Assembly: GCA_017557195.1 (NCBI GenBank)
Contig: JAFZAL010000007.1
Coordinates: 7,260-71,259, forward strand
DNA length: 64,000 nt
From: Thermoguttaceae bacterium
Lineage (GTDB): Bacteria; Planctomycetota; Planctomycetia; Pirellulales; Thermoguttaceae
Direction of reading: 5' to 3'
Below the pieces are notes generated by a model. It was not told the DNA's origin, ran no database searches, and was given only the letters and a program-made list of their open reading frames with translations. This document shows, piece after piece, positions 1 to 64,000 of the stretch (position 1 is the stretch's first letter; each line of letters starts with the position of its first letter). A program made the translations under genes and the position numbers.

Positions 1-13
1 GATTCGAAATGGA

Positions 14-1591
14 ATGACGCCGGAGACGATTGAAACTATCGCGACCGTCGTTCCGCAAACGGCTGTTCAGACGCAGGCGTGGCTGGCTCAGGCTTCGGAA
101 TCCGCCGTGGCGTACGAGCAAACGGAATCGCAGCCGCAGGCGGCGAAATGGTCGGCGGCGTTACAGCAAACGGTGAAAGTACTCGACGCCCCGCTGCTGC
201 GTCCGGTTTACGCTCAGGCGCTGGAAACGAACAACGCGGTCAGCGCCAGCGCAGCAATCGTCCATTTACGGGAAATCTACGACCGAGCCTGGGCGATTCT
301 CTCTGCTTCCGGAGACGACGCCGCTCAAAAGCGGCTGGAACTCAAGGCGGAAGTCGAACAGATTTACGATCAGCAGGTAACGCTCAATGAGGCGACAAAG
401 TCCATTCAAAAGGACGACAACATCGAAACGGCGACGCTGGCAAGCCGTCAGCAGGAGTTGGCAGACAGGGTCGGGGCGCTCGACGCTCCCAACATGACTG
501 TTGTAACAGATACTTTGTTACAAGCACGAGCGTATATGGCGCAAGCCGCCGAGTTCATTCAGCAAGGACAAAGCGTCGAAAACATTGCCGTCTGTCAAAA
601 CGAGGCGACAGAACGGTTAGAGCAGATTCTCGACACGCTCAACGAAGCGGAACAGCTGGCAATTCTGGCGATGAACAGAGCGAACGAATCGGAAGTCGCT
701 CAGCCGGATTCTGCCGACAATTCCGACGCCGACAGGCCGCAGAGCAAGGTTTCTATTGAAGACTTGAAACTACTGGAATTGCAGCAGCGTCAGGTTTTGG
801 AGCAAACGCGTCAGGCGTACGCTGACGCCTTGGACGCCGGGTCGATGACGCTTTCGGAAGAGTCCGCCGCGGTATTGGCGGACAGACAGCAACGGCTGGC
901 GTCGTTGACGTGGTTTTTGACGACTGTTACAGTTTCGCCGGAACTGCTTCGCGGGGAGCGTCCGAAAGACGCCGATTCTCCCGACTCTCTCGACGACGCC
1001 CTGTTGGGCGACCTGACCGCTGAGGTTGAGGAGAATCTATCCGACGCTCAAAAAGCCGAACGGGAACAAAAGCGAAAAGAGCAGGAATTCCTCGATACGG
1101 TTTGGAACGAGTTGGGAACCGCCGCGGTGTCGGAAGAGGACGCGCCGCTGCTGGAAATCGTCCGGCTCATGCGGCAGACGTACGAGCTGTTCAAGCTCCG
1201 CGACGCCGGCGAAATCAATCAGGGACTGCAGGAACAGATTTGCGATCATTTTATTTCGTTTATCAATCAGCTGTCGTTTTCCCGAAGTAAACAGAAGGAC
1301 GCTAACAGCAAAGCGCCGGAGTCGGGCGACAAGAAACAGAACGATCAAAACCAGAACGAAGGCGCCGACGACGAAAAGACAGTTGACGCCTCAACGCCGG
1401 GCGCGGGCGAGAAAACGTCTGACGGCGAGTCACAGACGATCTCAGACGAACAAGCTGAGACATTAAAGCGCCGCATCTGGGGCGAGCTTCCGCCGGAAAT
1501 CCAGCAGGCGTTCCCGATAGATACAAAACCGATTCCACTGCCGGGCTATCAAGACAAAATTGACCGGTACTGGAAAGAATTGGAAAAATGA
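14..1591 (+). CDS. hypothetical acidic Ala/Gln/Glu-rich protein; probably the 3' part of a gene that starts left of the window
   Basis: 525-aa ORF. The frame stays open back to position 2, so the ATG at 14 may be internal. No catalytic motif recognised. C-terminal motif GYQDKIDRYWKELEK. A hairpin repeat follows a few nt after the stop. Confidence 0.55.
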   Translation: MTPETIETIATVVPQTAVQTQAWLAQASESAVAYEQTESQPQAAKWSAALQQTVKVLDAPLLRPVYAQALETNNAVSASAAIVHLREIYDRAWAILSASGDDAAQKRLELKAEVEQIYDQQVTLNEATKSIQKDDNIETATLASRQQELADRVGALDAPNMTVVTDTLLQARAYMAQAAEFIQQGQSVENIAVCQNEATERLEQILDTLNEAEQLAILAMNRANESEVAQPDSADNSDADRPQSKVSIEDLKLLELQQRQVLEQTRQAYADALDAGSMTLSEESAAVLADRQQRLASLTWFLTTVTVSPELLRGERPKDADSPDSLDDALLGDLTAEVEENLSDAQKAEREQKRKEQEFLDTVWNELGTAAVSEEDAPLLEIVRLMRQTYELFKLRDAGEINQGLQEQICDHFISFINQLSFSRSKQKDANSKAPESGDKKQNDQNQNEGADDEKTVDASTPGAGEKTSDGESQTISDEQAETLKRRIWGELPPEIQQAFPIDTKPIPLPGYQDKIDRYWKELEK

Positions 1592-1597
1592 GTATAA

Positions 1598-1696
1598 TGG
1601 GTAGTGAGAGAGTGGTTAGTGGTAAGTGGTTAGTAGAAAGTGGTAAGTGAGATGAGCGCTTTGCGTCCTTACCACTTAGCGCTTAAAACTAACCAT
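1598..1696. repeat. 7-mer-arm hairpin element (GGTAAGT / ACTTACC arms)
   Basis: Left arm is ggtagtgagagagtggttagtggtaagtggttagtagaaagtggtaagtgag. Core is agcgctttgcgtcc (1655-1668). Right arm ttaccacttagcgcttaaaactaaccat is complementary to the left arm. Confidence 0.8.
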
Positions 1697-1706
1697 TGAA
1701 ACAAAC

Positions 1707-1779
1707 TATCCGAGGTCGGATTCGAACCGACGACCTTCGGTTTAGGAAACCGGCGCTCTATCCTCTGAGCTACTCAGAC
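1707..1779 (-). tRNA. tRNA-Arg (anticodon CCU)
   Basis: 73-nt cloverleaf on the minus strand. Acceptor GTCTGAG/CTCGGAT (G1-U72 wobble). D arm GCTC-AGAGGATA-GAGC. Anticodon arm CCGGT-TTCCTAA-ACCGA, with U33 and A37 flanking CCT. Variable loop AGGTC. T arm GTCGG-TTCGAAT-CCGAC. Discriminator A; CCA is not encoded. Confidence 0.85.
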
Positions 1780-1851
1780 AACCCGGAATTTTCATTCCTT
1801 AATACGTTTATATTTTTACCACAAACTCCAAAATTAGCAAGGAGGGGAACA

Positions 1852-1927
1852 AGTGCATAGTGCGTAGTGCATAGTGCATAGGGAAAAGAACTACGCACTA
1901 AGCACTAGGTACTAGGCACTAAGCACT
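1852..1927. repeat. 7-mer-arm hairpin element (GTGCATA / TATGCAC arms, no conserved core)
   Basis: Left arm agtgcatagtgcgtagtgcatagtgcatag, loop ggaaaagaa, right arm ctacgcactaagcactaggtactaggcactaagcact (imperfect reverse complement). Confidence 0.8.
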
Positions 1928-1936
1928 CCCTAAAAC

Positions 1937-3214
1937 ATGTATTCACAAAATCGTAATCGCACTGTCGTTATCGGCGGCGGCTTGGCGGGACTTAGCGCGG
2001 CGTGGAATGCGGCGCAAGCCGGTCATGATGTCGTTGTGCTGGAACGGTCGCCGTATCTGGGCGGACGGTGCGGGTCGTTTTACGATTTGCCGTCTCTGCG
2101 TTGGCTGGACAACTGTCCGCACTTATTTTTGGACTGTTGTGACGGCGTGAGGGAGTTCTTTACTCAAACGGGGTTGATCGAGTTCTGGAAGCCGGAACGG
2201 GAATTCTACTTTTATCCGCCGGGCAAACCGGCAACGGCGCCGCGAACGTTTAAAGAATCAGACCGGTTACCGGGCATGCTGCGACTGGAACCCGCCTTGA
2301 GGAGTTTGAACTACCTGTCGTGGAAAGAGCGGTTGAGAATCGTCTTTGATATGCTGGCCATTGCGCGTCAAAAGACGTTTGACGGCTCGTTCGGTCAGTG
2401 GCTCGACAAGCGTAAAACGCCGACGTCCGTTCGGACGCTGTTCTATGAGCCGATTGTGATGAGCGCTCTTTCCTGCTCGCTCGACCGTCCATGTTACAAA
2501 ATGGTTCGGAAAGTTTTCGTCTGCTCTTTCTTTGAGGGACGAAACCGATGGAACTGCTCTCTGCCGACCATTCCGCTTCGGGAACTGTTCGACGTCAAAC
2601 TGGCGGCGGCGTTACAAGATCAGGGGGTGGAAATTCGCCGCGGCTGTACGGTCGAGGAACTGGAGCGAGGCAAAAACCGCATTCGCGCCGTAAGACTGTC
2701 AACCGGCGAACGGATTCTTGCCGAGAAATACGTCCTGGCGACGAACTTCTCAACGGCGCAAACGCTCTTTCCTCCGCTTGCTCCGTTAGCGGAATCGTAT
2801 CAGACGGAATCCATTTCCAGCGTTCATTTCTGGACGGATTCGCCGTTTCTTCCCACGCCGCACGGGGTCTTTCCGGAACGGACGATACAGTGGATTTTCT
2901 CCGGCGAGAAAGACGAGCTGGGATACTATCATTGCGGCGTCGTTTCGGGTACGAACAGCTGGCAGGAACGAAAGAACGGGTTCAAATCCCAGGTTCGTCA
3001 GGAGTTGGCGGAACTCAACCCGGAATCGAAAATCCTGAGATTGGAAACAACGCATTGGAAGGACGCCGTTTGCGTTCCGTCGGTTGAATGGACGAAGGCA
3101 AGACAGAGCTGGTTTGAACAAACGACGCTGCCGGAGAATCTTGAACTCGCCGGCGACTGGACGAATCTTAACTGGCCGTCGACGATGGAAGCGGCGATCG
3201 CAATTAGCAATTAG
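1937..3214 (+). CDS. FAD-dependent oxidoreductase of the amine-oxidase / phytoene-desaturase family (HpnE-like hydroxysqualene dehydroxylase candidate)
   Basis: N-terminal Rossmann dinucleotide motif VVIGGGLAGLSAAWNAAQAGHDVVVLE..LGGR. C-terminal LAGDWT....PSTMEAAI, typical of this family. 425 aa. The subfamily assignment is inference only. Confidence 0.75.
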   Translation: MYSQNRNRTVVIGGGLAGLSAAWNAAQAGHDVVVLERSPYLGGRCGSFYDLPSLRWLDNCPHLFLDCCDGVREFFTQTGLIEFWKPEREFYFYPPGKPATAPRTFKESDRLPGMLRLEPALRSLNYLSWKERLRIVFDMLAIARQKTFDGSFGQWLDKRKTPTSVRTLFYEPIVMSALSCSLDRPCYKMVRKVFVCSFFEGRNRWNCSLPTIPLRELFDVKLAAALQDQGVEIRRGCTVEELERGKNRIRAVRLSTGERILAEKYVLATNFSTAQTLFPPLAPLAESYQTESISSVHFWTDSPFLPTPHGVFPERTIQWIFSGEKDELGYYHCGVVSGTNSWQERKNGFKSQVRQELAELNPESKILRLETTHWKDAVCVPSVEWTKARQSWFEQTTLPENLELAGDWTNLNWPSTMEAAIAISN

Positions 3215-3243
3215 CAATTGTCAATTAGCAATTGACGCAAGAG
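3199..3243. repeat. half element: (CAATTAG)x5 arm plus core-like gacgcaagag
   Basis: Sequence is cgcaattagcaattagcaattgtcaattagcaattgacgcaagag. The TAG stop of the upstream CDS (3212-3214) lies inside the second unit. No right arm is seen. Confidence 0.7.
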
Positions 3244-3252
3244 TTGTTTATA

Positions 3253-3279
3253 TAAAAAAAGCGGGAGTTTTACTCCCGC
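3253..3279 (-). terminator. rho-independent terminator for the minus-strand PEP-CTERM gene (possibly bidirectional)
   Basis: Stem GCGGGAGT (3261-3268), loop ttt, stem ACTCCCGC (3272-3279). On the minus strand the hairpin is followed by a T-run, the complement of aaaaaaa at 3254-3260. It lies 30 nt past the stop of the 3311..6646 gene. Confidence 0.6.
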
Positions 3280-3310
3280 GATATCTTTGTTACGACTTTA
3301 TATCTACTAA

Positions 3311-6300
3311 TTATTTCTTGTTAGCTTTCTTTCGCCAGAACAGCAGCCCGGCGGCGCCGAGAATGAGCAGCGCCCAAGTTGACGGTTCGGGCACGTAATA
3401 AGTTGTTGTCAGATACAGATTGCCGTCTTTGCCCTTTAAGGCGAATTGTCTATGAGTAGAATCGCTTCCGTATCGGTTGGTAAGCAAGTAGCTATAATCC
3501 CCGTTATCTACGTTAGCGCCCTCGATAAGAAGGTACCAGCAATCATCTACCGCCCAAGCGTCTTTATCGCCCTTTAGAAACTCAAGGGCAATGAGACCGC
3601 TATCGCTGGAATCGAACTCAAACGACCCGTTGCTAATATACAATACGTCGTGATAGTTAACGTCCTCTATGTCGCCGGGGAACGTTCCGAACTCAAACAG
3701 CGCGATTCCAGAGTCTTTAATTTGCACGTTCCCGGTAACATAGGCTTTACCGATAAGATCAGCATCCTCAAAGGAGCCGGGGGAGAAAACGCCTTTCTCG
3801 ACTTCCAAAGACGCATCGAGATAACCGGCGTAATCCACCCGACCAGAGGAAATAACGAAGCTCTCAGCTCCCACTAACCCGTCAGCCGCCGCGACAATTT
3901 GCAATGCGCCATCGCCGGTTTTCTCAACAACGCCGTTGCCAAGAACCTGCAGCTTGTCTTCTTCCATCGTTAGCTGTCGCGTTTTCGTTTCCGTATTCAA
4001 TTCGAGCATTGTAGCGTTTTCTGTTTTCTTTTCCAACGTAAATACGCCGGAATAATCTTCTATTTCGTCGAACTGAACGGTCAGCTTGCCGTCGTTGCTG
4101 ATCGTCGTGTCGTTGAAACGAAAATGGTTTGTCGTATCCGCGGTTTCTGTTCCAGGAATGAACTCTCTACCGTAAACGGTAACATTCGCCGCGCTGATTG
4201 ACGTGGAGCCGGCGTAAATGCCGCCATTGAACGTATAAACGCCATCGCCTACAAACGACAATTCATCTTTGCAGTAAATATCGTTCGCTAAAGCTTCACC
4301 TAGCGTCGATTCATCTCCCGTAGCTACATTGTTGAAAAAGTTGGCTTGCGATGGGTCGTCTTGAATAACTGAGCCATCAAAGACGATGCCGCCGCCCGAT
4401 TGGTAAATCGCGCCGCCGTTAATCGCCTTGTTATTTTTAATAGATAAAACGCTATTAGATGTAAAATTAATGTCGCTATTAACGTCGTTGTAAATCGCGC
4501 CGCCCTTGCCGTTTTCGGCGTAATTTCGATTGATTACCAGTTCGTCGATAGCATTAAACGTCAAGTCGTCGATATTTGTCGCGCCAGCGGCGGCAGTTCG
4601 GTAAATAGCCCCGCCGGAACCGGCATTTGCTATGTTGTCTGTAATAGCAAGATTATTCAAGGCGTTAAACGTCGTTGATCCGTCGGATGTGGCAACCTCG
4701 TAAATCGCGCCGCCGCTTTCTCCAGCCACGTTATTTTTAAAGTTAAGGTGCTCTCCTACGATTAAATTCTTTTTTGACTCGAGATAAATCGCGCCGCCAT
4801 TTTGGCTGGCGGTATTACTGCTAAATTCCAGGGAAATGCATTCTAGGTTGAAGTCATAATCAGGCGCAGAGTGGTAAATCGCGCCGCCGCTTATACCAGC
4901 CTCGTTTTGTTGAAAACTCATCGCGCCAAAGGAAACTAAGTCCATCTCGGAGTTAGCGTTATAAACAGCTCCGCCGGAACCGCCCGCCATATTGCGGGAA
5001 ACCGTTACCGTGCCGCTGTCGTGATTTCCATGGATACAAAACAACGGATTATCGTCGGAGGATGAGTTATAAATCGCGGAGGATGCGTTATAAATCGCGC
5101 CGCCGTTGCCGGTAGCGAAATTATTTTCAAAAGTCAATTTTGCATTGGTAGAACCTTCCTCCACGTTCGTAAGAATCTGCAACTTTTTTGCAGTGGAATA
5201 AATCGCTCCGCCGTTGCAACCATCTGCATTCCAGTAAGGCGCTGCTGGATCGTCGCTTGGACGATAACCAGCATAGTTATTACTAATAGTTAAGTTGTTT
5301 GTACCGTCAATTAAGATAGTATTCTCCGCGGCTTGACCGTTGTAATCGCCGCTATAAATGGCGCCGCCGTTGCCGGCAGAGGCGTAATTTCGTTTAATTG
5401 TCATCTCTGCGACAGCTTTAATTTCCGCGTTGGCGCCTTCGTTGTAAATAAACCCTCCGGAACCGGTATTTGCGAGGTTGTCTGTAACGGTAACCTTATT
5501 GGCGTCAAAGGTAATCTTTGCAGGCGCTTCGCCCTGGTTATAAATCACGCCGCCATTGTTACCAGCGGAGTTATTATTAACGTAGATTTCATTATTTGAC
5601 GCTTCTGACGCAATGATGTTTATGCTTCCACTGCCTGCGTTGTAAATCGCCCCGCCAGAACCATTGTTGGCGCTGTTATACGTCAAGCTGACTTTTGTAC
5701 TGGATGTGATGTTAATATTGCCGCTTGAATCGCTATAAATAAAGCCGCCAGAATTTGTGGCAGTGTTCTGATAAATGCGCAGACTGTTGGCGCCTGTTGC
5801 GGTAAGGGAAACGTCGCCTTTGTCGGTAGCGTAAATCACCCCTCCGCTATCCGACGCAGAATTAGAGGAAATATCGAGATTTGCGCTCGTACTGGTAAAA
5901 CCAGACGTATATGCAACGGACCCTCGAACGCCGCGAGTATTATTACTCAAATTTAAAGATGAGTTGACTTGATCGCTAAAGCTAATGTCTACTTTAAGCG
6001 GCTTTCCTTCATCAAAAACATCATCATCATTATCATTCGAGTTTCCAAAACCAAAAGTAGTATTATAAATGTTGAGATAACGTTCTGCGTTTATTTTCAC
6101 CGTCGAATTGCTATTGCTCGAGGATATTACCCCCTTCATATCATGAAATGACGCGCCGTCATTCAAATTAAGGGTAAGGAAATTACTCACGCCGGAATTC
6201 ATATTTAAAAAGACATTGTTGCCGCCGTACCAGCTGCCATAATATCCCACATTAGTTAAGGTTAGAGTCGCGTTGTTCGTTTGATCCACAAACTGAAACG

Positions 6301-6646
6301 CCGGGTTTTTCCCACAGGGGCTTAAGTCAATGTCAACGCTGGCGCCGGAGCCGGATTGAAGTGTAAAATCGGCGCCTCCGGGTATGGTAAACGTTCCATT
6401 TTGTTTCGTTTCGCCTGACATATAATAAACCTTCACATAGTCGCCAACGGCAAGGGAAGGGGAGGATAGCACCACGTTTACACGAGTTCCACTGGCGACT
6501 TGGGTTCCAGCGCTATTGTAACGTACAAATGTGTTTTGAGCATACAGGTTCCCGAGCGAGGCTCCGAATGCAGCCAAAGCGATAACGATTGTTAAAACGC
6601 GAGACGTGTTGAAACGTATGGATCGGAAAGTAGGAATAAAGTTCAT
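3311..6646 (-). CDS. PEP-CTERM-anchored surface protein with polymorphic-membrane-protein (Pmp-type) repeats
   Basis: N-terminal signal peptide (VLTIVIALAAFGASLGNLYAQ). About 15 GG[AFV][IV]Y motifs, each preceded by FxxN-like motifs (e.g. FENNFATGNGGAIYN, FQQNEAGISGGAIYH). C-terminus VPEPSTWALLILGAAGLLFWRKKANKK gives PEP motif, TM helix and basic tail. Confidence 0.85.
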   Translation of the reverse strand: MNFIPTFRSIRFNTSRVLTIVIALAAFGASLGNLYAQNTFVRYNSAGTQVASGTRVNVVLSSPSLAVGDYVKVYYMSGETKQNGTFTIPGGADFTLQSGSGASVDIDLSPCGKNPAFQFVDQTNNATLTLTNVGYYGSWYGGNNVFLNMNSGVSNFLTLNLNDGASFHDMKGVISSSNSNSTVKINAERYLNIYNTTFGFGNSNDNDDDVFDEGKPLKVDISFSDQVNSSLNLSNNTRGVRGSVAYTSGFTSTSANLDISSNSASDSGGVIYATDKGDVSLTATGANSLRIYQNTATNSGGFIYSDSSGNINITSSTKVSLTYNSANNGSGGAIYNAGSGSINIIASEASNNEIYVNNNSAGNNGGVIYNQGEAPAKITFDANKVTVTDNLANTGSGGFIYNEGANAEIKAVAEMTIKRNYASAGNGGAIYSGDYNGQAAENTILIDGTNNLTISNNYAGYRPSDDPAAPYWNADGCNGGAIYSTAKKLQILTNVEEGSTNAKLTFENNFATGNGGAIYNASSAIYNSSSDDNPLFCIHGNHDSGTVTVSRNMAGGSGGAVYNANSEMDLVSFGAMSFQQNEAGISGGAIYHSAPDYDFNLECISLEFSSNTASQNGGAIYLESKKNLIVGEHLNFKNNVAGESGGAIYEVATSDGSTTFNALNNLAITDNIANAGSGGAIYRTAAAGATNIDDLTFNAIDELVINRNYAENGKGGAIYNDVNSDINFTSNSVLSIKNNKAINGGAIYQSGGGIVFDGSVIQDDPSQANFFNNVATGDESTLGEALANDIYCKDELSFVGDGVYTFNGGIYAGSTSISAANVTVYGREFIPGTETADTTNHFRFNDTTISNDGKLTVQFDEIEDYSGVFTLEKKTENATMLELNTETKTRQLTMEEDKLQVLGNGVVEKTGDGALQIVAAADGLVGAESFVISSGRVDYAGYLDASLEVEKGVFSPGSFEDADLIGKAYVTGNVQIKDSGIALFEFGTFPGDIEDVNYHDVLYISNGSFEFDSSDSGLIALEFLKGDKDAWAVDDCWYLLIEGANVDNGDYSYLLTNRYGSDSTHRQFALKGKDGNLYLTTTYYVPEPSTWALLILGAAGLLFWRKKANKK

Positions 6647-7380
6647 AATGTTAATAACCTCTAAAAGTGTAAAAAGGGGTTAGTTAGGAGCGAGAAGTCG
6701 ACGCGCGGCGCCGGTTACGACTAACTGTAACCTCTTTGCTATTCTACAAAATTGCCTCGTTGTCCAATTTGCGAAGAACATAGACCAGGTAACGGCGGAT
6801 TATTACGTAATCTACCGTTGAATTGAAATTTTGCGCAAAGACCGATGGATAAACCAGAGCGATTACGGCAAATACAATTTGTCGAGTAAATGGTTTTATT
6901 CATAGTGTAACGGCTAAAAAGGGTAGGGGTTAACAGTAAACGACTCTAATTGACGTTGTAAACATCGGGGAGGGTAAGGCGATAGCCGCTACTGTGGTTA
7001 TTGGATTGCTCTTCCTGGTGGAACGCGTAAGAAACGTTTACAAAAATCAAAGTCAATTTTTGCTTAGTCGTTTACTTGACTAGTATTATAACTAATAATT
7101 TTAAATTTGAAGCGCCTGTTTCAAAAAATTTTTAAAAAAATTTCCCCCATTTTATTAAAAAGGTAGTAATTATACAGGCAACGCCGAATTGAGACCGCAG
7201 AAAACGACTTTTCTTCAACCCAACTCTGACTTTATAGCGTTCTTCCCGATTTTTTTCTTTTTCTCAACTTTTATTAAATACGTGGTCAGTTTGAAACGAT
7301 AATACCAATGATAACGATTAGGTAAAATCGGTATTTATGAATATATTTGTAAAGTAAAAATTGACAAAATAGGCGTTGTC

Positions 7381-10300
7381 GTGAGTACGGAACACAACAA
7401 TTTGTTTGCTGACTTTGAACCTCTGAAGAATGCGGGGATGTCGAATGCCGTGGATTTCTCGGCGTCGGAGCCGCTTTCAGGGTTGACTGACGGGACTTCT
7501 TCCCGTTTTCAAGGTTTGATTCCAGAACCGACGGACGCTCTGTTTGACAAAATGTGGGAATCGTGCGATTCCCTGAATAATAGCGTTCCCAATACGTCCG
7601 TTCCGAGTCTGAACGATCAAAAGGAGTTCCAACCTCTTTCCCCAGACGCCTTTATGAGACCAGTGAGCGTTCTGGAAGGACGAGGCTCGGCTCCGATTTT
7701 TGACGACGTCCTGCCGGAACAAAACCGTTCGCCCCGGCGTTCTTCCCAGCCAACTCAAATCGTTCCTTCAGAGAGCGAAATTGCGTATTTTGAACGAATG
7801 TGGGAAACTGGAGAGTTTCCAGAACACGAAACAGATCAAAAGTCTAACGTCTTGTCAAATGAGGAGTTAGAGTTGAGAATCGAGGATTCGGACCGCCTCC
7901 TGAGCTCAACTTGCAGTTCTAAACCGTTGTTCGACAGCGTTGAAATTCCGCAATTGCTGAATAGTAAAGCGGATGACCAGGAAGAGAATCGCAAGGGATT
8001 GGCGGCTAAACGCGAAGAGCGGATTCGTTCGCAGAGATCAACTGACGATTCCCCGCGCGCTGAACAGACCGCGCCTGCAGTTCAAACCTCCAAGTCGTGG
8101 GGCGGCTGGACGTTAAGTCTGATTAGCGCCGTGATCGCTCTGCTGGTTGGTCTGTTTATTTTTGGATGGAATATCCTCCCGGCGTATTTGGTGCAATGTC
8201 AGATTCAACAGGCGACGGGATTGTCTTTGCGATTGGACAACGTCCATCAGGATTATCGAGCGGGAATTACAAAGGTGGAGTCAATTCAGGCGTTTGATTC
8301 CGCTCAGCGTCCATTTTTTGAAACGGGACGTACGACGTTTTCCAGCAGTTTGCCGTATTTTGTTGGAAACAACAATAATATGAACTGGGCGATGGTTGAG
8401 GGAATTCGTTTTGCGCCGACGCCGTCCTACGTCAATCCCAACGCAGCGTCTTTGCGAAACAACGAGTTTTACAAGGCTCTCAAATCCGTTGAGAAAGAAC
8501 TGGACGATTCGCAGATAGATTTGTTGGTCAAGAATTCCGTTTCGACGATTTCGTCGCCGTACGAGCAGACGATTCGCCGCGCTGAACAGGAAGTTAAGGA
8601 TATTACGCAGCAAATTCAGGTTCTTCAGGAACGTCTGTTGTCTTCCGGCGACGAAGCGACTGACGCCGATAAAGCTCAAGCGACGTCTTATCAGCAGAGA
8701 ATGAAGATGGCGTTGAGCGACATGTCGATTGAGGAAAGCCTGTACAACCAAAGAAATGCGGCTCTGTTGAACAACCTCCGCAGCAAACGCGATCACAATC
8801 GGGCGGAATCGAACGTTCCCGCTGTTACGCATGGAGTTGTAACAGAATACCTCTTTGGTCAGGATTACACGGCGTTTACAGGTCAGTTCCTGTATGAAAT
8901 TCGACAATTCTGCCGATGGCTTCCAAAGGATTTGGAAAAGGCGCTGGGGCCGGTGGACAAGCTGGATCCGTCTGCGCTGTCGTTTCGTCGAATTGAAACT
9001 CAAGAACAGCTTGCGGTCGGTCAGATTCGTTTGACCGGTCAGACGCAGTTTATGAATCAGACGGTTCCGTTCTCGGCTGTAATTACCAATTATTCAACCA
9101 AGCCGAACGGCAAACCTCTCGTGTTGGACGTTGCCTTTGGAGAAGATCAGACGGCTCGTCTTCGCATGGAAGCGCGGCGCGGTGAAAACCGGACGGAAAT
9201 TAAAGTGGAGTATGTTTCTTCAAACGTTAATCCCGGAGCGCTGTTTGGTCTGGAAGACGGATTGCACGTTAAACTGGAACCGGATGAAAAGACTCCGTTT
9301 ATCCAAACGAGAAGCATTCAGTTTATTGTCGCCGATGGAAGAATTCAGGGCGAATACGCGATGGCTCAAACGGCGCCGTTCGTTTCGATTGGCGTCAGCG
9401 GCGTTCGTTCTCAAAGCAATGTCGAGAGATTGAATCAACTGGTTCAAAACGTTGAAAAGATTACTCTCAACGGCTCTATTAGCGGACAGTTCTCCAAACC
9501 GGAGCTTCGCGTCAGTTCGAATTTGGAATCGATGGGAATTCCCGTTTTGACAGTTGCCGCCAACGAATACGACCAGCGTATGGATGAGTATCGAACGGCT
9601 ATTGAAAAGAAGAGTTCCGAACTCATTGAACAGGAGCAAAAGCGAATTGCCAAAATCGCCGAGGACGTCAAAGTCAGCGCCAACGGCAACGCTCTGCTGC
9701 TCAACCAGCTCTGTTCAGGCGCGGTGGACTCGCAAATTGTCGTTGAGAAAGAGCCGGCAAACGCTGAGCCGGAAGTCAAAGAGGAAACGACGGACGAGGC
9801 AAAGCTTGCGGATTCCGAAGACGAATTAACTCTTCCGAGCGTGGAAGACCTGACCGTTGAGGACGATGCGTCGGCGGTTTCTCCCGAAGATATGCCGTTC
9901 CCGGAATTGCCAGTTCCTGAAGCGGAACCGGCTCAGGCGTCTGCTCAAATTGCAGCGGGCGACGTTATGGTCGAGGATCTGCCGCCTCTGGACGCTCCCG
10001 AAACGGCGCTGCCCATGGAAACGGAATCAAACGTTACACAAATCGCGCCTCAGCAGACCGAGCAAAACGCCCCGGTTGAAATGGTCGAAGAATATCCGGA
10101 ACTTCCTGCTCTGCCGAGCGTTGAAGAGTTGTTGTCAGAACAAGCTGATGCGAAAGAGCAGTCAGGGAATGCGGAACAGGGAATAAGCGCCAGCGCTTCG
10201 CCGTCTCAGACCTTTGGAGAGCTTCCCTCTCTTGAAGAACTGGCGCCTGAGTCTGGAATTCCAATGACGGCTCCGCAAACCAACGACAATTCAGCGGGAG

Positions 10301-10584
10301 TAACGATTAACGTCAATTCCAAGACCCCAACGGAATTGCAGGCGCTTCCTGGAACGGCTATGGATATTAACTCTCCGGATGCGAACTACGAGTCGCCGGA
10401 AATGGAGTTTATGGACGATGACAATGTGGATGGCTTAAATCCCGCCGTTCCGATGGAAGAAGCGCTTCCGGAAGAAGAAATCATATACGAAGAAGCCGTT
10501 CCGATGGTTGCGCCCAATACGGAATCGAACGTACCGAGCCGCAAAACGCCGCCGGCGCTTCCACTGATTATTGATGAAGAATAA
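7381..10584 (+). CDS. large hypothetical membrane-anchored protein with an acidic Pro/Glu-rich C-terminal region
   Basis: 1067-aa ORF with a GTG start (uncertain; an in-frame ATG lies at 7438). One clear TM segment (WTLSLISAVIALLVGLFIFGW). Structured central part and low-complexity acidic tail. Only 35 nt separate it from the next gene, suggesting an operon. Confidence 0.6.
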   Translation: MSTEHNNLFADFEPLKNAGMSNAVDFSASEPLSGLTDGTSSRFQGLIPEPTDALFDKMWESCDSLNNSVPNTSVPSLNDQKEFQPLSPDAFMRPVSVLEGRGSAPIFDDVLPEQNRSPRRSSQPTQIVPSESEIAYFERMWETGEFPEHETDQKSNVLSNEELELRIEDSDRLLSSTCSSKPLFDSVEIPQLLNSKADDQEENRKGLAAKREERIRSQRSTDDSPRAEQTAPAVQTSKSWGGWTLSLISAVIALLVGLFIFGWNILPAYLVQCQIQQATGLSLRLDNVHQDYRAGITKVESIQAFDSAQRPFFETGRTTFSSSLPYFVGNNNNMNWAMVEGIRFAPTPSYVNPNAASLRNNEFYKALKSVEKELDDSQIDLLVKNSVSTISSPYEQTIRRAEQEVKDITQQIQVLQERLLSSGDEATDADKAQATSYQQRMKMALSDMSIEESLYNQRNAALLNNLRSKRDHNRAESNVPAVTHGVVTEYLFGQDYTAFTGQFLYEIRQFCRWLPKDLEKALGPVDKLDPSALSFRRIETQEQLAVGQIRLTGQTQFMNQTVPFSAVITNYSTKPNGKPLVLDVAFGEDQTARLRMEARRGENRTEIKVEYVSSNVNPGALFGLEDGLHVKLEPDEKTPFIQTRSIQFIVADGRIQGEYAMAQTAPFVSIGVSGVRSQSNVERLNQLVQNVEKITLNGSISGQFSKPELRVSSNLESMGIPVLTVAANEYDQRMDEYRTAIEKKSSELIEQEQKRIAKIAEDVKVSANGNALLLNQLCSGAVDSQIVVEKEPANAEPEVKEETTDEAKLADSEDELTLPSVEDLTVEDDASAVSPEDMPFPELPVPEAEPAQASAQIAAGDVMVEDLPPLDAPETALPMETESNVTQIAPQQTEQNAPVEMVEEYPELPALPSVEELLSEQADAKEQSGNAEQGISASASPSQTFGELPSLEELAPESGIPMTAPQTNDNSAGVTINVNSKTPTELQALPGTAMDINSPDANYESPEMEFMDDDNVDGLNPAVPMEEALPEEEIIYEEAVPMVAPNTESNVPSRKTPPALPLIIDEE

Positions 10585-10619
10585 GCGTTAAAAATACAGA
10601 CGGTTAAACAGAGAAATAT

Positions 10620-13004
10620 ATGAAAAAGAATGTCTTCTGGCGAATATTCAGCGCAGCCGCGTTAACGACTATTGTTTGGAGCGCGGCATGTCTGAACGTC
10701 TATGGATTTACGAACAACTCCAATTCCGGAGGAACTCTGCTTGACGTATTTCGCGGACGCGGCAGTTCGTCCAACCCTTCTCCGACAGTCAGCGCGCCAA
10801 CTCCGCCTAACGCCGGTTACGAATCTCCTGTGTTGCCAGCTCCGCAATTGACCAATGTCAATGGGTATGGACAGCCGCAGGGCGTTGTTGAGACGCCTCG
10901 GCAATTCCCCAGTTCACAATACGTTCCGCCAGCAGTCCCAGCGCCGCAGGAACCGGTTCAAAACAAGTGGTCGTTAAAAAGCTGGCTGTCCGGCGCTGCG
11001 CCTGTTCAGCCGCAGCCTCAATATGTTGAACCCGCGCCGCCTCTGACGCCGTCGTATAATCCACCCCATTCCCATGCGAGTCATCCGGTTATGCCCAGTC
11101 ATCCGGTTATGCCCAGCGGGCAGAAAACGCAATATCCTGTTGTTCCGCTGGATTCGGAGGATTTTCGACCTCAGGAAGGCGCGATCTATAACGAAAAAGG
11201 GGAAATGATTTACAACCCCGCAAGCGGGGAACCCATGCCGAATTTCGCCGAGGGCGAGACTCTGCAGGGAAACGTCGATTGGGGTGTAACAGGTAACGAG
11301 AGCATGCCAGACGCGTCAATAATTCCTCCTGCAGCAATTCCACCCGCAGCTATTCCTCCTGCAGCAATTCCTCCCGCTGCAATTCCTCCCGCTGCCAAAG
11401 CCGACGCCGTTCCGAATAACGAATCGGAATCCACCGCCAAGCGGATTATTATGGGACGATCGAGCGCAGGACGTTCTGCGACGCCTGTCAATCAGGAACG
11501 GGTTTACAATCAAACGCCGAGTTCTCCAAGTGGCTCGGTTTATCCAACGCCAGAACCGATTCCCGCTCAAATGCCGGCTAATCCCTACGCTCAGCAGCCG
11601 ACTGTTAGTTCTGGAAATCCTCCTGTTGGAACAGGGAAAGCGATTATCAACGGAAATTCGGGAGCCTCAGCATTTAGCAAAACGTATACGCCAGGTCCGG
11701 TTCGGACAGACGTTCCGGCGGAACCTGTTATGGATATGTCAGGTCCAGATTTGACAGAAGCCTTGCCGCAGGATTCTGCCGTATCGCCGGCGCCGGCTGC
11801 TTCACCGGTAATCGAGGAAATACATAACGATTCGCCGCTGGAAAAACTCTCAGAGAAAAACAACGAAACCCCGGTTTTAGAACCGGTTCCGGAATCCGTT
11901 ACAGAGATTGACATTCCTAAAGAGAAAACAGGGAATAGGGAACAGGGAGTAGGGAATAGCGATTCGCCGAAGACGAATTCAACTCCTCTTGCAACGCGCA
12001 AGTCGCAAATTTCAACTTCCCAAGCTCCATTGATAGTCGAAATCTCCGGTCCTGAAGAAGTCGAGTTTGGCAAGAACGAGATGTTTTCTTTGAGCGTAAT
12101 CAATACGACCGACGCCGTTCGCCGTGACATTGATTTAAGCGTTCATCCAGAAGGATTTGGCGACGATAAAACCGCCAGTTTGACGCTTGAAGAACTGCAG
12201 CCGGGCGAGAAGAAGTCCGTTTATATGAAGCTCAATGCGCGTCAGTACAATAATTTGTCGCTGACGGCTCAGGTTCGTGACGCGTTGGGATTTGAAGCGG
12301 TGAAATCAATCAGCGTCCGCGTGAAAGACGAGTCTGTGAAGATCTCGATTCTGCCTCCTCAGGCGGAGAGCGCGTTCGTCGGACAGCCGACGCAGTACCT
12401 GATTCGAATTGTCAACAAGGGGGCTAAAACCGTTACGCTCAACGCAGTCGCGTTTTTTGGAAACGGCATTGAACCGATTCGAGCGTCCGGCGCGCCCAAT
12501 TCGATTCAAAGCGGTCAGGTTGTCGTCGATACGCCGATTGAACTCAAACAGGGCGAGATGCGCGATTTGAAAATTGTCGCCGTTGCATTCCAGCCGGGCG
12601 TTCATAAAATCCTGGTTCAGCTGTTTGATTCCCGCGGCGCGACGTATGCCGCCAAGGAGTCTTGCGCTTATCGCCAGCGCGAGTTTGACAATAACGATTC
12701 TGAAATCGCGGAAAAAGACGCCCGAATTGAACTCACGCCGGGCAAATCCGAAATCGGCGTCTGGAAACCGGCGGGAGATTCAGGCAGTAGGCAAGAGACA
12801 GTAGGCATGAGTGAGAGTACGCAAGCGACCAACGGGAGCGAATTTCGGCAGACGCGCGGTAGCGCGGATGGGGAGCGGCGCCTCGCCGCCTCGCAACTCG
12901 CAACTCCTGACGCGCCGGCTCAGAACGCCCCTGACGCCGTCCCGCTGACTCAACCGGATCAGGGCCCGCAAGGCGATTTGATTATGCCGATGTTCGCACA
13001 GTAA
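10620..13004 (+). CDS. secreted proline-rich protein with two C-terminal Ig-like (CARDB/DUF11-like) modules
   Basis: Signal peptide MKKNVFWRIFSAAALTTIVWSAA. Pro-rich repeats (HPVMPS x2, AIPPA x5). Two beta-sandwich-like modules (PLIVEISGPEEVEFGKNEMFSLSVINT... and VKISILPPQAESAFVGQPTQYLIRIVNKG...). The last ~75 codons run through repeat-element sequence. Confidence 0.65.
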   Translation: MKKNVFWRIFSAAALTTIVWSAACLNVYGFTNNSNSGGTLLDVFRGRGSSSNPSPTVSAPTPPNAGYESPVLPAPQLTNVNGYGQPQGVVETPRQFPSSQYVPPAVPAPQEPVQNKWSLKSWLSGAAPVQPQPQYVEPAPPLTPSYNPPHSHASHPVMPSHPVMPSGQKTQYPVVPLDSEDFRPQEGAIYNEKGEMIYNPASGEPMPNFAEGETLQGNVDWGVTGNESMPDASIIPPAAIPPAAIPPAAIPPAAIPPAAKADAVPNNESESTAKRIIMGRSSAGRSATPVNQERVYNQTPSSPSGSVYPTPEPIPAQMPANPYAQQPTVSSGNPPVGTGKAIINGNSGASAFSKTYTPGPVRTDVPAEPVMDMSGPDLTEALPQDSAVSPAPAASPVIEEIHNDSPLEKLSEKNNETPVLEPVPESVTEIDIPKEKTGNREQGVGNSDSPKTNSTPLATRKSQISTSQAPLIVEISGPEEVEFGKNEMFSLSVINTTDAVRRDIDLSVHPEGFGDDKTASLTLEELQPGEKKSVYMKLNARQYNNLSLTAQVRDALGFEAVKSISVRVKDESVKISILPPQAESAFVGQPTQYLIRIVNKGAKTVTLNAVAFFGNGIEPIRASGAPNSIQSGQVVVDTPIELKQGEMRDLKIVAVAFQPGVHKILVQLFDSRGATYAAKESCAYRQREFDNNDSEIAEKDARIELTPGKSEIGVWKPAGDSGSRQETVGMSESTQATNGSEFRQTRGSADGERRLAASQLATPDAPAQNAPDAVPLTQPDQGPQGDLIMPMFAQ
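11319..11396 (+). repeat. in-frame 15-nt tandem repeat x5 (AIPPA pentapeptide)
   Basis: Units attcctcctgcagca, attccacccgcagct, attcctcctgcagca, attcctcccgctgca and attcctcccgctgcc, differing by synonymous changes. Confidence 0.9.
11928..12010. repeat. degenerate 7-mer-arm element embedded in frame in a CDS (AGGGAAT arm plus attcgcc..gaattc centre)
   Basis: Sequence is cagggaatagggaacagggagtagggaatagcgattcgccgaagacgaattcaactcctcttgcaacgcgcaagtcgcaa, translated as TGNREQGVGNSDSPKTNSTPLATRKSQ. It resembles the intergenic element at 26340-26428. Confidence 0.6.
12781..12907. repeat. 7-mer-arm element embedded in frame near a CDS 3' end (GCAGTAG left arm, exact core, GCAACTC right arm)
   Basis: Left arm caggcagtaggcaagagacagtaggcatgagtgagag. 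Core ACGCAAGCG at 12819-12827. Right arm ctcgccgcctcgcaactcgcaactcc. Both TAGs in the left arm fall out of frame. Confidence 0.7.
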
Positions 13005-13005
13005 T

Positions 13006-13085
13006 GAGTGCGTAGTGTTTAGTGCATAGTGCGTAGGACGCAAGCGATTCTCTCACTATGCACTAAGTACTATGCACTATGCACT
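13006..13085. repeat. 7-mer-arm hairpin element (GTGCATA / TATGCAC arms)
   Basis: Left arm gagtgcgtagtgtttagtgcatagtgcgtag. Core ACGCAAGCG at 13038-13046. Right arm actatgcactaagtactatgcactatgcact. Starts 2 nt after the TAA at 13002-13004. Confidence 0.85.
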
Positions 13086-13094
13086 TCCCCCATC

Positions 13095-14321
13095 ATGACT
13101 CAATTCCATTCAACAGTTCTTTCTAACGGTTTGACGGTTTTGGCGGAAACGATTCCGTATGCGTACAGCGTCAGCGTCTGCTTTTTTGTCAAGACGGGCA
13201 GTCGTGACGAAACGACGGCGGAATCGGGCGTGAGTCATTTTCTGGAACACATGATCTTCAAGGGGACGCAAAAACGGACGGCAGAGGAAGTCAACCGCCT
13301 TTTTGACGATATGGGCGCGTCGAACAATGCCTGTACGAGCGAGGACGCGACGATTTTCTATGCGTCTTTTCTCCCGGAATATCTGGAACCGGTTATAGAA
13401 CTGTGGTCAGACGTTCTGCGCCCGGCTTTGAGGGAGTCGGACTTCAATTCTGAACGTCAGGTCGTTCTGGAAGAGCTGAAAATGTATCAGGACGAGCCGC
13501 CGTACGATATGGACGAGCAGGCGCGCCGGGCCTTTTTCAACGGGCATCCGCTGGGAAATCCGATTATCGGGACGGTTGACTCGCTCAACGCCATGACGCC
13601 GGAAATGATGCGGGAATATTTGAATCGTCAGTACGCCCCGAACAACATCGTTCTTTGCGCGGCAGGGAAAGTCGACTTCGATAATTTGACGCGTTTGGCG
13701 GAGAAGTACTGCGGCTCCTGGACGCCCCGAGACGTCACAAGAAATTTGCAATCGTTTACGCCCGGACAACGGCTCAATCGAATTGCCGACTCGACGGCGG
13801 CTGAGGAGTATATAATCGACTGGTATCCGGGACCGAATCCGGTTGGCCGCGATTATTATGCGGCAAAAATGTTCGCGTCGCTTATCGGGGACGAGTCTGG
13901 AAGCCGGTTCTACTGGAAATTATGCGACGTCGGTCTGGCGGATTCCGCTCTTTTTGTGTATTCAGACTATACGGAAACCGGCGCGTTTAACGCCTCGTTT
14001 TCCTGCGCTCCGGAAGAGGAAAAAACGTGCATGGACATCGTTGCCGACGTCTATGACGACGTCCTGAATAAAGGGTTTTCGGAAAAGGAACTCGACCAGC
14101 GCCGCCGCCGGGAGATGGCAAGTCTGATTATGCGCGAGGAGCGCGTCCTGTCACGAGCGTTTACGATTTCCTCTGACTGGATTTGCCGAAATCAGTATTT
14201 TACGCTTGACGACGAAATCAACATACTCAAAAGCGTTACACTGGACGAAATCAACGACATGGCAAAACGCTTCCCGCTCCGTCCCGCCGTTCGCTTTGCG
14301 GTCGGACCGAACGAAGAGTAA
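13095..14321 (+). CDS. M16 (pitrilysin-family) zinc metallopeptidase
   Basis: Inverted zinc motif HFLEH followed by MIFKGT. Typical N-terminus MTQFHSTVLSNGLTVLAE. I prefer the ATG at 13095, because the ORF-track start at 13029 lies inside the hairpin repeat. Confidence 0.85.
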   Translation: MTQFHSTVLSNGLTVLAETIPYAYSVSVCFFVKTGSRDETTAESGVSHFLEHMIFKGTQKRTAEEVNRLFDDMGASNNACTSEDATIFYASFLPEYLEPVIELWSDVLRPALRESDFNSERQVVLEELKMYQDEPPYDMDEQARRAFFNGHPLGNPIIGTVDSLNAMTPEMMREYLNRQYAPNNIVLCAAGKVDFDNLTRLAEKYCGSWTPRDVTRNLQSFTPGQRLNRIADSTAAEEYIIDWYPGPNPVGRDYYAAKMFASLIGDESGSRFYWKLCDVGLADSALFVYSDYTETGAFNASFSCAPEEEKTCMDIVADVYDDVLNKGFSEKELDQRRRREMASLIMREERVLSRAFTISSDWICRNQYFTLDDEINILKSVTLDEINDMAKRFPLRPAVRFAVGPNEE

Positions 14322-14375
14322 TTCGTAATAGACGAGACGGGGCTCTCTAATTTCTAAAATCCCGTATCGGGGGGA

Positions 14376-14404
14376 TTGCAATTATATTCTCGTTGGTATA
14401 AAAT
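14376..14404 (+). promoter_or_regulatory. candidate sigma70-like promoter for the 14467 gene
   Basis: TTGCAA (14376-14381), a 17-nt spacer, then TAAAAT (14399-14404), about 60 nt upstream of the ATG. Pattern match only; promoter rules for this lineage are poorly known. Confidence 0.25.
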
Positions 14405-14466
14405 GATATTAAAATATTGTTCTCCCCGAGAAATTATAAACAACGTTTTACCCTGCCTAATTAGTC

Positions 14467-17409
14467 ATGAAAACAATTCAATCCTTTATTATTGCGACAG
14501 CGTGTCTTTTGACAGTTGCGTCGTTTGCGGACGAAGCCGTTATTATTTCCATCAAGACGGACAGCCAAAGCTATCCGATTTACAAAAGCTCGTTCGCCTG
14601 TGACGGGGATAAAGCCAATTTCTGGCATACGGAGTTTGAAAAGCGTCAGCCAGCGCCGCCGCACTGGGTGGAATTCGATTTGAAGAATACGGAACTTGTT
14701 CGCGGCGTTTCGTATACGCCCCGGCAGGATTCCAACAATAACGGGACGTTCTGTCAGACGGAAATTCGCGTCTATGCTAATCCTGAAAATCCGAGCGCTC
14801 CCGTCTGGTCCGGCAATCTGGATTCCCGGCGAAAGAACGTCAAGGACACTGTTACAATTCTGTTTGACAAGCCTGTCGAGGGACGGTTTGTCAAGGTAAC
14901 GGTTTTGTCTTCGGTTGGAAATCAGCCGTACGCCTCAGCGGCGGAACTGCAGCCCATTGTCGACGGCAAGACGTTTACTGCGGACGCCAACGTCTACTTG
15001 AAGAACGTTCCCGGCGCTGACCCGGAACTGATTAGTCAGTACAATCTTTTGCTGGCGGACATCGACAACCGTCAGCGATACGACAAAATCGCCGGGCAGA
15101 TTTACGACCCCCAGGCGGGGATTCTGCCAAAGGACAAAACGCCGGCAGACGTCATTTATCGCCGAACCCTCGCCGCTGTCAACCGCCTGGAAAAGATTGA
15201 CCCTGAGTTAGCGGAGCCGTTTCTGGCGGAGCTGAAAGCGCTCAACCCGGCTGAGAACAAGACGCTGACGGTTGAACAGAGTTTTGCTCTGTTTGAAAAG
15301 ATCGCGAAAGTCCGGCGGCGGGTGATGTTTGCCGACCCGGATCTGGATTTCGACAAGCTGCTGTTTGTCAAAAAACATCGCGCGACGTTCAACCATCTTT
15401 GCGACCAGTACTACGGCGTCAACATACTTCCCGGAGGAGGGATTTTTATGCTGGAAAACGCGTTTGACCCGGATTCTGCCCCAACGGTCAAAAACGTTCT
15501 GGAAAACTCCGTTGTCGAGTCCGGGCGCCTCAAGGGCGACAACCTCAAGACCGGCGGTTTCGCGACGCTGGCTCTGGACTACGACGCTCAGAAAATCGCC
15601 TTTGCGTACGTCGAAGCGAAGGGCGACAGAGGGCATAAAGCCCATACAGACTTGACCAAAGGACATTGGGAACAGACGCGCTGTCTGCATATCTTTACCG
15701 CTAACGTTGACGGTACGGACGTTCGGCAGATTACGGACGGGACGTGGAACGACTTCTATCCGTGCTTCCTGCCCAACGGACGTCTGGCGTTTATTTCCGA
15801 ACGCCGCGGGGGCTATCTGCGCTGCGGCCGCGAATGTCCGAACTATACGATATTTGATATGAACCCGGACGGGACGCTCATGCGCTGCTTGAGTTATCAC
15901 GAAACCAACGAATGGGCGCCGTCCGTCTCCAACGACGGGAAAATCGTCTGGACGCGCTGGGATTACATCGACCGTCACGGTTGTACGACGCATGCGCCCT
16001 GGATTATGACGCTCAACGGGTCTGACCCCCGCGCTATCCACGGGAACTTTACGCTCCGGCGTCAACGGGCGGATACCGAAATGGATATTCGGGCGATTCC
16101 AAATTCCTCCAAATTCGTTGCGACCGCCGGCCCGCACCATGGTCAGAACTACGGCTCGCTGATTATTATCGATCCGTCTCGCGCGCCAGAGGAAGAGACA
16201 GATGCGATGGCATGTACCAAGCGTTTGACGCCGGACGTCGATTTCCCGGAATCGCAGGGCGGGGCGCAGGTATGGGGATTTGCTTACCCGATTTCCGAAG
16301 ACCTGTTTTTGGCGGTAGCCGACTATTCCTTCGCGCCCGGTAAGGGAATGCAATGGGATAAAAGCGGCAATGGAGACTACGGGATCTATCTGCTCGATCG
16401 GTTTGGGAACCGGGAACTGATTTATCGCGACCCTGAAATCGGCGTTGCGACGGTTCTGCCGTTTGTTAAGCGAACGCGCCCGACGGTTGCGCCTGAATTG
16501 GTTAAACCAGGCGAGATCCCGTCACAGGAATACATCCCGCTGCCGGAACGGGACTGGACAAAGCGTCCCCAAGCGGAAGTAACAATCGCCAACGTCTATC
16601 AGAGCCTCAAACCGTGGCCGGAAAATACAAAGATCAAGTCGTTGAGAATTGTTCAGCTTTATACGATGTCCGTTCCGTCCGGCTGGGGTTATCATACGGG
16701 TCGTCAGGAACCGTCGTCGATGGATAGCGTCAACCTTGTTCGAGGCGTAATCGGAACCGTTCCGGTTGAAGAAGACGGCTCAGCGCATTTCACCGTTCCC
16801 GCTCAGGTGGAACTCTTCTTCCAGGCGTTGGACGAAAACGGAAACGCGGTGCAGTCGATGCGTTCCGGGACGTACTTCCAGCCCGGCGACAACGTTTCCT
16901 GCGTGGGCTGTCACGAACCCAAAGGACAGATTACCCGGTCGTCGAGCGTCCTGCCGTTGGCGTTTACCCGCCCGGCGTCCGTCCCGGTTCCAGACGTTGA
17001 AGGGAGCCGTCCCGCCAACTTCATCGACCTCGTTCAGCCCGTTCTGGACAAACACTGCGTAGAATGTCATGAAAAGCCGGAGAGCAAAACATTCTCTCTG
17101 GCGGGCAAACCGTATTATAAGAAGAACGGCGCGGCGTTCTATCATTCGTATTATAACCTGATGTATAACGGCTGGGGGTTCTGCGATTACGGTTCCTCCG
17201 TCCGGACAACGCCCGGTCAGTTCGGCGCGCTGAAATCCCCGCTTCTGCCGTTGCTTGATAAAGGTCATTACGGCGTTAAACTGTCAGAGGAAGAGCGGCA
17301 TCGAATCGCCCTCTGGATGGATATGCTCTCGCCGTTTTTCAGCGTCTACGAACCGGAACAGCAGAACATACAGCTGCAAGGAGAAAAGGTTTATCCGACG
17401 CTGGAATGA
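14467..17409 (+). CDS. secreted multidomain protein: F5/8 type C (discoidin) domain, TolB-like beta-propeller region and two CXXCH motifs
   Basis: Signal peptide MKTIQSFIIATACLLTVASFA. Discoidin-like FWHTEF...HWVEFDL...VRGVSYTPRQD...FVKV. Propeller-like repeats (PNGRLAFISER, NDGKIVWTRWD). CVGCH at 16900-16914 and CVECH at 17056-17070. Confidence 0.8.
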   Translation: MKTIQSFIIATACLLTVASFADEAVIISIKTDSQSYPIYKSSFACDGDKANFWHTEFEKRQPAPPHWVEFDLKNTELVRGVSYTPRQDSNNNGTFCQTEIRVYANPENPSAPVWSGNLDSRRKNVKDTVTILFDKPVEGRFVKVTVLSSVGNQPYASAAELQPIVDGKTFTADANVYLKNVPGADPELISQYNLLLADIDNRQRYDKIAGQIYDPQAGILPKDKTPADVIYRRTLAAVNRLEKIDPELAEPFLAELKALNPAENKTLTVEQSFALFEKIAKVRRRVMFADPDLDFDKLLFVKKHRATFNHLCDQYYGVNILPGGGIFMLENAFDPDSAPTVKNVLENSVVESGRLKGDNLKTGGFATLALDYDAQKIAFAYVEAKGDRGHKAHTDLTKGHWEQTRCLHIFTANVDGTDVRQITDGTWNDFYPCFLPNGRLAFISERRGGYLRCGRECPNYTIFDMNPDGTLMRCLSYHETNEWAPSVSNDGKIVWTRWDYIDRHGCTTHAPWIMTLNGSDPRAIHGNFTLRRQRADTEMDIRAIPNSSKFVATAGPHHGQNYGSLIIIDPSRAPEEETDAMACTKRLTPDVDFPESQGGAQVWGFAYPISEDLFLAVADYSFAPGKGMQWDKSGNGDYGIYLLDRFGNRELIYRDPEIGVATVLPFVKRTRPTVAPELVKPGEIPSQEYIPLPERDWTKRPQAEVTIANVYQSLKPWPENTKIKSLRIVQLYTMSVPSGWGYHTGRQEPSSMDSVNLVRGVIGTVPVEEDGSAHFTVPAQVELFFQALDENGNAVQSMRSGTYFQPGDNVSCVGCHEPKGQITRSSSVLPLAFTRPASVPVPDVEGSRPANFIDLVQPVLDKHCVECHEKPESKTFSLAGKPYYKKNGAAFYHSYYNLMYNGWGFCDYGSSVRTTPGQFGALKSPLLPLLDKGHYGVKLSEEERHRIALWMDMLSPFFSVYEPEQQNIQLQGEKVYPTLE

Positions 17410-17546
17410 GATTAGGCAATAGGCGCGAAGAGCATCCAGTTTCAGGGGGGCGGGTATTACCCGCCAAAAAAATCAACCTTTGATTTTCGCGGACAATGTC
17501 CGCTCCCCAGAAACCTACTGCCTACTGCCTCTTGCCTAATGCCTAT
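17410..17546. repeat. composite element between convergent genes: GCAGTAG-family arms enclosing two short GC hairpins
   Basis: Left arm gattaggcaataggcg. GC hairpins gggcgggtattacccgcc (17448-17465) and gcggacaatgtccgc (17489-17503). Right arm ctactgcctactgcctcttgcctaatgcctatc. Confidence 0.75.
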
Positions 17547-20500
17547 CAATCCTTCGTCTCAATCTTGAATTCGTCTGAATTCGCCTTGAGTTCCGGGGCG
17601 TACATGGCTTCGCCGGTTGCTGGCAGAGCCGAGACGACGCCGGGCGTTTCCGCCTTGAGCTTGTAGCTGACAGAGCATTTGCCCCGAGCCAGCGTTCGGC
17701 AGAAGAAGCTGACCTTCTGATCGCGGAATTCAACGTAGGCGCCGATTTCGTTGCCGTTGTAGCCGCTGCGAACGTCCATCGGTTCAAAGCCCGCCGGCTT
17801 CTTGTCTTCAAAGACGAGGTACTCGTAGTCGTTCTTGCTTTCGAGCGTCAGGTCGACCAGAATAATATCGCCGGACTTGACGACGTCGCCGACTTTGAGT
17901 TCCTGGCGAACGTACTTGTCGATCTTGACTTCAACCGCCTGACCGCGTTTTCCAACGGCGTTTTCGGTTGCAGATTCATCGCGAACGAGCTTGTAGTACT
18001 TTCGCTGAACCTTGATTTCCAAGCCCGAGGCGGGAATGAAATCTTCCAGCGTAAAGTAGTTCACGTACGCGTTGAAGTACAGCGGACCGGAGCCGGTTCG
18101 TTTGAGTTCCAGCGTATGCTTGCCCTCGGTAATTGCTTCGCCCTCGAGAACGAACGTTCCGTCAAAGGAGAACAGGTTTTCCTTGTCGATTTTGACCGTC
18201 TTGACCGTCTTGCCGTCCAGAACGACGTCGACCGTCATTTCCGGATCCATTTCGTCGGTTTCGCGGAGGTATTCCGCAAAGGCTTCCAGAACCAGCGCGG
18301 TGTCTCGGGTGGAATTCCAGTACGTAGCGTGTTTGCGGTTGTTGAGCAGGTACTTAACCAGCCGCGAAGCTTCGTCAATTTTATCTGTTCTGCACAGCAG
18401 TTTGAGATACCAGGCTTGCGTTTCGATTTCGGAACCGTACCAGTACCAGAACGGGGTTCCGCCCAGGTCGAGCCACGCGGTCTGATTTTCGTCGTCCTGA
18501 CGCAGGAACTGAGTCAGGTTGCGAACAACCATGTCGCGCTTGTCGGTCTGTTCCGTCATGTCGAAGCCCAAGCCCATCAGCGCCAAGGCGTACGGAGACA
18601 TGTTGAGTCTGTCGCGATAGACGTATTCGCCCATCGCAGCGTTGTGACGTCCGGATTCAATCAGAACCGTATAAACAAGGGCGTCGAGGTTGTCGGCGGA
18701 AGTCTTGTAACGATAGCCGAACTCCTTCGCCAGTTTGGGATTTTCTTTGACTTTGTCGCCGCGCTGGAGCAGTTCGACCTGTTCCGATTCGTAGCGTTCG
18801 AGCCAGTCAACGCCGCGTTTGAGAACGTTGGCGTCCACCTTCACATCGCTGGCTTGAGCGATTGTCAAGCCGTGAACGACGACCGCGGTCGTATGGGCGG
18901 AGGAATGTTCCCCGTAGCCGGAGAACCAGCCCCAGCCGCCGTCAGAGCATTGCATATCGGTCAGACGTCCGATTCCAAACTTGACGATTTTATCCAGCTC
19001 ATTCGGATTGAAGACAGGGCTTGCCAACGTTTTCTTCCATTGCGCGGCGCGTTTCGCAGCGTCGCCGATTTCCTGAGCGTTGAGGTTTGTCGCTTTCTGT
19101 TCCAGATCGGCAATGTCAACGCCCATGTCGCGAACGACCTTCTGGCAAATCGCCGCCGGGAGGAACCGGTTGAGCGTTTGTTCCGTACAGCCGTAGGGAT
19201 AATCTACCAAATACGGAACAGCGTCAAACATCGCGCCGGCAAGCGTCGGAGAGAATCGAACTTCCAAACGGGTCTGCTCCGGCTTGCGTTCTTTCGGAAC
19301 GGTGAACTCAACCGTTTCAGACGCCGTTTCTTTCTCGGAACGAATCGCGCCGGAGAAAGAATCCTGCTTGAGAATACCGTGAGTAATAATCGGGAACTTA
19401 ACTTCCATGGCGTCCGACTCTTCGTCCGTCAGGGCGAACATGCGGACAACCGCGTCTCCCTCGGATTTGGCAGTAAACGTCCAATCGACGCGGGTTTCTC
19501 CGCCGGCGGCAATATTGACTTCTTGCGAGGTCTTATCTTCCGTAGCGAGGTTGTCGCCCGTCTCGACTTTGACCTCAACGGACTTTTCGGATTCCAGATA
19601 GTTGTGGACGATTGCCGAGAGGACAATCTTATCCGTCTGAACGAGGAATCGCGGGGTTTGAGCGCGAATAATCAGGTTCTTTCGGGTAATGACTTCCGTC
19701 TCCGCCTGACCGACTTCGGTGCGCTTGCCCATCGCCCAGGCTTTGATTTTCCACGTCGTGAGGTTTTCCGGCATCTTGAGCGAGATTTCCGCTTCGCCGT
19801 TTTCGTTTGTAACAATCGCGCCAGTCCAGTAGGCGGAATCGGCGAAATTCGTTCGGACAGTCGCCTGAACTTTGGCTCCCGATTTGTCGGTTTCAGCTTC
19901 CAGAGCTTCTTCTTCAGCGGGAGCGGCGTCGGCATCAAATGCAACGTCGTCAGCAGCCGCTTCTTCCGCGACCATCATGTCGGCGCCATCCATTGCCCTG
20001 TTCATCATCATGGGGGCTTCAGCCGCCATCGGGGCTGCCTTAAACATCTTTCTGTCAACAGCGCCCGCTGCCATAACATTCGCCCGCGCTTTTCCGGCGC
20101 CTCTGCCGGCAAATTCGCCTTTTTCCATTACAGTCCCACCAAAGTCCTGCTTTAAGACGTTTCCGAAAATACCCAGCGTATCCATTCCAACGGCGTTTTC
20201 CGGGTACTGGGTTTGGAGATATGTTCTGAGCGAATTGTCAATGGAGCCGGGGTAATGGCTGCGCTTCCAGTTCCAGAAGAAGGAGGAAATGTCGCCCACG
20301 TTCGAGCCGCCGGAGATGTATTCCAGGGACTTGTCGTAAATTGTTACAACCGCCTGACCGACAAACGGGTTGCCTTGCAGGTCTTTGAGGACGATTTTCG
20401 CCGTTGCGTCTTCGCCGGGCTTGTAGTTCTCTTTGGACGGGATAACGTCCATGACGAGAACGCGTTTGGCGGGCGGGACGCAAATCTGTCGCGTTTCCGA

Positions 20501-23500
20501 AAAGACCTGATTCTTTGCGACGGTTACCGCTTCGACGAAGAAGTTAGGCATGTCGCGCATCTCGATTTTCAAATCGTAAAATCCGGTTTTGCCGTTCATT
20601 TCGACCTTTTCCGGCGGCAGACAAACGCCGTTTGCCGCGCGCGGGAAAATCCAGACTGCAGCGTCCTGTTGGTCAACGTTAATCGTCAAGCGGAGCGTTT
20701 CGCCCGGATTGCACGTGTCTTTTTCGGGAATGATTTCCAGGTCGGCGAATCGGTAATCTTTGCTGGAGAACCCGTCGCCGCGAACTGTTACAAGCTGCCC
20801 GCCTTTGCAGACGTGGTCTGCGCCGTCGTCAACGGTGTATTCAACCCGGTACTGACCGGCTTTTTTCAAATTGAGCGAAACGGTCGCGGAACCGTTTTCG
20901 TCTGGATTAATGTCTTTCGACCAGACTTCCTTTTCTTCCGGCGTTCCGTCTGATTTATACGTAACCTGATAGAACTTCGCCGTTCCCGTTCCGGAAACCG
21001 GCTTGTTGTCTAACGTTTGAGCCTTGAAATTGGCTGTCAGGACGTCGCCGACCTGATAAACGCCGCGGTTTGTCCAGGCGCAGATCGTAAACGGCTTGGC
21101 GGAAACGAGAACCTTTCCTGAACCGTTAATCGTGCGGCGAGACGCGTCTGTAACTTCAACGGAGACGTCGTACTGCTGATTTTGGTCGCCGAAAATCATT
21201 TTGGCGATTTCGGTGTCGATTTCGACGTCGTACGTTCCGTCGTCTTTCAGATCAACTTCTTTTTCAAAGACGACTTCCGGCGGGTTATGCGGGAAGTAAT
21301 GCCACGACGGGTACGGTCGCACGCAGCCCCAGGAATTCCAGCCTGGATACCACGGGTATTCGTAGGAGAACCACCAGTATCCTTTGCCGAAAAGCCAGTC
21401 CCACGGCATTGCCGGGAACCAGCGTTCGTTGTATTCTGAACGGGTTACTTTGATCTTCGCCTTGGCGTGAGAAACCGGCTCGCCGAAATAGTACTTCGCC
21501 TTGACGGACGCGCTGATCTTTTCGCCCAGCGCAACCGGTTTTTCCGGGGCTTTGACTTCGACCTGGAATTCCGGCTTTCGATATTCTTCAACGCGGAAAT
21601 AGCCGGAACCGTACAGTTGAGCGCCCGGATTGCGGACGTTTATCGAGTACCCGCCCAGCATGGCGTCGGAAGCCAGTTCGATTTCGTCTGCATAACCGCC
21701 GAACTCGTCAAAAGTAATGTCTTTGCGGAGCAGTTCCTCGCCGCGCGGGTTGGTAATAAACAGTTCCGCCGACGTATTGGCGAAGTCAGAACCGTCTTTG
21801 TCGTACTGAGAACGGCGCGCCCAGAACTTGAACTGGACTTTTTGAGCCGGTCGATAAACCGGACGGTCTGTCATGCTGAAAACGCGAACGGCGTTGTACT
21901 GATTGTCGTACTGTCTGTTGAAATCGTTCCCGCCTCCCCAGAAAGAGCGGAATCCCTGATACGCTTGATGTTTTCCGTCTTGTCCTTTGATCGTAATGAG
22001 CCAGTTATAACTGCCGCTATAAGCGACAAGCCTGTCGTTGGGGACGGTAAACTGCCCGTTTTCGTCGGCTGTTACAAAAAAGCTGTCTTTAATAATCTGC
22101 TGTTTTCTGTCCTGATTGGAATATTTAACAGCGTATCCAAAGAAATCAACAACTGAATGCGGCAGAGCTTTTCCGGTGTTGGAGTCGGAAACAAAGAACC
22201 AGAATTTGTTGTCGATGTTCTTTTTAATCAGAACCGTGTTATTAATCCAGACGACGGCGTAATGCGTATTGCCGCCGGCGACGATCGCTTCGATCAGATA
22301 AGCTCCCGCTGATGGGAACGTAACGTCCATGTCGATTTGTTTATCGAAATGATTATCCTCCGGCGTCAGAGATGTATCCCATTTTTTGATTTCTTCTTTG
22401 ACGTACTTGTTCTGTTTTTGAATAACCAACCGATAGGCGATGTTGTCAATATTGATGTTGTCATGATTGATGTTTCGAGGCTCCTGCGCCATTTTAATCT
22501 CGGCTTTGGCGTCTTGAATCAGAGCGTCGACGTCAATGCGATTAATCTTGAATCGCACCGTGGTCGCGTTTCTGAACAGGAACCCAATCGTTGCTTTCAT
22601 GCCGTCTTGACGAGAAGAGACAATTCGTCCCCATGGGTTGACGATTTGCTCGTACATGCGTTTCGCCCATTCATCGCCCTGATCCGCGCCCTGTTTCCAG
22701 TACTTGGCGGCTGTGGGGAACTGACGTCTGTTGAGGTAAATCTGCCCCAACTGAGACCAGTTGTCCAATTCCTTGTAAATTGAGATGAAATTGTAATCTT
22801 CCGGCAGATCGAAACGTTTGATTCCTGTTGCCAGACGAGCGATCGTTTCCGTATCGGACAGGGTTTCCAGCTTGAAGATGCTGGACATTTTGTCTTCGCC
22901 GGTATCGTTTGCGGGATTAAAGTTGAAGCCTGCGATTGTATGAACGCCGAACTGTTGATAAGCGAAATCAGCGCGCATCAACAACGCCACTTTTTTAGAC
23001 GCTTCAAATTGTTCCGCCTTGTCGAGCAGAAAACGCCAGCGTTCGCCGTCGGACTGGGCAGCGTCAAAAGATTCCGGCTTGGCGTAGAAAACCGGATTCC
23101 CTTCTTCGTCTACTGGGGCGGAACTGTTAGGACGCCCATAGTAACGGCGACCGTAGTAATTGTCCGGACTCTGATAATCCGGGAGTTTGGAGATGTCGGT
23201 AAGCGTTTGAAGCTCCCATGCTCCGGAACCTCCGCGACGGTTCATAAACGCATTGGCGAAGTCGATGTAAAACTGCCCTTTTTCCTCGTCAGAGTAGTCG
23301 GACTGATCCAGATGTTTTTCCGCTTCCGTTAACAGCTGCAGAGAGCGAATTCTGTCTCGTTCCTGAGCAAACATGCGCTCGCCGCCGGAACGGTTTTGTC
23401 CGCGCTTGAACTTGTTGTCAACCCGGAATCCATAGGGCGTCAGGAAACCTTCGCCGTAGATTTTCCCAACCGCCTGAAGCGTTCTGGAATCTTCCGGGAA

Positions 23501-23797
23501 CTTCTCCACGACGTTTTCCAGAAAATCGTCAGCCTCGGCAATTCGATTAACTCTGTTCATGCAGTTAATCGTTTGCTGCAGAATTTCGAAAATGTTACGG
23601 CATTTTTCAGGGCTTTCCTGTTCAAAAAACTTTTTTGACAGATCCAGAGCCTCGTTGAAATTGCCCTGTTGTTGAAGTTCAGAGAATTTTTCCATGGGAA
23701 ATTTTTGTGTTGAAGAGTCGTCAGCCAAGGCTGTAAAAGCCTGTCCTGCAATCATAGCCAAACAGGCGACAAACGGAGTGAATAATTTGTATAACAT
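17546..23797 (-). CDS. alpha-2-macroglobulin family protein with thioester motif
   Basis: 2083 aa. Signal peptide MLYKLFTPFVACLAMIAGQAFTALA. Thioester motif YPYGCTEQ (GCTEQ encoded at 19178-19192, minus strand). Many MG-like beta-sandwich segments. A Met/Ala/acidic low-complexity stretch (about 19870-20110) sits upstream of the thioester domain. Confidence 0.9.
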   Translation of the reverse strand: MLYKLFTPFVACLAMIAGQAFTALADDSSTQKFPMEKFSELQQQGNFNEALDLSKKFFEQESPEKCRNIFEILQQTINCMNRVNRIAEADDFLENVVEKFPEDSRTLQAVGKIYGEGFLTPYGFRVDNKFKRGQNRSGGERMFAQERDRIRSLQLLTEAEKHLDQSDYSDEEKGQFYIDFANAFMNRRGGSGAWELQTLTDISKLPDYQSPDNYYGRRYYGRPNSSAPVDEEGNPVFYAKPESFDAAQSDGERWRFLLDKAEQFEASKKVALLMRADFAYQQFGVHTIAGFNFNPANDTGEDKMSSIFKLETLSDTETIARLATGIKRFDLPEDYNFISIYKELDNWSQLGQIYLNRRQFPTAAKYWKQGADQGDEWAKRMYEQIVNPWGRIVSSRQDGMKATIGFLFRNATTVRFKINRIDVDALIQDAKAEIKMAQEPRNINHDNINIDNIAYRLVIQKQNKYVKEEIKKWDTSLTPEDNHFDKQIDMDVTFPSAGAYLIEAIVAGGNTHYAVVWINNTVLIKKNIDNKFWFFVSDSNTGKALPHSVVDFFGYAVKYSNQDRKQQIIKDSFFVTADENGQFTVPNDRLVAYSGSYNWLITIKGQDGKHQAYQGFRSFWGGGNDFNRQYDNQYNAVRVFSMTDRPVYRPAQKVQFKFWARRSQYDKDGSDFANTSAELFITNPRGEELLRKDITFDEFGGYADEIELASDAMLGGYSINVRNPGAQLYGSGYFRVEEYRKPEFQVEVKAPEKPVALGEKISASVKAKYYFGEPVSHAKAKIKVTRSEYNERWFPAMPWDWLFGKGYWWFSYEYPWYPGWNSWGCVRPYPSWHYFPHNPPEVVFEKEVDLKDDGTYDVEIDTEIAKMIFGDQNQQYDVSVEVTDASRRTINGSGKVLVSAKPFTICAWTNRGVYQVGDVLTANFKAQTLDNKPVSGTGTAKFYQVTYKSDGTPEEKEVWSKDINPDENGSATVSLNLKKAGQYRVEYTVDDGADHVCKGGQLVTVRGDGFSSKDYRFADLEIIPEKDTCNPGETLRLTINVDQQDAAVWIFPRAANGVCLPPEKVEMNGKTGFYDLKIEMRDMPNFFVEAVTVAKNQVFSETRQICVPPAKRVLVMDVIPSKENYKPGEDATAKIVLKDLQGNPFVGQAVVTIYDKSLEYISGGSNVGDISSFFWNWKRSHYPGSIDNSLRTYLQTQYPENAVGMDTLGIFGNVLKQDFGGTVMEKGEFAGRGAGKARANVMAAGAVDRKMFKAAPMAAEAPMMMNRAMDGADMMVAEEAAADDVAFDADAAPAEEEALEAETDKSGAKVQATVRTNFADSAYWTGAIVTNENGEAEISLKMPENLTTWKIKAWAMGKRTEVGQAETEVITRKNLIIRAQTPRFLVQTDKIVLSAIVHNYLESEKSVEVKVETGDNLATEDKTSQEVNIAAGGETRVDWTFTAKSEGDAVVRMFALTDEESDAMEVKFPIITHGILKQDSFSGAIRSEKETASETVEFTVPKERKPEQTRLEVRFSPTLAGAMFDAVPYLVDYPYGCTEQTLNRFLPAAICQKVVRDMGVDIADLEQKATNLNAQEIGDAAKRAAQWKKTLASPVFNPNELDKIVKFGIGRLTDMQCSDGGWGWFSGYGEHSSAHTTAVVVHGLTIAQASDVKVDANVLKRGVDWLERYESEQVELLQRGDKVKENPKLAKEFGYRYKTSADNLDALVYTVLIESGRHNAAMGEYVYRDRLNMSPYALALMGLGFDMTEQTDKRDMVVRNLTQFLRQDDENQTAWLDLGGTPFWYWYGSEIETQAWYLKLLCRTDKIDEASRLVKYLLNNRKHATYWNSTRDTALVLEAFAEYLRETDEMDPEMTVDVVLDGKTVKTVKIDKENLFSFDGTFVLEGEAITEGKHTLELKRTGSGPLYFNAYVNYFTLEDFIPASGLEIKVQRKYYKLVRDESATENAVGKRGQAVEVKIDKYVRQELKVGDVVKSGDIILVDLTLESKNDYEYLVFEDKKPAGFEPMDVRSGYNGNEIGAYVEFRDQKVSFFCRTLARGKCSVSYKLKAETPGVVSALPATGEAMYAPELKANSDEFKIETKD

Positions 23798-24125
23798 GAC
23801 TAAATTTTGGCGTTACGCCTGAAAATAAGGGACAAAAAATCAAAAATGCCCGCCGAGATAAAACGCCGTTGCTGCAAAAACAGCCGAGCGCTTTAATTTC
23901 TCTCAATTTCTCGATTCTACCATATTATTACGATGAGAAAAAGACCTTGTTAGGATTATTTCGTTAAAATTTGAAAGATTTTAGCCTTTTTCGGTATCCC
24001 CCTACTTAAATTGAAGCCCATTAGACGTTATAATTATTAGTCAGGAAGAAGCGAGAATCGCGAGGCGATAAAAAGGTATTGCTCTCTTGTTATTCCATTT
24101 TATTTAATTTTGAAAATAAAAACCC

Positions 24126-26342
24126 ATGAATCCGTATCAACAGTGGCTCGGTCTTTATAACTTTTCGGGCGTGAAGCCCAATTACTACGAATTGCTCGGC
24201 TTGCAGTTTGGCGAAAGCAACCCGTACGTCATTGAGCAAGCCGCCAACGAGATGGCGACTCGTCTTAACAGCGTCAATCCGGGGATGGACGTCGCTGTTT
24301 GGAATTCGATTATGGCGGAAATCCAAAACGCTCAGATGTGTCTTTGCAATCCGGCGTCCCGAATGGAATACGACAATTCCCTTCGCGGCGGAATGGGCGG
24401 ATTTGGCGGGGGTTATTCCGCTGGCGCTGCTTTTGGCGGCGGAAATATGGGTTATAGTCAACCGCAGATGGCGCAGCCGCCCATGTCGCCCGTATCCGGC
24501 GGATTTGGGGGCGGTTACTCTGCCGGGGCTGCGTTCGGAGGTTCGCCCGGTCCTCAAATAGCTGCGCCGCCGATCCCGTCTGCTCCCCCTGTCCCTTCAT
24601 CCCCGTCTGCTGCGACCGTTGCGCCTGTTCGTCCTGCAACTCCATCGGCTTCTCCCACAGCAACTCCCGTTGCAACAGCCGCCGTTGCTGCCGGCGCTGC
24701 AACAGCGGTTGCCGCAACAGCAGTTGCGTCTGCTGCCAAGGCAAGCGCGCCAACGCCGCCTCCGTCTCCAACGGGTGGAGCGAATTTGAATTTGGGTAAT
24801 TCCAAAAAGAAAAAAATCCATAAAAAGGGAGCTGCCGGGGCTGGCGCTCTGTATGGAATTTATACGGCTTTGGGGCTGGGAGGTTTAATTCTTTTGATTT
24901 GGCTTATCAGCAGCCTGGCAAACCAGTCAACGGAAGATTCAAAAGACAATCAGCCCAAAATTATCGTCGTTGACAATACTCCTGCCAAGGGGGTAAATCT
25001 GCCGAGGACGATCGAAAAGAAAGTTGACGAATCAGAAAAAGTCAAACCGGTAGTCGCGCCCAAGAGAAAGATCGTTTCCAGACGTACAAAAGACGGCGTC
25101 CCAATTCGTCATGTCGTAGACGATACAGACGCCGTTGACGACGTTGCCATCGGAGACGGCAGAATTATCGACGGCGAAGTTACAGACGACGCGCCGGACA
25201 TTCGGGAATTGGGCGTTTCAGACGACCGGGGCGGCGTTATTGACGAACGCTCAGACGATTTCCGCATTGGAACCAACCGGGTTGTTGTTGACGATAACGA
25301 CAACGTCGATTCCGTTGAAGAAGCAATTGAACATGCAACGGGAATTGACATCGCTCCAAACGAAGACGGCGAACCCGCTCCCAACTTCTCCGCTCGACAT
25401 GACGAAGGGGGAACCGTTGAGGTTATTGACGACCCGCGATTAGGAACCGGAGTTGAAGGAGCTATTCAGGTTACCCGCCGTCCGCGCACTTCCGTCTTTG
25501 ACGCTGACAGACCCGCTGTTGTCGAGAACGTTCGACCGGCAGTCGAGACTCCCGTTACCCCAGTCGCTCAACCGGGCGCAGCCGTTCCCAGTTCCGTTCC
25601 GGAAGACGTCAATTACGATAACGTCGCAGACGATTTGGTTATTGAAAAATCTGCTCCTAATGTTGAAACTCCTGCTGTTGAGAAAGAACCCGCCCCGGCG
25701 GTCGAACAGCCTCAACCCGCTGTAGAAGAACCGAAGGCGGAAGAACCTCAGCCTGTTGCAGAACCCGTTCAGCCCGCTGCTGATCAGCCGAAGACGGAAG
25801 AACCAGCTCCAGCAGCTGAACAGCCCAAGGAGGAACAGCCGAAGGCAGAAGAGCCTCAACCGGCGACGGAGCAGCCCAAGGCGGAAGAACCCAAACCGGC
25901 TAAACCCTCTAAATTTGACATTCCGAAAGAGTCTGAACTCATGACGGCGGAAGCCAAAATCAATGCTGACAACGCAGACGCGCTCAAGTCTGGCGATGCC
26001 GCTGGCAGAGTCGCGTTGGCTCAAAAGCTCATAGACGATTCCGCCTCGCAGTCGCCCGCCGATCATTACGCCGCTTTAACCAAAGCGCGCGATCTGGCAA
26101 CGGACGCACAAAACGTAGACGTCGCGATAAAGGCGATTGAACTCAAGGCGAAAGCGTTTAACAACGTTGATTCCTATAACGAAGGGGTTGATGTTCTCTT
26201 GTCCTGCAAGCCCAACGCCTGGCCGGAAAGTCAGAAAAAGGCTGTAGTTTCCGCCGCGGAGAAATGGCTTGGCGTTGCCAGGAAAAAGAACGATAACCGA
26301 ACGGCTAAAAAGCTGCAGGATATTATTGACGCCAATAAATAG
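24126..26342 (+). CDS. membrane-anchored protein with an N-terminal J-like domain lacking HPD, a Pro/Ala/Glu-rich linker and a helical C-terminal domain
   Basis: N-terminus NPYQQWLGL...NYYELLGLQFGESNPYVIEQAANEM is J-domain-like but has no HPD. GGFGGGYSAGAAFGG occurs twice. TM segment ALYGIYTALGLGGLILLIWLI. Repeats of the type PKAEEPQP. The TAG stop lies inside the first unit of the following repeat. Confidence 0.7.
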   Translation: MNPYQQWLGLYNFSGVKPNYYELLGLQFGESNPYVIEQAANEMATRLNSVNPGMDVAVWNSIMAEIQNAQMCLCNPASRMEYDNSLRGGMGGFGGGYSAGAAFGGGNMGYSQPQMAQPPMSPVSGGFGGGYSAGAAFGGSPGPQIAAPPIPSAPPVPSSPSAATVAPVRPATPSASPTATPVATAAVAAGAATAVAATAVASAAKASAPTPPPSPTGGANLNLGNSKKKKIHKKGAAGAGALYGIYTALGLGGLILLIWLISSLANQSTEDSKDNQPKIIVVDNTPAKGVNLPRTIEKKVDESEKVKPVVAPKRKIVSRRTKDGVPIRHVVDDTDAVDDVAIGDGRIIDGEVTDDAPDIRELGVSDDRGGVIDERSDDFRIGTNRVVVDDNDNVDSVEEAIEHATGIDIAPNEDGEPAPNFSARHDEGGTVEVIDDPRLGTGVEGAIQVTRRPRTSVFDADRPAVVENVRPAVETPVTPVAQPGAAVPSSVPEDVNYDNVADDLVIEKSAPNVETPAVEKEPAPAVEQPQPAVEEPKAEEPQPVAEPVQPAADQPKTEEPAPAAEQPKEEQPKAEEPQPATEQPKAEEPKPAKPSKFDIPKESELMTAEAKINADNADALKSGDAAGRVALAQKLIDDSASQSPADHYAALTKARDLATDAQNVDVAIKAIELKAKAFNNVDSYNEGVDVLLSCKPNAWPESQKKAVVSAAEKWLGVARKKNDNRTAKKLQDIIDANK

Positions 26343-26428
26343 GGAATTGGGAGTAGGGAATAGGGAATGGTAATTCGCCTTCGGCGAATTTAAAAACTAC
26401 TCCCTACTCCCTATTTCCTACTCCCTAA
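26340..26428. repeat. 7-mer-arm hairpin element (AGGGAAT / ATTCCCT arms, alternative central hairpin)
   Basis: Left arm tagggaattgggagtagggaatagggaat. Central hairpin aattcgcc-ttc-ggcgaatt (26372-26390). Right arm actactccctactccctatttcctactcccta. Confidence 0.8.
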
Positions 26429-26434
26429 TAAATA

Positions 26435-28621
26435 ATGAAGTCCGCCGGTTTTCTGTCGACGTTGGGCGTAGGATTATGCGTTGTCGCTTTTTCAGCGTTT
26501 TTCCTTGCCCCAATGTATCAGCCGATGTTCTCAAACCGGCTGACGTTTCTTTGGAGTTGTCTGTTGGCGTCAGACATTTTGAGCTTTAATTGGCTTTTTC
26601 TTCCAGAGGAATGGCGCGCCTCGGAGACGGTCAAGGCGTTTTTCGACAGCTTCAACACGTCGTTTCTTCCGATAAACCGCTGGTCTATTCTGCTCATTGT
26701 TACAATCGAAGCTCTCTGGATTTATTCGCTCGGATCGCTGATATTTCGCTTCTTGAAAAATCCGTTGGAAGAATCTCCGCTGCTGCGATTCTGCTTGACC
26801 TGTTTGACCGGCGCAGCGGCGCTGTCCGCGCTGACGGGTTTTCTCGGCTTGATCGGTTGTCTGCAAAGCTGGCTTTTCTGGACGCTGGCGGCAGGGACGA
26901 TATTGACGCTAGTATGGAAAATTAGGGATGCGGTTTTACTCAAATCGCCTCAGATTAGTTGCGAGTTGCGAGAAGATGGAATGTGTAATTCCGTTCGATT
27001 TTTCCGGGGGCTTACGCACCCCGGCTCGCCCTACTGCCTACTGCCTACTGCCTTAATCGCTTTCTTCTGTCTCCTCGCTGTTCTCCCCGCCATGACGCCG
27101 CCATTTGATTTTGACGTTCGGGAATACCATCTGGAATCGGTCAAGGAATTCTGGCTTTCTGGGCGAATAACTGCGCTGCCCAACAACGCTTACGCCAACA
27201 TGCCCCTGGGAGCGGAAAGCCTCGTTTTGGTTTCAATGGCGCTTTCCGGCGACTGGTTTTTAGGTGCGCTGGCAGGCAAGACGCTTTTAAGTCTGTCCGT
27301 ACCGCTGACAGCGCTGCTTCTTTTCGCTCTTGGCGAGAAATACCTTTCCAAACGCGCTGGACTGATCGCAGCGCTTATTTACGTTTCCGCGCCGTTAATC
27401 ATTCGCAACGCTCAGTTTGGAATGATTGACGACGTCTTGACGATGTACGCCTTGGCAACGGCGGCAGTCCTGTTAGAAATTGTCAATCAACGTTTAACAA
27501 CAGAAACTGATATATCCCCAACTCTCGCAACTCGCAACTCGCAACTCGCAACTTTATTGGGCGCGATGGCGGGAATGGCGTCGGCGATAAAATATCCGGG
27601 CGCGCTTTTTGTAGCCTTGCCGTGCTTTATCGTAACCTTCTGGAAGAGCAGCCGTCTGCGACTCCAGCTCCCTGTTGTAACGTTTCTTCTGACCGCTTTG
27701 CTTATCGGGGGCGTTTGGTATTTGAAGAACGCGATCCTGCTGGGGAACCCGGTTTATCCGCTGTGTTCCAGCCTGTTTGGAAACGAATTTCCCGTTGGCT
27801 TTTCAGCTGAATCGTACGCTCGATGGCAAACCGTCCACGCGCCTCATGGCTGGGCTTGGTCAGCAATATACAAGCCGATTGTCCTTTTCTTCTATTCTTC
27901 CGACGTTGCCAGCCCGCTGTTTCTGCCCGTTTTGGCGTGCTGTATATTGTTTTGGAAACGACTGCCGGATTATGCGCGCTGGTCGCTGATTTACAGCAGT
28001 CTTTTTCTGGTCGGGTGGCATGTAACAACTCACAGAATTGAACGATTCCTGTTGCCCGTCGTTCCGTTTATCGCCTTGGCTGGCGGCGCGGTTTTTGACG
28101 TCATTCTTTCCAACGTTTCCGTCTGGATGGGACGAGTTCTCAAAGGCGTTTTGGCTCTCGGCGCAGCGTATTCCCTCCTGATTTTAGCGTATCCGTTTCT
28201 CGGAGCGTTCGGAACGTTCGATACAATCTCCGAGATGCGGTCGTCTCCCCTGAGACTGTGCGAGGGATTGACGCAGCTTGTTACACTGAGATCCGAAGAA
28301 CTGCTCAAAATGAAGGATTCCGGCGAACGCGTTTTGCTCATCGGCGACGCCGCGGTTTTCGACTGGCCCGTTCCCATTGACTATTCCGTCTGCTTTAATT
28401 CCGACGACTTTATAGATTCTGTTACAAGCAAACTTCAGGGAGACAATCCGCCCAAATTGATCGTTGTCAATTTAAGCGAGATAAACCGATACCAGACTAC
28501 AGAATACGGGTACAGCTCAAAAGTTAAAGCGGCCCTGGAATTGTTGGATAATCCAGACCGCTTTACTCCAATTTATCGTTCAGAATGGATGACGACGACT
28601 GTTTACGAATTGAAACAATAG
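26435..28621 (+). CDS. polytopic membrane protein, GT-C-fold glycosyltransferase-like (ArnT/PMT family-like), carrying in-frame repeat insertions
   Basis: 728 aa with many hydrophobic helices. A DE-type loop motif FDFDVREYH follows a TM helix, as in ArnT/PMT enzymes. Repeat sequence is read through in frame at 26957-27052 and 27521-27553. It may be a fusion of two ancestral ORFs. Confidence 0.6.
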   Translation: MKSAGFLSTLGVGLCVVAFSAFFLAPMYQPMFSNRLTFLWSCLLASDILSFNWLFLPEEWRASETVKAFFDSFNTSFLPINRWSILLIVTIEALWIYSLGSLIFRFLKNPLEESPLLRFCLTCLTGAAALSALTGFLGLIGCLQSWLFWTLAAGTILTLVWKIRDAVLLKSPQISCELREDGMCNSVRFFRGLTHPGSPYCLLPTALIAFFCLLAVLPAMTPPFDFDVREYHLESVKEFWLSGRITALPNNAYANMPLGAESLVLVSMALSGDWFLGALAGKTLLSLSVPLTALLLFALGEKYLSKRAGLIAALIYVSAPLIIRNAQFGMIDDVLTMYALATAAVLLEIVNQRLTTETDISPTLATRNSQLATLLGAMAGMASAIKYPGALFVALPCFIVTFWKSSRLRLQLPVVTFLLTALLIGGVWYLKNAILLGNPVYPLCSSLFGNEFPVGFSAESYARWQTVHAPHGWAWSAIYKPIVLFFYSSDVASPLFLPVLACCILFWKRLPDYARWSLIYSSLFLVGWHVTTHRIERFLLPVVPFIALAGGAVFDVILSNVSVWMGRVLKGVLALGAAYSLLILAYPFLGAFGTFDTISEMRSSPLRLCEGLTQLVTLRSEELLKMKDSGERVLLIGDAAVFDWPVPIDYSVCFNSDDFIDSVTSKLQGDNPPKLIVVNLSEINRYQTTEYGYSSKVKAALELLDNPDRFTPIYRSEWMTTTVYELKQ
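26957..27052. repeat. chimeric 7-mer-arm element embedded in frame in a CDS
   Basis: Left arm agttgcgagttgcgag. GC hairpin ccgggg-gcttacgca-ccccgg (27004-27024). Right arm cctactgcctactgcctactgcc. Translated as [31 protein letters not shown]. Confidence 0.7.
27521..27553. repeat. (GCAACTC)x4 arm embedded in frame in a CDS
   Basis: Sequence actctcgcaactcgcaactcgcaactcgcaact, translated as TLATRNSQLATL. Confidence 0.75.
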
Positions 28622-28624
28622 GCA

Positions 28625-29167
28625 TTACCGTTTTGCCAGCCACTCTTCCTTTGAGATGCAGAATGTATGGACTGTTCGAAACGTGTCGTCTAAAGGAAAT
28701 GGGACTTTTTCGGTTGTATGATGAAACTTAAATCCGCATTTTTCCTCTACGCGATACGACCGTACATTTCCGTCATAGATATTACACCAGATTTTATCAA
28801 GTTGCAAGTCCTCAAAACCGCGTCTCAACATTTCTCTGGCAGATTCTGTGATGAGTCCTCGTCCCCAATACGGAACGCCAATCCAATAGCCGATTTCAGC
28901 TTCCGTATCGGGAATATCCGAGTTACTCGCTTTTCCAATCATCAGCCCAATGCTGCCAACCGGATGACCAACTTCCTTCAAAATAACAGCGTAGGTTTCC
29001 GGAGCTGAGAGAACATTTTGAATAATCTCGAGGCTGTTTTCTACACTCGTATGAACAGCCCATCCCGCAGCAGGACCAACTTCCGGACTGCTTGCGTATT
29101 TATACAACGCTTCCGCATCGGAGTCTTCCCACGGGCGGAGAATGAGCCGCGTCGTTTCCAAAATCAT
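28625..29167 (-). CDS. GNAT-family N-acetyltransferase (RimJ/RimL-like)
   Basis: 180 aa. Sequence LILRPWEDSDAEALYKY...IGYWIGVPYWGRGLITESAREMLRRGF...NVRSYRVEEKCGFKF matches the acetyl-CoA-binding fold pattern. Confidence 0.85.
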   Translation of the reverse strand: MILETTRLILRPWEDSDAEALYKYASSPEVGPAAGWAVHTSVENSLEIIQNVLSAPETYAVILKEVGHPVGSIGLMIGKASNSDIPDTEAEIGYWIGVPYWGRGLITESAREMLRRGFEDLQLDKIWCNIYDGNVRSYRVEEKCGFKFHHTTEKVPFPLDDTFRTVHTFCISKEEWLAKR

Positions 29168-29216
29168 TTTGATAATCTCTCGTTGATTGAGTTGCGTGAC
29201 AGCGTTAATTAAATTT

Positions 29217-29346
29217 TAAACACGAAAAACACGAAACAAACGAAACTTACGAAAAATTTAAAAAATAATTCTTTCGTGTTTTTCCCGTCCCTTTTCGTAT
29301 ATTTCGTGTTTAAAACTACTGCCTACTGCCTATTGCCTACTGCCTT
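29217..29346. repeat. compound element: ACACGAA / TTCGTGT arms followed by a (CTACTGC)x3 arm
   Basis: Left arm aaacacgaaaaacacgaaacaaacgaaacttacgaaaaa. Right arm ctttcgtgtttttcccgtcccttttcgtatatttcgtgtt. Then ctactgcctactgcctattgcctactgcc, which abuts the purT stop codon (29345-29347). Confidence 0.75.
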
Positions 29347-30532
29347 ATTTCACGTTTCCCAGTTCGAGGTCTTCGCTCATCTTGAAAACGCGGGCGAGGG
29401 CGGCGTCAACGGTTTCGTCTCGAGCCAGCAGAACGCCGACGCGGCGATGTCCGTGGACTTCGCCTTTGCCGAAAATACGCATCGTCGTGTTGGGAGCTTC
29501 GAGGACTTTATCCAGATTGGAGAACGTAACGTCGTCGCTGTCTCCGCGGGCGACAATTGCCTTGGACGCCGACGGGCCGTGGAATGCAATGTTGGGAATG
29601 GGAAGCCCGAGAATGGCGCGGGCGTGGAGCGCGAATTCCGACAGGTCTTGAGAAATCATCGTAACCATGCCTGTGTCGTGGGGTCTGGGGGAAACTTCGC
29701 TGAAAATGACCTTGTCGCCCTTGATGAACATTTCGACGCCGAAAATACCGCGACCGCCCAGCGCGCCGGTGATCTTGCCGGCAATTTCCTGAGCTTTCGC
29801 CTTCGCTTCGTCTGACATGGGCTGCGGCTGCCAGGATTCCTGGTAGTCGCCGTCTACCTGATGATGCCCAATCGGTTCGAGGAACGACGTTCCGCCCGCG
29901 TGACGAACGGTCAGAAGGGTAATTTCGTAATCGAAATCGATAAACCCTTCGACGATGACTTTTCCCGCGCCGGCGCGTCCGCCTTCCTGAGCAATTTGCC
30001 AGCATTTGTCGACGTCGTCCGCCGATTTGCAAACGCTCTGACCGTGTCCGGACGAGGACATAATCGGTTTGATAACGCACGGCGTTCCGATGGCTTCTAC
30101 CGCCTGTTTGAATTCTTCGTAATTGGCGGCGAAACGATACGGGGACGTCGGCAAACCGAGTTCCTCAGCCGCCAGACGGCGAATCCCTTCCCGGTTCATG
30201 GTCAGGAACGCGGCGTTGGCAGTCGGGATAACCGTATACCCTTCTTTTTCCAGTTCAACGAGCGTCGGCGTAGCAATCGCTTCGACTTCCGGAACGATGT
30301 AGTCGGGCTTTTCCTTTTCGATGACTTCGCGCAGCTGTTTGCCGTCGAGCATGTTGATGAAGTAGCTCCGGTGCGCCACCTGCATGCCCGGCGCATTGTC
30401 GTAGCGGTCAACAGCGACAACTTCGACGCCCAAGCGCATCATTTCAATTACAACTTCTTTGCCAAGTTCGCCTGAACCGAGCATCAAAACCTTAACAGCC
30501 GACGGTCTGAGAGCCGTTCCCAATGTAGTCAT
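29345..30532 (-). CDS. purT: formate-dependent phosphoribosylglycinamide formyltransferase (GAR transformylase 2)
   Basis: 395 aa. N-terminus [48 protein letters not shown] plus an ATP-grasp body ([23 protein letters not shown]) are characteristic of PurT. Confidence 0.93.
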
Positions 30533-30654
30533 AGCGTTTTAAGAAAGGAAAAAGGTTATCGATGAGGGAGAAAGAGGAAACGCTCCTCTGGTTTATCGCC
30601 CTCGAATTATCTAATAGACATTTTAGCACAGGACGAAAAGATGTCAAGCTGTGG

Positions 30655-30800
<146 letters not shown>

Positions 30801-30919
30801 CCATTTTTCTTGTAAATTTGTCGAACAATTCATTGACAAAGCAGAAAGAATCTGTTATAATAATATATAAGGGCTAATAAATTCGAATATTTCGTCCAGA
30901 TAATCAAAAAACTATTTCA

Positions 30920-32050
30920 ATGAGAATCTATAAACACGCTTTTACACTGGTTGAACTGCTGGTCGTGATTACCATTATCGGTATAATCATGGGTTTGTCG
31001 CTGCCAGCGCTCAATGCCGCTCGCGAATCAGCGCGCGTATTGCAGTGCAAAAACCATTTAAAACAGCTGGGAACGGCTTGTTGGACGCATAACGCGGAAC
31101 AGCTTACGCTTCCCACCGGCGGATGGGGCTGGCAGTTTGCCGGCGACCCGGCTCGCGGGTTTAGAGAACTGCAAACCGGCGGCTGGCTGTACAATATTTT
31201 ACCATATATGGATAACCGGGCGCTGCACGACATGCCTGGACCTGGTCGTATGAAAACGCCGGTTCCGGAGTTTCACTGCCCGTCAAAGCGCAAGCCGATT
31301 CGGTATCCGTTTTCGCATTCCGGCAACGTGATGTGCTATAGACCGACGCTGTCTTCCAATAGCGTTCAGACGTTTAACGGCGAAACAGAGGTCGCTCGAA
31401 ACGATTACGCCGCCAACGGCGGCACTCGCGCCGATCCCTGTATTACAGGTACGTCATCAGGCTATTATGACGCGTTAAACAAGTACTTTAGTATGAACAA
31501 CGCGCAAGCCATTATCGGCATTCGAGCTTATTTCAAAGGCGAACATAATAACGTGAACGACAATACGGGATCGTACTGTCCCGGCGGCGCGTTTTCAATT
31601 CATACAATTTCGGAACGAGACGGCGCGTCCAACACCATCATGTTGGGCGAACGTCACGTCAATCCGGACGAATACTATACCGGAACCGCCAGCGACGACG
31701 ACCAGGGCTGGGATCAAGGGTACGACCGAGACACCGTCCGGTGGGGCGGCGCGGATAAATCCCTGTTTGGGATGGCGATGGCCGATTTGAACTATACGCC
31801 AGAAATTATGGCTAGAATCAAGGCGTATTACACGCGTCAAAATTTGAGTAATAACCATTGGATTCCCATTCAGGACAAAGCTGGATACACGTCGCCGTCC
31901 AGATGGGGATCCCCGCATGGAGACTCGATAAACTTTTGTATGGTTGACGCGTCCGTAGTTTCAGTCAGTTACGGTGTTGATCCGTTTATTTTCTATTGTC
32001 TTTGCTCGCATTGCGATGGTCAGGCAATTCCGGCTGATACATTTAAATAA
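30920..32050 (+). CDS. DUF1559 / H-X9-DG family protein with prepilin-type N-terminal methylation motif
   Basis: N-terminus [46 protein letters not shown]-terminus [16 protein letters not shown] (H-X9-DA variant). Confidence 0.9.
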
Positions 32051-32206
32051 ATTTGACACAGTATAAAAAACGAAATTCGTTTTTCGTTTTCCATTTGATA
32101 TTTAATTCCTGTACATTAACTCATCACTCGACGTCAAGTTATAAACATTGGCGAAAAGCAGTTATTAAATGCGCTATTATCATTTATAGATTTAGAGGAG
32201 GAATCC

Positions 32207-33331
32207 ATGAGAATTTATAAACGCGCCTTTACGCTTGTTGAACTTTTGGTTGTGATTACGATTATCGGCATAATCATGGGTTTGTCGTTGCCAGCTCTGA
32301 ATGCAGCGCGAGAGTCAGCTCGTATTTTACAATGCAAAAACCATCTTAACCAGTTGGGGAAAGGTTGTTTGACTCATAATGCAGAACAGCTTACGCTTCC
32401 GACCGGCGGCTGGGGATGGCATTTTGCCGGTGCGCCTTCTCGCGGATTTAGAGAATTGCAGCCCGGCGGTTGGCTGTATAACGTTTTGCCCTACATAGAC
32501 AACCGCACTCTGCACGACATGCCTGGTCCGGAACGCTGCATGACCCCGGTTCCGGAATTCCATTGTCCGTCAAAACGTAAGCCGATTCGATACCCGTTCT
32601 CTCCTGGCGACTCTACAATGATGTTGCCGGATCAGGGGCTGAAGAGTCTGAAATCTTGTGGCATCAGTGAAATCGCCCGAACTGACTATGCTGGCAACGC
32701 CGGCACCCGAGCGGATCCTGACGTTGCCGGCACCGCCAGCGGTTGGGACGATTTGCATCAATACGCCCGCGCCGGAAATAAGACTACGGTCGTTGCGTTG
32801 CGAAATTTCTGGAAAGGCAAGTGGAATACCATCACCGACACAACCGGCTGTTTCTGCGCCGGCGCCGGACAGACGACTCACGCTATTTCCGAACAGGACG
32901 GAGCGTCCAATACAATCATGATTGGCGAACGACACGTCAATCCGGACGAGTATTATACCGGCGCGGCAAGCGACGACGACCAGGGCTGGGATCAAGGGTA
33001 TGACCGCGACACAATTCGTTGGGGCGGTTCAGACGAAAAACTGCTCAGCATGGGTAACGGCGATTTGAACTACACGCCAGAACGAATCAACATTGCCAAA
33101 GCGTATTTTACTCGACAGAATTTGAGCAAGAATTACTGGATTCCCATTCAGGATAAAGCCGGGTACACGTCCCCGTCCCGATGGGGTTCTCCGCATGGAG
33201 ACTCTATCAACTTCTGCATGGCAGACGGCGCTGTCCGTTCTGTCAGCTATGGCGTTGATCCGTTCCTGTTTTACTGCCTGTGTAATTACAAGGACGCCCA
33301 GTCCATTCCGTCAAATACGTTTAAAGAATAA
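32207..33331 (+). CDS. DUF1559 / H-X9-DG family protein with prepilin-type N-terminal methylation motif (tandem paralogue)
   Basis: The N-terminal ~60 aa are nearly identical to the previous gene. C-terminus [16 protein letters not shown] is canonical H-X9-DG. A strong SD (gaggagg) lies 5-6 nt upstream of the ATG. Confidence 0.9.
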   Translation: MRIYKRAFTLVELLVVITIIGIIMGLSLPALNAARESARILQCKNHLNQLGKGCLTHNAEQLTLPTGGWGWHFAGAPSRGFRELQPGGWLYNVLPYIDNRTLHDMPGPERCMTPVPEFHCPSKRKPIRYPFSPGDSTMMLPDQGLKSLKSCGISEIARTDYAGNAGTRADPDVAGTASGWDDLHQYARAGNKTTVVALRNFWKGKWNTITDTTGCFCAGAGQTTHAISEQDGASNTIMIGERHVNPDEYYTGAASDDDQGWDQGYDRDTIRWGGSDEKLLSMGNGDLNYTPERINIAKAYFTRQNLSKNYWIPIQDKAGYTSPSRWGSPHGDSINFCMADGAVRSVSYGVDPFLFYCLCNYKDAQSIPSNTFKE

Positions 33332-33356
33332 CGCTTAGCTAAACGTTACAACGCAG

Positions 33357-33473
33357 CCCACGCCTTTAGGCGTGGGATAACAAAAGATATAAATAGTGGT
33401 AAGTGGTAAGTGGTAAGTGGTAAGGATGCAAGCGCTGCCCCTACTAACCACTAACAACTAACAACTTACCACT
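33357..33473. repeat. GC hairpin plus 7-mer-arm hairpin element (GGTAAGT / ACTTACC arms) between convergent genes
   Basis: GC hairpin cccacgcc-ttta-ggcgtggg (33357-33376). Left arm agtggtaagtggtaagtggtaagtggtaag (33395-33424). Core gatgcaagcgc. Right arm ctactaaccactaacaactaacaacttaccact. Confidence 0.85.
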
Positions 33474-33480
33474 CGCAATA

Positions 33481-35022
33481 CTATTTTTCTTCCGGAACGA
33501 TGTTGACGCCGTAAAGGTCTTCAAACAGACGCCCCTGTACAGACAACAGCTTTTTCATCAAGACCGGATCTACGCCAGGAGAGCAAAGGACTGTTAAATT
33601 GTCATTCTCCCGGACAAGTTCAATTCCGGAAAGGTCTGCCCCAACGCCCTGCATGAGGGCGTCTGCAACGCGTAAAAACGCAGACAGCTTTGAAACGATC
33701 GCGCGCTGTTCCCGCGGCAGAGCCATGTAATACTCATGAGTCGGCTTGGGCGGAGATTTGCGGTAATATCGCGCCGTTTGAGCGACGATGTCTATATCCA
33801 GACGGCTTAATCCGAAAATATCCGAATTGGCGATAAGATAATACGTATGCTTGTGATGCGCTCTGGCGGCGAGAAAGTATCCCGCTTCGTGAAGCAATCC
33901 CGCAGCGTAGAGCATAAGCCGATGCCGCGGCGTGAGTCCGGACAGGTCTTTAAACAAGTCAAACAGGTTGACGGCGCAGTCCGCCAATCGAGAGCTGTAG
34001 TCCAAATCCACCAGGAACTTTTCGCCCAGAGCGCGAGCGGAATCTATAACGCCCGCCGCCCAGGATTTATCTTCTATGCCAGCTATGTTCAGAGCCTGAT
34101 TTTGAACCAGACCGTCAATCATCTTTGCCGCGCAAAGGTGCATCTTTTTCAGTTTGGTTTGACGAAGAAGATAGCGGAAAATGGTACAGGCAGGGATGAT
34201 TCTTTGCGCTTCTTCAAAGGGAATCTGATATTCCCGGCTGAGTTCCAGTTCGCTTTTGTCCGAAAAATGCTCGACAAACGTTTCGATGCTTTTGGCTTCG
34301 AGGTCTTCCAACGGCTGAGCCGTTTCGCCGCCAACAACCAATTGAGAAATGGACCTTGCAGAGCCGCCGGAAACGGCGATTATACGGTCAATCGAACCCA
34401 GATGAAGGGCGTTAATTGACGTAAACATAACGGTGTCGATATGCGCTTCAAGCCGTTGCAGGTACTGTTTGGGCAGCATTTCAGCGCTTTGATACTGCTC
34501 TCGCAAACGAACGGTTCCGGTATTGACGGAAACCGCATTGACCAGCTTTCCGTTTTGCAGAACCGTCAAGAGCGTGTTTCCCCCGCCGACTTCGACAAGA
34601 AGAACTCGTCCTTTTTCCAGTTTCGATTTTTCGGACAGGGAATTGCTGACCGCAGAAAGAATCAAATGGCTTTCTTCCGACGGGTCAAGAATTTCTACCT
34701 GAATTCCGCAGGCGTTATAGATTCTGTCCTGAAAGACGTCCGCATTAATTGCCTCGCGAACAGCGGACGTAGCGACGCAGCGAACGTTTTGAACCTTGTA
34801 TTTTTCGAGGATTTTATTATAGTCCCGAAAAATGGCGACGGCAGTTCGCATGGAATCGTTGCTGATTCTGTCAGTACAAAACGTATCCTGTCCAAGTCGA
34901 ACGGATTTGTTGTACTGACCAATTGTTTCAAACTTTCCCGTCGATTCGACTTGAGCCAGCGTCATGCGAATCGAATTGGAACCGACGTCAATAGCGGCAA
35001 TGATTGTAACAGAGTCTTCCAT
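33481..35022 (-). CDS. ppx: exopolyphosphatase / guanosine pentaphosphate phosphohydrolase (Ppx/GppA family)
   Basis: 513 aa. N-terminal ASKHA-fold motif IAAIDVGSNSIRMTLAQV, then EVGGGNTLL. C-terminal HD-like region LLHEAGYFL...HHKHTYYLI. Confidence 0.88.
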   Translation of the reverse strand: MEDSVTIIAAIDVGSNSIRMTLAQVESTGKFETIGQYNKSVRLGQDTFCTDRISNDSMRTAVAIFRDYNKILEKYKVQNVRCVATSAVREAINADVFQDRIYNACGIQVEILDPSEESHLILSAVSNSLSEKSKLEKGRVLLVEVGGGNTLLTVLQNGKLVNAVSVNTGTVRLREQYQSAEMLPKQYLQRLEAHIDTVMFTSINALHLGSIDRIIAVSGGSARSISQLVVGGETAQPLEDLEAKSIETFVEHFSDKSELELSREYQIPFEEAQRIIPACTIFRYLLRQTKLKKMHLCAAKMIDGLVQNQALNIAGIEDKSWAAGVIDSARALGEKFLVDLDYSSRLADCAVNLFDLFKDLSGLTPRHRLMLYAAGLLHEAGYFLAARAHHKHTYYLIANSDIFGLSRLDIDIVAQTARYYRKSPPKPTHEYYMALPREQRAIVSKLSAFLRVADALMQGVGADLSGIELVRENDNLTVLCSPGVDPVLMKKLLSVQGRLFEDLYGVNIVPEEK

Positions 35023-35036
35023 GATTTATTTGTTTA

Positions 35037-35115
35037 AGTTGCGAGTAACGAGTAACGAGTTGCGAGAAACGCAAAGCGCCTCATAAAATATCTCGCAACT
35101 CGCAACTCGCAACTC
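35037..35115. repeat. 7-mer-arm hairpin element (GAGTTGC / GCAACTC arms)
   Basis: Left arm agttgcgagtaacgagtaacgagttgcgag. Core acgcaaagcg (35069-35078). Right arm ctcgcaactcgcaactcgcaactc. Confidence 0.85.
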
Positions 35116-35124
35116 ACTACTCTA

Positions 35125-37284
35125 TTACAGGGCGGCGGCAGGCTGCGGAGCCGGAACGTTGGACTTTTCCGGAGCCGGCTGAACTTTAATGGTCGCCGGG
35201 TTGGGCATGTTCGCTACGCCGACCTGAAGAGCTTTGACGTAATCCGCGGTAATGTCGAGAGCTTCTCGCAGATACGGAGTTTCTTCAATATCGGTTCCGT
35301 CCTGTTTAATAGTGTCCTCGAGCTGCTTTTTCTCTTCCTCTTCCGGAATAAGCTCAGCGCGTTCCTCGAAAAACTTCTTTTCGTTAAGCGTGATATTGGA
35401 CTTGTCCTTGTTTTTCAAATAGCACTCGATTTTTCGCTTGGTCTTTTGGAAATCTTCACTCTGAGCGCAGCGAACGGCAGACGCCTGTTTGAGGTATTTG
35501 ACAACAGCGGGCGATACGAGGTTGAATTTCTGATAGACTTGAGCGGGAACCTGATCAAATGCCAGAGCGTAATCGAGGTCGGACTCGCCGACGTCCATGT
35601 GAGTTGTAATCGACGGAAGTTCAACGTCAGCCAGAACGCCGCGGTTTTGCGTGGAGTCTCCATCCGGTCGATAGAACTGCTGAATGGTAACCTTCAACGC
35701 GCCCATCTTCGGAGCCGCGCCGAAGGAGAACAGCGCTTCGCCCAGCGGCAACAGACTTTGAACGGTGCCTTTTCCGTGAGTGGAATGGTCGCCGACAATC
35801 AAGCCGCGGCCGTAGTCCTGAATCGCGCCGGCAAAAATTTCGCTGGCGGAGGCGGAAAACTTGCTGATCAAAACTACCAGCGGTTTGTCCCAGGTTACGT
35901 CTGAGTCGTGGTCTGAATAACATTCAATTTTGAAGTTGTTCTCGCCAACGGATTTCGTTCGGCTTGGACCTTTGACTTGTACAACCGGACCGGTCTTGAT
36001 AAACAAACCGGTTGTGTTGATGGATTCCGGAAGCGACCCGCCGCCGTTGGCGCGAAGGTCAACGATGCAGGCGTCGCAGCCCTGAGCGTTGAAGTCTTCC
36101 AAAATGCGTTTCATGTCGCGAGTAGTGCTGCGGTATTCCGCTTTGCCGTTTCGCATGCCGGACATGTCTGCATAGAAGCTGGGCAAATCGATAACGCCGA
36201 TTTTATAGGGCGTTCCATCGGGTTTGGTTCCCGCTTCAAAAACTTTGCCTTTGGCGGCAGAGTCTTTCAATTCGATTTTAGCGCGGGTGATTTTGATGTC
36301 TTTGGTTTTTCCGCCGTCTGCCGGCAAAACTTCCAGACGAACAACAGTATTGGCTTTGCCGCGAACCTTTTTGACGACGTCGTCGAGTTTCATATCGACT
36401 ACGTCTTCAAACGGACCGTCTGCGCCCTGACCAACGCCGATGATTTTGTCCTCAACCTTGAGCGAGCCTTCTTTTTCGGCCGCTCCGCCGGGAACGAGGT
36501 GCTTGATAATCGTATAGCCGTCTTCCGAACCCAACGTCGCGCCGATGCCTTCCAGCTCCAGACGCATGTTGATTTCAAAGTTTTCCAGGGCGCTGGCGGA
36601 CATGTACGTTGTATGCGGGTCAAACGAAGTCGTCATCGCGGTAAGGTACATTTCCAACAGTTCGTTGGAGTCCGTTTGGTGCATGCGCTTCTGAAAGCTC
36701 TTATATCGGCGAGACAGCTTGTCGATGGCTTCCTGACCTTCTTTGTCGTCAACTTTCAAAATGAGCAGATCGTACTTGACTCTCTTGCGCCATCGTTCCA
36801 TGGCTTCAGCAGAGGTTTTGGGATAGTCCAGCTTGTCGCGATCCAGACAGATGGTTTCGTCAACTGTAAAGTCGATCGGCTGTTTGAGCAGTTCCTGAAC
36901 CTGAGCCATGCGTTCGTCAAGACGAATGAGATACGTCTTGAAAATAACGTACGCGAAACGAATGTCGCCTTTTGACAGCCATTCTGGCATGTTAGGAACT
37001 TGTCTTTTGAAAGCGTCAATGTCTGACTTGAGAAAATACGCTTTTTGGTAGTCCAGCGTTTTGATGAAATTGTCCAGCCAGCGTTCGGAGTATTCCACAT
37101 CAATCTTCTTTTGGGACAGATGCTCGTGCGGCATGAGGATGTCGATTATTCTGGCGATTTGTTTATCTGTTGCGTTGGGGTCGCGAAGCCCATCTTCGCC
37201 GTAAGATGCGGAAACTGCACAGAAAAAGACGACTGCAAGCGAAGAAATAACGCTCAACAGGTTACGCGTGTTGAAATGACTCAT
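35125..37284 (-). CDS. prc: tail-specific (C-terminal processing) protease, peptidase S41A
   Basis: 719 aa with a signal/anchor N-terminus. PDZ-like segment. S41 catalytic region DLRANGGGSL...SKFSASASEIFAGAIQDYGRGLIVGD.STHGKGTVQ. Prc-typical FYRPDGDSTQNRGVLADVELPS. Confidence 0.88.
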   Translation of the reverse strand: MSHFNTRNLLSVISSLAVVFFCAVSASYGEDGLRDPNATDKQIARIIDILMPHEHLSQKKIDVEYSERWLDNFIKTLDYQKAYFLKSDIDAFKRQVPNMPEWLSKGDIRFAYVIFKTYLIRLDERMAQVQELLKQPIDFTVDETICLDRDKLDYPKTSAEAMERWRKRVKYDLLILKVDDKEGQEAIDKLSRRYKSFQKRMHQTDSNELLEMYLTAMTTSFDPHTTYMSASALENFEINMRLELEGIGATLGSEDGYTIIKHLVPGGAAEKEGSLKVEDKIIGVGQGADGPFEDVVDMKLDDVVKKVRGKANTVVRLEVLPADGGKTKDIKITRAKIELKDSAAKGKVFEAGTKPDGTPYKIGVIDLPSFYADMSGMRNGKAEYRSTTRDMKRILEDFNAQGCDACIVDLRANGGGSLPESINTTGLFIKTGPVVQVKGPSRTKSVGENNFKIECYSDHDSDVTWDKPLVVLISKFSASASEIFAGAIQDYGRGLIVGDHSTHGKGTVQSLLPLGEALFSFGAAPKMGALKVTIQQFYRPDGDSTQNRGVLADVELPSITTHMDVGESDLDYALAFDQVPAQVYQKFNLVSPAVVKYLKQASAVRCAQSEDFQKTKRKIECYLKNKDKSNITLNEKKFFEERAELIPEEEEKKQLEDTIKQDGTDIEETPYLREALDITADYVKALQVGVANMPNPATIKVQPAPEKSNVPAPQPAAAL

Positions 37285-37516
37285 AATTATTCAAGGTTAA
37301 GGTGAAATGCTGCAATAAGGCAACAATATGTATAAACTGAGCTGTCAAACAAATTCAGTTTGAATTCCAATTTTTAAGGAATTTGATTGTCAACAGCAAA
37401 AACGACTTTCTCTATAATACCACTTTTTGCTAAAAAATCAAGGGCGATTGGGGAGAAAGTTGGAAGTTGGGAAAAATGAAGGATTACATTAAACAAGGGT
37501 AATCGTCTTAACCCTG

Positions 37517-38140
37517 TCAATCGTCTGGCAATTCTTTTTTCCCCCTGTTCTCACTTTCTGAGGCGGCGGATTCATTAGGATCCGTTGCTGTGATGTCGAT
37601 TATCTGGACATCTGATTTTTGATTGGAATGACGTTCGCTTGATTCGGAATAATAGTCCTGAGAACTGTCTTCTGAATTGTAATTGGAATCGTTTTGACTG
37701 TCGTCGTCCGAAGATGCGCTTGTAAACATGTGCATTCGAAACTGCGATTCCATGCCAGCTGGAATTTCAAAAAACAAATTCTGCAAAAACAGTTTGCGAA
37801 CAATCCATCGAATTGGCGGTAAAAACAAAAACAGACCTATAACGTCCGTTATCAGCCCTGGAATGATCATCAGTATGCCGGCGAACAAAATCAGAACTCC
37901 GTCTCGCATTTCGTCGGTTGACGAGATGTTATGCCGTTCCATGTAGAGAATGCGCTTCCAGCAAATAGAGCCTTCCCAACGCATGAGTATAATACCCAAA
38001 ATAATCGAACCCAATATCAAAGCCAGAAGAATCAAACTGTTGTAAGCCTGCATGAACCTGTACATTGTGTACAGTTCTGCTGCTACGACAATAAAAAACA
38101 CCGGCCATTTCCAGCCAAAAACTTTGGGCGATTGCTGCAT
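37517..38140 (-). CDS. fxsA: FxsA family membrane protein with an acidic/Ser-rich C-terminal tail
   Basis: FxsA signature IPGLITDVIGLFLFLPPIRWIVRK. I prefer the ATG at 38140 (MQQSPKVFGW...), which lies 1 nt after the upstream stop, over the ORF-track start at 38206, which overlaps the upstream gene by 65 nt. Confidence 0.8.
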   Translation of the reverse strand: MQQSPKVFGWKWPVFFIVVAAELYTMYRFMQAYNSLILLALILGSIILGIILMRWEGSICWKRILYMERHNISSTDEMRDGVLILFAGILMIIPGLITDVIGLFLFLPPIRWIVRKLFLQNLFFEIPAGMESQFRMHMFTSASSDDDSQNDSNYNSEDSSQDYYSESSERHSNQKSDVQIIDITATDPNESAASESENRGKKELPDD

Positions 38141-38141
38141 A

Positions 38142-39287
38142 TTATAAAAATGACTGTTGTAACGCGTCGATGAGTTGGTCAACGTCTGACTCGTTATTAA
38201 ATCCATGAACGGAAACCCGGAATCCTCCGTTTCGCACCGTCAATTCTACTCCTTTTTCTACGAATTTTTGAGCAATAAGTGCGAGTTTTTCTTCTCCAAT
38301 TTCAGGAATTCTAAAGAAAATTATACCAGAACCGTGAAGAAAGTCATTTTCTTGAGAAATATCTGTTTTAAATTCGACAGGGAACTGCTGAAGCCGTTCG
38401 ATTAAATACCGGCGGATTTTAAGTATTTGATTTGTAATGGTTTCCTGCCCGTATTTGAAGATTGTTTTCAGAGAATCCGTCATCGTCAGCCAGGCGGGCG
38501 TGGCGGTGGTGGCGGTCATAAACCGCTGAGCGTTTTTCATTTCCGGCCAGTCAGAACGCGAGAAATCAGTATGGTTTTCCACAGACGCCCAGCCGAAATT
38601 GATGTTGCGTAATAAACCGTTGACTGCGTTTTTGCAGTAGAAGAATCCGGAGCCTTGAGCGCTCAAAAGCCATTTCTGCGCACCGACGGAGAGGAAGTCG
38701 ACGTCTGTGTCTTTGACGTCAAAGGGGAACGCGCCCATGCCTTGAATGCCGTCTACGCACAGCAGCGCGCCGTGGGAGTGAACCATCTCGGCGATTTCCT
38801 TGATATTGGCGCGCCAGCCGGTGCAATAGCTCACCCAGCTGACGGAAACCAGACGCGTGCGCTTGTCGATGTACGGTTCCAGCGCCGCGGCGGTCAGTTT
38901 GCCGTCTGGAAGCGGGACTCGGCGCGGCTCCACGCCCCGATTGGCGAGAAACGTCCACGGGTAAATATTGGCGGGGAACTCGTTGTCCGGAAAGACGACG
39001 TTGTCGCCCGGCTCCCATGGCAACCCTTCCGCGACGATTTTCAGTCCCTCGGACGTGGAACGAGTCAGCGCAATTTCGTCGTCCTGAGCGTTGACCAGCT
39101 TTGCGGAAAGCGGAATGGCGCGGAGCATTTTCTCGTACCACAGCGGCCAGTATTTAGACGCTCCGTTGGTTGACTGCTGCGTCCAGCTCAACATGCCAAA
39201 GAATACGGAGTTGGAAAAGGGACCTAATGAAGCGCTGTTGAAATAGCAGATGTTCTCACAAATTGGGAATTCGTCGCGAAATGACAT
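38142..39287 (-). CDS. class V aminotransferase-fold PLP enzyme (cysteine desulfurase / epimerase-like)
   Basis: 381 aa. N-terminus YFNSASLGP. Candidate PLP-lysine region DFLSVGAQKWLLSAQGSGFFY. Substrate specificity is not determinable here. Confidence 0.8.
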   Translation of the reverse strand: MSFRDEFPICENICYFNSASLGPFSNSVFFGMLSWTQQSTNGASKYWPLWYEKMLRAIPLSAKLVNAQDDEIALTRSTSEGLKIVAEGLPWEPGDNVVFPDNEFPANIYPWTFLANRGVEPRRVPLPDGKLTAAALEPYIDKRTRLVSVSWVSYCTGWRANIKEIAEMVHSHGALLCVDGIQGMGAFPFDVKDTDVDFLSVGAQKWLLSAQGSGFFYCKNAVNGLLRNINFGWASVENHTDFSRSDWPEMKNAQRFMTATTATPAWLTMTDSLKTIFKYGQETITNQILKIRRYLIERLQQFPVEFKTDISQENDFLHGSGIIFFRIPEIGEEKLALIAQKFVEKGVELTVRNGGFRVSVHGFNNESDVDQLIDALQQSFL

Positions 39288-39321
39288 GGGGGGAGTTTTT
39301 GGAGTGAGGAGCGCATTAAAT

Positions 39322-39412
39322 GAGTAGTGGTAAGTAGTTAGTGGTAAGTGGTTAGTATGATGAACGCTTGACGTCCTTTATATTAACCACTAAATACTTA
39401 CTACTTACCACT
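39322..39412. repeat. 7-mer-arm hairpin element (GGTAAGT / ACTTACC arms)
   Basis: Left arm gagtagtggtaagtagttagtggtaagtggttagt. Core gaacgcttgacgtcc. Right arm ttaaccactaaatacttactacttaccact. Confidence 0.8.
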
Positions 39413-39418
39413 AAAAAA

Positions 39419-40165
39419 TTAGCAGAACGTAACCTTGGGGTTCGCGAATCGCAGACCATCGCCGTCGTGATAGTTGGCGTATTCGGTAACGATGGTTCCC
39501 TGCGGTCCGCCCATCATGCAGTGCCAGGATTCCAGCTTTGCCAGGTGGCTGATGGAGCCGACGTGAAGTTCTTCATAATGCTTCAGATGAGTGAACGGCT
39601 GCTGGCTTTCCGGAACTGGAACGGGGAACGGACGGTTGTCTTCGCCGACTTCGGCAAAGTTGTAGATGCTTCCGTAGCGAACGTGCCAGGATTCCATCTT
39701 GGCGGGGTACTTGGTCGGATGATGAGAGTGTTCCGGAATCATCTGGAACGGGAGCAGATAAATGTCGTGTCCGAAATAGCTGAATCCCGGCTCGTTGCGG
39801 TTGAGCCAAATGATTCCGCCCATGCCGACGTGAGCGAAATCGCCGATGCCGCCTTCCAGAACCCAGAATTCGGCGTTGTCGCGGAATCCCTTCGGGTACG
39901 GATAGCCGAAACGATCGAACATTTCCATGTACGCGTCCTTGGCGCGGCCGGCGAGGAATTTGCCGTCTGCGTCATAGAAGTAAGAGTTGTCATAGACCTT
40001 AACGCCGTCTACAATTTTGTAACCGTCAGCCATTTGAGTTCCTTTCTTTGGGCATTGTTTAGCCGCGCAAGAGCCATCGGCTTTTGCTTGGTCTGAAATG
40101 AAAAGTGTACTTGCTGCCGCAGCCGCTGTAGCTGAAAGCATAGTACGTCGATTGATGTGTTCCAT
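39419..40165 (-). CDS. Tat-signal-bearing protein with cupin-like His cluster
   Basis: N-terminus MEHINRRTMLSATAAAAASTLFISDQAKA has a twin arginine plus a hydrophobic region. The motif PEHSHHPTKYPAKMESWHV resembles HxH...E...H cupin metal sites. Function is unknown. Confidence 0.6.
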   Translation of the reverse strand: MEHINRRTMLSATAAAAASTLFISDQAKADGSCAAKQCPKKGTQMADGYKIVDGVKVYDNSYFYDADGKFLAGRAKDAYMEMFDRFGYPYPKGFRDNAEFWVLEGGIGDFAHVGMGGIIWLNRNEPGFSYFGHDIYLLPFQMIPEHSHHPTKYPAKMESWHVRYGSIYNFAEVGEDNRPFPVPVPESQQPFTHLKHYEELHVGSISHLAKLESWHCMMGGPQGTIVTEYANYHDGDGLRFANPKVTFC

Positions 40166-40289
40166 TTTGAACGCCTCTGTTGTTAAACTGAAAAATAGTT
40201 ATTTTCTATTATTATGATTCATTTCTGTATTAATTGCAATAGGGGGGCATGGGATTTTTCGAAATTTATTTTGTTCAGCCCGGATCGCG

Positions 40290-40632
40290 GCTGTCTCCTG
40301 CCGCTGGAAAAATCTCACGCGGAGACGCGGAGGCGCGGAGGATGTTCGAGAAGTTTTAAAAATTTCTTTGCGATCTTTGCGGCTAAAAAATTCTTTTGCG
40401 GCAGGGGACTGCCGCCATCCAGGGAAGCGTTTTCGGCTGCGTCGGAAGTTTCTTTGTGTTCTTTGTGTTCTTTGTGATTAAAAAATTTCTTTGGCGGACG
40501 AAGACGTCCGCGAACCAGCGGGACGAGCGGGCTTTCCGCGTTCAATGATTTTTGGAGGCTTCCGCCGCAAGCTCTCCCCTCAAGACGAGCGCTTTGCGTA
40601 ATTACGAATTCCGCATTACGAATTACGCATTC
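40290..40632. repeat. repeat-dense intergenic tract (several short tandem repeats, a GC hairpin, a core and an ATTACGC arm)
   Basis: Contains cgcggag x3 (about 40317-40340), recurring tttctttgcg / ttcttttgcgg / tttctttggcgg, and tctttgtgt x3 (period 9, about 40451-40477). Also hairpin gcggacg-aaga-cgtccgc (40494-40511), core cgctttgcgt (40590-40599) and arm aattacgaattccgcattacgaattacgcatt. Confidence 0.7.
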
Positions 40633-40714
40633 TTTCATCCCCCCTTGATTTTCCCTATAAATGATATAATATAATAGAACTGGATTTGTTTGTTAACTAA
40701 AAGGAAATTATTAT

Positions 40715-42136
40715 ATGGAAATGTCGTTCGCCATATTGGCGGCAGCGGAGGGCGTTGCGGAACAGGCGAGTTCCGCGCCTCCGAGTACTTTGCCCGGTTG
40801 GGAAAACTGGGCGATACTGCTATTGAGCGTCGCGTGCGCGTTGGGGATATCGTTTTTGTGCTCCCTGTGCGAGGCTGCGTTTCTGTCTTTGAGTCCTGGG
40901 CAAGTCGAGGAAATTGCCGAGCTGTATCCGTCCCGCGGACTCGTCTGGACGAATTTCAAAACGCACATGGAATACCCCATTGCGGTTATTTTGCTGCTCA
41001 ATACAGCGGCTCATACCATCGGCGCTACCGTTGCCGGCGCACAAATCCATTATATGTACGGGAACGCGCAAGTAACGGCGTTTTCGATTCTCTTTACGTG
41101 GCTGATGCTCCAGTACACGGAAATCCTGCCGAAAACGATTGGCGTTCGCAACAACCTGTATATTTGCGAGCTGACGACGTGGCCCATGCGGGTTTTGATT
41201 TGGATATTTACGCCGATTGTCTGGCTGCTTTACTTGCTCAACAGACCGTTTGAAGGACCGAAAAAGACCTCGGATTCCGAAAGAACGCTCAGCGAGCTGG
41301 CGGCTCTGGTCGGCGTGGCGCAGTCGTCAAATTTGCTTGATAAAACGCAGGAACGGATTATGCTCCAAACGTCCAAGTTGCATCTGCGGACGACGTCTGA
41401 AATTATGGTTTCCGCCCTGGACGTTACGTTTATTTCGTCAAAACAAACGCTTTTAGAGGCGATTCTGGTCGCTCATATAGACCCTCACACACGGTTTCCC
41501 GTTATTGACGGCGACGACGTCAACAAGGTTTTGGGATACGTCAACTTCAAAGAGATGGTTGCCTGGGCAAGAACCAGCCCTGACGAACCAAACGTCTTGC
41601 CGATTCTTCGCCCGGTGAACTTCGTCAATGAAGACGAGGAAATTTCTGACACTCTCCATTTGTTTGTTGAGCGGCACGCTCATTTGGCGATAGTTCAGGA
41701 CGAGCAGAAGCAGACGCTGGGAATTGTTACATTGGAAGACATCGTCGAGGAACTTGTCGGCGATCTGGACGACGATTTCAACGCGGACGAGAAGATTCCT
41801 GAATCGTCGGACGGCGGGCGAATGGCGTCGCTGCCGAAGTTTATCAACGACTTGTCCGAGCACGTGTTTATTATCGGCGGCGGGGCGTTGATGAGCGAGG
41901 TGATCCCGGTTCTCAATAAAGAAAAATGCTGCGGCCGCTGGTACGGCGACGCGCCGTCGGGCACCATTTCCCAATGGCTTTTAACGCAAATAGACGGCCC
42001 TCTGAAAGCCAACAAACGGGTGTCGGTCAACGGCTGGGATTTCATCGTTCGACGAACGCGTCACAACAAGGTTTTTGACGCTCTGGTTCTGCCATACGGA
42101 CAGAACGAAGAGCTTCGGGAGGAACAGCAGTCATGA
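40715..42136 (+). CDS. CNNM-family transporter-associated protein (DUF21 membrane domain plus CBS pair; HlyC/CorC-like) with extra C-terminal domain
   Basis: DUF21-type N-terminus (FLCSLCEAAFLSLSPGQVEE...NTAAHTIGATVAG...YTEILPKTIG). CBS pair region (RFPVIDGDDVNKVLGYVNFKE, AIVQDEQKQTLGIVTLEDIVEELVGDL). Confidence 0.85.
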   Translation: MEMSFAILAAAEGVAEQASSAPPSTLPGWENWAILLLSVACALGISFLCSLCEAAFLSLSPGQVEEIAELYPSRGLVWTNFKTHMEYPIAVILLLNTAAHTIGATVAGAQIHYMYGNAQVTAFSILFTWLMLQYTEILPKTIGVRNNLYICELTTWPMRVLIWIFTPIVWLLYLLNRPFEGPKKTSDSERTLSELAALVGVAQSSNLLDKTQERIMLQTSKLHLRTTSEIMVSALDVTFISSKQTLLEAILVAHIDPHTRFPVIDGDDVNKVLGYVNFKEMVAWARTSPDEPNVLPILRPVNFVNEDEEISDTLHLFVERHAHLAIVQDEQKQTLGIVTLEDIVEELVGDLDDDFNADEKIPESSDGGRMASLPKFINDLSEHVFIIGGGALMSEVIPVLNKEKCCGRWYGDAPSGTISQWLLTQIDGPLKANKRVSVNGWDFIVRRTRHNKVFDALVLPYGQNEELREEQQS

Positions 42137-43236
42137 CGCAGTCGGATATTAACCATATCGTCCTGTTCGCCGGCGGGCTGACGCTGTCGATTGCCTGCTC
42201 AACGATCTGTTCGCTGTGCGAGGCGGCGCTGTTAAGTCTGACGCCGGGGCAGATTGAGGAATTCGCGCGTCGAAACAAAACCAAAGGCGCGATCTGGCGC
42301 AATTTCAAACAGAATATTCGCGATCCGATTTCCGCGATCTTGCTGCTCAATACGTCCGCCCATACCATTGGGGCGACGATCGCCGGCGCGCAATTTCAGC
42401 TGCTTTTTCATAACATCCCGCTGACTGTATTTTCAGTGGTCTTTACGTGGGTGATGTTACAATTTACGGAGATATTGCCCAAGACGCTGGGGGTTCGTTA
42501 CAACGTTGGCGTTGCCAGCATTATGACCCGTCCGATGCAGTTTATGGTTTGGGCTGCGCTGCCGTTTATGCGAATCGTGCGATTTCTCAACCGTCCATTT
42601 GAACGGGAATCGCGATCCGCGCCGACGTCTCCGACCGATGAAATTTCCGCTCTGGCGGGAATTGCCCGGCTGCGAAAACAGCTCGACGTTCATCAGGAGC
42701 GCATTTTCCGTCAGACCGCCGCGTTACAGGAACAGTATGCCTTTGAGGTCATGATTCCGGAGACGCAAATCAAGTTCATTTCCACCGACATGACGCTTGC
42801 GGAGGCGATTGACGTCATTCACGCTGACCCGCATACGCGGTTCCCCGTCGTGGAAGGTCAGGACGTCAACAACATTTTGGGCTACGTCAATTTCAAAGAG
42901 CTGATCGCCTGGTCGTCCGTCAACCCGAAAGCGCCCAACGTCCGCGGCGTTATGAGAAAGATTCATTTTATCGAACCGCAGGCGGAACTGTCGGACGTTC
43001 TCAAGTTATTTGTCAACCAGCACGCGCACATGGCGATTGTAACCTCCGGAGACGTCAATAAAAACGGCGAAGGCGGAGAAACGCTCGGTCTGATTACGCT
43101 GGAAGACATTCTGGAAGTCCTCTTTGGGGAGTTGGAAGACGAATTCGACGCCCCCTTCGGCGGCCGCCGCTCTTTCGCGACGCTGCAAAAACTGCGTGCG
43201 AAGAGAAACGTCAAAAGCAAGACGAGCGAGAATTAA
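42133..43236 (+). CDS. CNNM-family transporter-associated protein (DUF21 plus CBS pair), tandem paralogue
   Basis: Same motif set as the previous gene (ICSLCEAALLSLTPGQIEE, NTSAHTIGATIAG, FTEILPKTLG, RFPVVEGQDVNNILGYVNFKE, GLITLEDILEVLFGELEDEFD). Its ATG overlaps the upstream TGA as ATGA at 42133-42136. Confidence 0.85.
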   Translation: MTQSDINHIVLFAGGLTLSIACSTICSLCEAALLSLTPGQIEEFARRNKTKGAIWRNFKQNIRDPISAILLLNTSAHTIGATIAGAQFQLLFHNIPLTVFSVVFTWVMLQFTEILPKTLGVRYNVGVASIMTRPMQFMVWAALPFMRIVRFLNRPFERESRSAPTSPTDEISALAGIARLRKQLDVHQERIFRQTAALQEQYAFEVMIPETQIKFISTDMTLAEAIDVIHADPHTRFPVVEGQDVNNILGYVNFKELIAWSSVNPKAPNVRGVMRKIHFIEPQAELSDVLKLFVNQHAHMAIVTSGDVNKNGEGGETLGLITLEDILEVLFGELEDEFDAPFGGRRSFATLQKLRAKRNVKSKTSEN

Positions 43237-43308
43237 AAAACTACTCTGGACAAGATTCTGAATATTTGGTATACAGTCAAAAAACACTCCAAATATAAGG
43301 AATCCAAA

Positions 43309-44466
43309 ATGAACAAATACATCGTATTAAGCGCAGCTGCGCTTGTTATCAGTCTTACTGTTGGCTGTCAAAACTGCGGATATAAAACCGCTCATTGTTC
43401 GCGATATCAAACGCTTGTCGGAACGACGCGTCTGGCGTCGCCGCAGACGAATTGCCGTTATAATGCCTGCGGCGTCAGCAATGCTTGCAATACATGCAAT
43501 ACGTGTAATACGTGCGATACGCAAATGCTTGCCAATAACAGCCCGCTATATTCCAATGCGTACGCTCAGGATGCAAGCCAAAACGGATGGTATCAATCGT
43601 ACGCCGCCGAGAACGCTTCTTCAAGCGCCAGCTTGCTGGATGGAACTCAGCAGACGGCTCAAAGCGAAGCCCCGCTTCGCTGGCGCCGCGTTACAGAGGA
43701 AGAACAGCAATACGCCAACTCGGCAGTCAATCCGACGTCGGCTGGAGTTACGTCTGCTTTGAGCGCTCCTGCTTTTGGATCGCCCGCTCCTGCGTCTGCG
43801 TTAGGACCAAACACTTCCCGCAGAGCGACAAGGGGAGTCGCTTCCGCGTTGGAAACGCCTGATTATCCTGCGCCGAACGCGGCGTCTCAGTATCCGGGAC
43901 AATATCCAAGACAGTATCCCGGTCAGTATCCAGGACAGTACCCCAATTCTTCCCCCAGAGCGGCGAGAGGCGTCGCTTCAGCGTTGGATACGCCTGGATA
44001 TCCCGAACAGGCCGCCGCGCCGCAATATCCGGGTCAGTATGCTGGTCAATACCCAAACACTTCTCCCCGAGCGACCAGAGGCGTTGATTCGGCGTTAAGC
44101 GTTCCCAATCATCCGCTGCCTCCTCAGTATGCTGGTCAGTACCCTAACTCTCCCCGAGTTGCGTCTGGGGTGAATCCGTCGTACAACAATCCTTCGTACG
44201 GCGCGCCTACGTCGGGAACCGGCGAAGAACCGCTGCGTTGGCGTCACGCTACGGAGGAAGAACAGCAATACTATAATTCTCCCCACAGAGCGTCTGCTCC
44301 CATGAATGGAACGGATAATTCCGCTTACAGCGCTGACCAGTCCCTGACGGTTCCGGTTTATTCCGGGAATAACGCCGACGCTTCCCAAACGCAGGGAAAT
44401 TTAACGATGCCGGAAATTGACCCGAACGCTCTGCCATCGCTCAATCCGGAATCTGGAACGTTTTAG
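43309..44466 (+). CDS. repeat-rich secreted protein (possible lipoprotein)
   Basis: Signal-like N-terminus ending LTVGC. CNTCNTCNTC cluster. Four R[AG][AT]RGV[AD]SAL.[TV]P modules interleaved with QYPGQYP repeats. EEPLRWR..TEEEQQY occurs twice. Confidence 0.6.
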   Translation: MNKYIVLSAAALVISLTVGCQNCGYKTAHCSRYQTLVGTTRLASPQTNCRYNACGVSNACNTCNTCNTCDTQMLANNSPLYSNAYAQDASQNGWYQSYAAENASSSASLLDGTQQTAQSEAPLRWRRVTEEEQQYANSAVNPTSAGVTSALSAPAFGSPAPASALGPNTSRRATRGVASALETPDYPAPNAASQYPGQYPRQYPGQYPGQYPNSSPRAARGVASALDTPGYPEQAAAPQYPGQYAGQYPNTSPRATRGVDSALSVPNHPLPPQYAGQYPNSPRVASGVNPSYNNPSYGAPTSGTGEEPLRWRHATEEEQQYYNSPHRASAPMNGTDNSAYSADQSLTVPVYSGNNADASQTQGNLTMPEIDPNALPSLNPESGTF

Positions 44467-44505
44467 ACGGCAAGGGAAATAATAGTAGGATAATTCCTCT
44501 TCAAG

Positions 44506-45291
44506 ATGGATTTTGAAGTCAAACTGACGGATATTTTTGAAGGTCCAATGGATCTGTTGCTGTACCTTGTACGGAAACAGGAGCTGGACATTTGCAATCT
44601 TCCGTTAAGTATAATCACTCAGCAATTTCTGGAATTCATAAAGGTTCTGGAATTTATGGACTTCAACGAGATCGGCGAGTTTCTCTGGGTGGCGGCTCAG
44701 CTTATTGAAATCAAATCGAAGCAGATTCTGCCGGATGCGGAGGCGATTGAGCAGGACGAAGTTGAGCAGGACAAGACCTGTTTTATCGCTCATCTATTGG
44801 AATACAAAAAATATCGGGACGCGGCGGCGGATTTGGAACGCTCCGGCGAATTGATGCAGCAGAATTATCCGCGTTTGGCGAACGACCTTCCTCCGCGCGC
44901 TCAGAACTTTGCGGCGGAACCGATAAAACGCGTCGAGTTGTGGGATCTGGTCAGCGCGTTTGGGCGAATCGTCAAGGAATCCCAGGTCGATCCGCAAAGC
45001 CGAATTGTCAACAACGAGCCGCCCATTTACGTCTATATGCAGCGGATTCAGGACAAGCTCAAAACACAGGGAACGACCACGTTTTCCGAACTGTTTCAGC
45101 CTGGCATGAAACGCAACGCTTTAATCGGCACGTTTTTGGGTGCGATGGAACTTATTCGGCATTTTGGCGTTCAGGCTCAGCAGTACGAGCTGTTTGGAGA
45201 AATCTGGATTTCCAAAGGCGAACACTGGACCGAAAACCTGGATCTGTCTCAAGTCGACACCTACGGCTCAACGCCCACGCCGGCAGCATGA
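44506..45291 (+). CDS. scpA: segregation and condensation protein A
   Basis: 261 aa. N-terminus FEGPMDLLLYLVRKQELDICNLPLSIITQQFLEFI and C-terminus ALIGTFLGAMELIRHF are characteristic of ScpA. Confidence 0.88.
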   Translation: MDFEVKLTDIFEGPMDLLLYLVRKQELDICNLPLSIITQQFLEFIKVLEFMDFNEIGEFLWVAAQLIEIKSKQILPDAEAIEQDEVEQDKTCFIAHLLEYKKYRDAAADLERSGELMQQNYPRLANDLPPRAQNFAAEPIKRVELWDLVSAFGRIVKESQVDPQSRIVNNEPPIYVYMQRIQDKLKTQGTTTFSELFQPGMKRNALIGTFLGAMELIRHFGVQAQQYELFGEIWISKGEHWTENLDLSQVDTYGSTPTPAA

Positions 45292-45292
45292 T

Positions 45293-45379
45293 GAGTTGCG
45301 AGTTGCGAGTAACGAGTTGCGAGAAAACGCAAGCGTCCTAGCAACTCCTCTCGCAACTCGCAACTCGCCTCTCGCAACT
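45293..45379. repeat. 7-mer-arm hairpin element (GAGTTGC / GCAACTC arms)
   Basis: Left arm gagttgcgagttgcgagtaacgagttgcgag. Core ACGCAAGCG at 45327-45335. Right arm tagcaactcctctcgcaactcgcaactcgcctctcgcaact. Starts 2 nt after the scpA TGA. Confidence 0.88.
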
Positions 45380-45480
45380 TACTATACAGTTTTCATCTCT
45401 TTTTGTCGATAAGAGGATAATGGACGCTTTTTGTATAAGCGTTCGTATGGAATTGTGTTAATATAGTAAATCCAGTAAAA

Positions 45481-46170
45481 ATGGGTCTGTTTGATTTCTG
45501 GCGAAAAAAGGACGCACAGCCGGCAGCGACAGCTGACGGACAGTCGAAATCCGCTTCTTCAGCGTCGGATAAGGGCAAAGCGTCGAAACCGGCGAAGAAG
45601 ACCGCGTCTAAAAAATCGAAGAAAGCCGATCCCGGTCCAGACCCGCTGCAGCTAGCGGTTGACAAAATTGCCACTCGTCCGCAAGGAGAGTACGTCTTAT
45701 ACGATCAGGCGGCTAACCTGTTCCCGCATCGGATTTTAGAACTCGGAATCGACGATGGAGAGCGCATTTCGACCCTGCTTCAGTTTGGAACGCTGGTCGT
45801 TGATCCGGCGGAACTGCTCTATGTCGGCTTGGACTGGTTTGAGGACAGAACGGAGCAGCAACGTCCTGGATTGACGCTCAGCCAGGCGGCAAAACTGTTT
45901 GCCAAATTGGGCGTAAAAGCGAAATTGCAGCCGGGCGACCCACTGACGTCTTTTTTACCGATTGCCAATTCTCTTACGGCGAAAAAGGTGGACTGGGTTA
46001 TGATTTCCAGCGAAATTCGCCCGAAGGTTATGCGTCAGCTTTGGCCTCTGTTCCCGCGAATTCTGAAGCCGGAAACGAGATTCTTTTTGGAAAAAAACGG
46101 CGAATACAAGCTCATCGCGCCGGAAGAAGTTGAACGCATCGCCAAAAAGGCGGAAGATCTGAACAGGTAG
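45481..46170 (+). CDS. hypothetical protein with a Lys/Ser/Ala-rich N-terminus
   Basis: 229-aa ORF. Basic low-complexity N-terminus (KGKASKPAKKTASKKSKKA). The globular remainder has a weak Rossmann/methyltransferase-like ILELGIDDGE segment. The TAG stop lies inside the next repeat. Confidence 0.5.
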   Translation: MGLFDFWRKKDAQPAATADGQSKSASSASDKGKASKPAKKTASKKSKKADPGPDPLQLAVDKIATRPQGEYVLYDQAANLFPHRILELGIDDGERISTLLQFGTLVVDPAELLYVGLDWFEDRTEQQRPGLTLSQAAKLFAKLGVKAKLQPGDPLTSFLPIANSLTAKKVDWVMISSEIRPKVMRQLWPLFPRILKPETRFFLEKNGEYKLIAPEEVERIAKKAEDLNR

Positions 46171-46378
46171 TAGGCAGTAGGCAGTAGAGAATGCGTAATT
46201 AGTAATGCATAATTATGCAAGCTCTGCTCGTAATTCTTCTCGCAACTCGCAACTATTCTCCAGCCTGCCCATTCATTTTTAAAACTTTGCGAACTTTGCG
46301 TGAGACTTTTTTTAATTCCGAATTCCGCATTAACAATTACGCATTACGAATTACAAATTACGCATTACGCATATAACC
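46167..46378. repeat. compound element with four unit families (GCAGTAG, GCGTAAT, GCAACTC, ATTACGC/ATTCCGC)
   Basis: Runs gtagtaggcagtaggcagtag, then aatgcgtaattagtaatgcataatt, core-like atgcaagctctgc, then ctcgcaactcgcaact. Continues with ctttgcgaactttgcg and ends aattccgaattccgcattaacaattacgcattacgaattacaaattacgcattacgc. Confidence 0.75.
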
Positions 46379-46500
46379 GGACTTTTCGGAATATCCATCG
46401 TCAGCGGAAGAAAAAAAGATAAATTGCGATTAGACTCAAAATCTTCCGAATATTATTTCTGTTGTTAGTTAGCTTTGAAATAACGCAGCGAGGATTGATT

Positions 46501-48147
46501 GTGAGTCAATTTAATATTTTTTCAGAATTGGATCATTGCGTTGAAACAGACGCTCGCCCCTGTTTGCCGTCGATTGATTCGATGGGGTCTTTACCGGCGT
46601 TGTTGAGAAGTTACGAGAAAATACTCGGCTGGGCGTTTCGATTTGTTCCTCGCTCCGAATCCGGAAATCGTTTAGAGAACAATCAGGAATCAGAGAAAAA
46701 ATCGGCGTCTTCGGAGAAGCGGAATTCTGACGCCCAATCCTTGCCAGGGTTAAAAAATGACATTGCCAGCGTTCCGGTTGAGATTCATCTTTCAAACGGA
46801 AAATCGCACGAAATCGGCATAATAGAATACCGCTGCGCCGGCAGTGCATGGAGCTCTTTGGGGGCGTTAGCCCGACAGGCGGCGTCTGCAATCGCGGACA
46901 TGCTTGGCGAATCTCTTTCAATGCGTTATCAGCTTTGGCGCAGAGAATCAGAACTGGCGTCGAGCAGCGCGTTGTCTGCCAGTCTGCAAAAATCGGAAGA
47001 CCGCCAATTGGCGTTTGTGTTACAAGATATCCTTCACAGCGCATGTGACGCTTTGGGCTGCGTTGCCGCGTCAATGAACCTTCTGGACGACAAAACGTCC
47101 GTCTTGAAAATGCGTTCCTGCTGGGGCTTGCCGACAGAACGGCTTTTAGATCCGGCAAGATCGCTGAAAAAGTCTGCGGCGGATTTGGAAGCGATGCTCA
47201 AGCGAACCGTTGTCATGGAAAACGAATCCGAGATGCGTCAATGGAACTCGCCGGAAGATTTTTCGGCGGCTTTGTGCGTCCCGATAATTTCGCAGTCCAA
47301 TATTTTAGGAACGGTCTGGTTTTATTCTCAAAACGCGCGCCGCTTTTCAAATCGACAGATTCGTTTGGCAGAACTGGTTGCCGGCAGATTGGCGGCGGAA
47401 CTCGAACGGGACGCGCTCATGGGAGCGTATATTGACCAGGAATCGTTCAGAAAAGAGATCGAAACCGCTTCGTTAATTCAAAAGAATCAACTGCCCATTT
47501 CCGCGCCCTGGATTGAAAAATGGGACATGGCGGGCAAGGTCAGGCAAAAGCGCGACTTCGGCGGGAATTTTTACGACTGGTTTACGCTGCCGGAGGGAGA
47601 AATCGTCTGCGCGCTGGCGGACTGCCAGGATCAGGGAACGACGGCGGCTCTGACCGCGGCGATGGTGAAATCGTCCCTGCGTTCGCACGCCCAGTACCAA
47701 AACAACGTCAACGACCTCATGGCGCAGGTCGACAGAACGATCTGGGCAAGCTCCGCCGCCGACCAGTACGTCAATCTGTTTTGCGCCATTCTCGATTCAA
47801 AGTCAGACAGAGTACATATTTCAACGTCTGGCAATATAAAGGTTTATCGAGTAACCGCATCGGGCGCCCAGCAGATTTCCCAGCCGACGCCGGCTCTAGG
47901 GCAGGCTCCGGAGACGGAATTCGCAGCCTATAGCGTCGAACTGAAAAACGATGAGGTCCTGGCTGTCTTTTCCTGCAATTTCGACAGCGTCGGCGACGAA
48001 CTAAACAGAATACTGAACAACGTTCAAACCCGCCTTAACCGTTCCGCCCGTTGCTGTGTCCGAGAAACGTTTAATTGGCTGGAAAGTCAAAACGTCATCC
48101 CGTCTGCGGCTGACTACTCTTTGATGATTATCAAAAGAAAACAATAA
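46501..48147 (+). CDS. GAF-domain-containing PP2C-type (SpoIIE-like) serine phosphatase
   Basis: GAF-like segment (ASMNLLDDKTSVLKMRSCWGLP...VPIISQSNILGTVWFYS). PP2C/SpoIIE segment (GGNFYDWFTLPEGEIVCALADCQDQGTTAALTAAMVKSSLRS). I prefer the GTG at 46501, with gagga 7-8 nt upstream, over the ORF-track TTG at 46462. The start is uncertain. Confidence 0.78.
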   Translation: MSQFNIFSELDHCVETDARPCLPSIDSMGSLPALLRSYEKILGWAFRFVPRSESGNRLENNQESEKKSASSEKRNSDAQSLPGLKNDIASVPVEIHLSNGKSHEIGIIEYRCAGSAWSSLGALARQAASAIADMLGESLSMRYQLWRRESELASSSALSASLQKSEDRQLAFVLQDILHSACDALGCVAASMNLLDDKTSVLKMRSCWGLPTERLLDPARSLKKSAADLEAMLKRTVVMENESEMRQWNSPEDFSAALCVPIISQSNILGTVWFYSQNARRFSNRQIRLAELVAGRLAAELERDALMGAYIDQESFRKEIETASLIQKNQLPISAPWIEKWDMAGKVRQKRDFGGNFYDWFTLPEGEIVCALADCQDQGTTAALTAAMVKSSLRSHAQYQNNVNDLMAQVDRTIWASSAADQYVNLFCAILDSKSDRVHISTSGNIKVYRVTASGAQQISQPTPALGQAPETEFAAYSVELKNDEVLAVFSCNFDSVGDELNRILNNVQTRLNRSARCCVRETFNWLESQNVIPSAADYSLMIIKRKQ

Positions 48148-48152
48148 TAGTT

Positions 48153-48210
48153 TTGGATTTAGGGATGAGGCTGCTAATTCCGCAGACGCAGCTCTATTCC
48201 CTATTTTCTA
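48153..48210. repeat. degenerate 7-mer-arm hairpin element (AGGGAAT family)
   Basis: Left part ttggatttagggatgagg. Central hairpin gctgc-taattccgcagac-gcagc. Right part tctattccctattttcta. Confidence 0.55.
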
Positions 48211-48343
48211 AAACTTCTCTCGCTTTTCGACGTTAGATTTTCTATCATCTTGCCTTCAATTGACGTCAATAAAAATAAAAAATCTATAAATATACGTCAA
48301 ATTCGTCTGGACAAAAACTGGAATTTTGGGTAAAATACCGTCC

Positions 48344-49240
48344 ATGTCAGAAGTAAAGTCGAGTATACACGTATCGGTTATGCCCGATGAGGTGTTGGAA
48401 TATATCAATCCTCAGCCGGGTCAGGTCGTCGTTGACGGCACGCTGGGCGGGGCGGGGCACGCGAAAATGATCGCGTCCCGGCTGGTTCCCGGCGGCTGTC
48501 TGATTGGCTTGGATCGAGACGCTGCGCCATTACAGCTGGCGGAAGAAACGCTCAAGGGACTGCCGGTTATTCTGGCGCAGTCCAACTTTTGCGATCTGCC
48601 TGAAACGCTGGAAGAAATCGATGGAATCGATAAAGTCGACGCGATTTTGCTTGACCTGGGACTGTCGAGCGACCAGTTGGCAGACCGTTCCCGCGGGTTC
48701 AGCTTTAATTCCGACGGTCCGCTGGACTTGCGCTTTGACGTCGATCATGGCGAGCCTGCGTGGAAACTGCTCAACCGGCTGTCCCAGCAGACGCTGGCAG
48801 ACCTGATTTATCAGTACGGCGAGGAACGTTTCAGCCGTCGAATCGCTCAAAAGATTGTCGAAACCAGACGTTCCAATCCGATTAAAACCGCCGCTCAACT
48901 GGCGGAACTGGTTCGTTCCTGCGTTCCGGTCGAACGCAACAGAAAAAACGCCATTGATCCCGCAACGCGAACGTTTCAGGCGCTTCGCATTGCCGTCAAT
49001 GATGAATTGAAGTCGTTGGAAATCGCGCTCAAACGGTTTCCAGACGTCCTTAAACCGGGGGGAATCCTGGCGATTATCAGCTTTCATTCCCTGGAAGACC
49101 GACGCGTTAAAGAGGCGTTTCGCAATGACGATCGCTACGAAGTTTTAACGCCCAAAGCCTTGACAGCGTCCCCGGAAGAAATTGAAGTCAATCCGCGCAG
49201 CCGATCCGCAAAACTGCGAGTCGCAAGAAGAAATGCGTAA
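48344..49240 (+). CDS. rsmH: 16S rRNA (cytosine1402-N4)-methyltransferase
   Basis: Motifs HVSVMPDEVLEYINPQPGQVVVDGTLGGAGHA, DLGLSSDQL, ALRIAVNDEL, ISFHSLEDRRVK and ARSAKLRVARR are all characteristic of RsmH/MraW. I prefer the ATG at 48344 over the upstream TTG. Confidence 0.93.
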   Translation: MSEVKSSIHVSVMPDEVLEYINPQPGQVVVDGTLGGAGHAKMIASRLVPGGCLIGLDRDAAPLQLAEETLKGLPVILAQSNFCDLPETLEEIDGIDKVDAILLDLGLSSDQLADRSRGFSFNSDGPLDLRFDVDHGEPAWKLLNRLSQQTLADLIYQYGEERFSRRIAQKIVETRRSNPIKTAAQLAELVRSCVPVERNRKNAIDPATRTFQALRIAVNDELKSLEIALKRFPDVLKPGGILAIISFHSLEDRRVKEAFRNDDRYEVLTPKALTASPEEIEVNPRSRSAKLRVARRNA

Positions 49241-49385
49241 TTCGTAATGCGTAATTCGTAATTACGCTTCGCGTTCATCGTAGTTTTATTGTGACGCTTG
49301 CGTCAATTCCGCATTCAAATTCCGCATTACAAATTTTTGAGGCGCTTTGCGTCAATTACGCATTACGCATTAAACATTACGAATT
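49233..49385. repeat. dimeric 7-mer-arm element (GCGTAAT / ATTACGC and ATTCCGC arms, two cores)
   Basis: Left arm atgcgtaattcgtaatgcgtaattcgtaatt contains the rsmH TAA (49238-49240). Cores CGCTTGCGT (49295-49303) and cgctttgcgt (49343-49352). Arms caattccgcattcaaattccgcattac and aattacgcattacgcattaaacattacgaatt. Confidence 0.85.
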
Positions 49386-49393
49386 AAAGTACC

Positions 49394-52300
49394 ATGAGCC
49401 GAAGAAATCGCAATAATCGATACAATTCTCGCAACCGAAACAAGTGGGATGAAGGTTACGACGACGAGTACTTTGACGATGACGATCAGCTGGAGTCTGA
49501 AGACGACGATTCTTCAGAGGATCAGGACGAGTACGAAGACGAAGAGTACGAAGAGTACGATTCCGAGGAGGAAGACGACGAGTCGGACGATGAACAGTAC
49601 GAAGACGAAGAGTACGACGAGGACGACGAAGAGGAGTATGACGAAGACGAGTCTGAGGACGAGGAAGAATACGACGAGGACGACGAAGAAGAGTATGATG
49701 AAGACGAGTCTGACGAGGAAGAGGTAGACGAAGAAGACGAAGAGGAAGAAGAGGAATCCGATGACGACGAAGACGACGAATTAGACAGCGAAATCGAAGC
49801 GGCGGCGGAATCGACGGCAAAGAAAACTATTGGGAATTCCGATCTGCTGAGCAAGCTTCGCGGTCAGATGCGTCCGCAGCTTAAAGAGGATTCGTCCGAG
49901 TCAAATAAAGACGTCGAAATTAACGTCTCGCCGCTGTCGCTGTTTGGTCAGCCGATTTCTCAAAACAATAAAAAGAGCAATACGTCCAGCGCTATGCCTC
50001 AGCACGCCAATGCGAGAATTGTTCAAACTGCAACAGTTGGTTCCAAACAGCCGCAGTCCGCGCCAAGCGCGTCTGTTCAGAAGTCTGGCAGCGGTCGGGT
50101 TATTACTGCTCAGTCTCAAAATGGGGCAAGCGTTACCTCTGTTCAGCCTCGAGATTTAGAAGCGGAAAAAGCGGAAGCGGATAAAAAGCAAAAAGAAAAG
50201 GAGCGTCTGGAACAGGAACAAAAGACGAAAGAAGAAAAAAGCGCTCGCATCCTCGATAAATTTAAACGAAAGAAGTCCTCTGGCGAATCCGCTGTGAGTA
50301 AAACCAAAGCGGGCGCTTCCTGGGTATGGTCAAAAATGTCGTCTGGCGCCGCCTGGATTGGGGCGGGAATTGCCGCCTGCTTTGTCTGGATGTTTTGGTC
50401 TAAACCCAAGCAGGCGTGGCAAACATGGCGAATTTTCAACGCTTCCTGGTGGTCTGGACTTGGCTCTGGCGCCTGGAACGCCGTTAAGAAACCGTTTGTC
50501 AAAAAGCCCGTCGAGACCGCTCAAACGGAAGGCGCGGAAGCTGTTCCGTCCGGGTCCGCTGATGCGTCTGTCAGCGCTGTAACATCAGAACCGGCAACCG
50601 TCAGAAAGAGGAAATCCCGAAAGAAGAATGTGGATATTTGGGACGCCGACGCGACTCCTGGCGCCGAAGCTGGAACGGACGCTTTTGCCAGCAAGGAACC
50701 GGATAGCCGCAGAAGACTCTATTTCTCTTTGAGTTCAATTGGCGCCGCGGCAATTATGTTCCTGCTGGTTCTTCCTTCAATGCTTAATGGAAGCAAAAAG
50801 AGCGATGAAAACGCAGTCGCCCTTAACGGTCAGGAAACCGTTTCTGACGTTACAAATCAGGATGTAAACAAACCGGTTTCTGAAACTGTCCCGGCGTCTG
50901 AGAACGGATTGGAGAATAACAATCAGGGAATTGTAAACAACAACGAAACGTCTCGCGTACGCGCGTTTAATTCGCCTAACGGCGACGTTCAGACAGGGTA
51001 TCCCGCTGGTAGAACGCCTTCGACCAATGGGAACAATTTCAATTCGCCTCGCGGAGACTCCCGAATGGGGTATCAAGCTGGCGGCGCTCCTTCGACCAAC
51101 GGGAACAATTTTAACTCGCCTCGCGGAGACTCGCGGACGGGATATCCAGCAGGAAACGCGCCTATGACCAACGGGAACAATTTCAATTCGCCTCGCGGAG
51201 ATTCGCGGACGGGATATCCAGCAGGAAACGCGCCTTCGAATTACAACGCGACTTCCTATGACCCGCGCTCAACTCGCCAATCGCCGACGGCGCCGCTTGA
51301 GATTGACGCTCCGGAAGTAACAACTCCTGAAATTGCGGCTCCTGAAGTTTCAGATTTGGGTTTGGACGCTCCCGAACTTCCCTCGCCGGAAGCGACGGCT
51401 CCTGAAGTAACGGACTTGGGCTTGGACGATTCCGAACCTTCCGTTCCTGAATTAACGACTCCGGAAGTTACGGATTTAGGTTTGGACGATATGGAACTGC
51501 CCGCCCCGGAAGATACCGCCTCGGAAGTTACAGCTCCGGAAGTTACGGATTTGGGTTTGGACGATTCCTTGCCGACTCCGGAACTTCCGAGCGACGATGA
51601 GGTCCCTGTTCCAGACCTGTCCGATTCGGAATTGGAAGCTCCGGCTGTTGATATAGAAGTTCCGGAAATTCCCGATGAAACGACGCAGGCAGGCGAAGAT
51701 CCGTTGAATGACGCAGCGCCTGAAGTCCCGGACTTGGACAATTCGGAAGTAACAGCTCCCGAAGAAACGGATATTGCGCCGACGCCGGATTTGACGTCGT
51801 CCGTTGAACCGTCCAGCGACGCTGATTTACCAACGCCTGAAACCGACGTTCCGGAGTTGTCTATGCCTGAATTGTCTGATCCTCAACCAGTTGATTCCAA
51901 TCTGGAAGAAACGCCGACAGTTCCAGAGCCGGATGCGTTGGAAACGGGAATTGCGTCCCAGCTGACAGAGCCTGAGCCAATTCCTGAAACGCCGTTGACT
52001 CCGGAAGAGAGTTTGCCAAACGACTCGCAGCTTGCCGCATCTCCAACGGAAACGTCTCCCGCGGATTCGTCCGTAGAGTTGGGAGCGCCTGGGCCTTTGG
52101 TTTCCTCAGCAAACGAAAACGCCGCTGACGTTCAGACGCAGACGGCTGCCAACGTCAGTCCGAGCGCTGTAAATAATGAGCCTTTGACGAACTCTGGCTA
52201 CGGGACGAGCGAATACAACAACAGTTATGCGAACAATTACAACAACGTCCCGGAATACAGTCCGACGTATGTCAACACCGGCTCGTATACGGTTCAGCCT

Positions 52301-52696
52301 AATGACAGCTTCTGGACGATTGCCAAGCGCGTATACGGCAGCGGAGAATACGCCAGAGCGCTGGCGCAGTATAACAGTTCTCTCGTCAGTCCGCAGTCGC
52401 TGACAGTGTCAGTTCAAATCAAGACGCCGCCAGTGGAAACGTTGGAACGGCAGTTCCCGGGATTGTGCCCCTCTCGCGGTTTGGCGTCTTCTGCGGCGTC
52501 GACAGCGAACGCGGCTCCGGCGGGAACTCGCGTGTATATTGTTGACCAGGAAGAAAGCGTGATGGAAATCGCCCGCCGCGAGTTGGGAAGCATCCTGTAC
52601 TGTTCTCAGGTTTACGCTCTTAACCAGGAACAGCTTTCCGGCAGCGTTGACCGCGTTAAACCCGGCGTTCGACTGCTGCTGCCCGTTCAAAAATAA
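49394..52696 (+). CDS. giant membrane-associated protein: hyper-acidic N-terminus, TM segments, repeat-rich region and two C-terminal LysM domains
   Basis: 1100 aa. About 115 residues are almost only D/E/Y/S. TM-like segments (AAWIGAGIAACFVWMFW, IGAAAIMFLLVLPSML). Four 24-aa repeats and PEVTDLGLDD-type repeats. LysM-like YTVQPNDSFWTIAKRVYGSGEYARALAQYN and VYIVDQEESVMEIARRELG...VKPGVRLLLP. Confidence 0.7.
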   Translation: MSRRNRNNRYNSRNRNKWDEGYDDEYFDDDDQLESEDDDSSEDQDEYEDEEYEEYDSEEEDDESDDEQYEDEEYDEDDEEEYDEDESEDEEEYDEDDEEEYDEDESDEEEVDEEDEEEEEESDDDEDDELDSEIEAAAESTAKKTIGNSDLLSKLRGQMRPQLKEDSSESNKDVEINVSPLSLFGQPISQNNKKSNTSSAMPQHANARIVQTATVGSKQPQSAPSASVQKSGSGRVITAQSQNGASVTSVQPRDLEAEKAEADKKQKEKERLEQEQKTKEEKSARILDKFKRKKSSGESAVSKTKAGASWVWSKMSSGAAWIGAGIAACFVWMFWSKPKQAWQTWRIFNASWWSGLGSGAWNAVKKPFVKKPVETAQTEGAEAVPSGSADASVSAVTSEPATVRKRKSRKKNVDIWDADATPGAEAGTDAFASKEPDSRRRLYFSLSSIGAAAIMFLLVLPSMLNGSKKSDENAVALNGQETVSDVTNQDVNKPVSETVPASENGLENNNQGIVNNNETSRVRAFNSPNGDVQTGYPAGRTPSTNGNNFNSPRGDSRMGYQAGGAPSTNGNNFNSPRGDSRTGYPAGNAPMTNGNNFNSPRGDSRTGYPAGNAPSNYNATSYDPRSTRQSPTAPLEIDAPEVTTPEIAAPEVSDLGLDAPELPSPEATAPEVTDLGLDDSEPSVPELTTPEVTDLGLDDMELPAPEDTASEVTAPEVTDLGLDDSLPTPELPSDDEVPVPDLSDSELEAPAVDIEVPEIPDETTQAGEDPLNDAAPEVPDLDNSEVTAPEETDIAPTPDLTSSVEPSSDADLPTPETDVPELSMPELSDPQPVDSNLEETPTVPEPDALETGIASQLTEPEPIPETPLTPEESLPNDSQLAASPTETSPADSSVELGAPGPLVSSANENAADVQTQTAANVSPSAVNNEPLTNSGYGTSEYNNSYANNYNNVPEYSPTYVNTGSYTVQPNDSFWTIAKRVYGSGEYARALAQYNSSLVSPQSLTVSVQIKTPPVETLERQFPGLCPSRGLASSAASTANAAPAGTRVYIVDQEESVMEIARRELGSILYCSQVYALNQEQLSGSVDRVKPGVRLLLPVQK
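50966..51240 (+). repeat. in-frame 72-nt tandem repeat, about 4 copies (FNSPRGDSRTGYPAGNAP.TNGNN)
   Basis: Units start at 50966, 51038, 51110 and 51182. Units 2-4 contain an RGD tripeptide; unit 1 has NGD. Confidence 0.9.
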
Positions 52697-52774
52697 CAGG
52701 AAATACGACTGAATGTTACAAGTAATTTAACCGTCGTTTTTCCTTCCCTCCCTTTTTTATCGAAAGGATAGTTT

Positions 52775-54877
52775 GTGAGTAAAAAAGTATTTAATCCATA
52801 TCGGGATTTGCTCGATATTCCATCGTTGAAAGACGAAAATCCGTCAGATTATCAGCTTCTGGGAATCGAAGATTTCGAGAGCGACTCGGGAAAGATTGCC
52901 GCCGCTCATGAAAAACGTTCGCAGCGAATAGCGGATTTGTATCAGCTTATTACGAGAATGTCTCAGCAGATAGACGAAGCCCGCGATCGCATTTCCGATT
53001 CTCAGAAAAAAGAAGAATACGACAATCTTTTAAGAAAAACCGGCCGCGCCGGCGTGGCTCATCTTGGAAAAGGCGGCTCGTTTGCCCTGCTGTTTTCTTT
53101 TGTTTTGAGTATTTTTATTGTAGTGGTTTCGACGTTCTACATCTATCCGATGGTTGTTCCAACTCCGCCGGAGAACTATGGCGATTCCGTTACAACTCTG
53201 CCGGAATATAAAGAATCCCAAACCCAAAAGGAAATCGACATCCTTAAAGTTCAGCAGGAAGACATTTCAACCATGGACGTCAATTTCAACCTCCCGATTG
53301 ACGTTGACGCCGATTCTTCAGTAGATCTCCTTGACGTTCCAGCTGCAGACATTCCTGGCGAAGAAACGTCCATTGACGACCTGTCTGTTACAGACATCCC
53401 ATTGAATGACGACGCGCAGGCGGCTGAACAGCCCGCTGAACTGGAAGTTCCCGATATTGAAGAACCCGCGCCAGAACAACCAGCGGTAGAAGAACCCGCG
53501 GCAGAGGAACCAGCGGCAGAGGAACCAGCAGAACCAGAAGTTCCGGCTTTGGAAGCTCCTGCGATAGAAGAACCTGCGGTTGAAGAGCCTGCAGTCGAGG
53601 AACCTGCCGCGCCGGAAGAACCGTCTTTACCTGAAACGCCGGCAGTTGATCAACCAACTGAGCCTGAAGAACCCGTTGATGAACAGCCTCAGACGCCGGA
53701 AGTTCCAGACGTTCCCGAGGTCGAGCAGTCTGAAGTCGAATCTCCTGCGGAGCCTGAAGAACAAACCATCGAAAGACCTTCTGAAGAATCGCCGGAGGTT
53801 CTTGTTGATCCTGAAATTCCGGACGCGCCCTCGCTTCCTGGCGTTCCCGACAGGGTCGGTTCCCAAGTGGACGTGGGGAGCGCCGAAACCGGCTCTTTCG
53901 GAGGCATAACCTCGTCCACTCGCCCGCGCGGTTTCGCGCCCGATTCTGACACGCCGACTGTTCCGAAGTTGTCAGATAGAGATAACGCCGGGATTCCAGA
54001 ACTGCCGCCGCTAGAGGAAGTTGCGGATTCTGGTCCTCCCGAAGCGCCTCAACCGCCGGTTATTCCAGAGTTGGCGTCTGTTGATGAACCGGTTGTAACG
54101 CATGATGGAGGGCGGGTATTACCCGCCGAAAAGTTGCGAGAAGCGAGTAACGAGTGGCGAGAAAACGCAAGCGTTACACAAAATCCTCTCGCAACTCGCA
54201 ACTCGCAACTCGCAACTCGCCCGTACGGCGTTGTACTGGAAGACGTTGACAAAGTTGATAAGCTGGATCAGTTTGTTCAGATGGGGCAGAAAGCTCGCAC
54301 TGACGAGGATTTTGCTCAGTTGCTCGTTTCCGCTCGGCAGGCGGAAGAAGAATTGATGAAAGAAAAACAGTTCCCAAAAGCGCAGCAAATTGCTGACGTT
54401 GTTTACGCTGCTTGCGCTCGTTTGGCTGACAAATCGTATCGCGCCGAGGCGTATCAGCACAAAGAAATCGTTTCTCGGCGGGCTGCATGGTGGGACGCCG
54501 CCCGCGCGGCTGAAGCAAAAATGCAGTCAAACGGAAGCGTTACTCCTGCTGAGGCGAATATTGTCGCCCGATGGAAAATTGAAGTAGAAAACGATTGGGA
54601 AACCGGGCTCAAATACCTGGCTTTTAGCGATAACGAACAGATTCAGCTCGCGGTGAAAAGAGATCTCGCCGCCAATCCGGAGAACGTTCGTCATTGTCTG
54701 GTTGTTGCGAATGACTGGTGGAATCTCTCTCAAGATCCGGTTCCGATGCAAAAACAGTATAGACAACGCGCCAGCATGTGGTATTCCAAAGCTCTGCCGT
54801 CAATTGCGGACAAACAGATTCGAACTCTCGTAGAAAAACGAATCTCGATAGTGGATCAGGGCTATCCAAAACACTGA
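52775..54877 (+). CDS. membrane-anchored protein with N-terminal J-like domain lacking HPD, acidic Pro/Glu/Ala linker and helical C-terminal domain; carries a complete repeat element in frame
   Basis: GTG start with aagga 7 nt upstream. N-terminus NPYRDLLDIP...SDYQLLGIEDFESDSGKIAAAHEKRSQ. TM segment FALLFSFVLSIFIVVVSTFYIY. EEPA(V/A)EEPA repeats. Same architecture as the 24126 gene. Confidence 0.68.
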   Translation: MSKKVFNPYRDLLDIPSLKDENPSDYQLLGIEDFESDSGKIAAAHEKRSQRIADLYQLITRMSQQIDEARDRISDSQKKEEYDNLLRKTGRAGVAHLGKGGSFALLFSFVLSIFIVVVSTFYIYPMVVPTPPENYGDSVTTLPEYKESQTQKEIDILKVQQEDISTMDVNFNLPIDVDADSSVDLLDVPAADIPGEETSIDDLSVTDIPLNDDAQAAEQPAELEVPDIEEPAPEQPAVEEPAAEEPAAEEPAEPEVPALEAPAIEEPAVEEPAVEEPAAPEEPSLPETPAVDQPTEPEEPVDEQPQTPEVPDVPEVEQSEVESPAEPEEQTIERPSEESPEVLVDPEIPDAPSLPGVPDRVGSQVDVGSAETGSFGGITSSTRPRGFAPDSDTPTVPKLSDRDNAGIPELPPLEEVADSGPPEAPQPPVIPELASVDEPVVTHDGGRVLPAEKLREASNEWRENASVTQNPLATRNSQLATRPYGVVLEDVDKVDKLDQFVQMGQKARTDEDFAQLLVSARQAEEELMKEKQFPKAQQIADVVYAACARLADKSYRAEAYQHKEIVSRRAAWWDAARAAEAKMQSNGSVTPAEANIVARWKIEVENDWETGLKYLAFSDNEQIQLAVKRDLAANPENVRHCLVVANDWWNLSQDPVPMQKQYRQRASMWYSKALPSIADKQIRTLVEKRISIVDQGYPKH
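54110..54220. repeat. complete composite element (GC hairpin, GAGTTGC arm, exact core, (GCAACTC)x4 arm) embedded in frame in a CDS
   Basis: GC hairpin gggcgggtattacccgcc (54110-54127) is identical to 17448-17465. Left arm agttgcgagaagcgagtaacgagtggcgag. Core ACGCAAGCG at 54165-54173. Right arm ctctcgcaactcgcaactcgcaactcgcaactcgc. Translated as GRVLPAEKLREASNEWRENASVTQNPLATRNSQLATR. Confidence 0.85.
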
Positions 54878-54885
54878 GAATCAAG

Positions 54886-54977
54886 GTGAGAAGTGCGTAG
54901 TGCATAGTGCATAGTGCATAGTTCATAGTGAGGGGAGCGCTTGCGTCCTAAATACTATGCACTAAGTACTAACTACT
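54886..54977. repeat. 7-mer-arm hairpin element (GTGCATA / TATGCAC arms)
   Basis: Left arm gtgagaagtgcgtagtgcatagtgcatagtgcatagttcatagtg. Core CGCTTGCGT at 54938-54946. Right arm actatgcactaagtactaactact. Confidence 0.85.
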
Positions 54978-55012
54978 ATTTTGCGTATTTCGTGTTAAAA
55001 TAACTTTTTATC

Positions 55013-56077
55013 ATGCAAAACATTGTTCTTTGTTATCCTGTAAATGAAGCTCAAATAGAGCAAATCACTCAAGCCGCCGGACCGGAATACAATATAATTT
55101 CAGTTGGTCAGAAAGAAATCAAAGAAGCGATTTTCGACGCGGATATTTTCTGCGGACACGGAAAGCTGACCGGCGCGGCTGGCATCGATTGGGATGCGGT
55201 TGTCGAAAAAGGGCGTCTTCAGTGGATTCAGTCGTCTGCGGCGGGCATGGACCATTGCCTCGTTCCCGCTACGATTAATTCCTCTATTCACGTAACCAGC
55301 GCGTCAGGCGTTTTGTCTGATCAGGTTGCGGAACATACAATCGCGCTGTTGACCGGGTGGATGAGACGTCTTAAAACGTTTGTTCTGGCGGAATCAACCC
55401 GAGATTTTACGCGCCGTCCGACCTGGGATTTGACGTATCGAACCGTTCTCATCGTTGGATTGGGCGGGGTAGGGCGGCGCCTGTCGGAACTGCTGCGCCC
55501 GTTCCGCGGCAAGATCATGGCGGTTGATCTCTTCCCGGACAAAGTCCTTCCGCCAACGGTTGACGAACTCTATCCGGCAGACGAACTCGACGCTGTTTTG
55601 CCCAAGGCGGACGTCGTTGTTACATGTTTGCCGTTGAATCAGTTTACTCGCAAGACGTTTAACGCAGAACGATTTTCCAAGTTCAAAAAGGGCGCGCTGT
55701 TTGCCAACATGGCGCGAGGCGCTTTGGTTGACCACGACGCCATGGTTGCCGCGCTGGATTCTCAGCAGCTTATCGGCGCTGTTATGGACGTTACCGACCC
55801 GGAACCGCTTCCGCCGGAAAGCCCGTTGTGGGAACGTCCGAACGTGTTAATAACGCCGCACGTTGCCGGACAAAGCCGCTGGAGAATCGAGAATATGACG
55901 TATATGTTCTGCGAGAATCTTCGTCGCTGGAAAGCGGGCGAGCCGCTGGTAAACTATCTGACCAGAAAAGAACTCGGGTTCCCCATGCGAGGAACCGGAC
56001 ACCCGCTCTGGTCGGAAATCGCTCAGGACATCGTCCCGAAACAGCGCGGCGAAATGGGCGTCGAGACATTTTATTGA
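55013..56077 (+). CDS. NAD-dependent D-isomer-specific 2-hydroxyacid dehydrogenase family protein
   Basis: NAD-binding VLIVGLGGVGRRLSELL. Catalytic-region pattern ANMARGALVD...D.EPLP..SPLW...NVLITPHVAG. Confidence 0.88.
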   Translation: MQNIVLCYPVNEAQIEQITQAAGPEYNIISVGQKEIKEAIFDADIFCGHGKLTGAAGIDWDAVVEKGRLQWIQSSAAGMDHCLVPATINSSIHVTSASGVLSDQVAEHTIALLTGWMRRLKTFVLAESTRDFTRRPTWDLTYRTVLIVGLGGVGRRLSELLRPFRGKIMAVDLFPDKVLPPTVDELYPADELDAVLPKADVVVTCLPLNQFTRKTFNAERFSKFKKGALFANMARGALVDHDAMVAALDSQQLIGAVMDVTDPEPLPPESPLWERPNVLITPHVAGQSRWRIENMTYMFCENLRRWKAGEPLVNYLTRKELGFPMRGTGHPLWSEIAQDIVPKQRGEMGVETFY

Positions 56078-56084
56078 TAAACGC

Positions 56085-56300
56085 ATCTTTTTAAACACGA
56101 AAAACACGAAGCGCATAGTGCATAGTGCATAGTGCATAGTGCATAGTGCATAGTGCATAGTGCATAGTGCATAGTGCATAGTGCATAGTGCATAGTGTAT
56201 AGTGTATAGTGCATAGTGCATAGTGCATAGGACGCAAGCGCTCATCTCACTAAGCGCTAACCACTTACCACTAACCACTTACCACTATTTCGTGTTAAAA
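56085..56300. repeat. chimeric element with a 17-unit GTGCATA microsatellite as left arm, exact core, and ACTTACC-family right arm
   Basis: Starts aaacacgaaaaacacgaa. About 17 units of (GTGCATA) span 56111-56230, two of them GTGTATA. Core ACGCAAGCG at 56232-56240. Right arm ctcactaagcgctaaccacttaccactaaccacttaccact. Ends tatttcgtgttaaaa. Confidence 0.9.
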
Positions 56301-56316
56301 AAACTCACTTACTGCC

Positions 56317-57222
56317 ATGGATAATCGTAAAATAATCGGAATCGGAGAATTGCTTTGGGACTGCGTTGGTGAAAGCCGCCGTCCAGCCGGCGCGCTGGCA
56401 AACGTCGCCTATCACGCTACTCAATGGGGACTGCCGTCCAGTCTTTTCTCTCGCGTTGGAAACGATGCTTTGGGTAAGGAACTGACAGATTATCTCGCCA
56501 GCCGCGGCGTGGATACGTCCTGTATTCAAATTGACGACAAACTGCCCACTTCGACTGTAGACGTCGACGTATCTCGACCGGACAAGCCGACGTTTGTCAT
56601 TCACGAAAACGTTGCCTGGGACAACATGCAGTACACGCCTCAATGGGAACAGCTGGCGTACGAAGCGCAGGCGCTTTGTTTCGGTACGCTGGCTCAGCGG
56701 TGCGATGTGTCTCGAGATACGCACGATTGCGTTCTGGCGGCCATTCCCGAGGACTGCCTGACGCTCTTTGACCTCAATTTGCGTCCGCCGTTCTTCTATC
56801 GGAAATGGATTGAACGGTCGCTGTTTTCTGCCTGGATTGTTAAAATCAGCGCAGACGAAACGGAATTCTTCGCCAACGAAATGGGTTTTGGCATTTCCAC
56901 GCCGGGAAAGGAACTCGCCAGAGCGATTCGAGAGAACTTCAGCATTCCCGTCGTTTGTTTTACGTTTGGGAAAGACGGCTGTTCTCTCTATACCGATGAC
57001 GACTCAATCGTCCTGCCGGGCGTTCCGATTCAACCGCTGCCCGGCGCGGACGCGGTGGGCGCCGGCGACGCCTTCGACGCCGCTTTGATTTACGGGTTCC
57101 TCAACGAATTCCCGCCGGAAAAGACGCTCAATCTGGCAAACCGCGCCGCCGCTTACGTCGCTTCGCAGATTGGATCCATGCCGGATGTGAAAGAATTCTA
57201 TCAAACGCTGCTCAATGAGTAA
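56317..57222 (+). CDS. PfkB-family carbohydrate kinase (fructokinase-like)
   Basis: 301 aa. N-terminus IGIGELLWD. C-terminal PfkB signature DAVGAGDAFDAALIYG. Sugar specificity is not determinable. Confidence 0.88.
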   Translation: MDNRKIIGIGELLWDCVGESRRPAGALANVAYHATQWGLPSSLFSRVGNDALGKELTDYLASRGVDTSCIQIDDKLPTSTVDVDVSRPDKPTFVIHENVAWDNMQYTPQWEQLAYEAQALCFGTLAQRCDVSRDTHDCVLAAIPEDCLTLFDLNLRPPFFYRKWIERSLFSAWIVKISADETEFFANEMGFGISTPGKELARAIRENFSIPVVCFTFGKDGCSLYTDDDSIVLPGVPIQPLPGADAVGAGDAFDAALIYGFLNEFPPEKTLNLANRAAAYVASQIGSMPDVKEFYQTLLNE

Positions 57223-57253
57223 CTCAGCGCGCTGCGACCTGAATAATTAGCGC

Positions 57254-57301
57254 CCGTCTGAACAGTTTCCATGAGATTGTTCAGACGGCTTTTCTGTTGT
57301 T
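57254..57301 (+). terminator. rho-independent terminator after the PfkB kinase gene
   Basis: Stem ccgtctgaaca (57254-57264), 13-nt loop, stem tgttcagacgg (57278-57288), then cttttctgttgtt. Confidence 0.7.
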
Positions 57302-57552
57302 GACAAAAAGATTGCTCTAAATTATATAAATATAATCAGATTAAATAATAAAATTAACGATTGATTTTAATCTTTTCTATTCAAAAACTTGAAAAACTTT
57401 AGCATTTCTTTGAACTTTTTAAAAAAATTTTCAGAAAATCTGTTATTTGGGGTCTGTTCGATCCGTAAATTTAGAGTATATTGAGTAGAATATTTAATAT
57501 ATAATTGTAGTAGTATTTAGATTGACGAATTATCACATCACAGAAAAGATAA

Positions 57553-59967
57553 ATGGAAAATAGACCGAATAACCGTCCTGACGATTCCGAAAGAGACAAC
57601 GACTCTCCCAATTCGCGAATGGAGAACAACAGGAATTCTGACAGCGAAGGCCGCCCGCCGCGGCAGGGGATTCCCTTTTTTGTCGTTTTGCTCATTATTG
57701 CGATTTTGATTTTCCTTATGCCGTCCAGCTGGTCTGGAAGTCAGGAAGGGGAAATTCCCTACGGCATGTTTATCGAACAGCTTCAAAACGATAACATCGC
57801 CAAAGTCGAGATGGTCGGGGCTAAAATTACCGGCGAGTTCAAAAATCCGCCGTATAATCCGGAATATTTAGAGTATTGTACGAGTAAAGGTTTGCCTTTG
57901 CCGCCCGATGCGACTAAACCGGAACAAAAGTCAGAAGAGCCAGCCCCGGCAGAATCGACTCCGTCAGAATCAGCTCCCGCCCAGTCAGCGCCTGCTCAAC
58001 CCGAGTCCACGGGAGAACAGCCCGCGGAAGCAAATCCTTCTCAATCCGCCCCTGTTGAGCCTAAAAGCGAAGTTTCCAACGCTCAACAAGCGGAAAAAAC
58101 AGCTGCGGAATCAAAACCAGCGGAAGAATCTAAACCCGCCGCGTCTGCAAAGCCTGCTGAAATAAAGCCTGATGATTCTTCAAAGAAAGAATCGGACAAA
58201 AAGGTCAAACGTGGCTTTTTCCTTCGCACTCCGCCTGAGAAATTGGGGAAAAAGTTCTTTTGCATCGCTCCGGTTTTGACATTGCAGGACAATTCCGTCA
58301 ACCAGCTTTTGACCGAAAAGCTTGGAGAGAACTATTCTGCGTCCGAGCCGCCTGACTATTCCAACTATTTGGCGATATTGTACATTATCATAACAGTTGG
58401 CATTTTTATCTTTATTCTGTTTATGATGAGACGCTCTCGGGAACAGATGGGCGGCGGATTCATGTCGGGCTTTAGCCGATCTCCAGCCAAAAAGTTTGAA
58501 CCGTCTCAGGGTCGAACTACGTTCAAAGACGTTGCCGGTCTGGACGGGGTTAAAACCGAGCTGGAAGAAATCGTTGAGTATTTGAAAAATCCTGAGAAAT
58601 TTGCCAAACTTGGCGCTCGAATTCCCAAAGGCGTTTTGCTCAACGGCCCTCCCGGAACCGGTAAAACCCTTTTGGCGCGCGCTGTTGCCGGAGAGGCGGA
58701 CGTCCCGTTCTTCTCTATCAACGGTTCGGAGTTCATTCAGATGTTTGTCGGCGTTGGCGCCAGCCGCGTTCGCGATCTGTTTGGCTCTGCCAAAGAACAG
58801 GCTCCTGCTATTATTTTCATAGACGAAATCGACGCTGTTGGACGTCTTCGCGGAACAGGCGTCGGCGGCGGACACGACGAACGAGAGCAGACGCTTAACC
58901 AGATTCTGTCTGAAATGGACGGCTTCGCCCCGACGGAATCCGTTATCGTTATGGCGGCGACGAACCGCCCGGACGTTCTCGATCCGGCGCTGCTTCGTCC
59001 TGGACGATTTGACCGGCACATTACTGTTGACCGTCCAACGTCCAAAGGTCGTTTGGAGATGTTCAAAGTTCATACGCGGCACGTTCCTCTGGCGCCAGAC
59101 GTTGATTTTCAGCGTTTGGCGGCGGCGACAATCGGCTTGACAGGAGCCGATATTCGCAACATCGTCAACGAAGCCGCTCTTTGGGCAACGCGTCATGACA
59201 AAGAAGCCGTTGACATGTCAGACTTTGAATACGCCAAAGACAAAGTCATCATGGGCGCAAAGCGGGAAGAAGTTCTTACAGAAAAAGAACGGCGTATGAC
59301 CGCCTACCATGAAGCGGGACACGCTCTGCTGGCGTGGCTGACCCCTGGCAGCGAACGCGTCAATAAAGTTACGATTGTCCCGCGCGGGTTCGCTTTGGGC
59401 GTAACTCAGCTTGTTCCAGACGAAGATCGGCTGAGCGTATCCGAATCCCAGCTTCGCGACCGTCTGGCGTTTATTATGGGCGGGCGCGCGGCGGAAAAAG
59501 TCGTCTTTGGCGAAGTTACCGCGGGCGCGGAAAACGACATCAAACAGTCAACGTCGATCGCTCGCAAGATGGTTGTCAACTGGGGCATGAGCAAACGAAT
59601 CGGGCCTGCGGCGTTTAAGGTTTCGGAAGAACACCCGTTTTTGGGCAAGGAAATTTCCGCCGGCTCGCGAGATTTCAGCGAGTACACCGCTCAAATTATC
59701 GACGAGGAAGTTTTGCTCATTCTTCGAGAAGCGGACTCCAGAGCGGAGGAAACGCTTCAGGAGCATCGCAACAAGCTGGACGCTTTGGCGGAAGCCCTTT
59801 TGCTCAAAGAAGAATTGACGGAATCGGAAATTGAAGTCATTCTTGGCGCGCCGGCATATAAAAAAGCCGACACGGATTCAGACGAGTCAGAGTCAAACGC
59901 CGATTCGCAGGACGACGTTCAGCCGAAAGACGAATCCTCGTCAGACGATCCGGAGGATAAAGACTGA
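57553..59967 (+). CDS. ftsH: ATP-dependent zinc metalloprotease FtsH (long form with low-complexity insertions)
   Basis: Walker [19 protein letters not shown]. Walker [33 protein letters not shown]. Zinc motif HEAGHAL. 804 aa, including a ~110-aa Pro/Ala/Glu/Ser-rich insert between the two TM helices and an acidic C-terminal tail. Confidence 0.95.
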
Positions 59968-59996
59968 TCCTTCTGTCAGAACGTCTTTAGAATAAC

Positions 59997-60040
59997 AAAA
60001 AACAACAGGGAATCGACGCAAATCGATTCCCTGTTGTTTT
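59997..60040. terminator. bidirectional rho-independent terminator between convergent ftsH and the Cys-rich gene
   Basis: Perfect 16-bp stem aacaacagggaatcga (60001-60016) / tcgattccctgttgtt (60023-60038) with loop cgcaaa. Flanked by an A-run on the left and a T-run on the right. Confidence 0.75.
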
Positions 60041-60074
60041 ACTAATTCTTAGAACTGTTTTGCATTATTTTAGC

Positions 60075-60698
60075 TCAGTTGCAAGCCGGGGCGCAAGCCG
60101 GGGCAGCGGGAGCGGCGCAAGCCGGAGCCGGAGCGCAAGGTCCGCAAGCCGGAGCCGGAGCGCAAGTACCGCAAGCCGGGGCGCAGGGACCGCAGGAACC
60201 GCACGGCGCGAACAGGTTAGCGAAGAATCCGTTGAACGGATAGCAAGGATCGCTGAACAGGCGCGGTTTGCAAGGATTGCAGGCGTCGCAAGCTCCGCAG
60301 GAACCGCAAGCCGGGGCGGCGGGGGCGCAAACCGGACCGCAAGCCGGAGCCGGAGCTCCGCAACCGCATCCGCAGGAACCAGCTGGCAAACCGCACTGAT
60401 TGCATTTGCAGCTGAAAATGTCGCGAATGTTGCCCAAGACGCAGCGAAGAACCGGGAAGCACGGGGTGCAAGGATCGCACGTTCCACAAGCCGGGGCAAC
60501 AGGACCGCAGGTTGTGCAAGGAGCAGCGCAGGCGGGAGCCGGGGCGCAAACCGGGGCGGCGGGGGCGGCGCAGGCTGGAGCCGGATCGCACGCGGGTCCG
60601 CAAGGATTGCAGGAACTGCATCCGAAAAGAGCAGCCTGAGCGCTGTAAGCGCTAACAAGACTAATAATCGCAACAACACTAATGACTACACGTTTCAT
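60075..60698 (-). CDS. secreted cysteine/proline/alanine-rich protein (38 Cys in 207 aa)
   Basis: Of four overlapping ORFs in this GC-rich tract, only this one has all three supports: an SD (aaaggag about 9 nt upstream of the ATG), a classic signal peptide (MKRVVISVVAIISLVSAYSAQAA) and a terminator just downstream. The body is built of CGPCAPAPAC-type repeats. Confidence 0.7.
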   Translation of the reverse strand: MKRVVISVVAIISLVSAYSAQAALFGCSSCNPCGPACDPAPACAAPAAPVCAPAPACAAPCTTCGPVAPACGTCDPCTPCFPVLRCVLGNIRDIFSCKCNQCGLPAGSCGCGCGAPAPACGPVCAPAAPACGSCGACDACNPCKPRLFSDPCYPFNGFFANLFAPCGSCGPCAPACGTCAPAPACGPCAPAPACAAPAAPACAPACN

Positions 60699-61090
60699 AC
60701 CAGAAACTCCTTTAAAATAAAAATGGGTTGAAAAATTTTTAATCGTAGTGGAAACAGTCTGTTCCCATTGGATGTTTACAACATCGACATAATCGATTGA
60801 ATAACTTTTGATTGAAAAATCCTTTTTTTCTATTGTCAGCTAAATTCCTGTTAAAATGTAACGATTATTCCGGATAATTTGCCATAAATGCCCAAAATCC
60901 CCCAGATTCCGGGCGGTTTTGGACATTTATTTAAATTTTTTTAATATTTTTCAGGAAAATCGCATGGGAAGCCCTTGTCATTTCTAAAAAAATAAGTTAT
61001 TATATAGTTTGTTAAATGTAATTGTCAACGTTCAATAAATATTGTGTTAATATTAAAAACGTTGGCGCATGTATTTGAGAGGAATTAACA

Positions 61091-61309
61091 ATGAAAAAGA
61101 CTTTCGCTTTTGTTTGCGCTTGCCTGTTTGGTTTGGCAGTTGTTGGTTGCGATCAACCGGCTGCTACGGACACAACTCCTGCCGCTCCGGCTGATGAAAC
61201 CCCCGCTGCTGAAGCTCCGGCTGATGAAGCTGCTCCTGAAGCTGCTCCGGTTGTCGAAGAAGCTCCGGCTGAAGAAGCTGCTCCGGCTGAAGAAGCCCCG
61301 GTTGAATGA
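61091..61309 (+). CDS. small acidic Pro/Ala/Glu-rich lipoprotein
   Basis: SD gagagga 8 nt upstream. Lipobox LAVVGC after a basic/hydrophobic N-terminus. The mature part is PA/PE low complexity. A clean terminator follows. Confidence 0.6.
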   Translation: MKKTFAFVCACLFGLAVVGCDQPAATDTTPAAPADETPAAEAPADEAAPEAAPVVEEAPAEEAAPAEEAPVE

Positions 61310-61394
61310 TTTGTCATTCACGGTTGTGGATTGAATTCTAAAAATAATGCAGATTTTGAGTCATTCAAATCTACATTATTGAAATGCAAATAAT

Positions 61395-61424
61395 AGGGCG
61401 TTTATTTTTAACGCCCTTTTTTAT
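61395..61424 (+). terminator. rho-independent terminator
   Basis: Stem agggcgtt (61395-61402), loop tattttt, stem aacgccct (61410-61417), then a T-run. Confidence 0.75.
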
Positions 61425-61450
61425 TTTATTTAAGAAATCTGCTGTCAACG

Positions 61451-61879
61451 GTGTCGGATGTCGTTCGTTCTGCTGTACTGCATGTACTGGTATTAATTGT
61501 CAGTCTTGTTTTTGTGTGTGCGCCGGCGCTAATGGTTTTGACGCCTGACAAGCATTGCCGATTCATCTGGGCAGATAAACCCACGCCTAAGTTGTGCGGA
61601 TTCAAACTGATTACCGGGCACGACTGTCCCGGCTGCGGCATGACCCGCTGTTTTGTCTGTATGGTTCATGGGAACGTTCTTGAGGCGATTCATTTTCATC
61701 CCTGGGGAGCGGCGGCGTATATGCTGTTGCTTATTCAGATTCCATATAGAATTTACGCTTTGATTCGTCTTCGCCGCGGACTTCCCAATTGGTATTTCCC
61801 ATACTGGATGCAATTCTTCTGCGTTTTTTTGGGGTTGTATTTTGTTCAGTGGTTTATTCGACTTTATTACGGAGCCTGA
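61451..61879 (+). CDS. DUF2752-family membrane protein
   Basis: Signature CGFKLITGHDCPGCGMTRCF (CPxCGxTR) followed by hydrophobic helices. GTG start; the start is uncertain. Confidence 0.7.
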   Translation: MSDVVRSAVLHVLVLIVSLVFVCAPALMVLTPDKHCRFIWADKPTPKLCGFKLITGHDCPGCGMTRCFVCMVHGNVLEAIHFHPWGAAAYMLLLIQIPYRIYALIRLRRGLPNWYFPYWMQFFCVFLGLYFVQWFIRLYYGA

Positions 61880-61883
61880 CGCT

Positions 61884-62867
61884 ATGTGGATTCTATCGAC
61901 TGTTGTTTTGCTGTCCGTTTTAGTATGGTTAGTTCTTTTTACAAATCGAAAGCGTTTAACGGCGTCTCGATTGGCGTCAATTGGGAGTCGGCTGGTTCAG
62001 TATGCGCTGATGATTCTGGTTTTGTTAACCGGGACGATGTCTGTAATTCAGGCTGCCGGTTTGGGAGATCGTTTTGTCTTTGTGCCGACGAAGTCCGTAT
62101 CCCGATATTGGAATCCTGACCGCGCCGAGTTCAAGCCGGAAGACGTGTATTATCAGTCTCCCTCGGGTAATAAAATTCACGCCTGGAGAATAACGCCCCA
62201 TCTTGAACCTGGGCAAAAACCGAGTTGCTATATCATCTATTTCCATGGCAATTCCGGGAATCTGACCCATCATTATTATTACAACATTTGGCTGGTAAAG
62301 AACTTAAATGCTGAAGTCTTTGCTGTGGATTACAGCGGGTATGGAGAAAGTACAGGACATCCAACAGAAAAGAACTGTTACGCCGATGCGTTGGCTGGTA
62401 TGAAGGAATTCGTCAAACGGGCGGGAATTGAGCCGGGACAGGTGATTCCGATGGGGCGTTCTTTGGGCGGCGCGATGGCTATGCAGTTGGCGATGGACAT
62501 GCAGAAGGCGGGAACGCCTTGCAGGGCTGTTGTTCTGGAAAGCACATTCAGCAGCATTACCGACATGGCGAACAACGCCATTCTTGGCGGGGCTTCTTTT
62601 GTTACAACCAAAATGGATACGAATTCAAAGCTCCAGAAGTATACCGGGAACGTGTTAATTACCCATGGAAAGCAGGACTCTGTCGTTCCGTACGTTCAGG
62701 CGTTGAAGAACTACAAAACCGCATCCGGCGTGGAAACGCGTCAGGGAAAACTGGCGTTTATCATTCATCGTTTGGATCACATGGACATTCCTGACGGCTA
62801 CGCTGAGGCTCTTCGCGATTTCTTCGACGGCAAGCTGGAAGGGAAAGTCAATCTGCCCAGAGAGTAG
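61884..62867 (+). CDS. alpha/beta-fold hydrolase with N-terminal membrane anchor
   Basis: Oxyanion-type YFHGNSGN. Nucleophile elbow GRSLGG. Late HG..D and H residues. The ATG at 61884 lies 5 nt after the upstream stop; the ORF-track start at 61842 overlaps the upstream gene. Confidence 0.8.
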   Translation: MWILSTVVLLSVLVWLVLFTNRKRLTASRLASIGSRLVQYALMILVLLTGTMSVIQAAGLGDRFVFVPTKSVSRYWNPDRAEFKPEDVYYQSPSGNKIHAWRITPHLEPGQKPSCYIIYFHGNSGNLTHHYYYNIWLVKNLNAEVFAVDYSGYGESTGHPTEKNCYADALAGMKEFVKRAGIEPGQVIPMGRSLGGAMAMQLAMDMQKAGTPCRAVVLESTFSSITDMANNAILGGASFVTTKMDTNSKLQKYTGNVLITHGKQDSVVPYVQALKNYKTASGVETRQGKLAFIIHRLDHMDIPDGYAEALRDFFDGKLEGKVNLPRE

Positions 62868-62930
62868 CGCTGCCGTTTGATTGGGGAACCGTTATTTATC
62901 CGTTTTTTAATTTGTAACAAAAAAATTATC

Positions 62931-63725
62931 ATGCTTATTGCCACCTGGAACGTCAATTCTGTTCGCACTCGTTTACCACGATTAATTCCTTGGCTTCAGC
63001 AGGATCAGCCGGATATTGTCTGTCTGCAGGAAATCAAATGTACGGAAGAACAGTTCCCGTTCAAAGAGATTGAACAGGCGGGATACAGCGTCATTCTCAA
63101 CGCTCAAAAGACGTACAACGGCGTTGCAATCTTGTCGCGAATGGAGCCAGACGACGTCCAGGTCGGGTTCGAGTATTGGGACGATACATTCAACGGGAAA
63201 TCATGCGCCCGGCTTCTTTCAGGCTGGTATACGGACGACGAAGGACGAACGATTCGGGTGGTCAACTGTTACGTTCCCGTCGGCGACCAGCCCGGTACGG
63301 AAAAGGCCCAGTACAAGCTGGACTGGTACGAAGCTCTGATAAACGAGCTTACCATTTCCGCCTCGCCGGACGACGAAATTGTTCTGGTCGGCGACATGAA
63401 CGTTTTTCGTTCTGCTATCGACGCCAAGTCTCCTCAAACTTACGAAGGCGGACCGCTGGGCTATCCCCTTTTGCGAGAGAAGTTTGACTCACTTCTCAAA
63501 TGGGGGTTTCATGACGTTTTCCGGGAATTGTACCCTCAAAAGGTTGATTATTCGTGGTATGATTATCGGAGTTTGGGATTCGAACGCAAAGACGGCTTGA
63601 GAATCGACTATATTCTCGCAACGCGCCCGACCGCCGCCCGATTCAAGGAAGTCAAAATGGAAATCGACATGCGCGCCGGCGAGAAACCCTCTGACCATTT
63701 GCCGGTCATTGGATTGTTGGAATAA
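62931..63725 (+). CDS. xthA: exodeoxyribonuclease III
   Basis: Motifs MLIATWNVNSVRTRL, DIVCLQEIK, GDMNV, RIDYILA and SDHLPV are ExoIII/EEP-family motifs. I prefer the ATG at 62931 over the upstream TTG. Confidence 0.92.
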   Translation: MLIATWNVNSVRTRLPRLIPWLQQDQPDIVCLQEIKCTEEQFPFKEIEQAGYSVILNAQKTYNGVAILSRMEPDDVQVGFEYWDDTFNGKSCARLLSGWYTDDEGRTIRVVNCYVPVGDQPGTEKAQYKLDWYEALINELTISASPDDEIVLVGDMNVFRSAIDAKSPQTYEGGPLGYPLLREKFDSLLKWGFHDVFRELYPQKVDYSWYDYRSLGFERKDGLRIDYILATRPTAARFKEVKMEIDMRAGEKPSDHLPVIGLLE

Positions 63726-63861
63726 AAAACGTAATTGATTGCTATAGCGCGAAAAAGGTCGTTTCCCCTTGACCGCCCGGCTCTATACGCTATAATATAT
63801 TTAGTTTAACGTCGAAGTATCGGCGGATATTTTATCTTAACTTAAATCCCTGATTACCAAC

Positions 63862-64000
63862 ATGACTGACCAACCGCTTCCCTCCTATATTCCGGAAGAC
63901 GAAGATAAAGAAGCCTTGCAAAAAATGGACAAACGCACTCGAGCGCGCATAGTCGCTTTTCAGATGTGCGTTCAGGACGACGCCAATCCGCAAGCCCCGG
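63862..64000 (+). CDS. 5' fragment of an ORF running off the window (weakly NusB-like N-terminus)
   Basis: The ATG at 63862 is followed by 46 open codons (MTDQPLPSYIPEDEDKEALQKMDKRTRARIVAFQMCVQ...). The R.RAR...A.Q pattern is reminiscent of NusB, but the fragment is too short to call. Confidence 0.3.
   Translation, partial: MTDQPLPSYIPEDEDKEALQKMDKRTRARIVAFQMCVQDDANPQAP

Follow-up and report, generated by a model that had tools for sequence, protein, structure and literature searches.

A minus-strand gene at positions 60075..60698 of the stretch of DNA analysed here (64 kb, hereafter the window) encodes a protein of 207 residues, 38 of them cysteines, and on comparison with related sequences it is a real, conserved coding gene in this frame. 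The product is predicted to be exported by the Sec pathway and belongs to a small unnamed family that, as far as sampled, is found only in gut-dwelling Thermoguttaceae (ruminant guts). We tentatively propose that its most likely function is that of a thiol/disulfide cross-linked protein of the cell envelope—a material, it would seem, rather than a fold.

Gene, reading frame and export signal

The open reading frame starts with ATG and ends with TGA, which is included in the coordinates, and its position, length and cysteine count agree with a preliminary description of the locus. Alongside the cysteines the protein has 46 alanines, 35 prolines and 18 glycines; histidine, tryptophan and glutamate are absent, and the sole methionine is the start. 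The mature protein, at 17.4 kDa, is 20.5% Cys and 19% Pro with 8 Phe and 1 Tyr, compared with a mean Cys content of 1.07% across the 29 other ORFs of the window. GC content is 64.7% in the ORF, 50.8% in the window and 30% in the upstream spacer, which bears out the earlier remark that the locus is a local GC-rich island. The Shine-Dalgarno sequence AAAGGAG, likewise reported before, lies at 60713..60707 on the minus strand, 8 nt before the ATG; it is invariant in five orthologues, as is the start codon, and AAAGGAGTTTCTGGT does not vary across six aligned loci.

Several frames are open at this locus, as had been pointed out, and the GC-rich repeat could in principle be non-coding, or the true product could be an antisense ORF of 223 aa or a +1-shifted ORF of 204 aa; neither the 207-aa protein nor these rival ORFs has an exact match in a collection of 15 billion proteins. 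Such a reading is scarcely credible in the light of the syntenic orthologues L002-L005, which come from four Thermoguttaceae genomes in ruminant-associated samples and make up our clade A comparison set. Against these four, dN/dS is 0.12-0.25, and substitutions number 28-43 at third, 8-19 at first and 4-13 at second codon positions; the low ratio and the third-position excess are confined to the frame described here and, together with the stops that interrupt the rival ORFs in L003, they are our grounds for taking it as the coding one. No other frame is conserved. Neither rival ORF is preceded by a Shine-Dalgarno site, and their start codons would be TTG or GTG; distant homologues at 45-66% identity retain the signal peptide and the family motif in the 207-aa frame. 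Among ungapped columns, Cys is invariant in 32 of 33 and Pro in 31 of 32, while the number of cysteines (34-38) and the length of the blocks shift through in-frame indels at a dS of only 0.2-0.35.

Downstream of the gene is a bidirectional intrinsic terminator hairpin (59999..60040) with T-runs on both strands. The preliminary description had placed a hairpin here, correctly, and given it 16 bp; it has 18-19 pairs, and it is common to the Cys-rich gene and the convergent ftsH (57553..59967, plus strand).

A Sec signal peptide had also been proposed, and the sequence bears this out. Read from the sequence, residues 1-22 (MKRVVISVVAIISLVSAYSAQA; 60633..60698, minus strand) have the textbook layout of a Sec-exported signal peptidase I substrate: a basic n-region MKR, the h-region VVISVVAIISLVSAY, and a c-region SAQA↓A with an A-x-A site, the predicted cleavage falling at AQA↓A. 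AlphaFold places a helix at residues 2-25 (pLDDT 84-90), which is the sole confident helix of the model. Within clade A the peptide hardly varies, with four identical copies and a single change, S13C in L003, and every relative begins with an N-terminus that is signal-peptide-like when judged by eye. Residues 24-27, LFG↓C, fit the PROSITE lipobox rule when judged by eye; cleavage by signal peptidase II at LFGC may therefore be an alternative to the predicted signal peptidase I site.

Codon usage in the gene departs from the background—GCT makes up 59% of Ala codons (24% in the background), GGT 50% of Gly codons (13%), TGC 97% of Cys codons (63%) and TTC 100% of Phe codons (45%). Bias of this kind is typical of abundant proteins, and here it suggests high expression. 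The gene for the partner lipoprotein described below has the same GCT/GGT bias, which is absent from the Ala/Pro-rich insert of FtsH.

Cysteine blocks, aromatic motifs and predicted disorder

Two islands divide the mature protein into three blocks, all encoded on the minus strand. Block 1 (residues 23-80; 60459..60632) consists of Cys, Ala and Pro in CxxC chains and C(A/P)nC spacers, and varies among orthologues by an in-frame CAP insertion and one deletion. Block 2 (residues 97-143; 60270..60410) is rich in Gly as well and carries in-frame indels of 2-6 codons among orthologues, and block 3 (residues 166-207; 60078..60203), again of Cys, Ala and Pro, contains imperfect tandem repeats of 27 nt and 21 nt. 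A 66-nt repeat of 83% identity is common to blocks 1 and 3.

The arrangement of the cysteines is non-random. CxxC occurs 15 times, roughly threefold the 4.85 expected and a count never reached in 20000 shuffles, and the earlier claim of a protein built from Cys-motif repeats stands; several of these are CGPC or CxPC, and CxC occurs three times. CC doublets are avoided altogether, with none found where 7.6 were expected (P = 5e-5, shuffle test).

Island 1 (FPVLRCVLGNIRDIFS; residues 81-96; 60411..60458, minus strand) and island 2 (KPRLFSDPCYPFNGFFANLFAP; residues 144-165; 60204..60269, minus strand) had been called non-repetitive. The partition into blocks was described correctly; the islands themselves, however, prove to be a pair of copies, now diverged, of a single motif, P-F-N-G-F-F-x-N-L-F, or more generally ΦΦxxΦF. 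At the position of island 1, L005 has CKPRLFSDPCHPFNGFFANLF and clade B, the sister clade, has CTPFNGFFLELF, and the PFNGFF motif occurs twice in both. Island 2, the signature motif of the family, does not vary among the clade A orthologues, and its residues P154, F155, N156, G157, F158, F159, N161, F163, A164 and P165 are invariant between the window protein and its relatives P0001-P0003. As the longest invariant run of residues, the most conserved part of the family, and one present in two copies in clade B and L005, the motif is a candidate for the specific interaction element.

Beyond the signal peptide, AlphaFold (run on a 4-sequence alignment) returns no usable fold, with pLDDT 40 and pTM 0.22; short helices are modelled at residues 84-88 of island 1 and 156-163 of island 2, both at low confidence. 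The protein is thus apparently unfolded, or intrinsically disordered. It is this result, together with the retention of Cys and Pro while block length drifts, the enrichment of CxxC and the absence of CC, that leads us to infer a material rather than a fold.

A gut family and its lipoprotein partner

Two very large protein searches, one covering 5.8 billion clusters and the other 1.84 billion representatives, found about ten clusters of relatives, and a scan of JGI metagenomes added two further loci only. We propose a PFNGFF family of at least 12 members, from Thermoguttaceae MAGs and metagenomes, whose defining features are a signal peptide, blocks of Cys, Ala and Pro, and the motif C-x-P-F-N-G-F-F-x-N-x-F in one or more copies; the window protein has all three, with P154-P165 invariant in the alignment. 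Two hits of the representative search, P0004 and P0006, were set aside as long tandem-repeat proteins matched by composition. The hosts of family members are anaerobes from rumen and gut samples. For the window itself, a planctomycete host as previously suggested is supported by DNA identity of 82-90% to Thermoguttaceae MAGs and by the DUF1559+N_methyl, Chlam_PMP and HZS_alpha domains that it encodes.

The absence of a named family, also noted before, holds in profile searches: the window protein has no match in Pfam, NCBIfam or a PDB sequence search, all at E <= 10, and no homology to a family of different function was found. At E <= 1, Pfam gave nothing credible for the relatives or for the lipoproteins of clade B and of the window, and NCBIfam was likewise empty for the clade B lipoprotein and for two of the relatives; P0001 has a sub-threshold Pfam match to MSSP (E 0.47). 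Rfam returned only sub-threshold noise for the locus and its 5' region. In the literature on periplasmic Cys-rich or metallothionein-like proteins and on the cystine and proline composition of envelopes, we found nothing specific to the PFNGFF family. Gene catalogues can miss such ORFs—the window protein and its orthologues, 75-83% identical to it, are missing from the protein collections searched.

A second gene accompanies the first. Divergently oriented at 61091..61309 (plus strand), it encodes a 72-aa lipoprotein with a lipobox VVGC and an acidic Ala/Pro/Glu-rich repeat tail, and it is conserved in L002-L005. In clade B the equivalent position is occupied by a Cys-rich lipoprotein; searching with the latter led to six loci, and in all six the PFNGFF gene is divergently adjacent, while L001, found through the Cys-rich protein itself, is one more adjacent locus and brings the clade B total to 7. 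The lipoproteins of the two clades resemble each other only in their signal peptides, and that of clade A has a Cys only at its lipidation site. In the neighbourhoods of P0001, P0005, P0007 and P0009 the lipoprotein is the sole shared neighbour, with no radical-SAM, Dsb, transporter or regulator gene in common.

Between the two genes is an AT-rich spacer of about 350-500 bp: 390-392 in clade A, 399-433 in the five clade B loci measured, and 501 in L001. In the window it is a divergent control region of 392 bp and 30% GC (60699..61090) with several conserved blocks, of which every clade A locus retains those at about 60867, 60790-60770 and 60736-60719; the spacers of the two clades have no 9-mers in common. 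A perfect TTGACA-18-TATAAT lies at 61028..60999 on the minus strand. We give this sigma-70 promoter no weight, because, apart from the window, only L002, its closest relative, has the perfect match.

Candidate functions and known parallels

In the envelope role that we tentatively favour, the Sec-exported, abundant and unfolded mature protein of about 17 kDa would stay in the envelope, where its two aromatic motifs (ΦΦxxΦF, amphipathic in spacing) would let it dock, either on a partner or on the face of a membrane. Thiols spaced by stiff Ala-Pro rods would then be joined through disulfides between chains and between proteins, or through thiolate bridges, and the outcome would be a covalently cross-linked proteinaceous layer; the divergently encoded small lipoprotein would act jointly, supplying membrane anchorage, and the whole would resemble in its working the chlamydial OmcA/OmcB pair and the YTV wall proteins of other Planctomycetia. 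Indirect support comes from the pairing with the lipoprotein gene, the codon bias, the tolerance of changes in block length, and a similar module in L014, another planctomycete, in which a Cys/Ala/Pro/Asp stretch (CDAAPDCGC) heads a putative outer-membrane protein. Cys-rich proteins do occur in planctomycete wall preparations (PMC8567305, PMC12673574).

Several observations weigh against this role. The hosts come from anoxic, strongly reducing guts, and extracytoplasmic disulfides may not form or persist there; no Dsb-like gene lies within the 64-kb window, which says little about the whole genome. The mature protein has an even number of cysteines in clade A but, in most members of clade B, an odd one; full pairing within the molecule is therefore no rule of the family, and parity is uninformative as a test of pairing. 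As the clade A lipoprotein has no Cys beyond the lipidation site, no disulfide linkage in the style of OmcA is possible for it. The rarity of the family, at about ten clusters, argues against a core wall component, which should be commoner among Planctomycetia. An elaborated form of the proposal—a two-gene module of gut Thermoguttaceae in which the small lipoprotein and the disordered hyper-cysteine protein, docked through PFNGFF, form a redox-switchable meshwork of thiol/disulfide or thiolate-metal links—strikes us as possible and, taken whole, unlikely.

Alternatively, the protein might be an exported metallothionein-like thiolate metal binder whose cysteines stay reduced in the gut, a live though less likely rival. 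Its periplasmic CxxC chains might chelate thiophilic metals (Zn, Cu(I), Cd, Ni, Co or Fe), and the purpose might be sequestration of toxic metals or capture of scarce ones from a sulfidic milieu. Like metallothioneins (including SmtA/BmtA), the mature protein has a very high Cys content, 20.5% and mainly in CxxC (15) and CxC (3), and no stable fold is predicted without ligand; the clade B members are CGC-rich, as metallothioneins are, the anaerobic rumen and gut habitat could keep extracytoplasmic thiols reduced, and a ferritin gene lies downstream in one clade B locus. However, that is the only locus with the ferritin, and conserved neighbours include neither a metal transporter nor a metal regulator. 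The metallothionein models of Pfam are unmatched at E <= 10, and by composition (below 10 kDa, about 15-30% Cys in CxC, CxxC and CC motifs, aromatics absent or rare) only the Cys fraction and the CxxC motifs fit: at 17.4 kDa the protein is about three times longer than typical metallothioneins, and differs further in its signal peptide, its aromatic islands, its nine aromatic residues, its 19% Pro in stiff Ala-Pro spacers and its strict avoidance of CC. Many aromatics and Pro-rich spacers are atypical of metallothioneins. The drift in Cys number by indels argues against a fixed cluster stoichiometry, and metal binding leaves both the strictly conserved aromatic motif and the lipoprotein pairing unexplained.

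The last objection applies equally to a periplasmic thiol redox buffer or sacrificial antioxidant, in which CxxC pairs would absorb O2, H2O2, quinones and tannin-derived oxidants and later be re-reduced. This wholly inferential reading is a live rival too, though rather improbable: the 15 CxxC, some with the thioredoxin active-site sequence CGPC or as CxPC, the anaerobic hosts and the inferred high expression would suit it, but AlphaFold gives neither a thioredoxin fold nor any other, and a DsbD/CcdA-like reductase is not a conserved neighbour. Very unlikely, finally, is an iron-sulfur (ferredoxin-like) protein or a RiPP precursor with enzyme-modified cysteines, since the ferredoxin spacing CxxCxxCxxxC, present twice (residues 27-37, then D-P, and 166-176), loses its second copy in L003-L005 and is missing altogether from clade B, Fer4 is unmatched at E <= 10, the signal peptide is of Sec type with no twin-arginine, and radical-SAM, cyclase and peptidase-transporter genes are not conserved neighbours. 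Sec export delivers proteins unfolded and cofactor-free.

For the envelope role, comparison with known systems is instructive. Mammalian high-sulfur keratin-associated proteins (KAP10 type) contain CAPAPC-like strings of Cys, Pro and Ala and form a disulfide-cross-linked matrix. The likeness is compositional only and at most convergent; those proteins are eukaryotic, cytoplasmic and CC-rich, whereas the window protein is exported, has no CC, and does not match Keratin_B2 (Pfam, E <= 10).

Closer at hand, the chlamydial OmcA/OmcB system belongs to the same PVC superphylum and also sets a small lipoprotein gene beside the gene of a Cys-rich exported protein; in clade B, as in chlamydiae, both partners are Cys-rich, and in both systems the disulfide cross-linking that is proposed would stiffen the envelope. 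In contrast to the co-oriented chlamydial operon, the PFNGFF and lipoprotein genes are divergent; OmcB is folded and about 60 kDa, whereas the window protein is about 17 kDa and predicted to be disordered; and unlike OmcA, the clade A lipoprotein is Ala/Pro/Glu-rich with no Cys in its mature region. Chlam_OMP3 and Chlam_OMP6 are unmatched in Pfam by the window protein (E <= 10) and by the relatives and the clade B lipoprotein (E <= 1).

The YTV wall proteins, known from wall preparations of Rhodopirellula, Gemmata and Tuwongella, are exported, Cys- and Pro-rich and proposed to be structural in Planctomycetia, where to date no other Cys-rich wall family has been documented (PMC8567305, PMC12673574). 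The window protein resembles them in bacterial class, export and high Cys and Pro, but falls well below them in size and well above them in Cys fraction (20%), combines CxxC/Ala-Pro blocks with PFNGFF, and belongs to a family limited to gut Thermoguttaceae; with Pfam YTV unmatched at E <= 10 and no YTV string in the sequence, it is not a member. Judged from these searches, the PFNGFF family is not homologous to chlamydial Omc or YTV proteins.

How planctomycetes stiffen and organise their envelopes is still debated, and YTV, the only named Cys-rich wall family, has not yet been tied to a mechanism. A candidate that is both compact and testable is provided by this locus, with its 17-kDa protein and adjoining lipoprotein, in the anaerobic gut branch of the phylum, for which there are now recent isolates; Thermoguttaceae have been isolated from anaerobic digesters (PMC11929135). 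If the thiols bind metal, the protein would be a rare Sec-exported analogue of metallothionein. If they cross-link, the chlamydial principle of a disulfide-bonded envelope would also hold for a PVC lineage that is free-living and inhabits reducing surroundings; and if the two-gene module is real, it would be a functional parallel to OmcA/OmcB of independent evolutionary origin, and cysteine-cross-linked envelopes would have arisen repeatedly in the PVC superphylum, strict anaerobes included.

Reading frame, export signals and composition

The gene for the hyper-Cys protein runs along the minus strand (60075..60698) from an ATG start through 207 codons to a TGA stop, and translation bears out the preliminary description's count of 38 Cys in 207 aa. 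The protein also contains 46 Ala, 35 Pro and 18 Gly, with no His, Trp, Glu or internal Met; its Cys content of about 20% is extreme for a bacterial exported protein, the mean in the window's other long ORFs being 1.07%. In the mature protein CxxC occurs 15 times against a shuffle mean of 4.85, a number never reached in 20,000 shuffles, and CC is absent against a mean of 7.6 (P = 5e-5, 20,000 shuffles)—the Cys pattern is far from the expectation from composition alone.

The ORF is, as described, a GC-rich island (64.7% versus 50.8% for the window; 30% in the upstream spacer), and several frames are indeed open there, namely the +1 and antisense frames. The evidence for the stated frame comes from a scan of one genome per species, which found syntenic copies in four Thermoguttaceae MAGs, L002-L005 (two from goat gut, one labelled RUG, which we read as rumen, and one without a stated source); a metagenome contig, L009, holds another copy. 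DNA around the orthologous loci is 82-90% identical across several kilobases. Pairwise dN/dS is 0.12-0.25 at dS 0.20-0.35, codon position 3 accounts for 28-43 differences and positions 1 and 2 for 8-19 and 4-13, all length differences are in-frame, neither the Shine-Dalgarno site nor the sequence around the start varies, and the +1 and antisense frames each contain stops in L003; we therefore take the stated frame as the gene, and the dN/dS, position-3 excess and L003 stops argue against translation of another frame or strand. The window protein and its orthologues (75-83% identical) are all missing from the protein collections searched, either because the source genomes are unannotated there or because gene callers mishandle an ORF open in multiple frames.

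The expected Shine-Dalgarno AAAGGAG is present 8 nt 5' of the ATG (60713..60707, minus strand). Downstream, the proposed terminator hairpin exists (59999..60040, T-runs on both strands), but with 18-19 pairs rather than a perfect 16 bp; it is common to the hyper-Cys gene and convergent ftsH (57553..59967, plus strand). FtsH itself, whose tails at both termini are acidic and of low complexity, carries after its N-terminal FtsH_ext match (residues 42-101) an Ala/Pro/Glu/Ser/Lys-rich low-complexity insert of about 100 aa. The N-terminus, MKRVVISVVAIISLVSAYSAQA followed by A, is organised like a Sec signal peptide, with a basic region, a hydrophobic region and A-x-A, in agreement with the earlier claim, and helix 2-25 is the sole confidently modelled part of the protein (AlphaFold, pLDDT 84-90). 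Residues 24-27, LFGC, fit the PROSITE lipobox rule, applied by eye, so signal peptidase II may cleave here; most relatives in the sister clade B lack such a site (P0011 has a similar LAQGC), which favours signal peptidase I as the probable processing enzyme.

A repeated motif and an unnamed family

The two islands between the three Cys/Ala/Pro blocks had been called non-repetitive; alignment with relatives and the L005 orthologue show instead copies of one motif. A common plan, in which a signal peptide and Cys/Ala/Pro blocks are combined with C-x-P-F-N-G-F-F-x-(N/E)-x-F in duplicate, unites homologues of 45-66% identity that came from protein searches (P0001-P0003, P0010-P0011) and genome scans (L006, L007, L010, L018-L020). 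Island 2 is the longest invariant run in a four-sequence alignment (P154 F155 N156 G157 F158 F159. N161. F163 A164 P165). Because island 1 (FPVLRCVLGNIRDIF) sits where the first motif copy lies in relatives, and L005 holds there CKPRLFSDPCHPFNGFFANLF, nearly identical to its second copy, the islands are, judged by alignment, one element present twice. In L005 (6001..6621) a near-identical island 2 replaces island 1, giving CKPRLFSDPC[HY]PFNGFFANLF twice, apparently by intragenic conversion or duplication. The copies have in common a ΦΦxxΦF spacing (FFANLF, FFLELF, VLGNIRDIF), as in an amphipathic helix of two turns; the AlphaFold model has short, low-confidence helices in the islands, at residues 84-88 and 156-163.

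Among five orthologues, Cys is unchanged in 32 of 33 ungapped columns and Pro in 31 of 32, while block length and Cys number (34-38) vary through indels of 1-7 codons. The gene contains imperfect 21-, 27- and 66-nt DNA repeats, and the whole AlphaFold model has pLDDT 40 and pTM 0.22. Given these features, the blocks look like a material in which composition and Cys spacing matter, and the motifs like specific interaction sites.

Pfam, NCBIfam and PDB sequence searches with the window protein were empty at E <= 10, consistent with the earlier failure to name a family, and its relatives gave no credible family match. HMM tests did not place it among YTV, chlamydial Omc, metallothionein, keratin-associated or ferredoxin proteins; ferredoxin-like and RiPP readings were rejected. 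A word-indexed search of 5.8 billion clusters yielded three relatives, and a complete HMMER run against 1.84 billion representatives five credible ones, to which a profile search added four. MAGs with the core family (defined by the PFNGFF motif) are labelled Thermoguttaceae, Planctomycetaceae, Planctomycetia or "uncultured planctomycete", and named sources are goat reticulum, duodenum and colon, water-deer rectum and an isolate labelled RUG (read as rumen). No MAG has more than one copy, and clade A (the window and L002-L005 type) never occurs together with clade B, which is consistent with a single-copy gene, although MAGs are incomplete. A looser set (P0005, P0007-P0009, P0012, P0013), in which P0007 comes from forest soil, follows this plan but carries a motif of the GLLRGLFHRH type. 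Its members score 7-13 standard deviations above composition-matched shuffles against the core-family HMM, which may reflect either common descent or convergence of repeat patterns. We regard the window protein as the type of an unnamed family restricted to its lineage.

The divergent lipoprotein gene and genomic surroundings

The hyper-Cys gene is monocistronic. In the contexts of P0001, P0005, P0007, P0009 and the window, no radical-SAM, Dsb, transporter or regulator gene is a conserved neighbour; the one conserved neighbour is a divergent upstream lipoprotein gene. In L001, L006, L007 and L010 it encodes a Cys-rich lipoprotein of 91-95 aa with an MKK...AGC start and the motif CRWTPFKKDQTVCYTP...CDIPVVDDC. 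Clade B examples (L001 4625..4900, minus strand; L016 2501..2776; L017 2501..2788; L018 2498..2779; L019 2501..2782) conserve CRW(T/S)PFKKDQTVCYTP...D(I/V)PVVD(D/E)C and a C-terminal VEPIPG(N/T/A), have no Pfam or NCBIfam match, and always lie divergently beside a gene with two PFNGFF copies; a genome search with the Cys-rich lipoprotein retrieved six loci, all six with the PFNGFF gene divergently adjoining. Spacers are 399-433 bp in five measured clade B loci and 501 bp in L001 (33-36% GC), and 390-392 bp in clade A (28-30% GC).

At the same position, clade A encodes a 72-aa lipoprotein whose tail is an acidic Ala/Pro/Glu repeat (61091..61309, plus strand); it is kept in L002-L005 and shows no detectable homology to the clade B lipoproteins outside the signal peptide. 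Its gene is nearly all a 15-nt tandem repeat encoding (A/E)(A/E)APA-type units, with GCT as Ala codon in 19 of 22 cases and a repeat number that varies among orthologues. Both window genes prefer GCT, GGT, TGC and TTC and avoid GCG and GGC, a bias missing from the other 29 window ORFs and from the Ala/Pro-rich insert of FtsH; read by general knowledge of translational selection, and uncalibrated against ribosomal genes of the same genome, it suggests high expression of both.

The AT-rich divergent spacer (60699..61090) has blocks that do not vary between clade A loci—AATCGTTACA near 60867, TGTCGATG...AACATC near 60790-60770 and ATTTTTCAACCCATTTTT at 60736-60719—and a perfect TTGACA-18-TATAAT (61028..60999) kept only in the closest relative. 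It has no Rfam match; sites for regulators, or a 5' UTR that is long and structured, may lie within it.

A second Cys-dense lipoprotein is predicted in the window (43309..44466, plus strand; 385 aa, lipobox LTVGC, no Pfam match), with 10 Cys in its first ~70 residues, including CNTCNTCNTC, then QYPGQYPGQYP-type repeats and a PLRWR..TEEEQQY segment that occurs twice. The window also has surface genes typical of planctomycetes or PVC bacteria, which encode a 1111-aa protein with Chlam_PMP repeats (3311..6646, minus strand), a 980-aa protein with F5/8 type C and HZS_alpha middle domains (14467..17409, plus strand), a 2083-aa bacterial alpha-2-macroglobulin (17546..23797, minus strand) and, in tandem, two DUF1559 proteins with methylation motifs at their N-termini (30920..33331, plus strand). 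Six large ORFs (700-1100 aa) without a Pfam match at E <= 1e-5 form three adjacent pairs (7381..13004, 24126..28621, 49394..54877). Elsewhere, a Planctomycetaceae MAG (L014 3890..5149, plus strand) encodes a 419-aa protein with a signal peptide, an N-terminal CDAGCDAAPDCGCDATPDCGCD module and a Trp/Tyr/Gly/Asp-rich body, by appearance a putative outer-membrane beta-barrel; it suggests that Cys/Ala/Pro/Asp modules may be reusable envelope parts.

Possible roles in the envelope

The window protein is real, constrained, predicted to be exported and non-globular, with non-random CxxC and C(AP)nC spacing, two conserved aromatic motifs and a lipoprotein neighbour that is conserved too. Our leading but tentative proposal is an abundant envelope component cross-linked through thiols into a covalent layer: the aromatic motifs would attach it to a partner or to the surface of a membrane, thiols held apart by stiff Ala-Pro spacers would join the chains, and the neighbouring lipoprotein would serve as anchor. 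Such a layer would work like the chlamydial OmcA/OmcB complex, and would resemble the role proposed for YTV proteins (PMC8567305, PMC12673574). The main weakness of the cross-link model is that disulfides may not last in anoxic, reducing gut contents. The thiols could instead chelate thiophilic metals, which we consider unlikely, or buffer oxidants, which we consider more doubtful still. Drift in Cys number, the aromatic motifs, high Pro and the lack of CC all count against a classical metallothionein, none decisively.

Orphan low-complexity proteins are common in metagenomes. The window protein is unusual and experimentally tractable, and would count as a further type within an already known class, the Cys-rich envelope proteins that PVC bacteria export.
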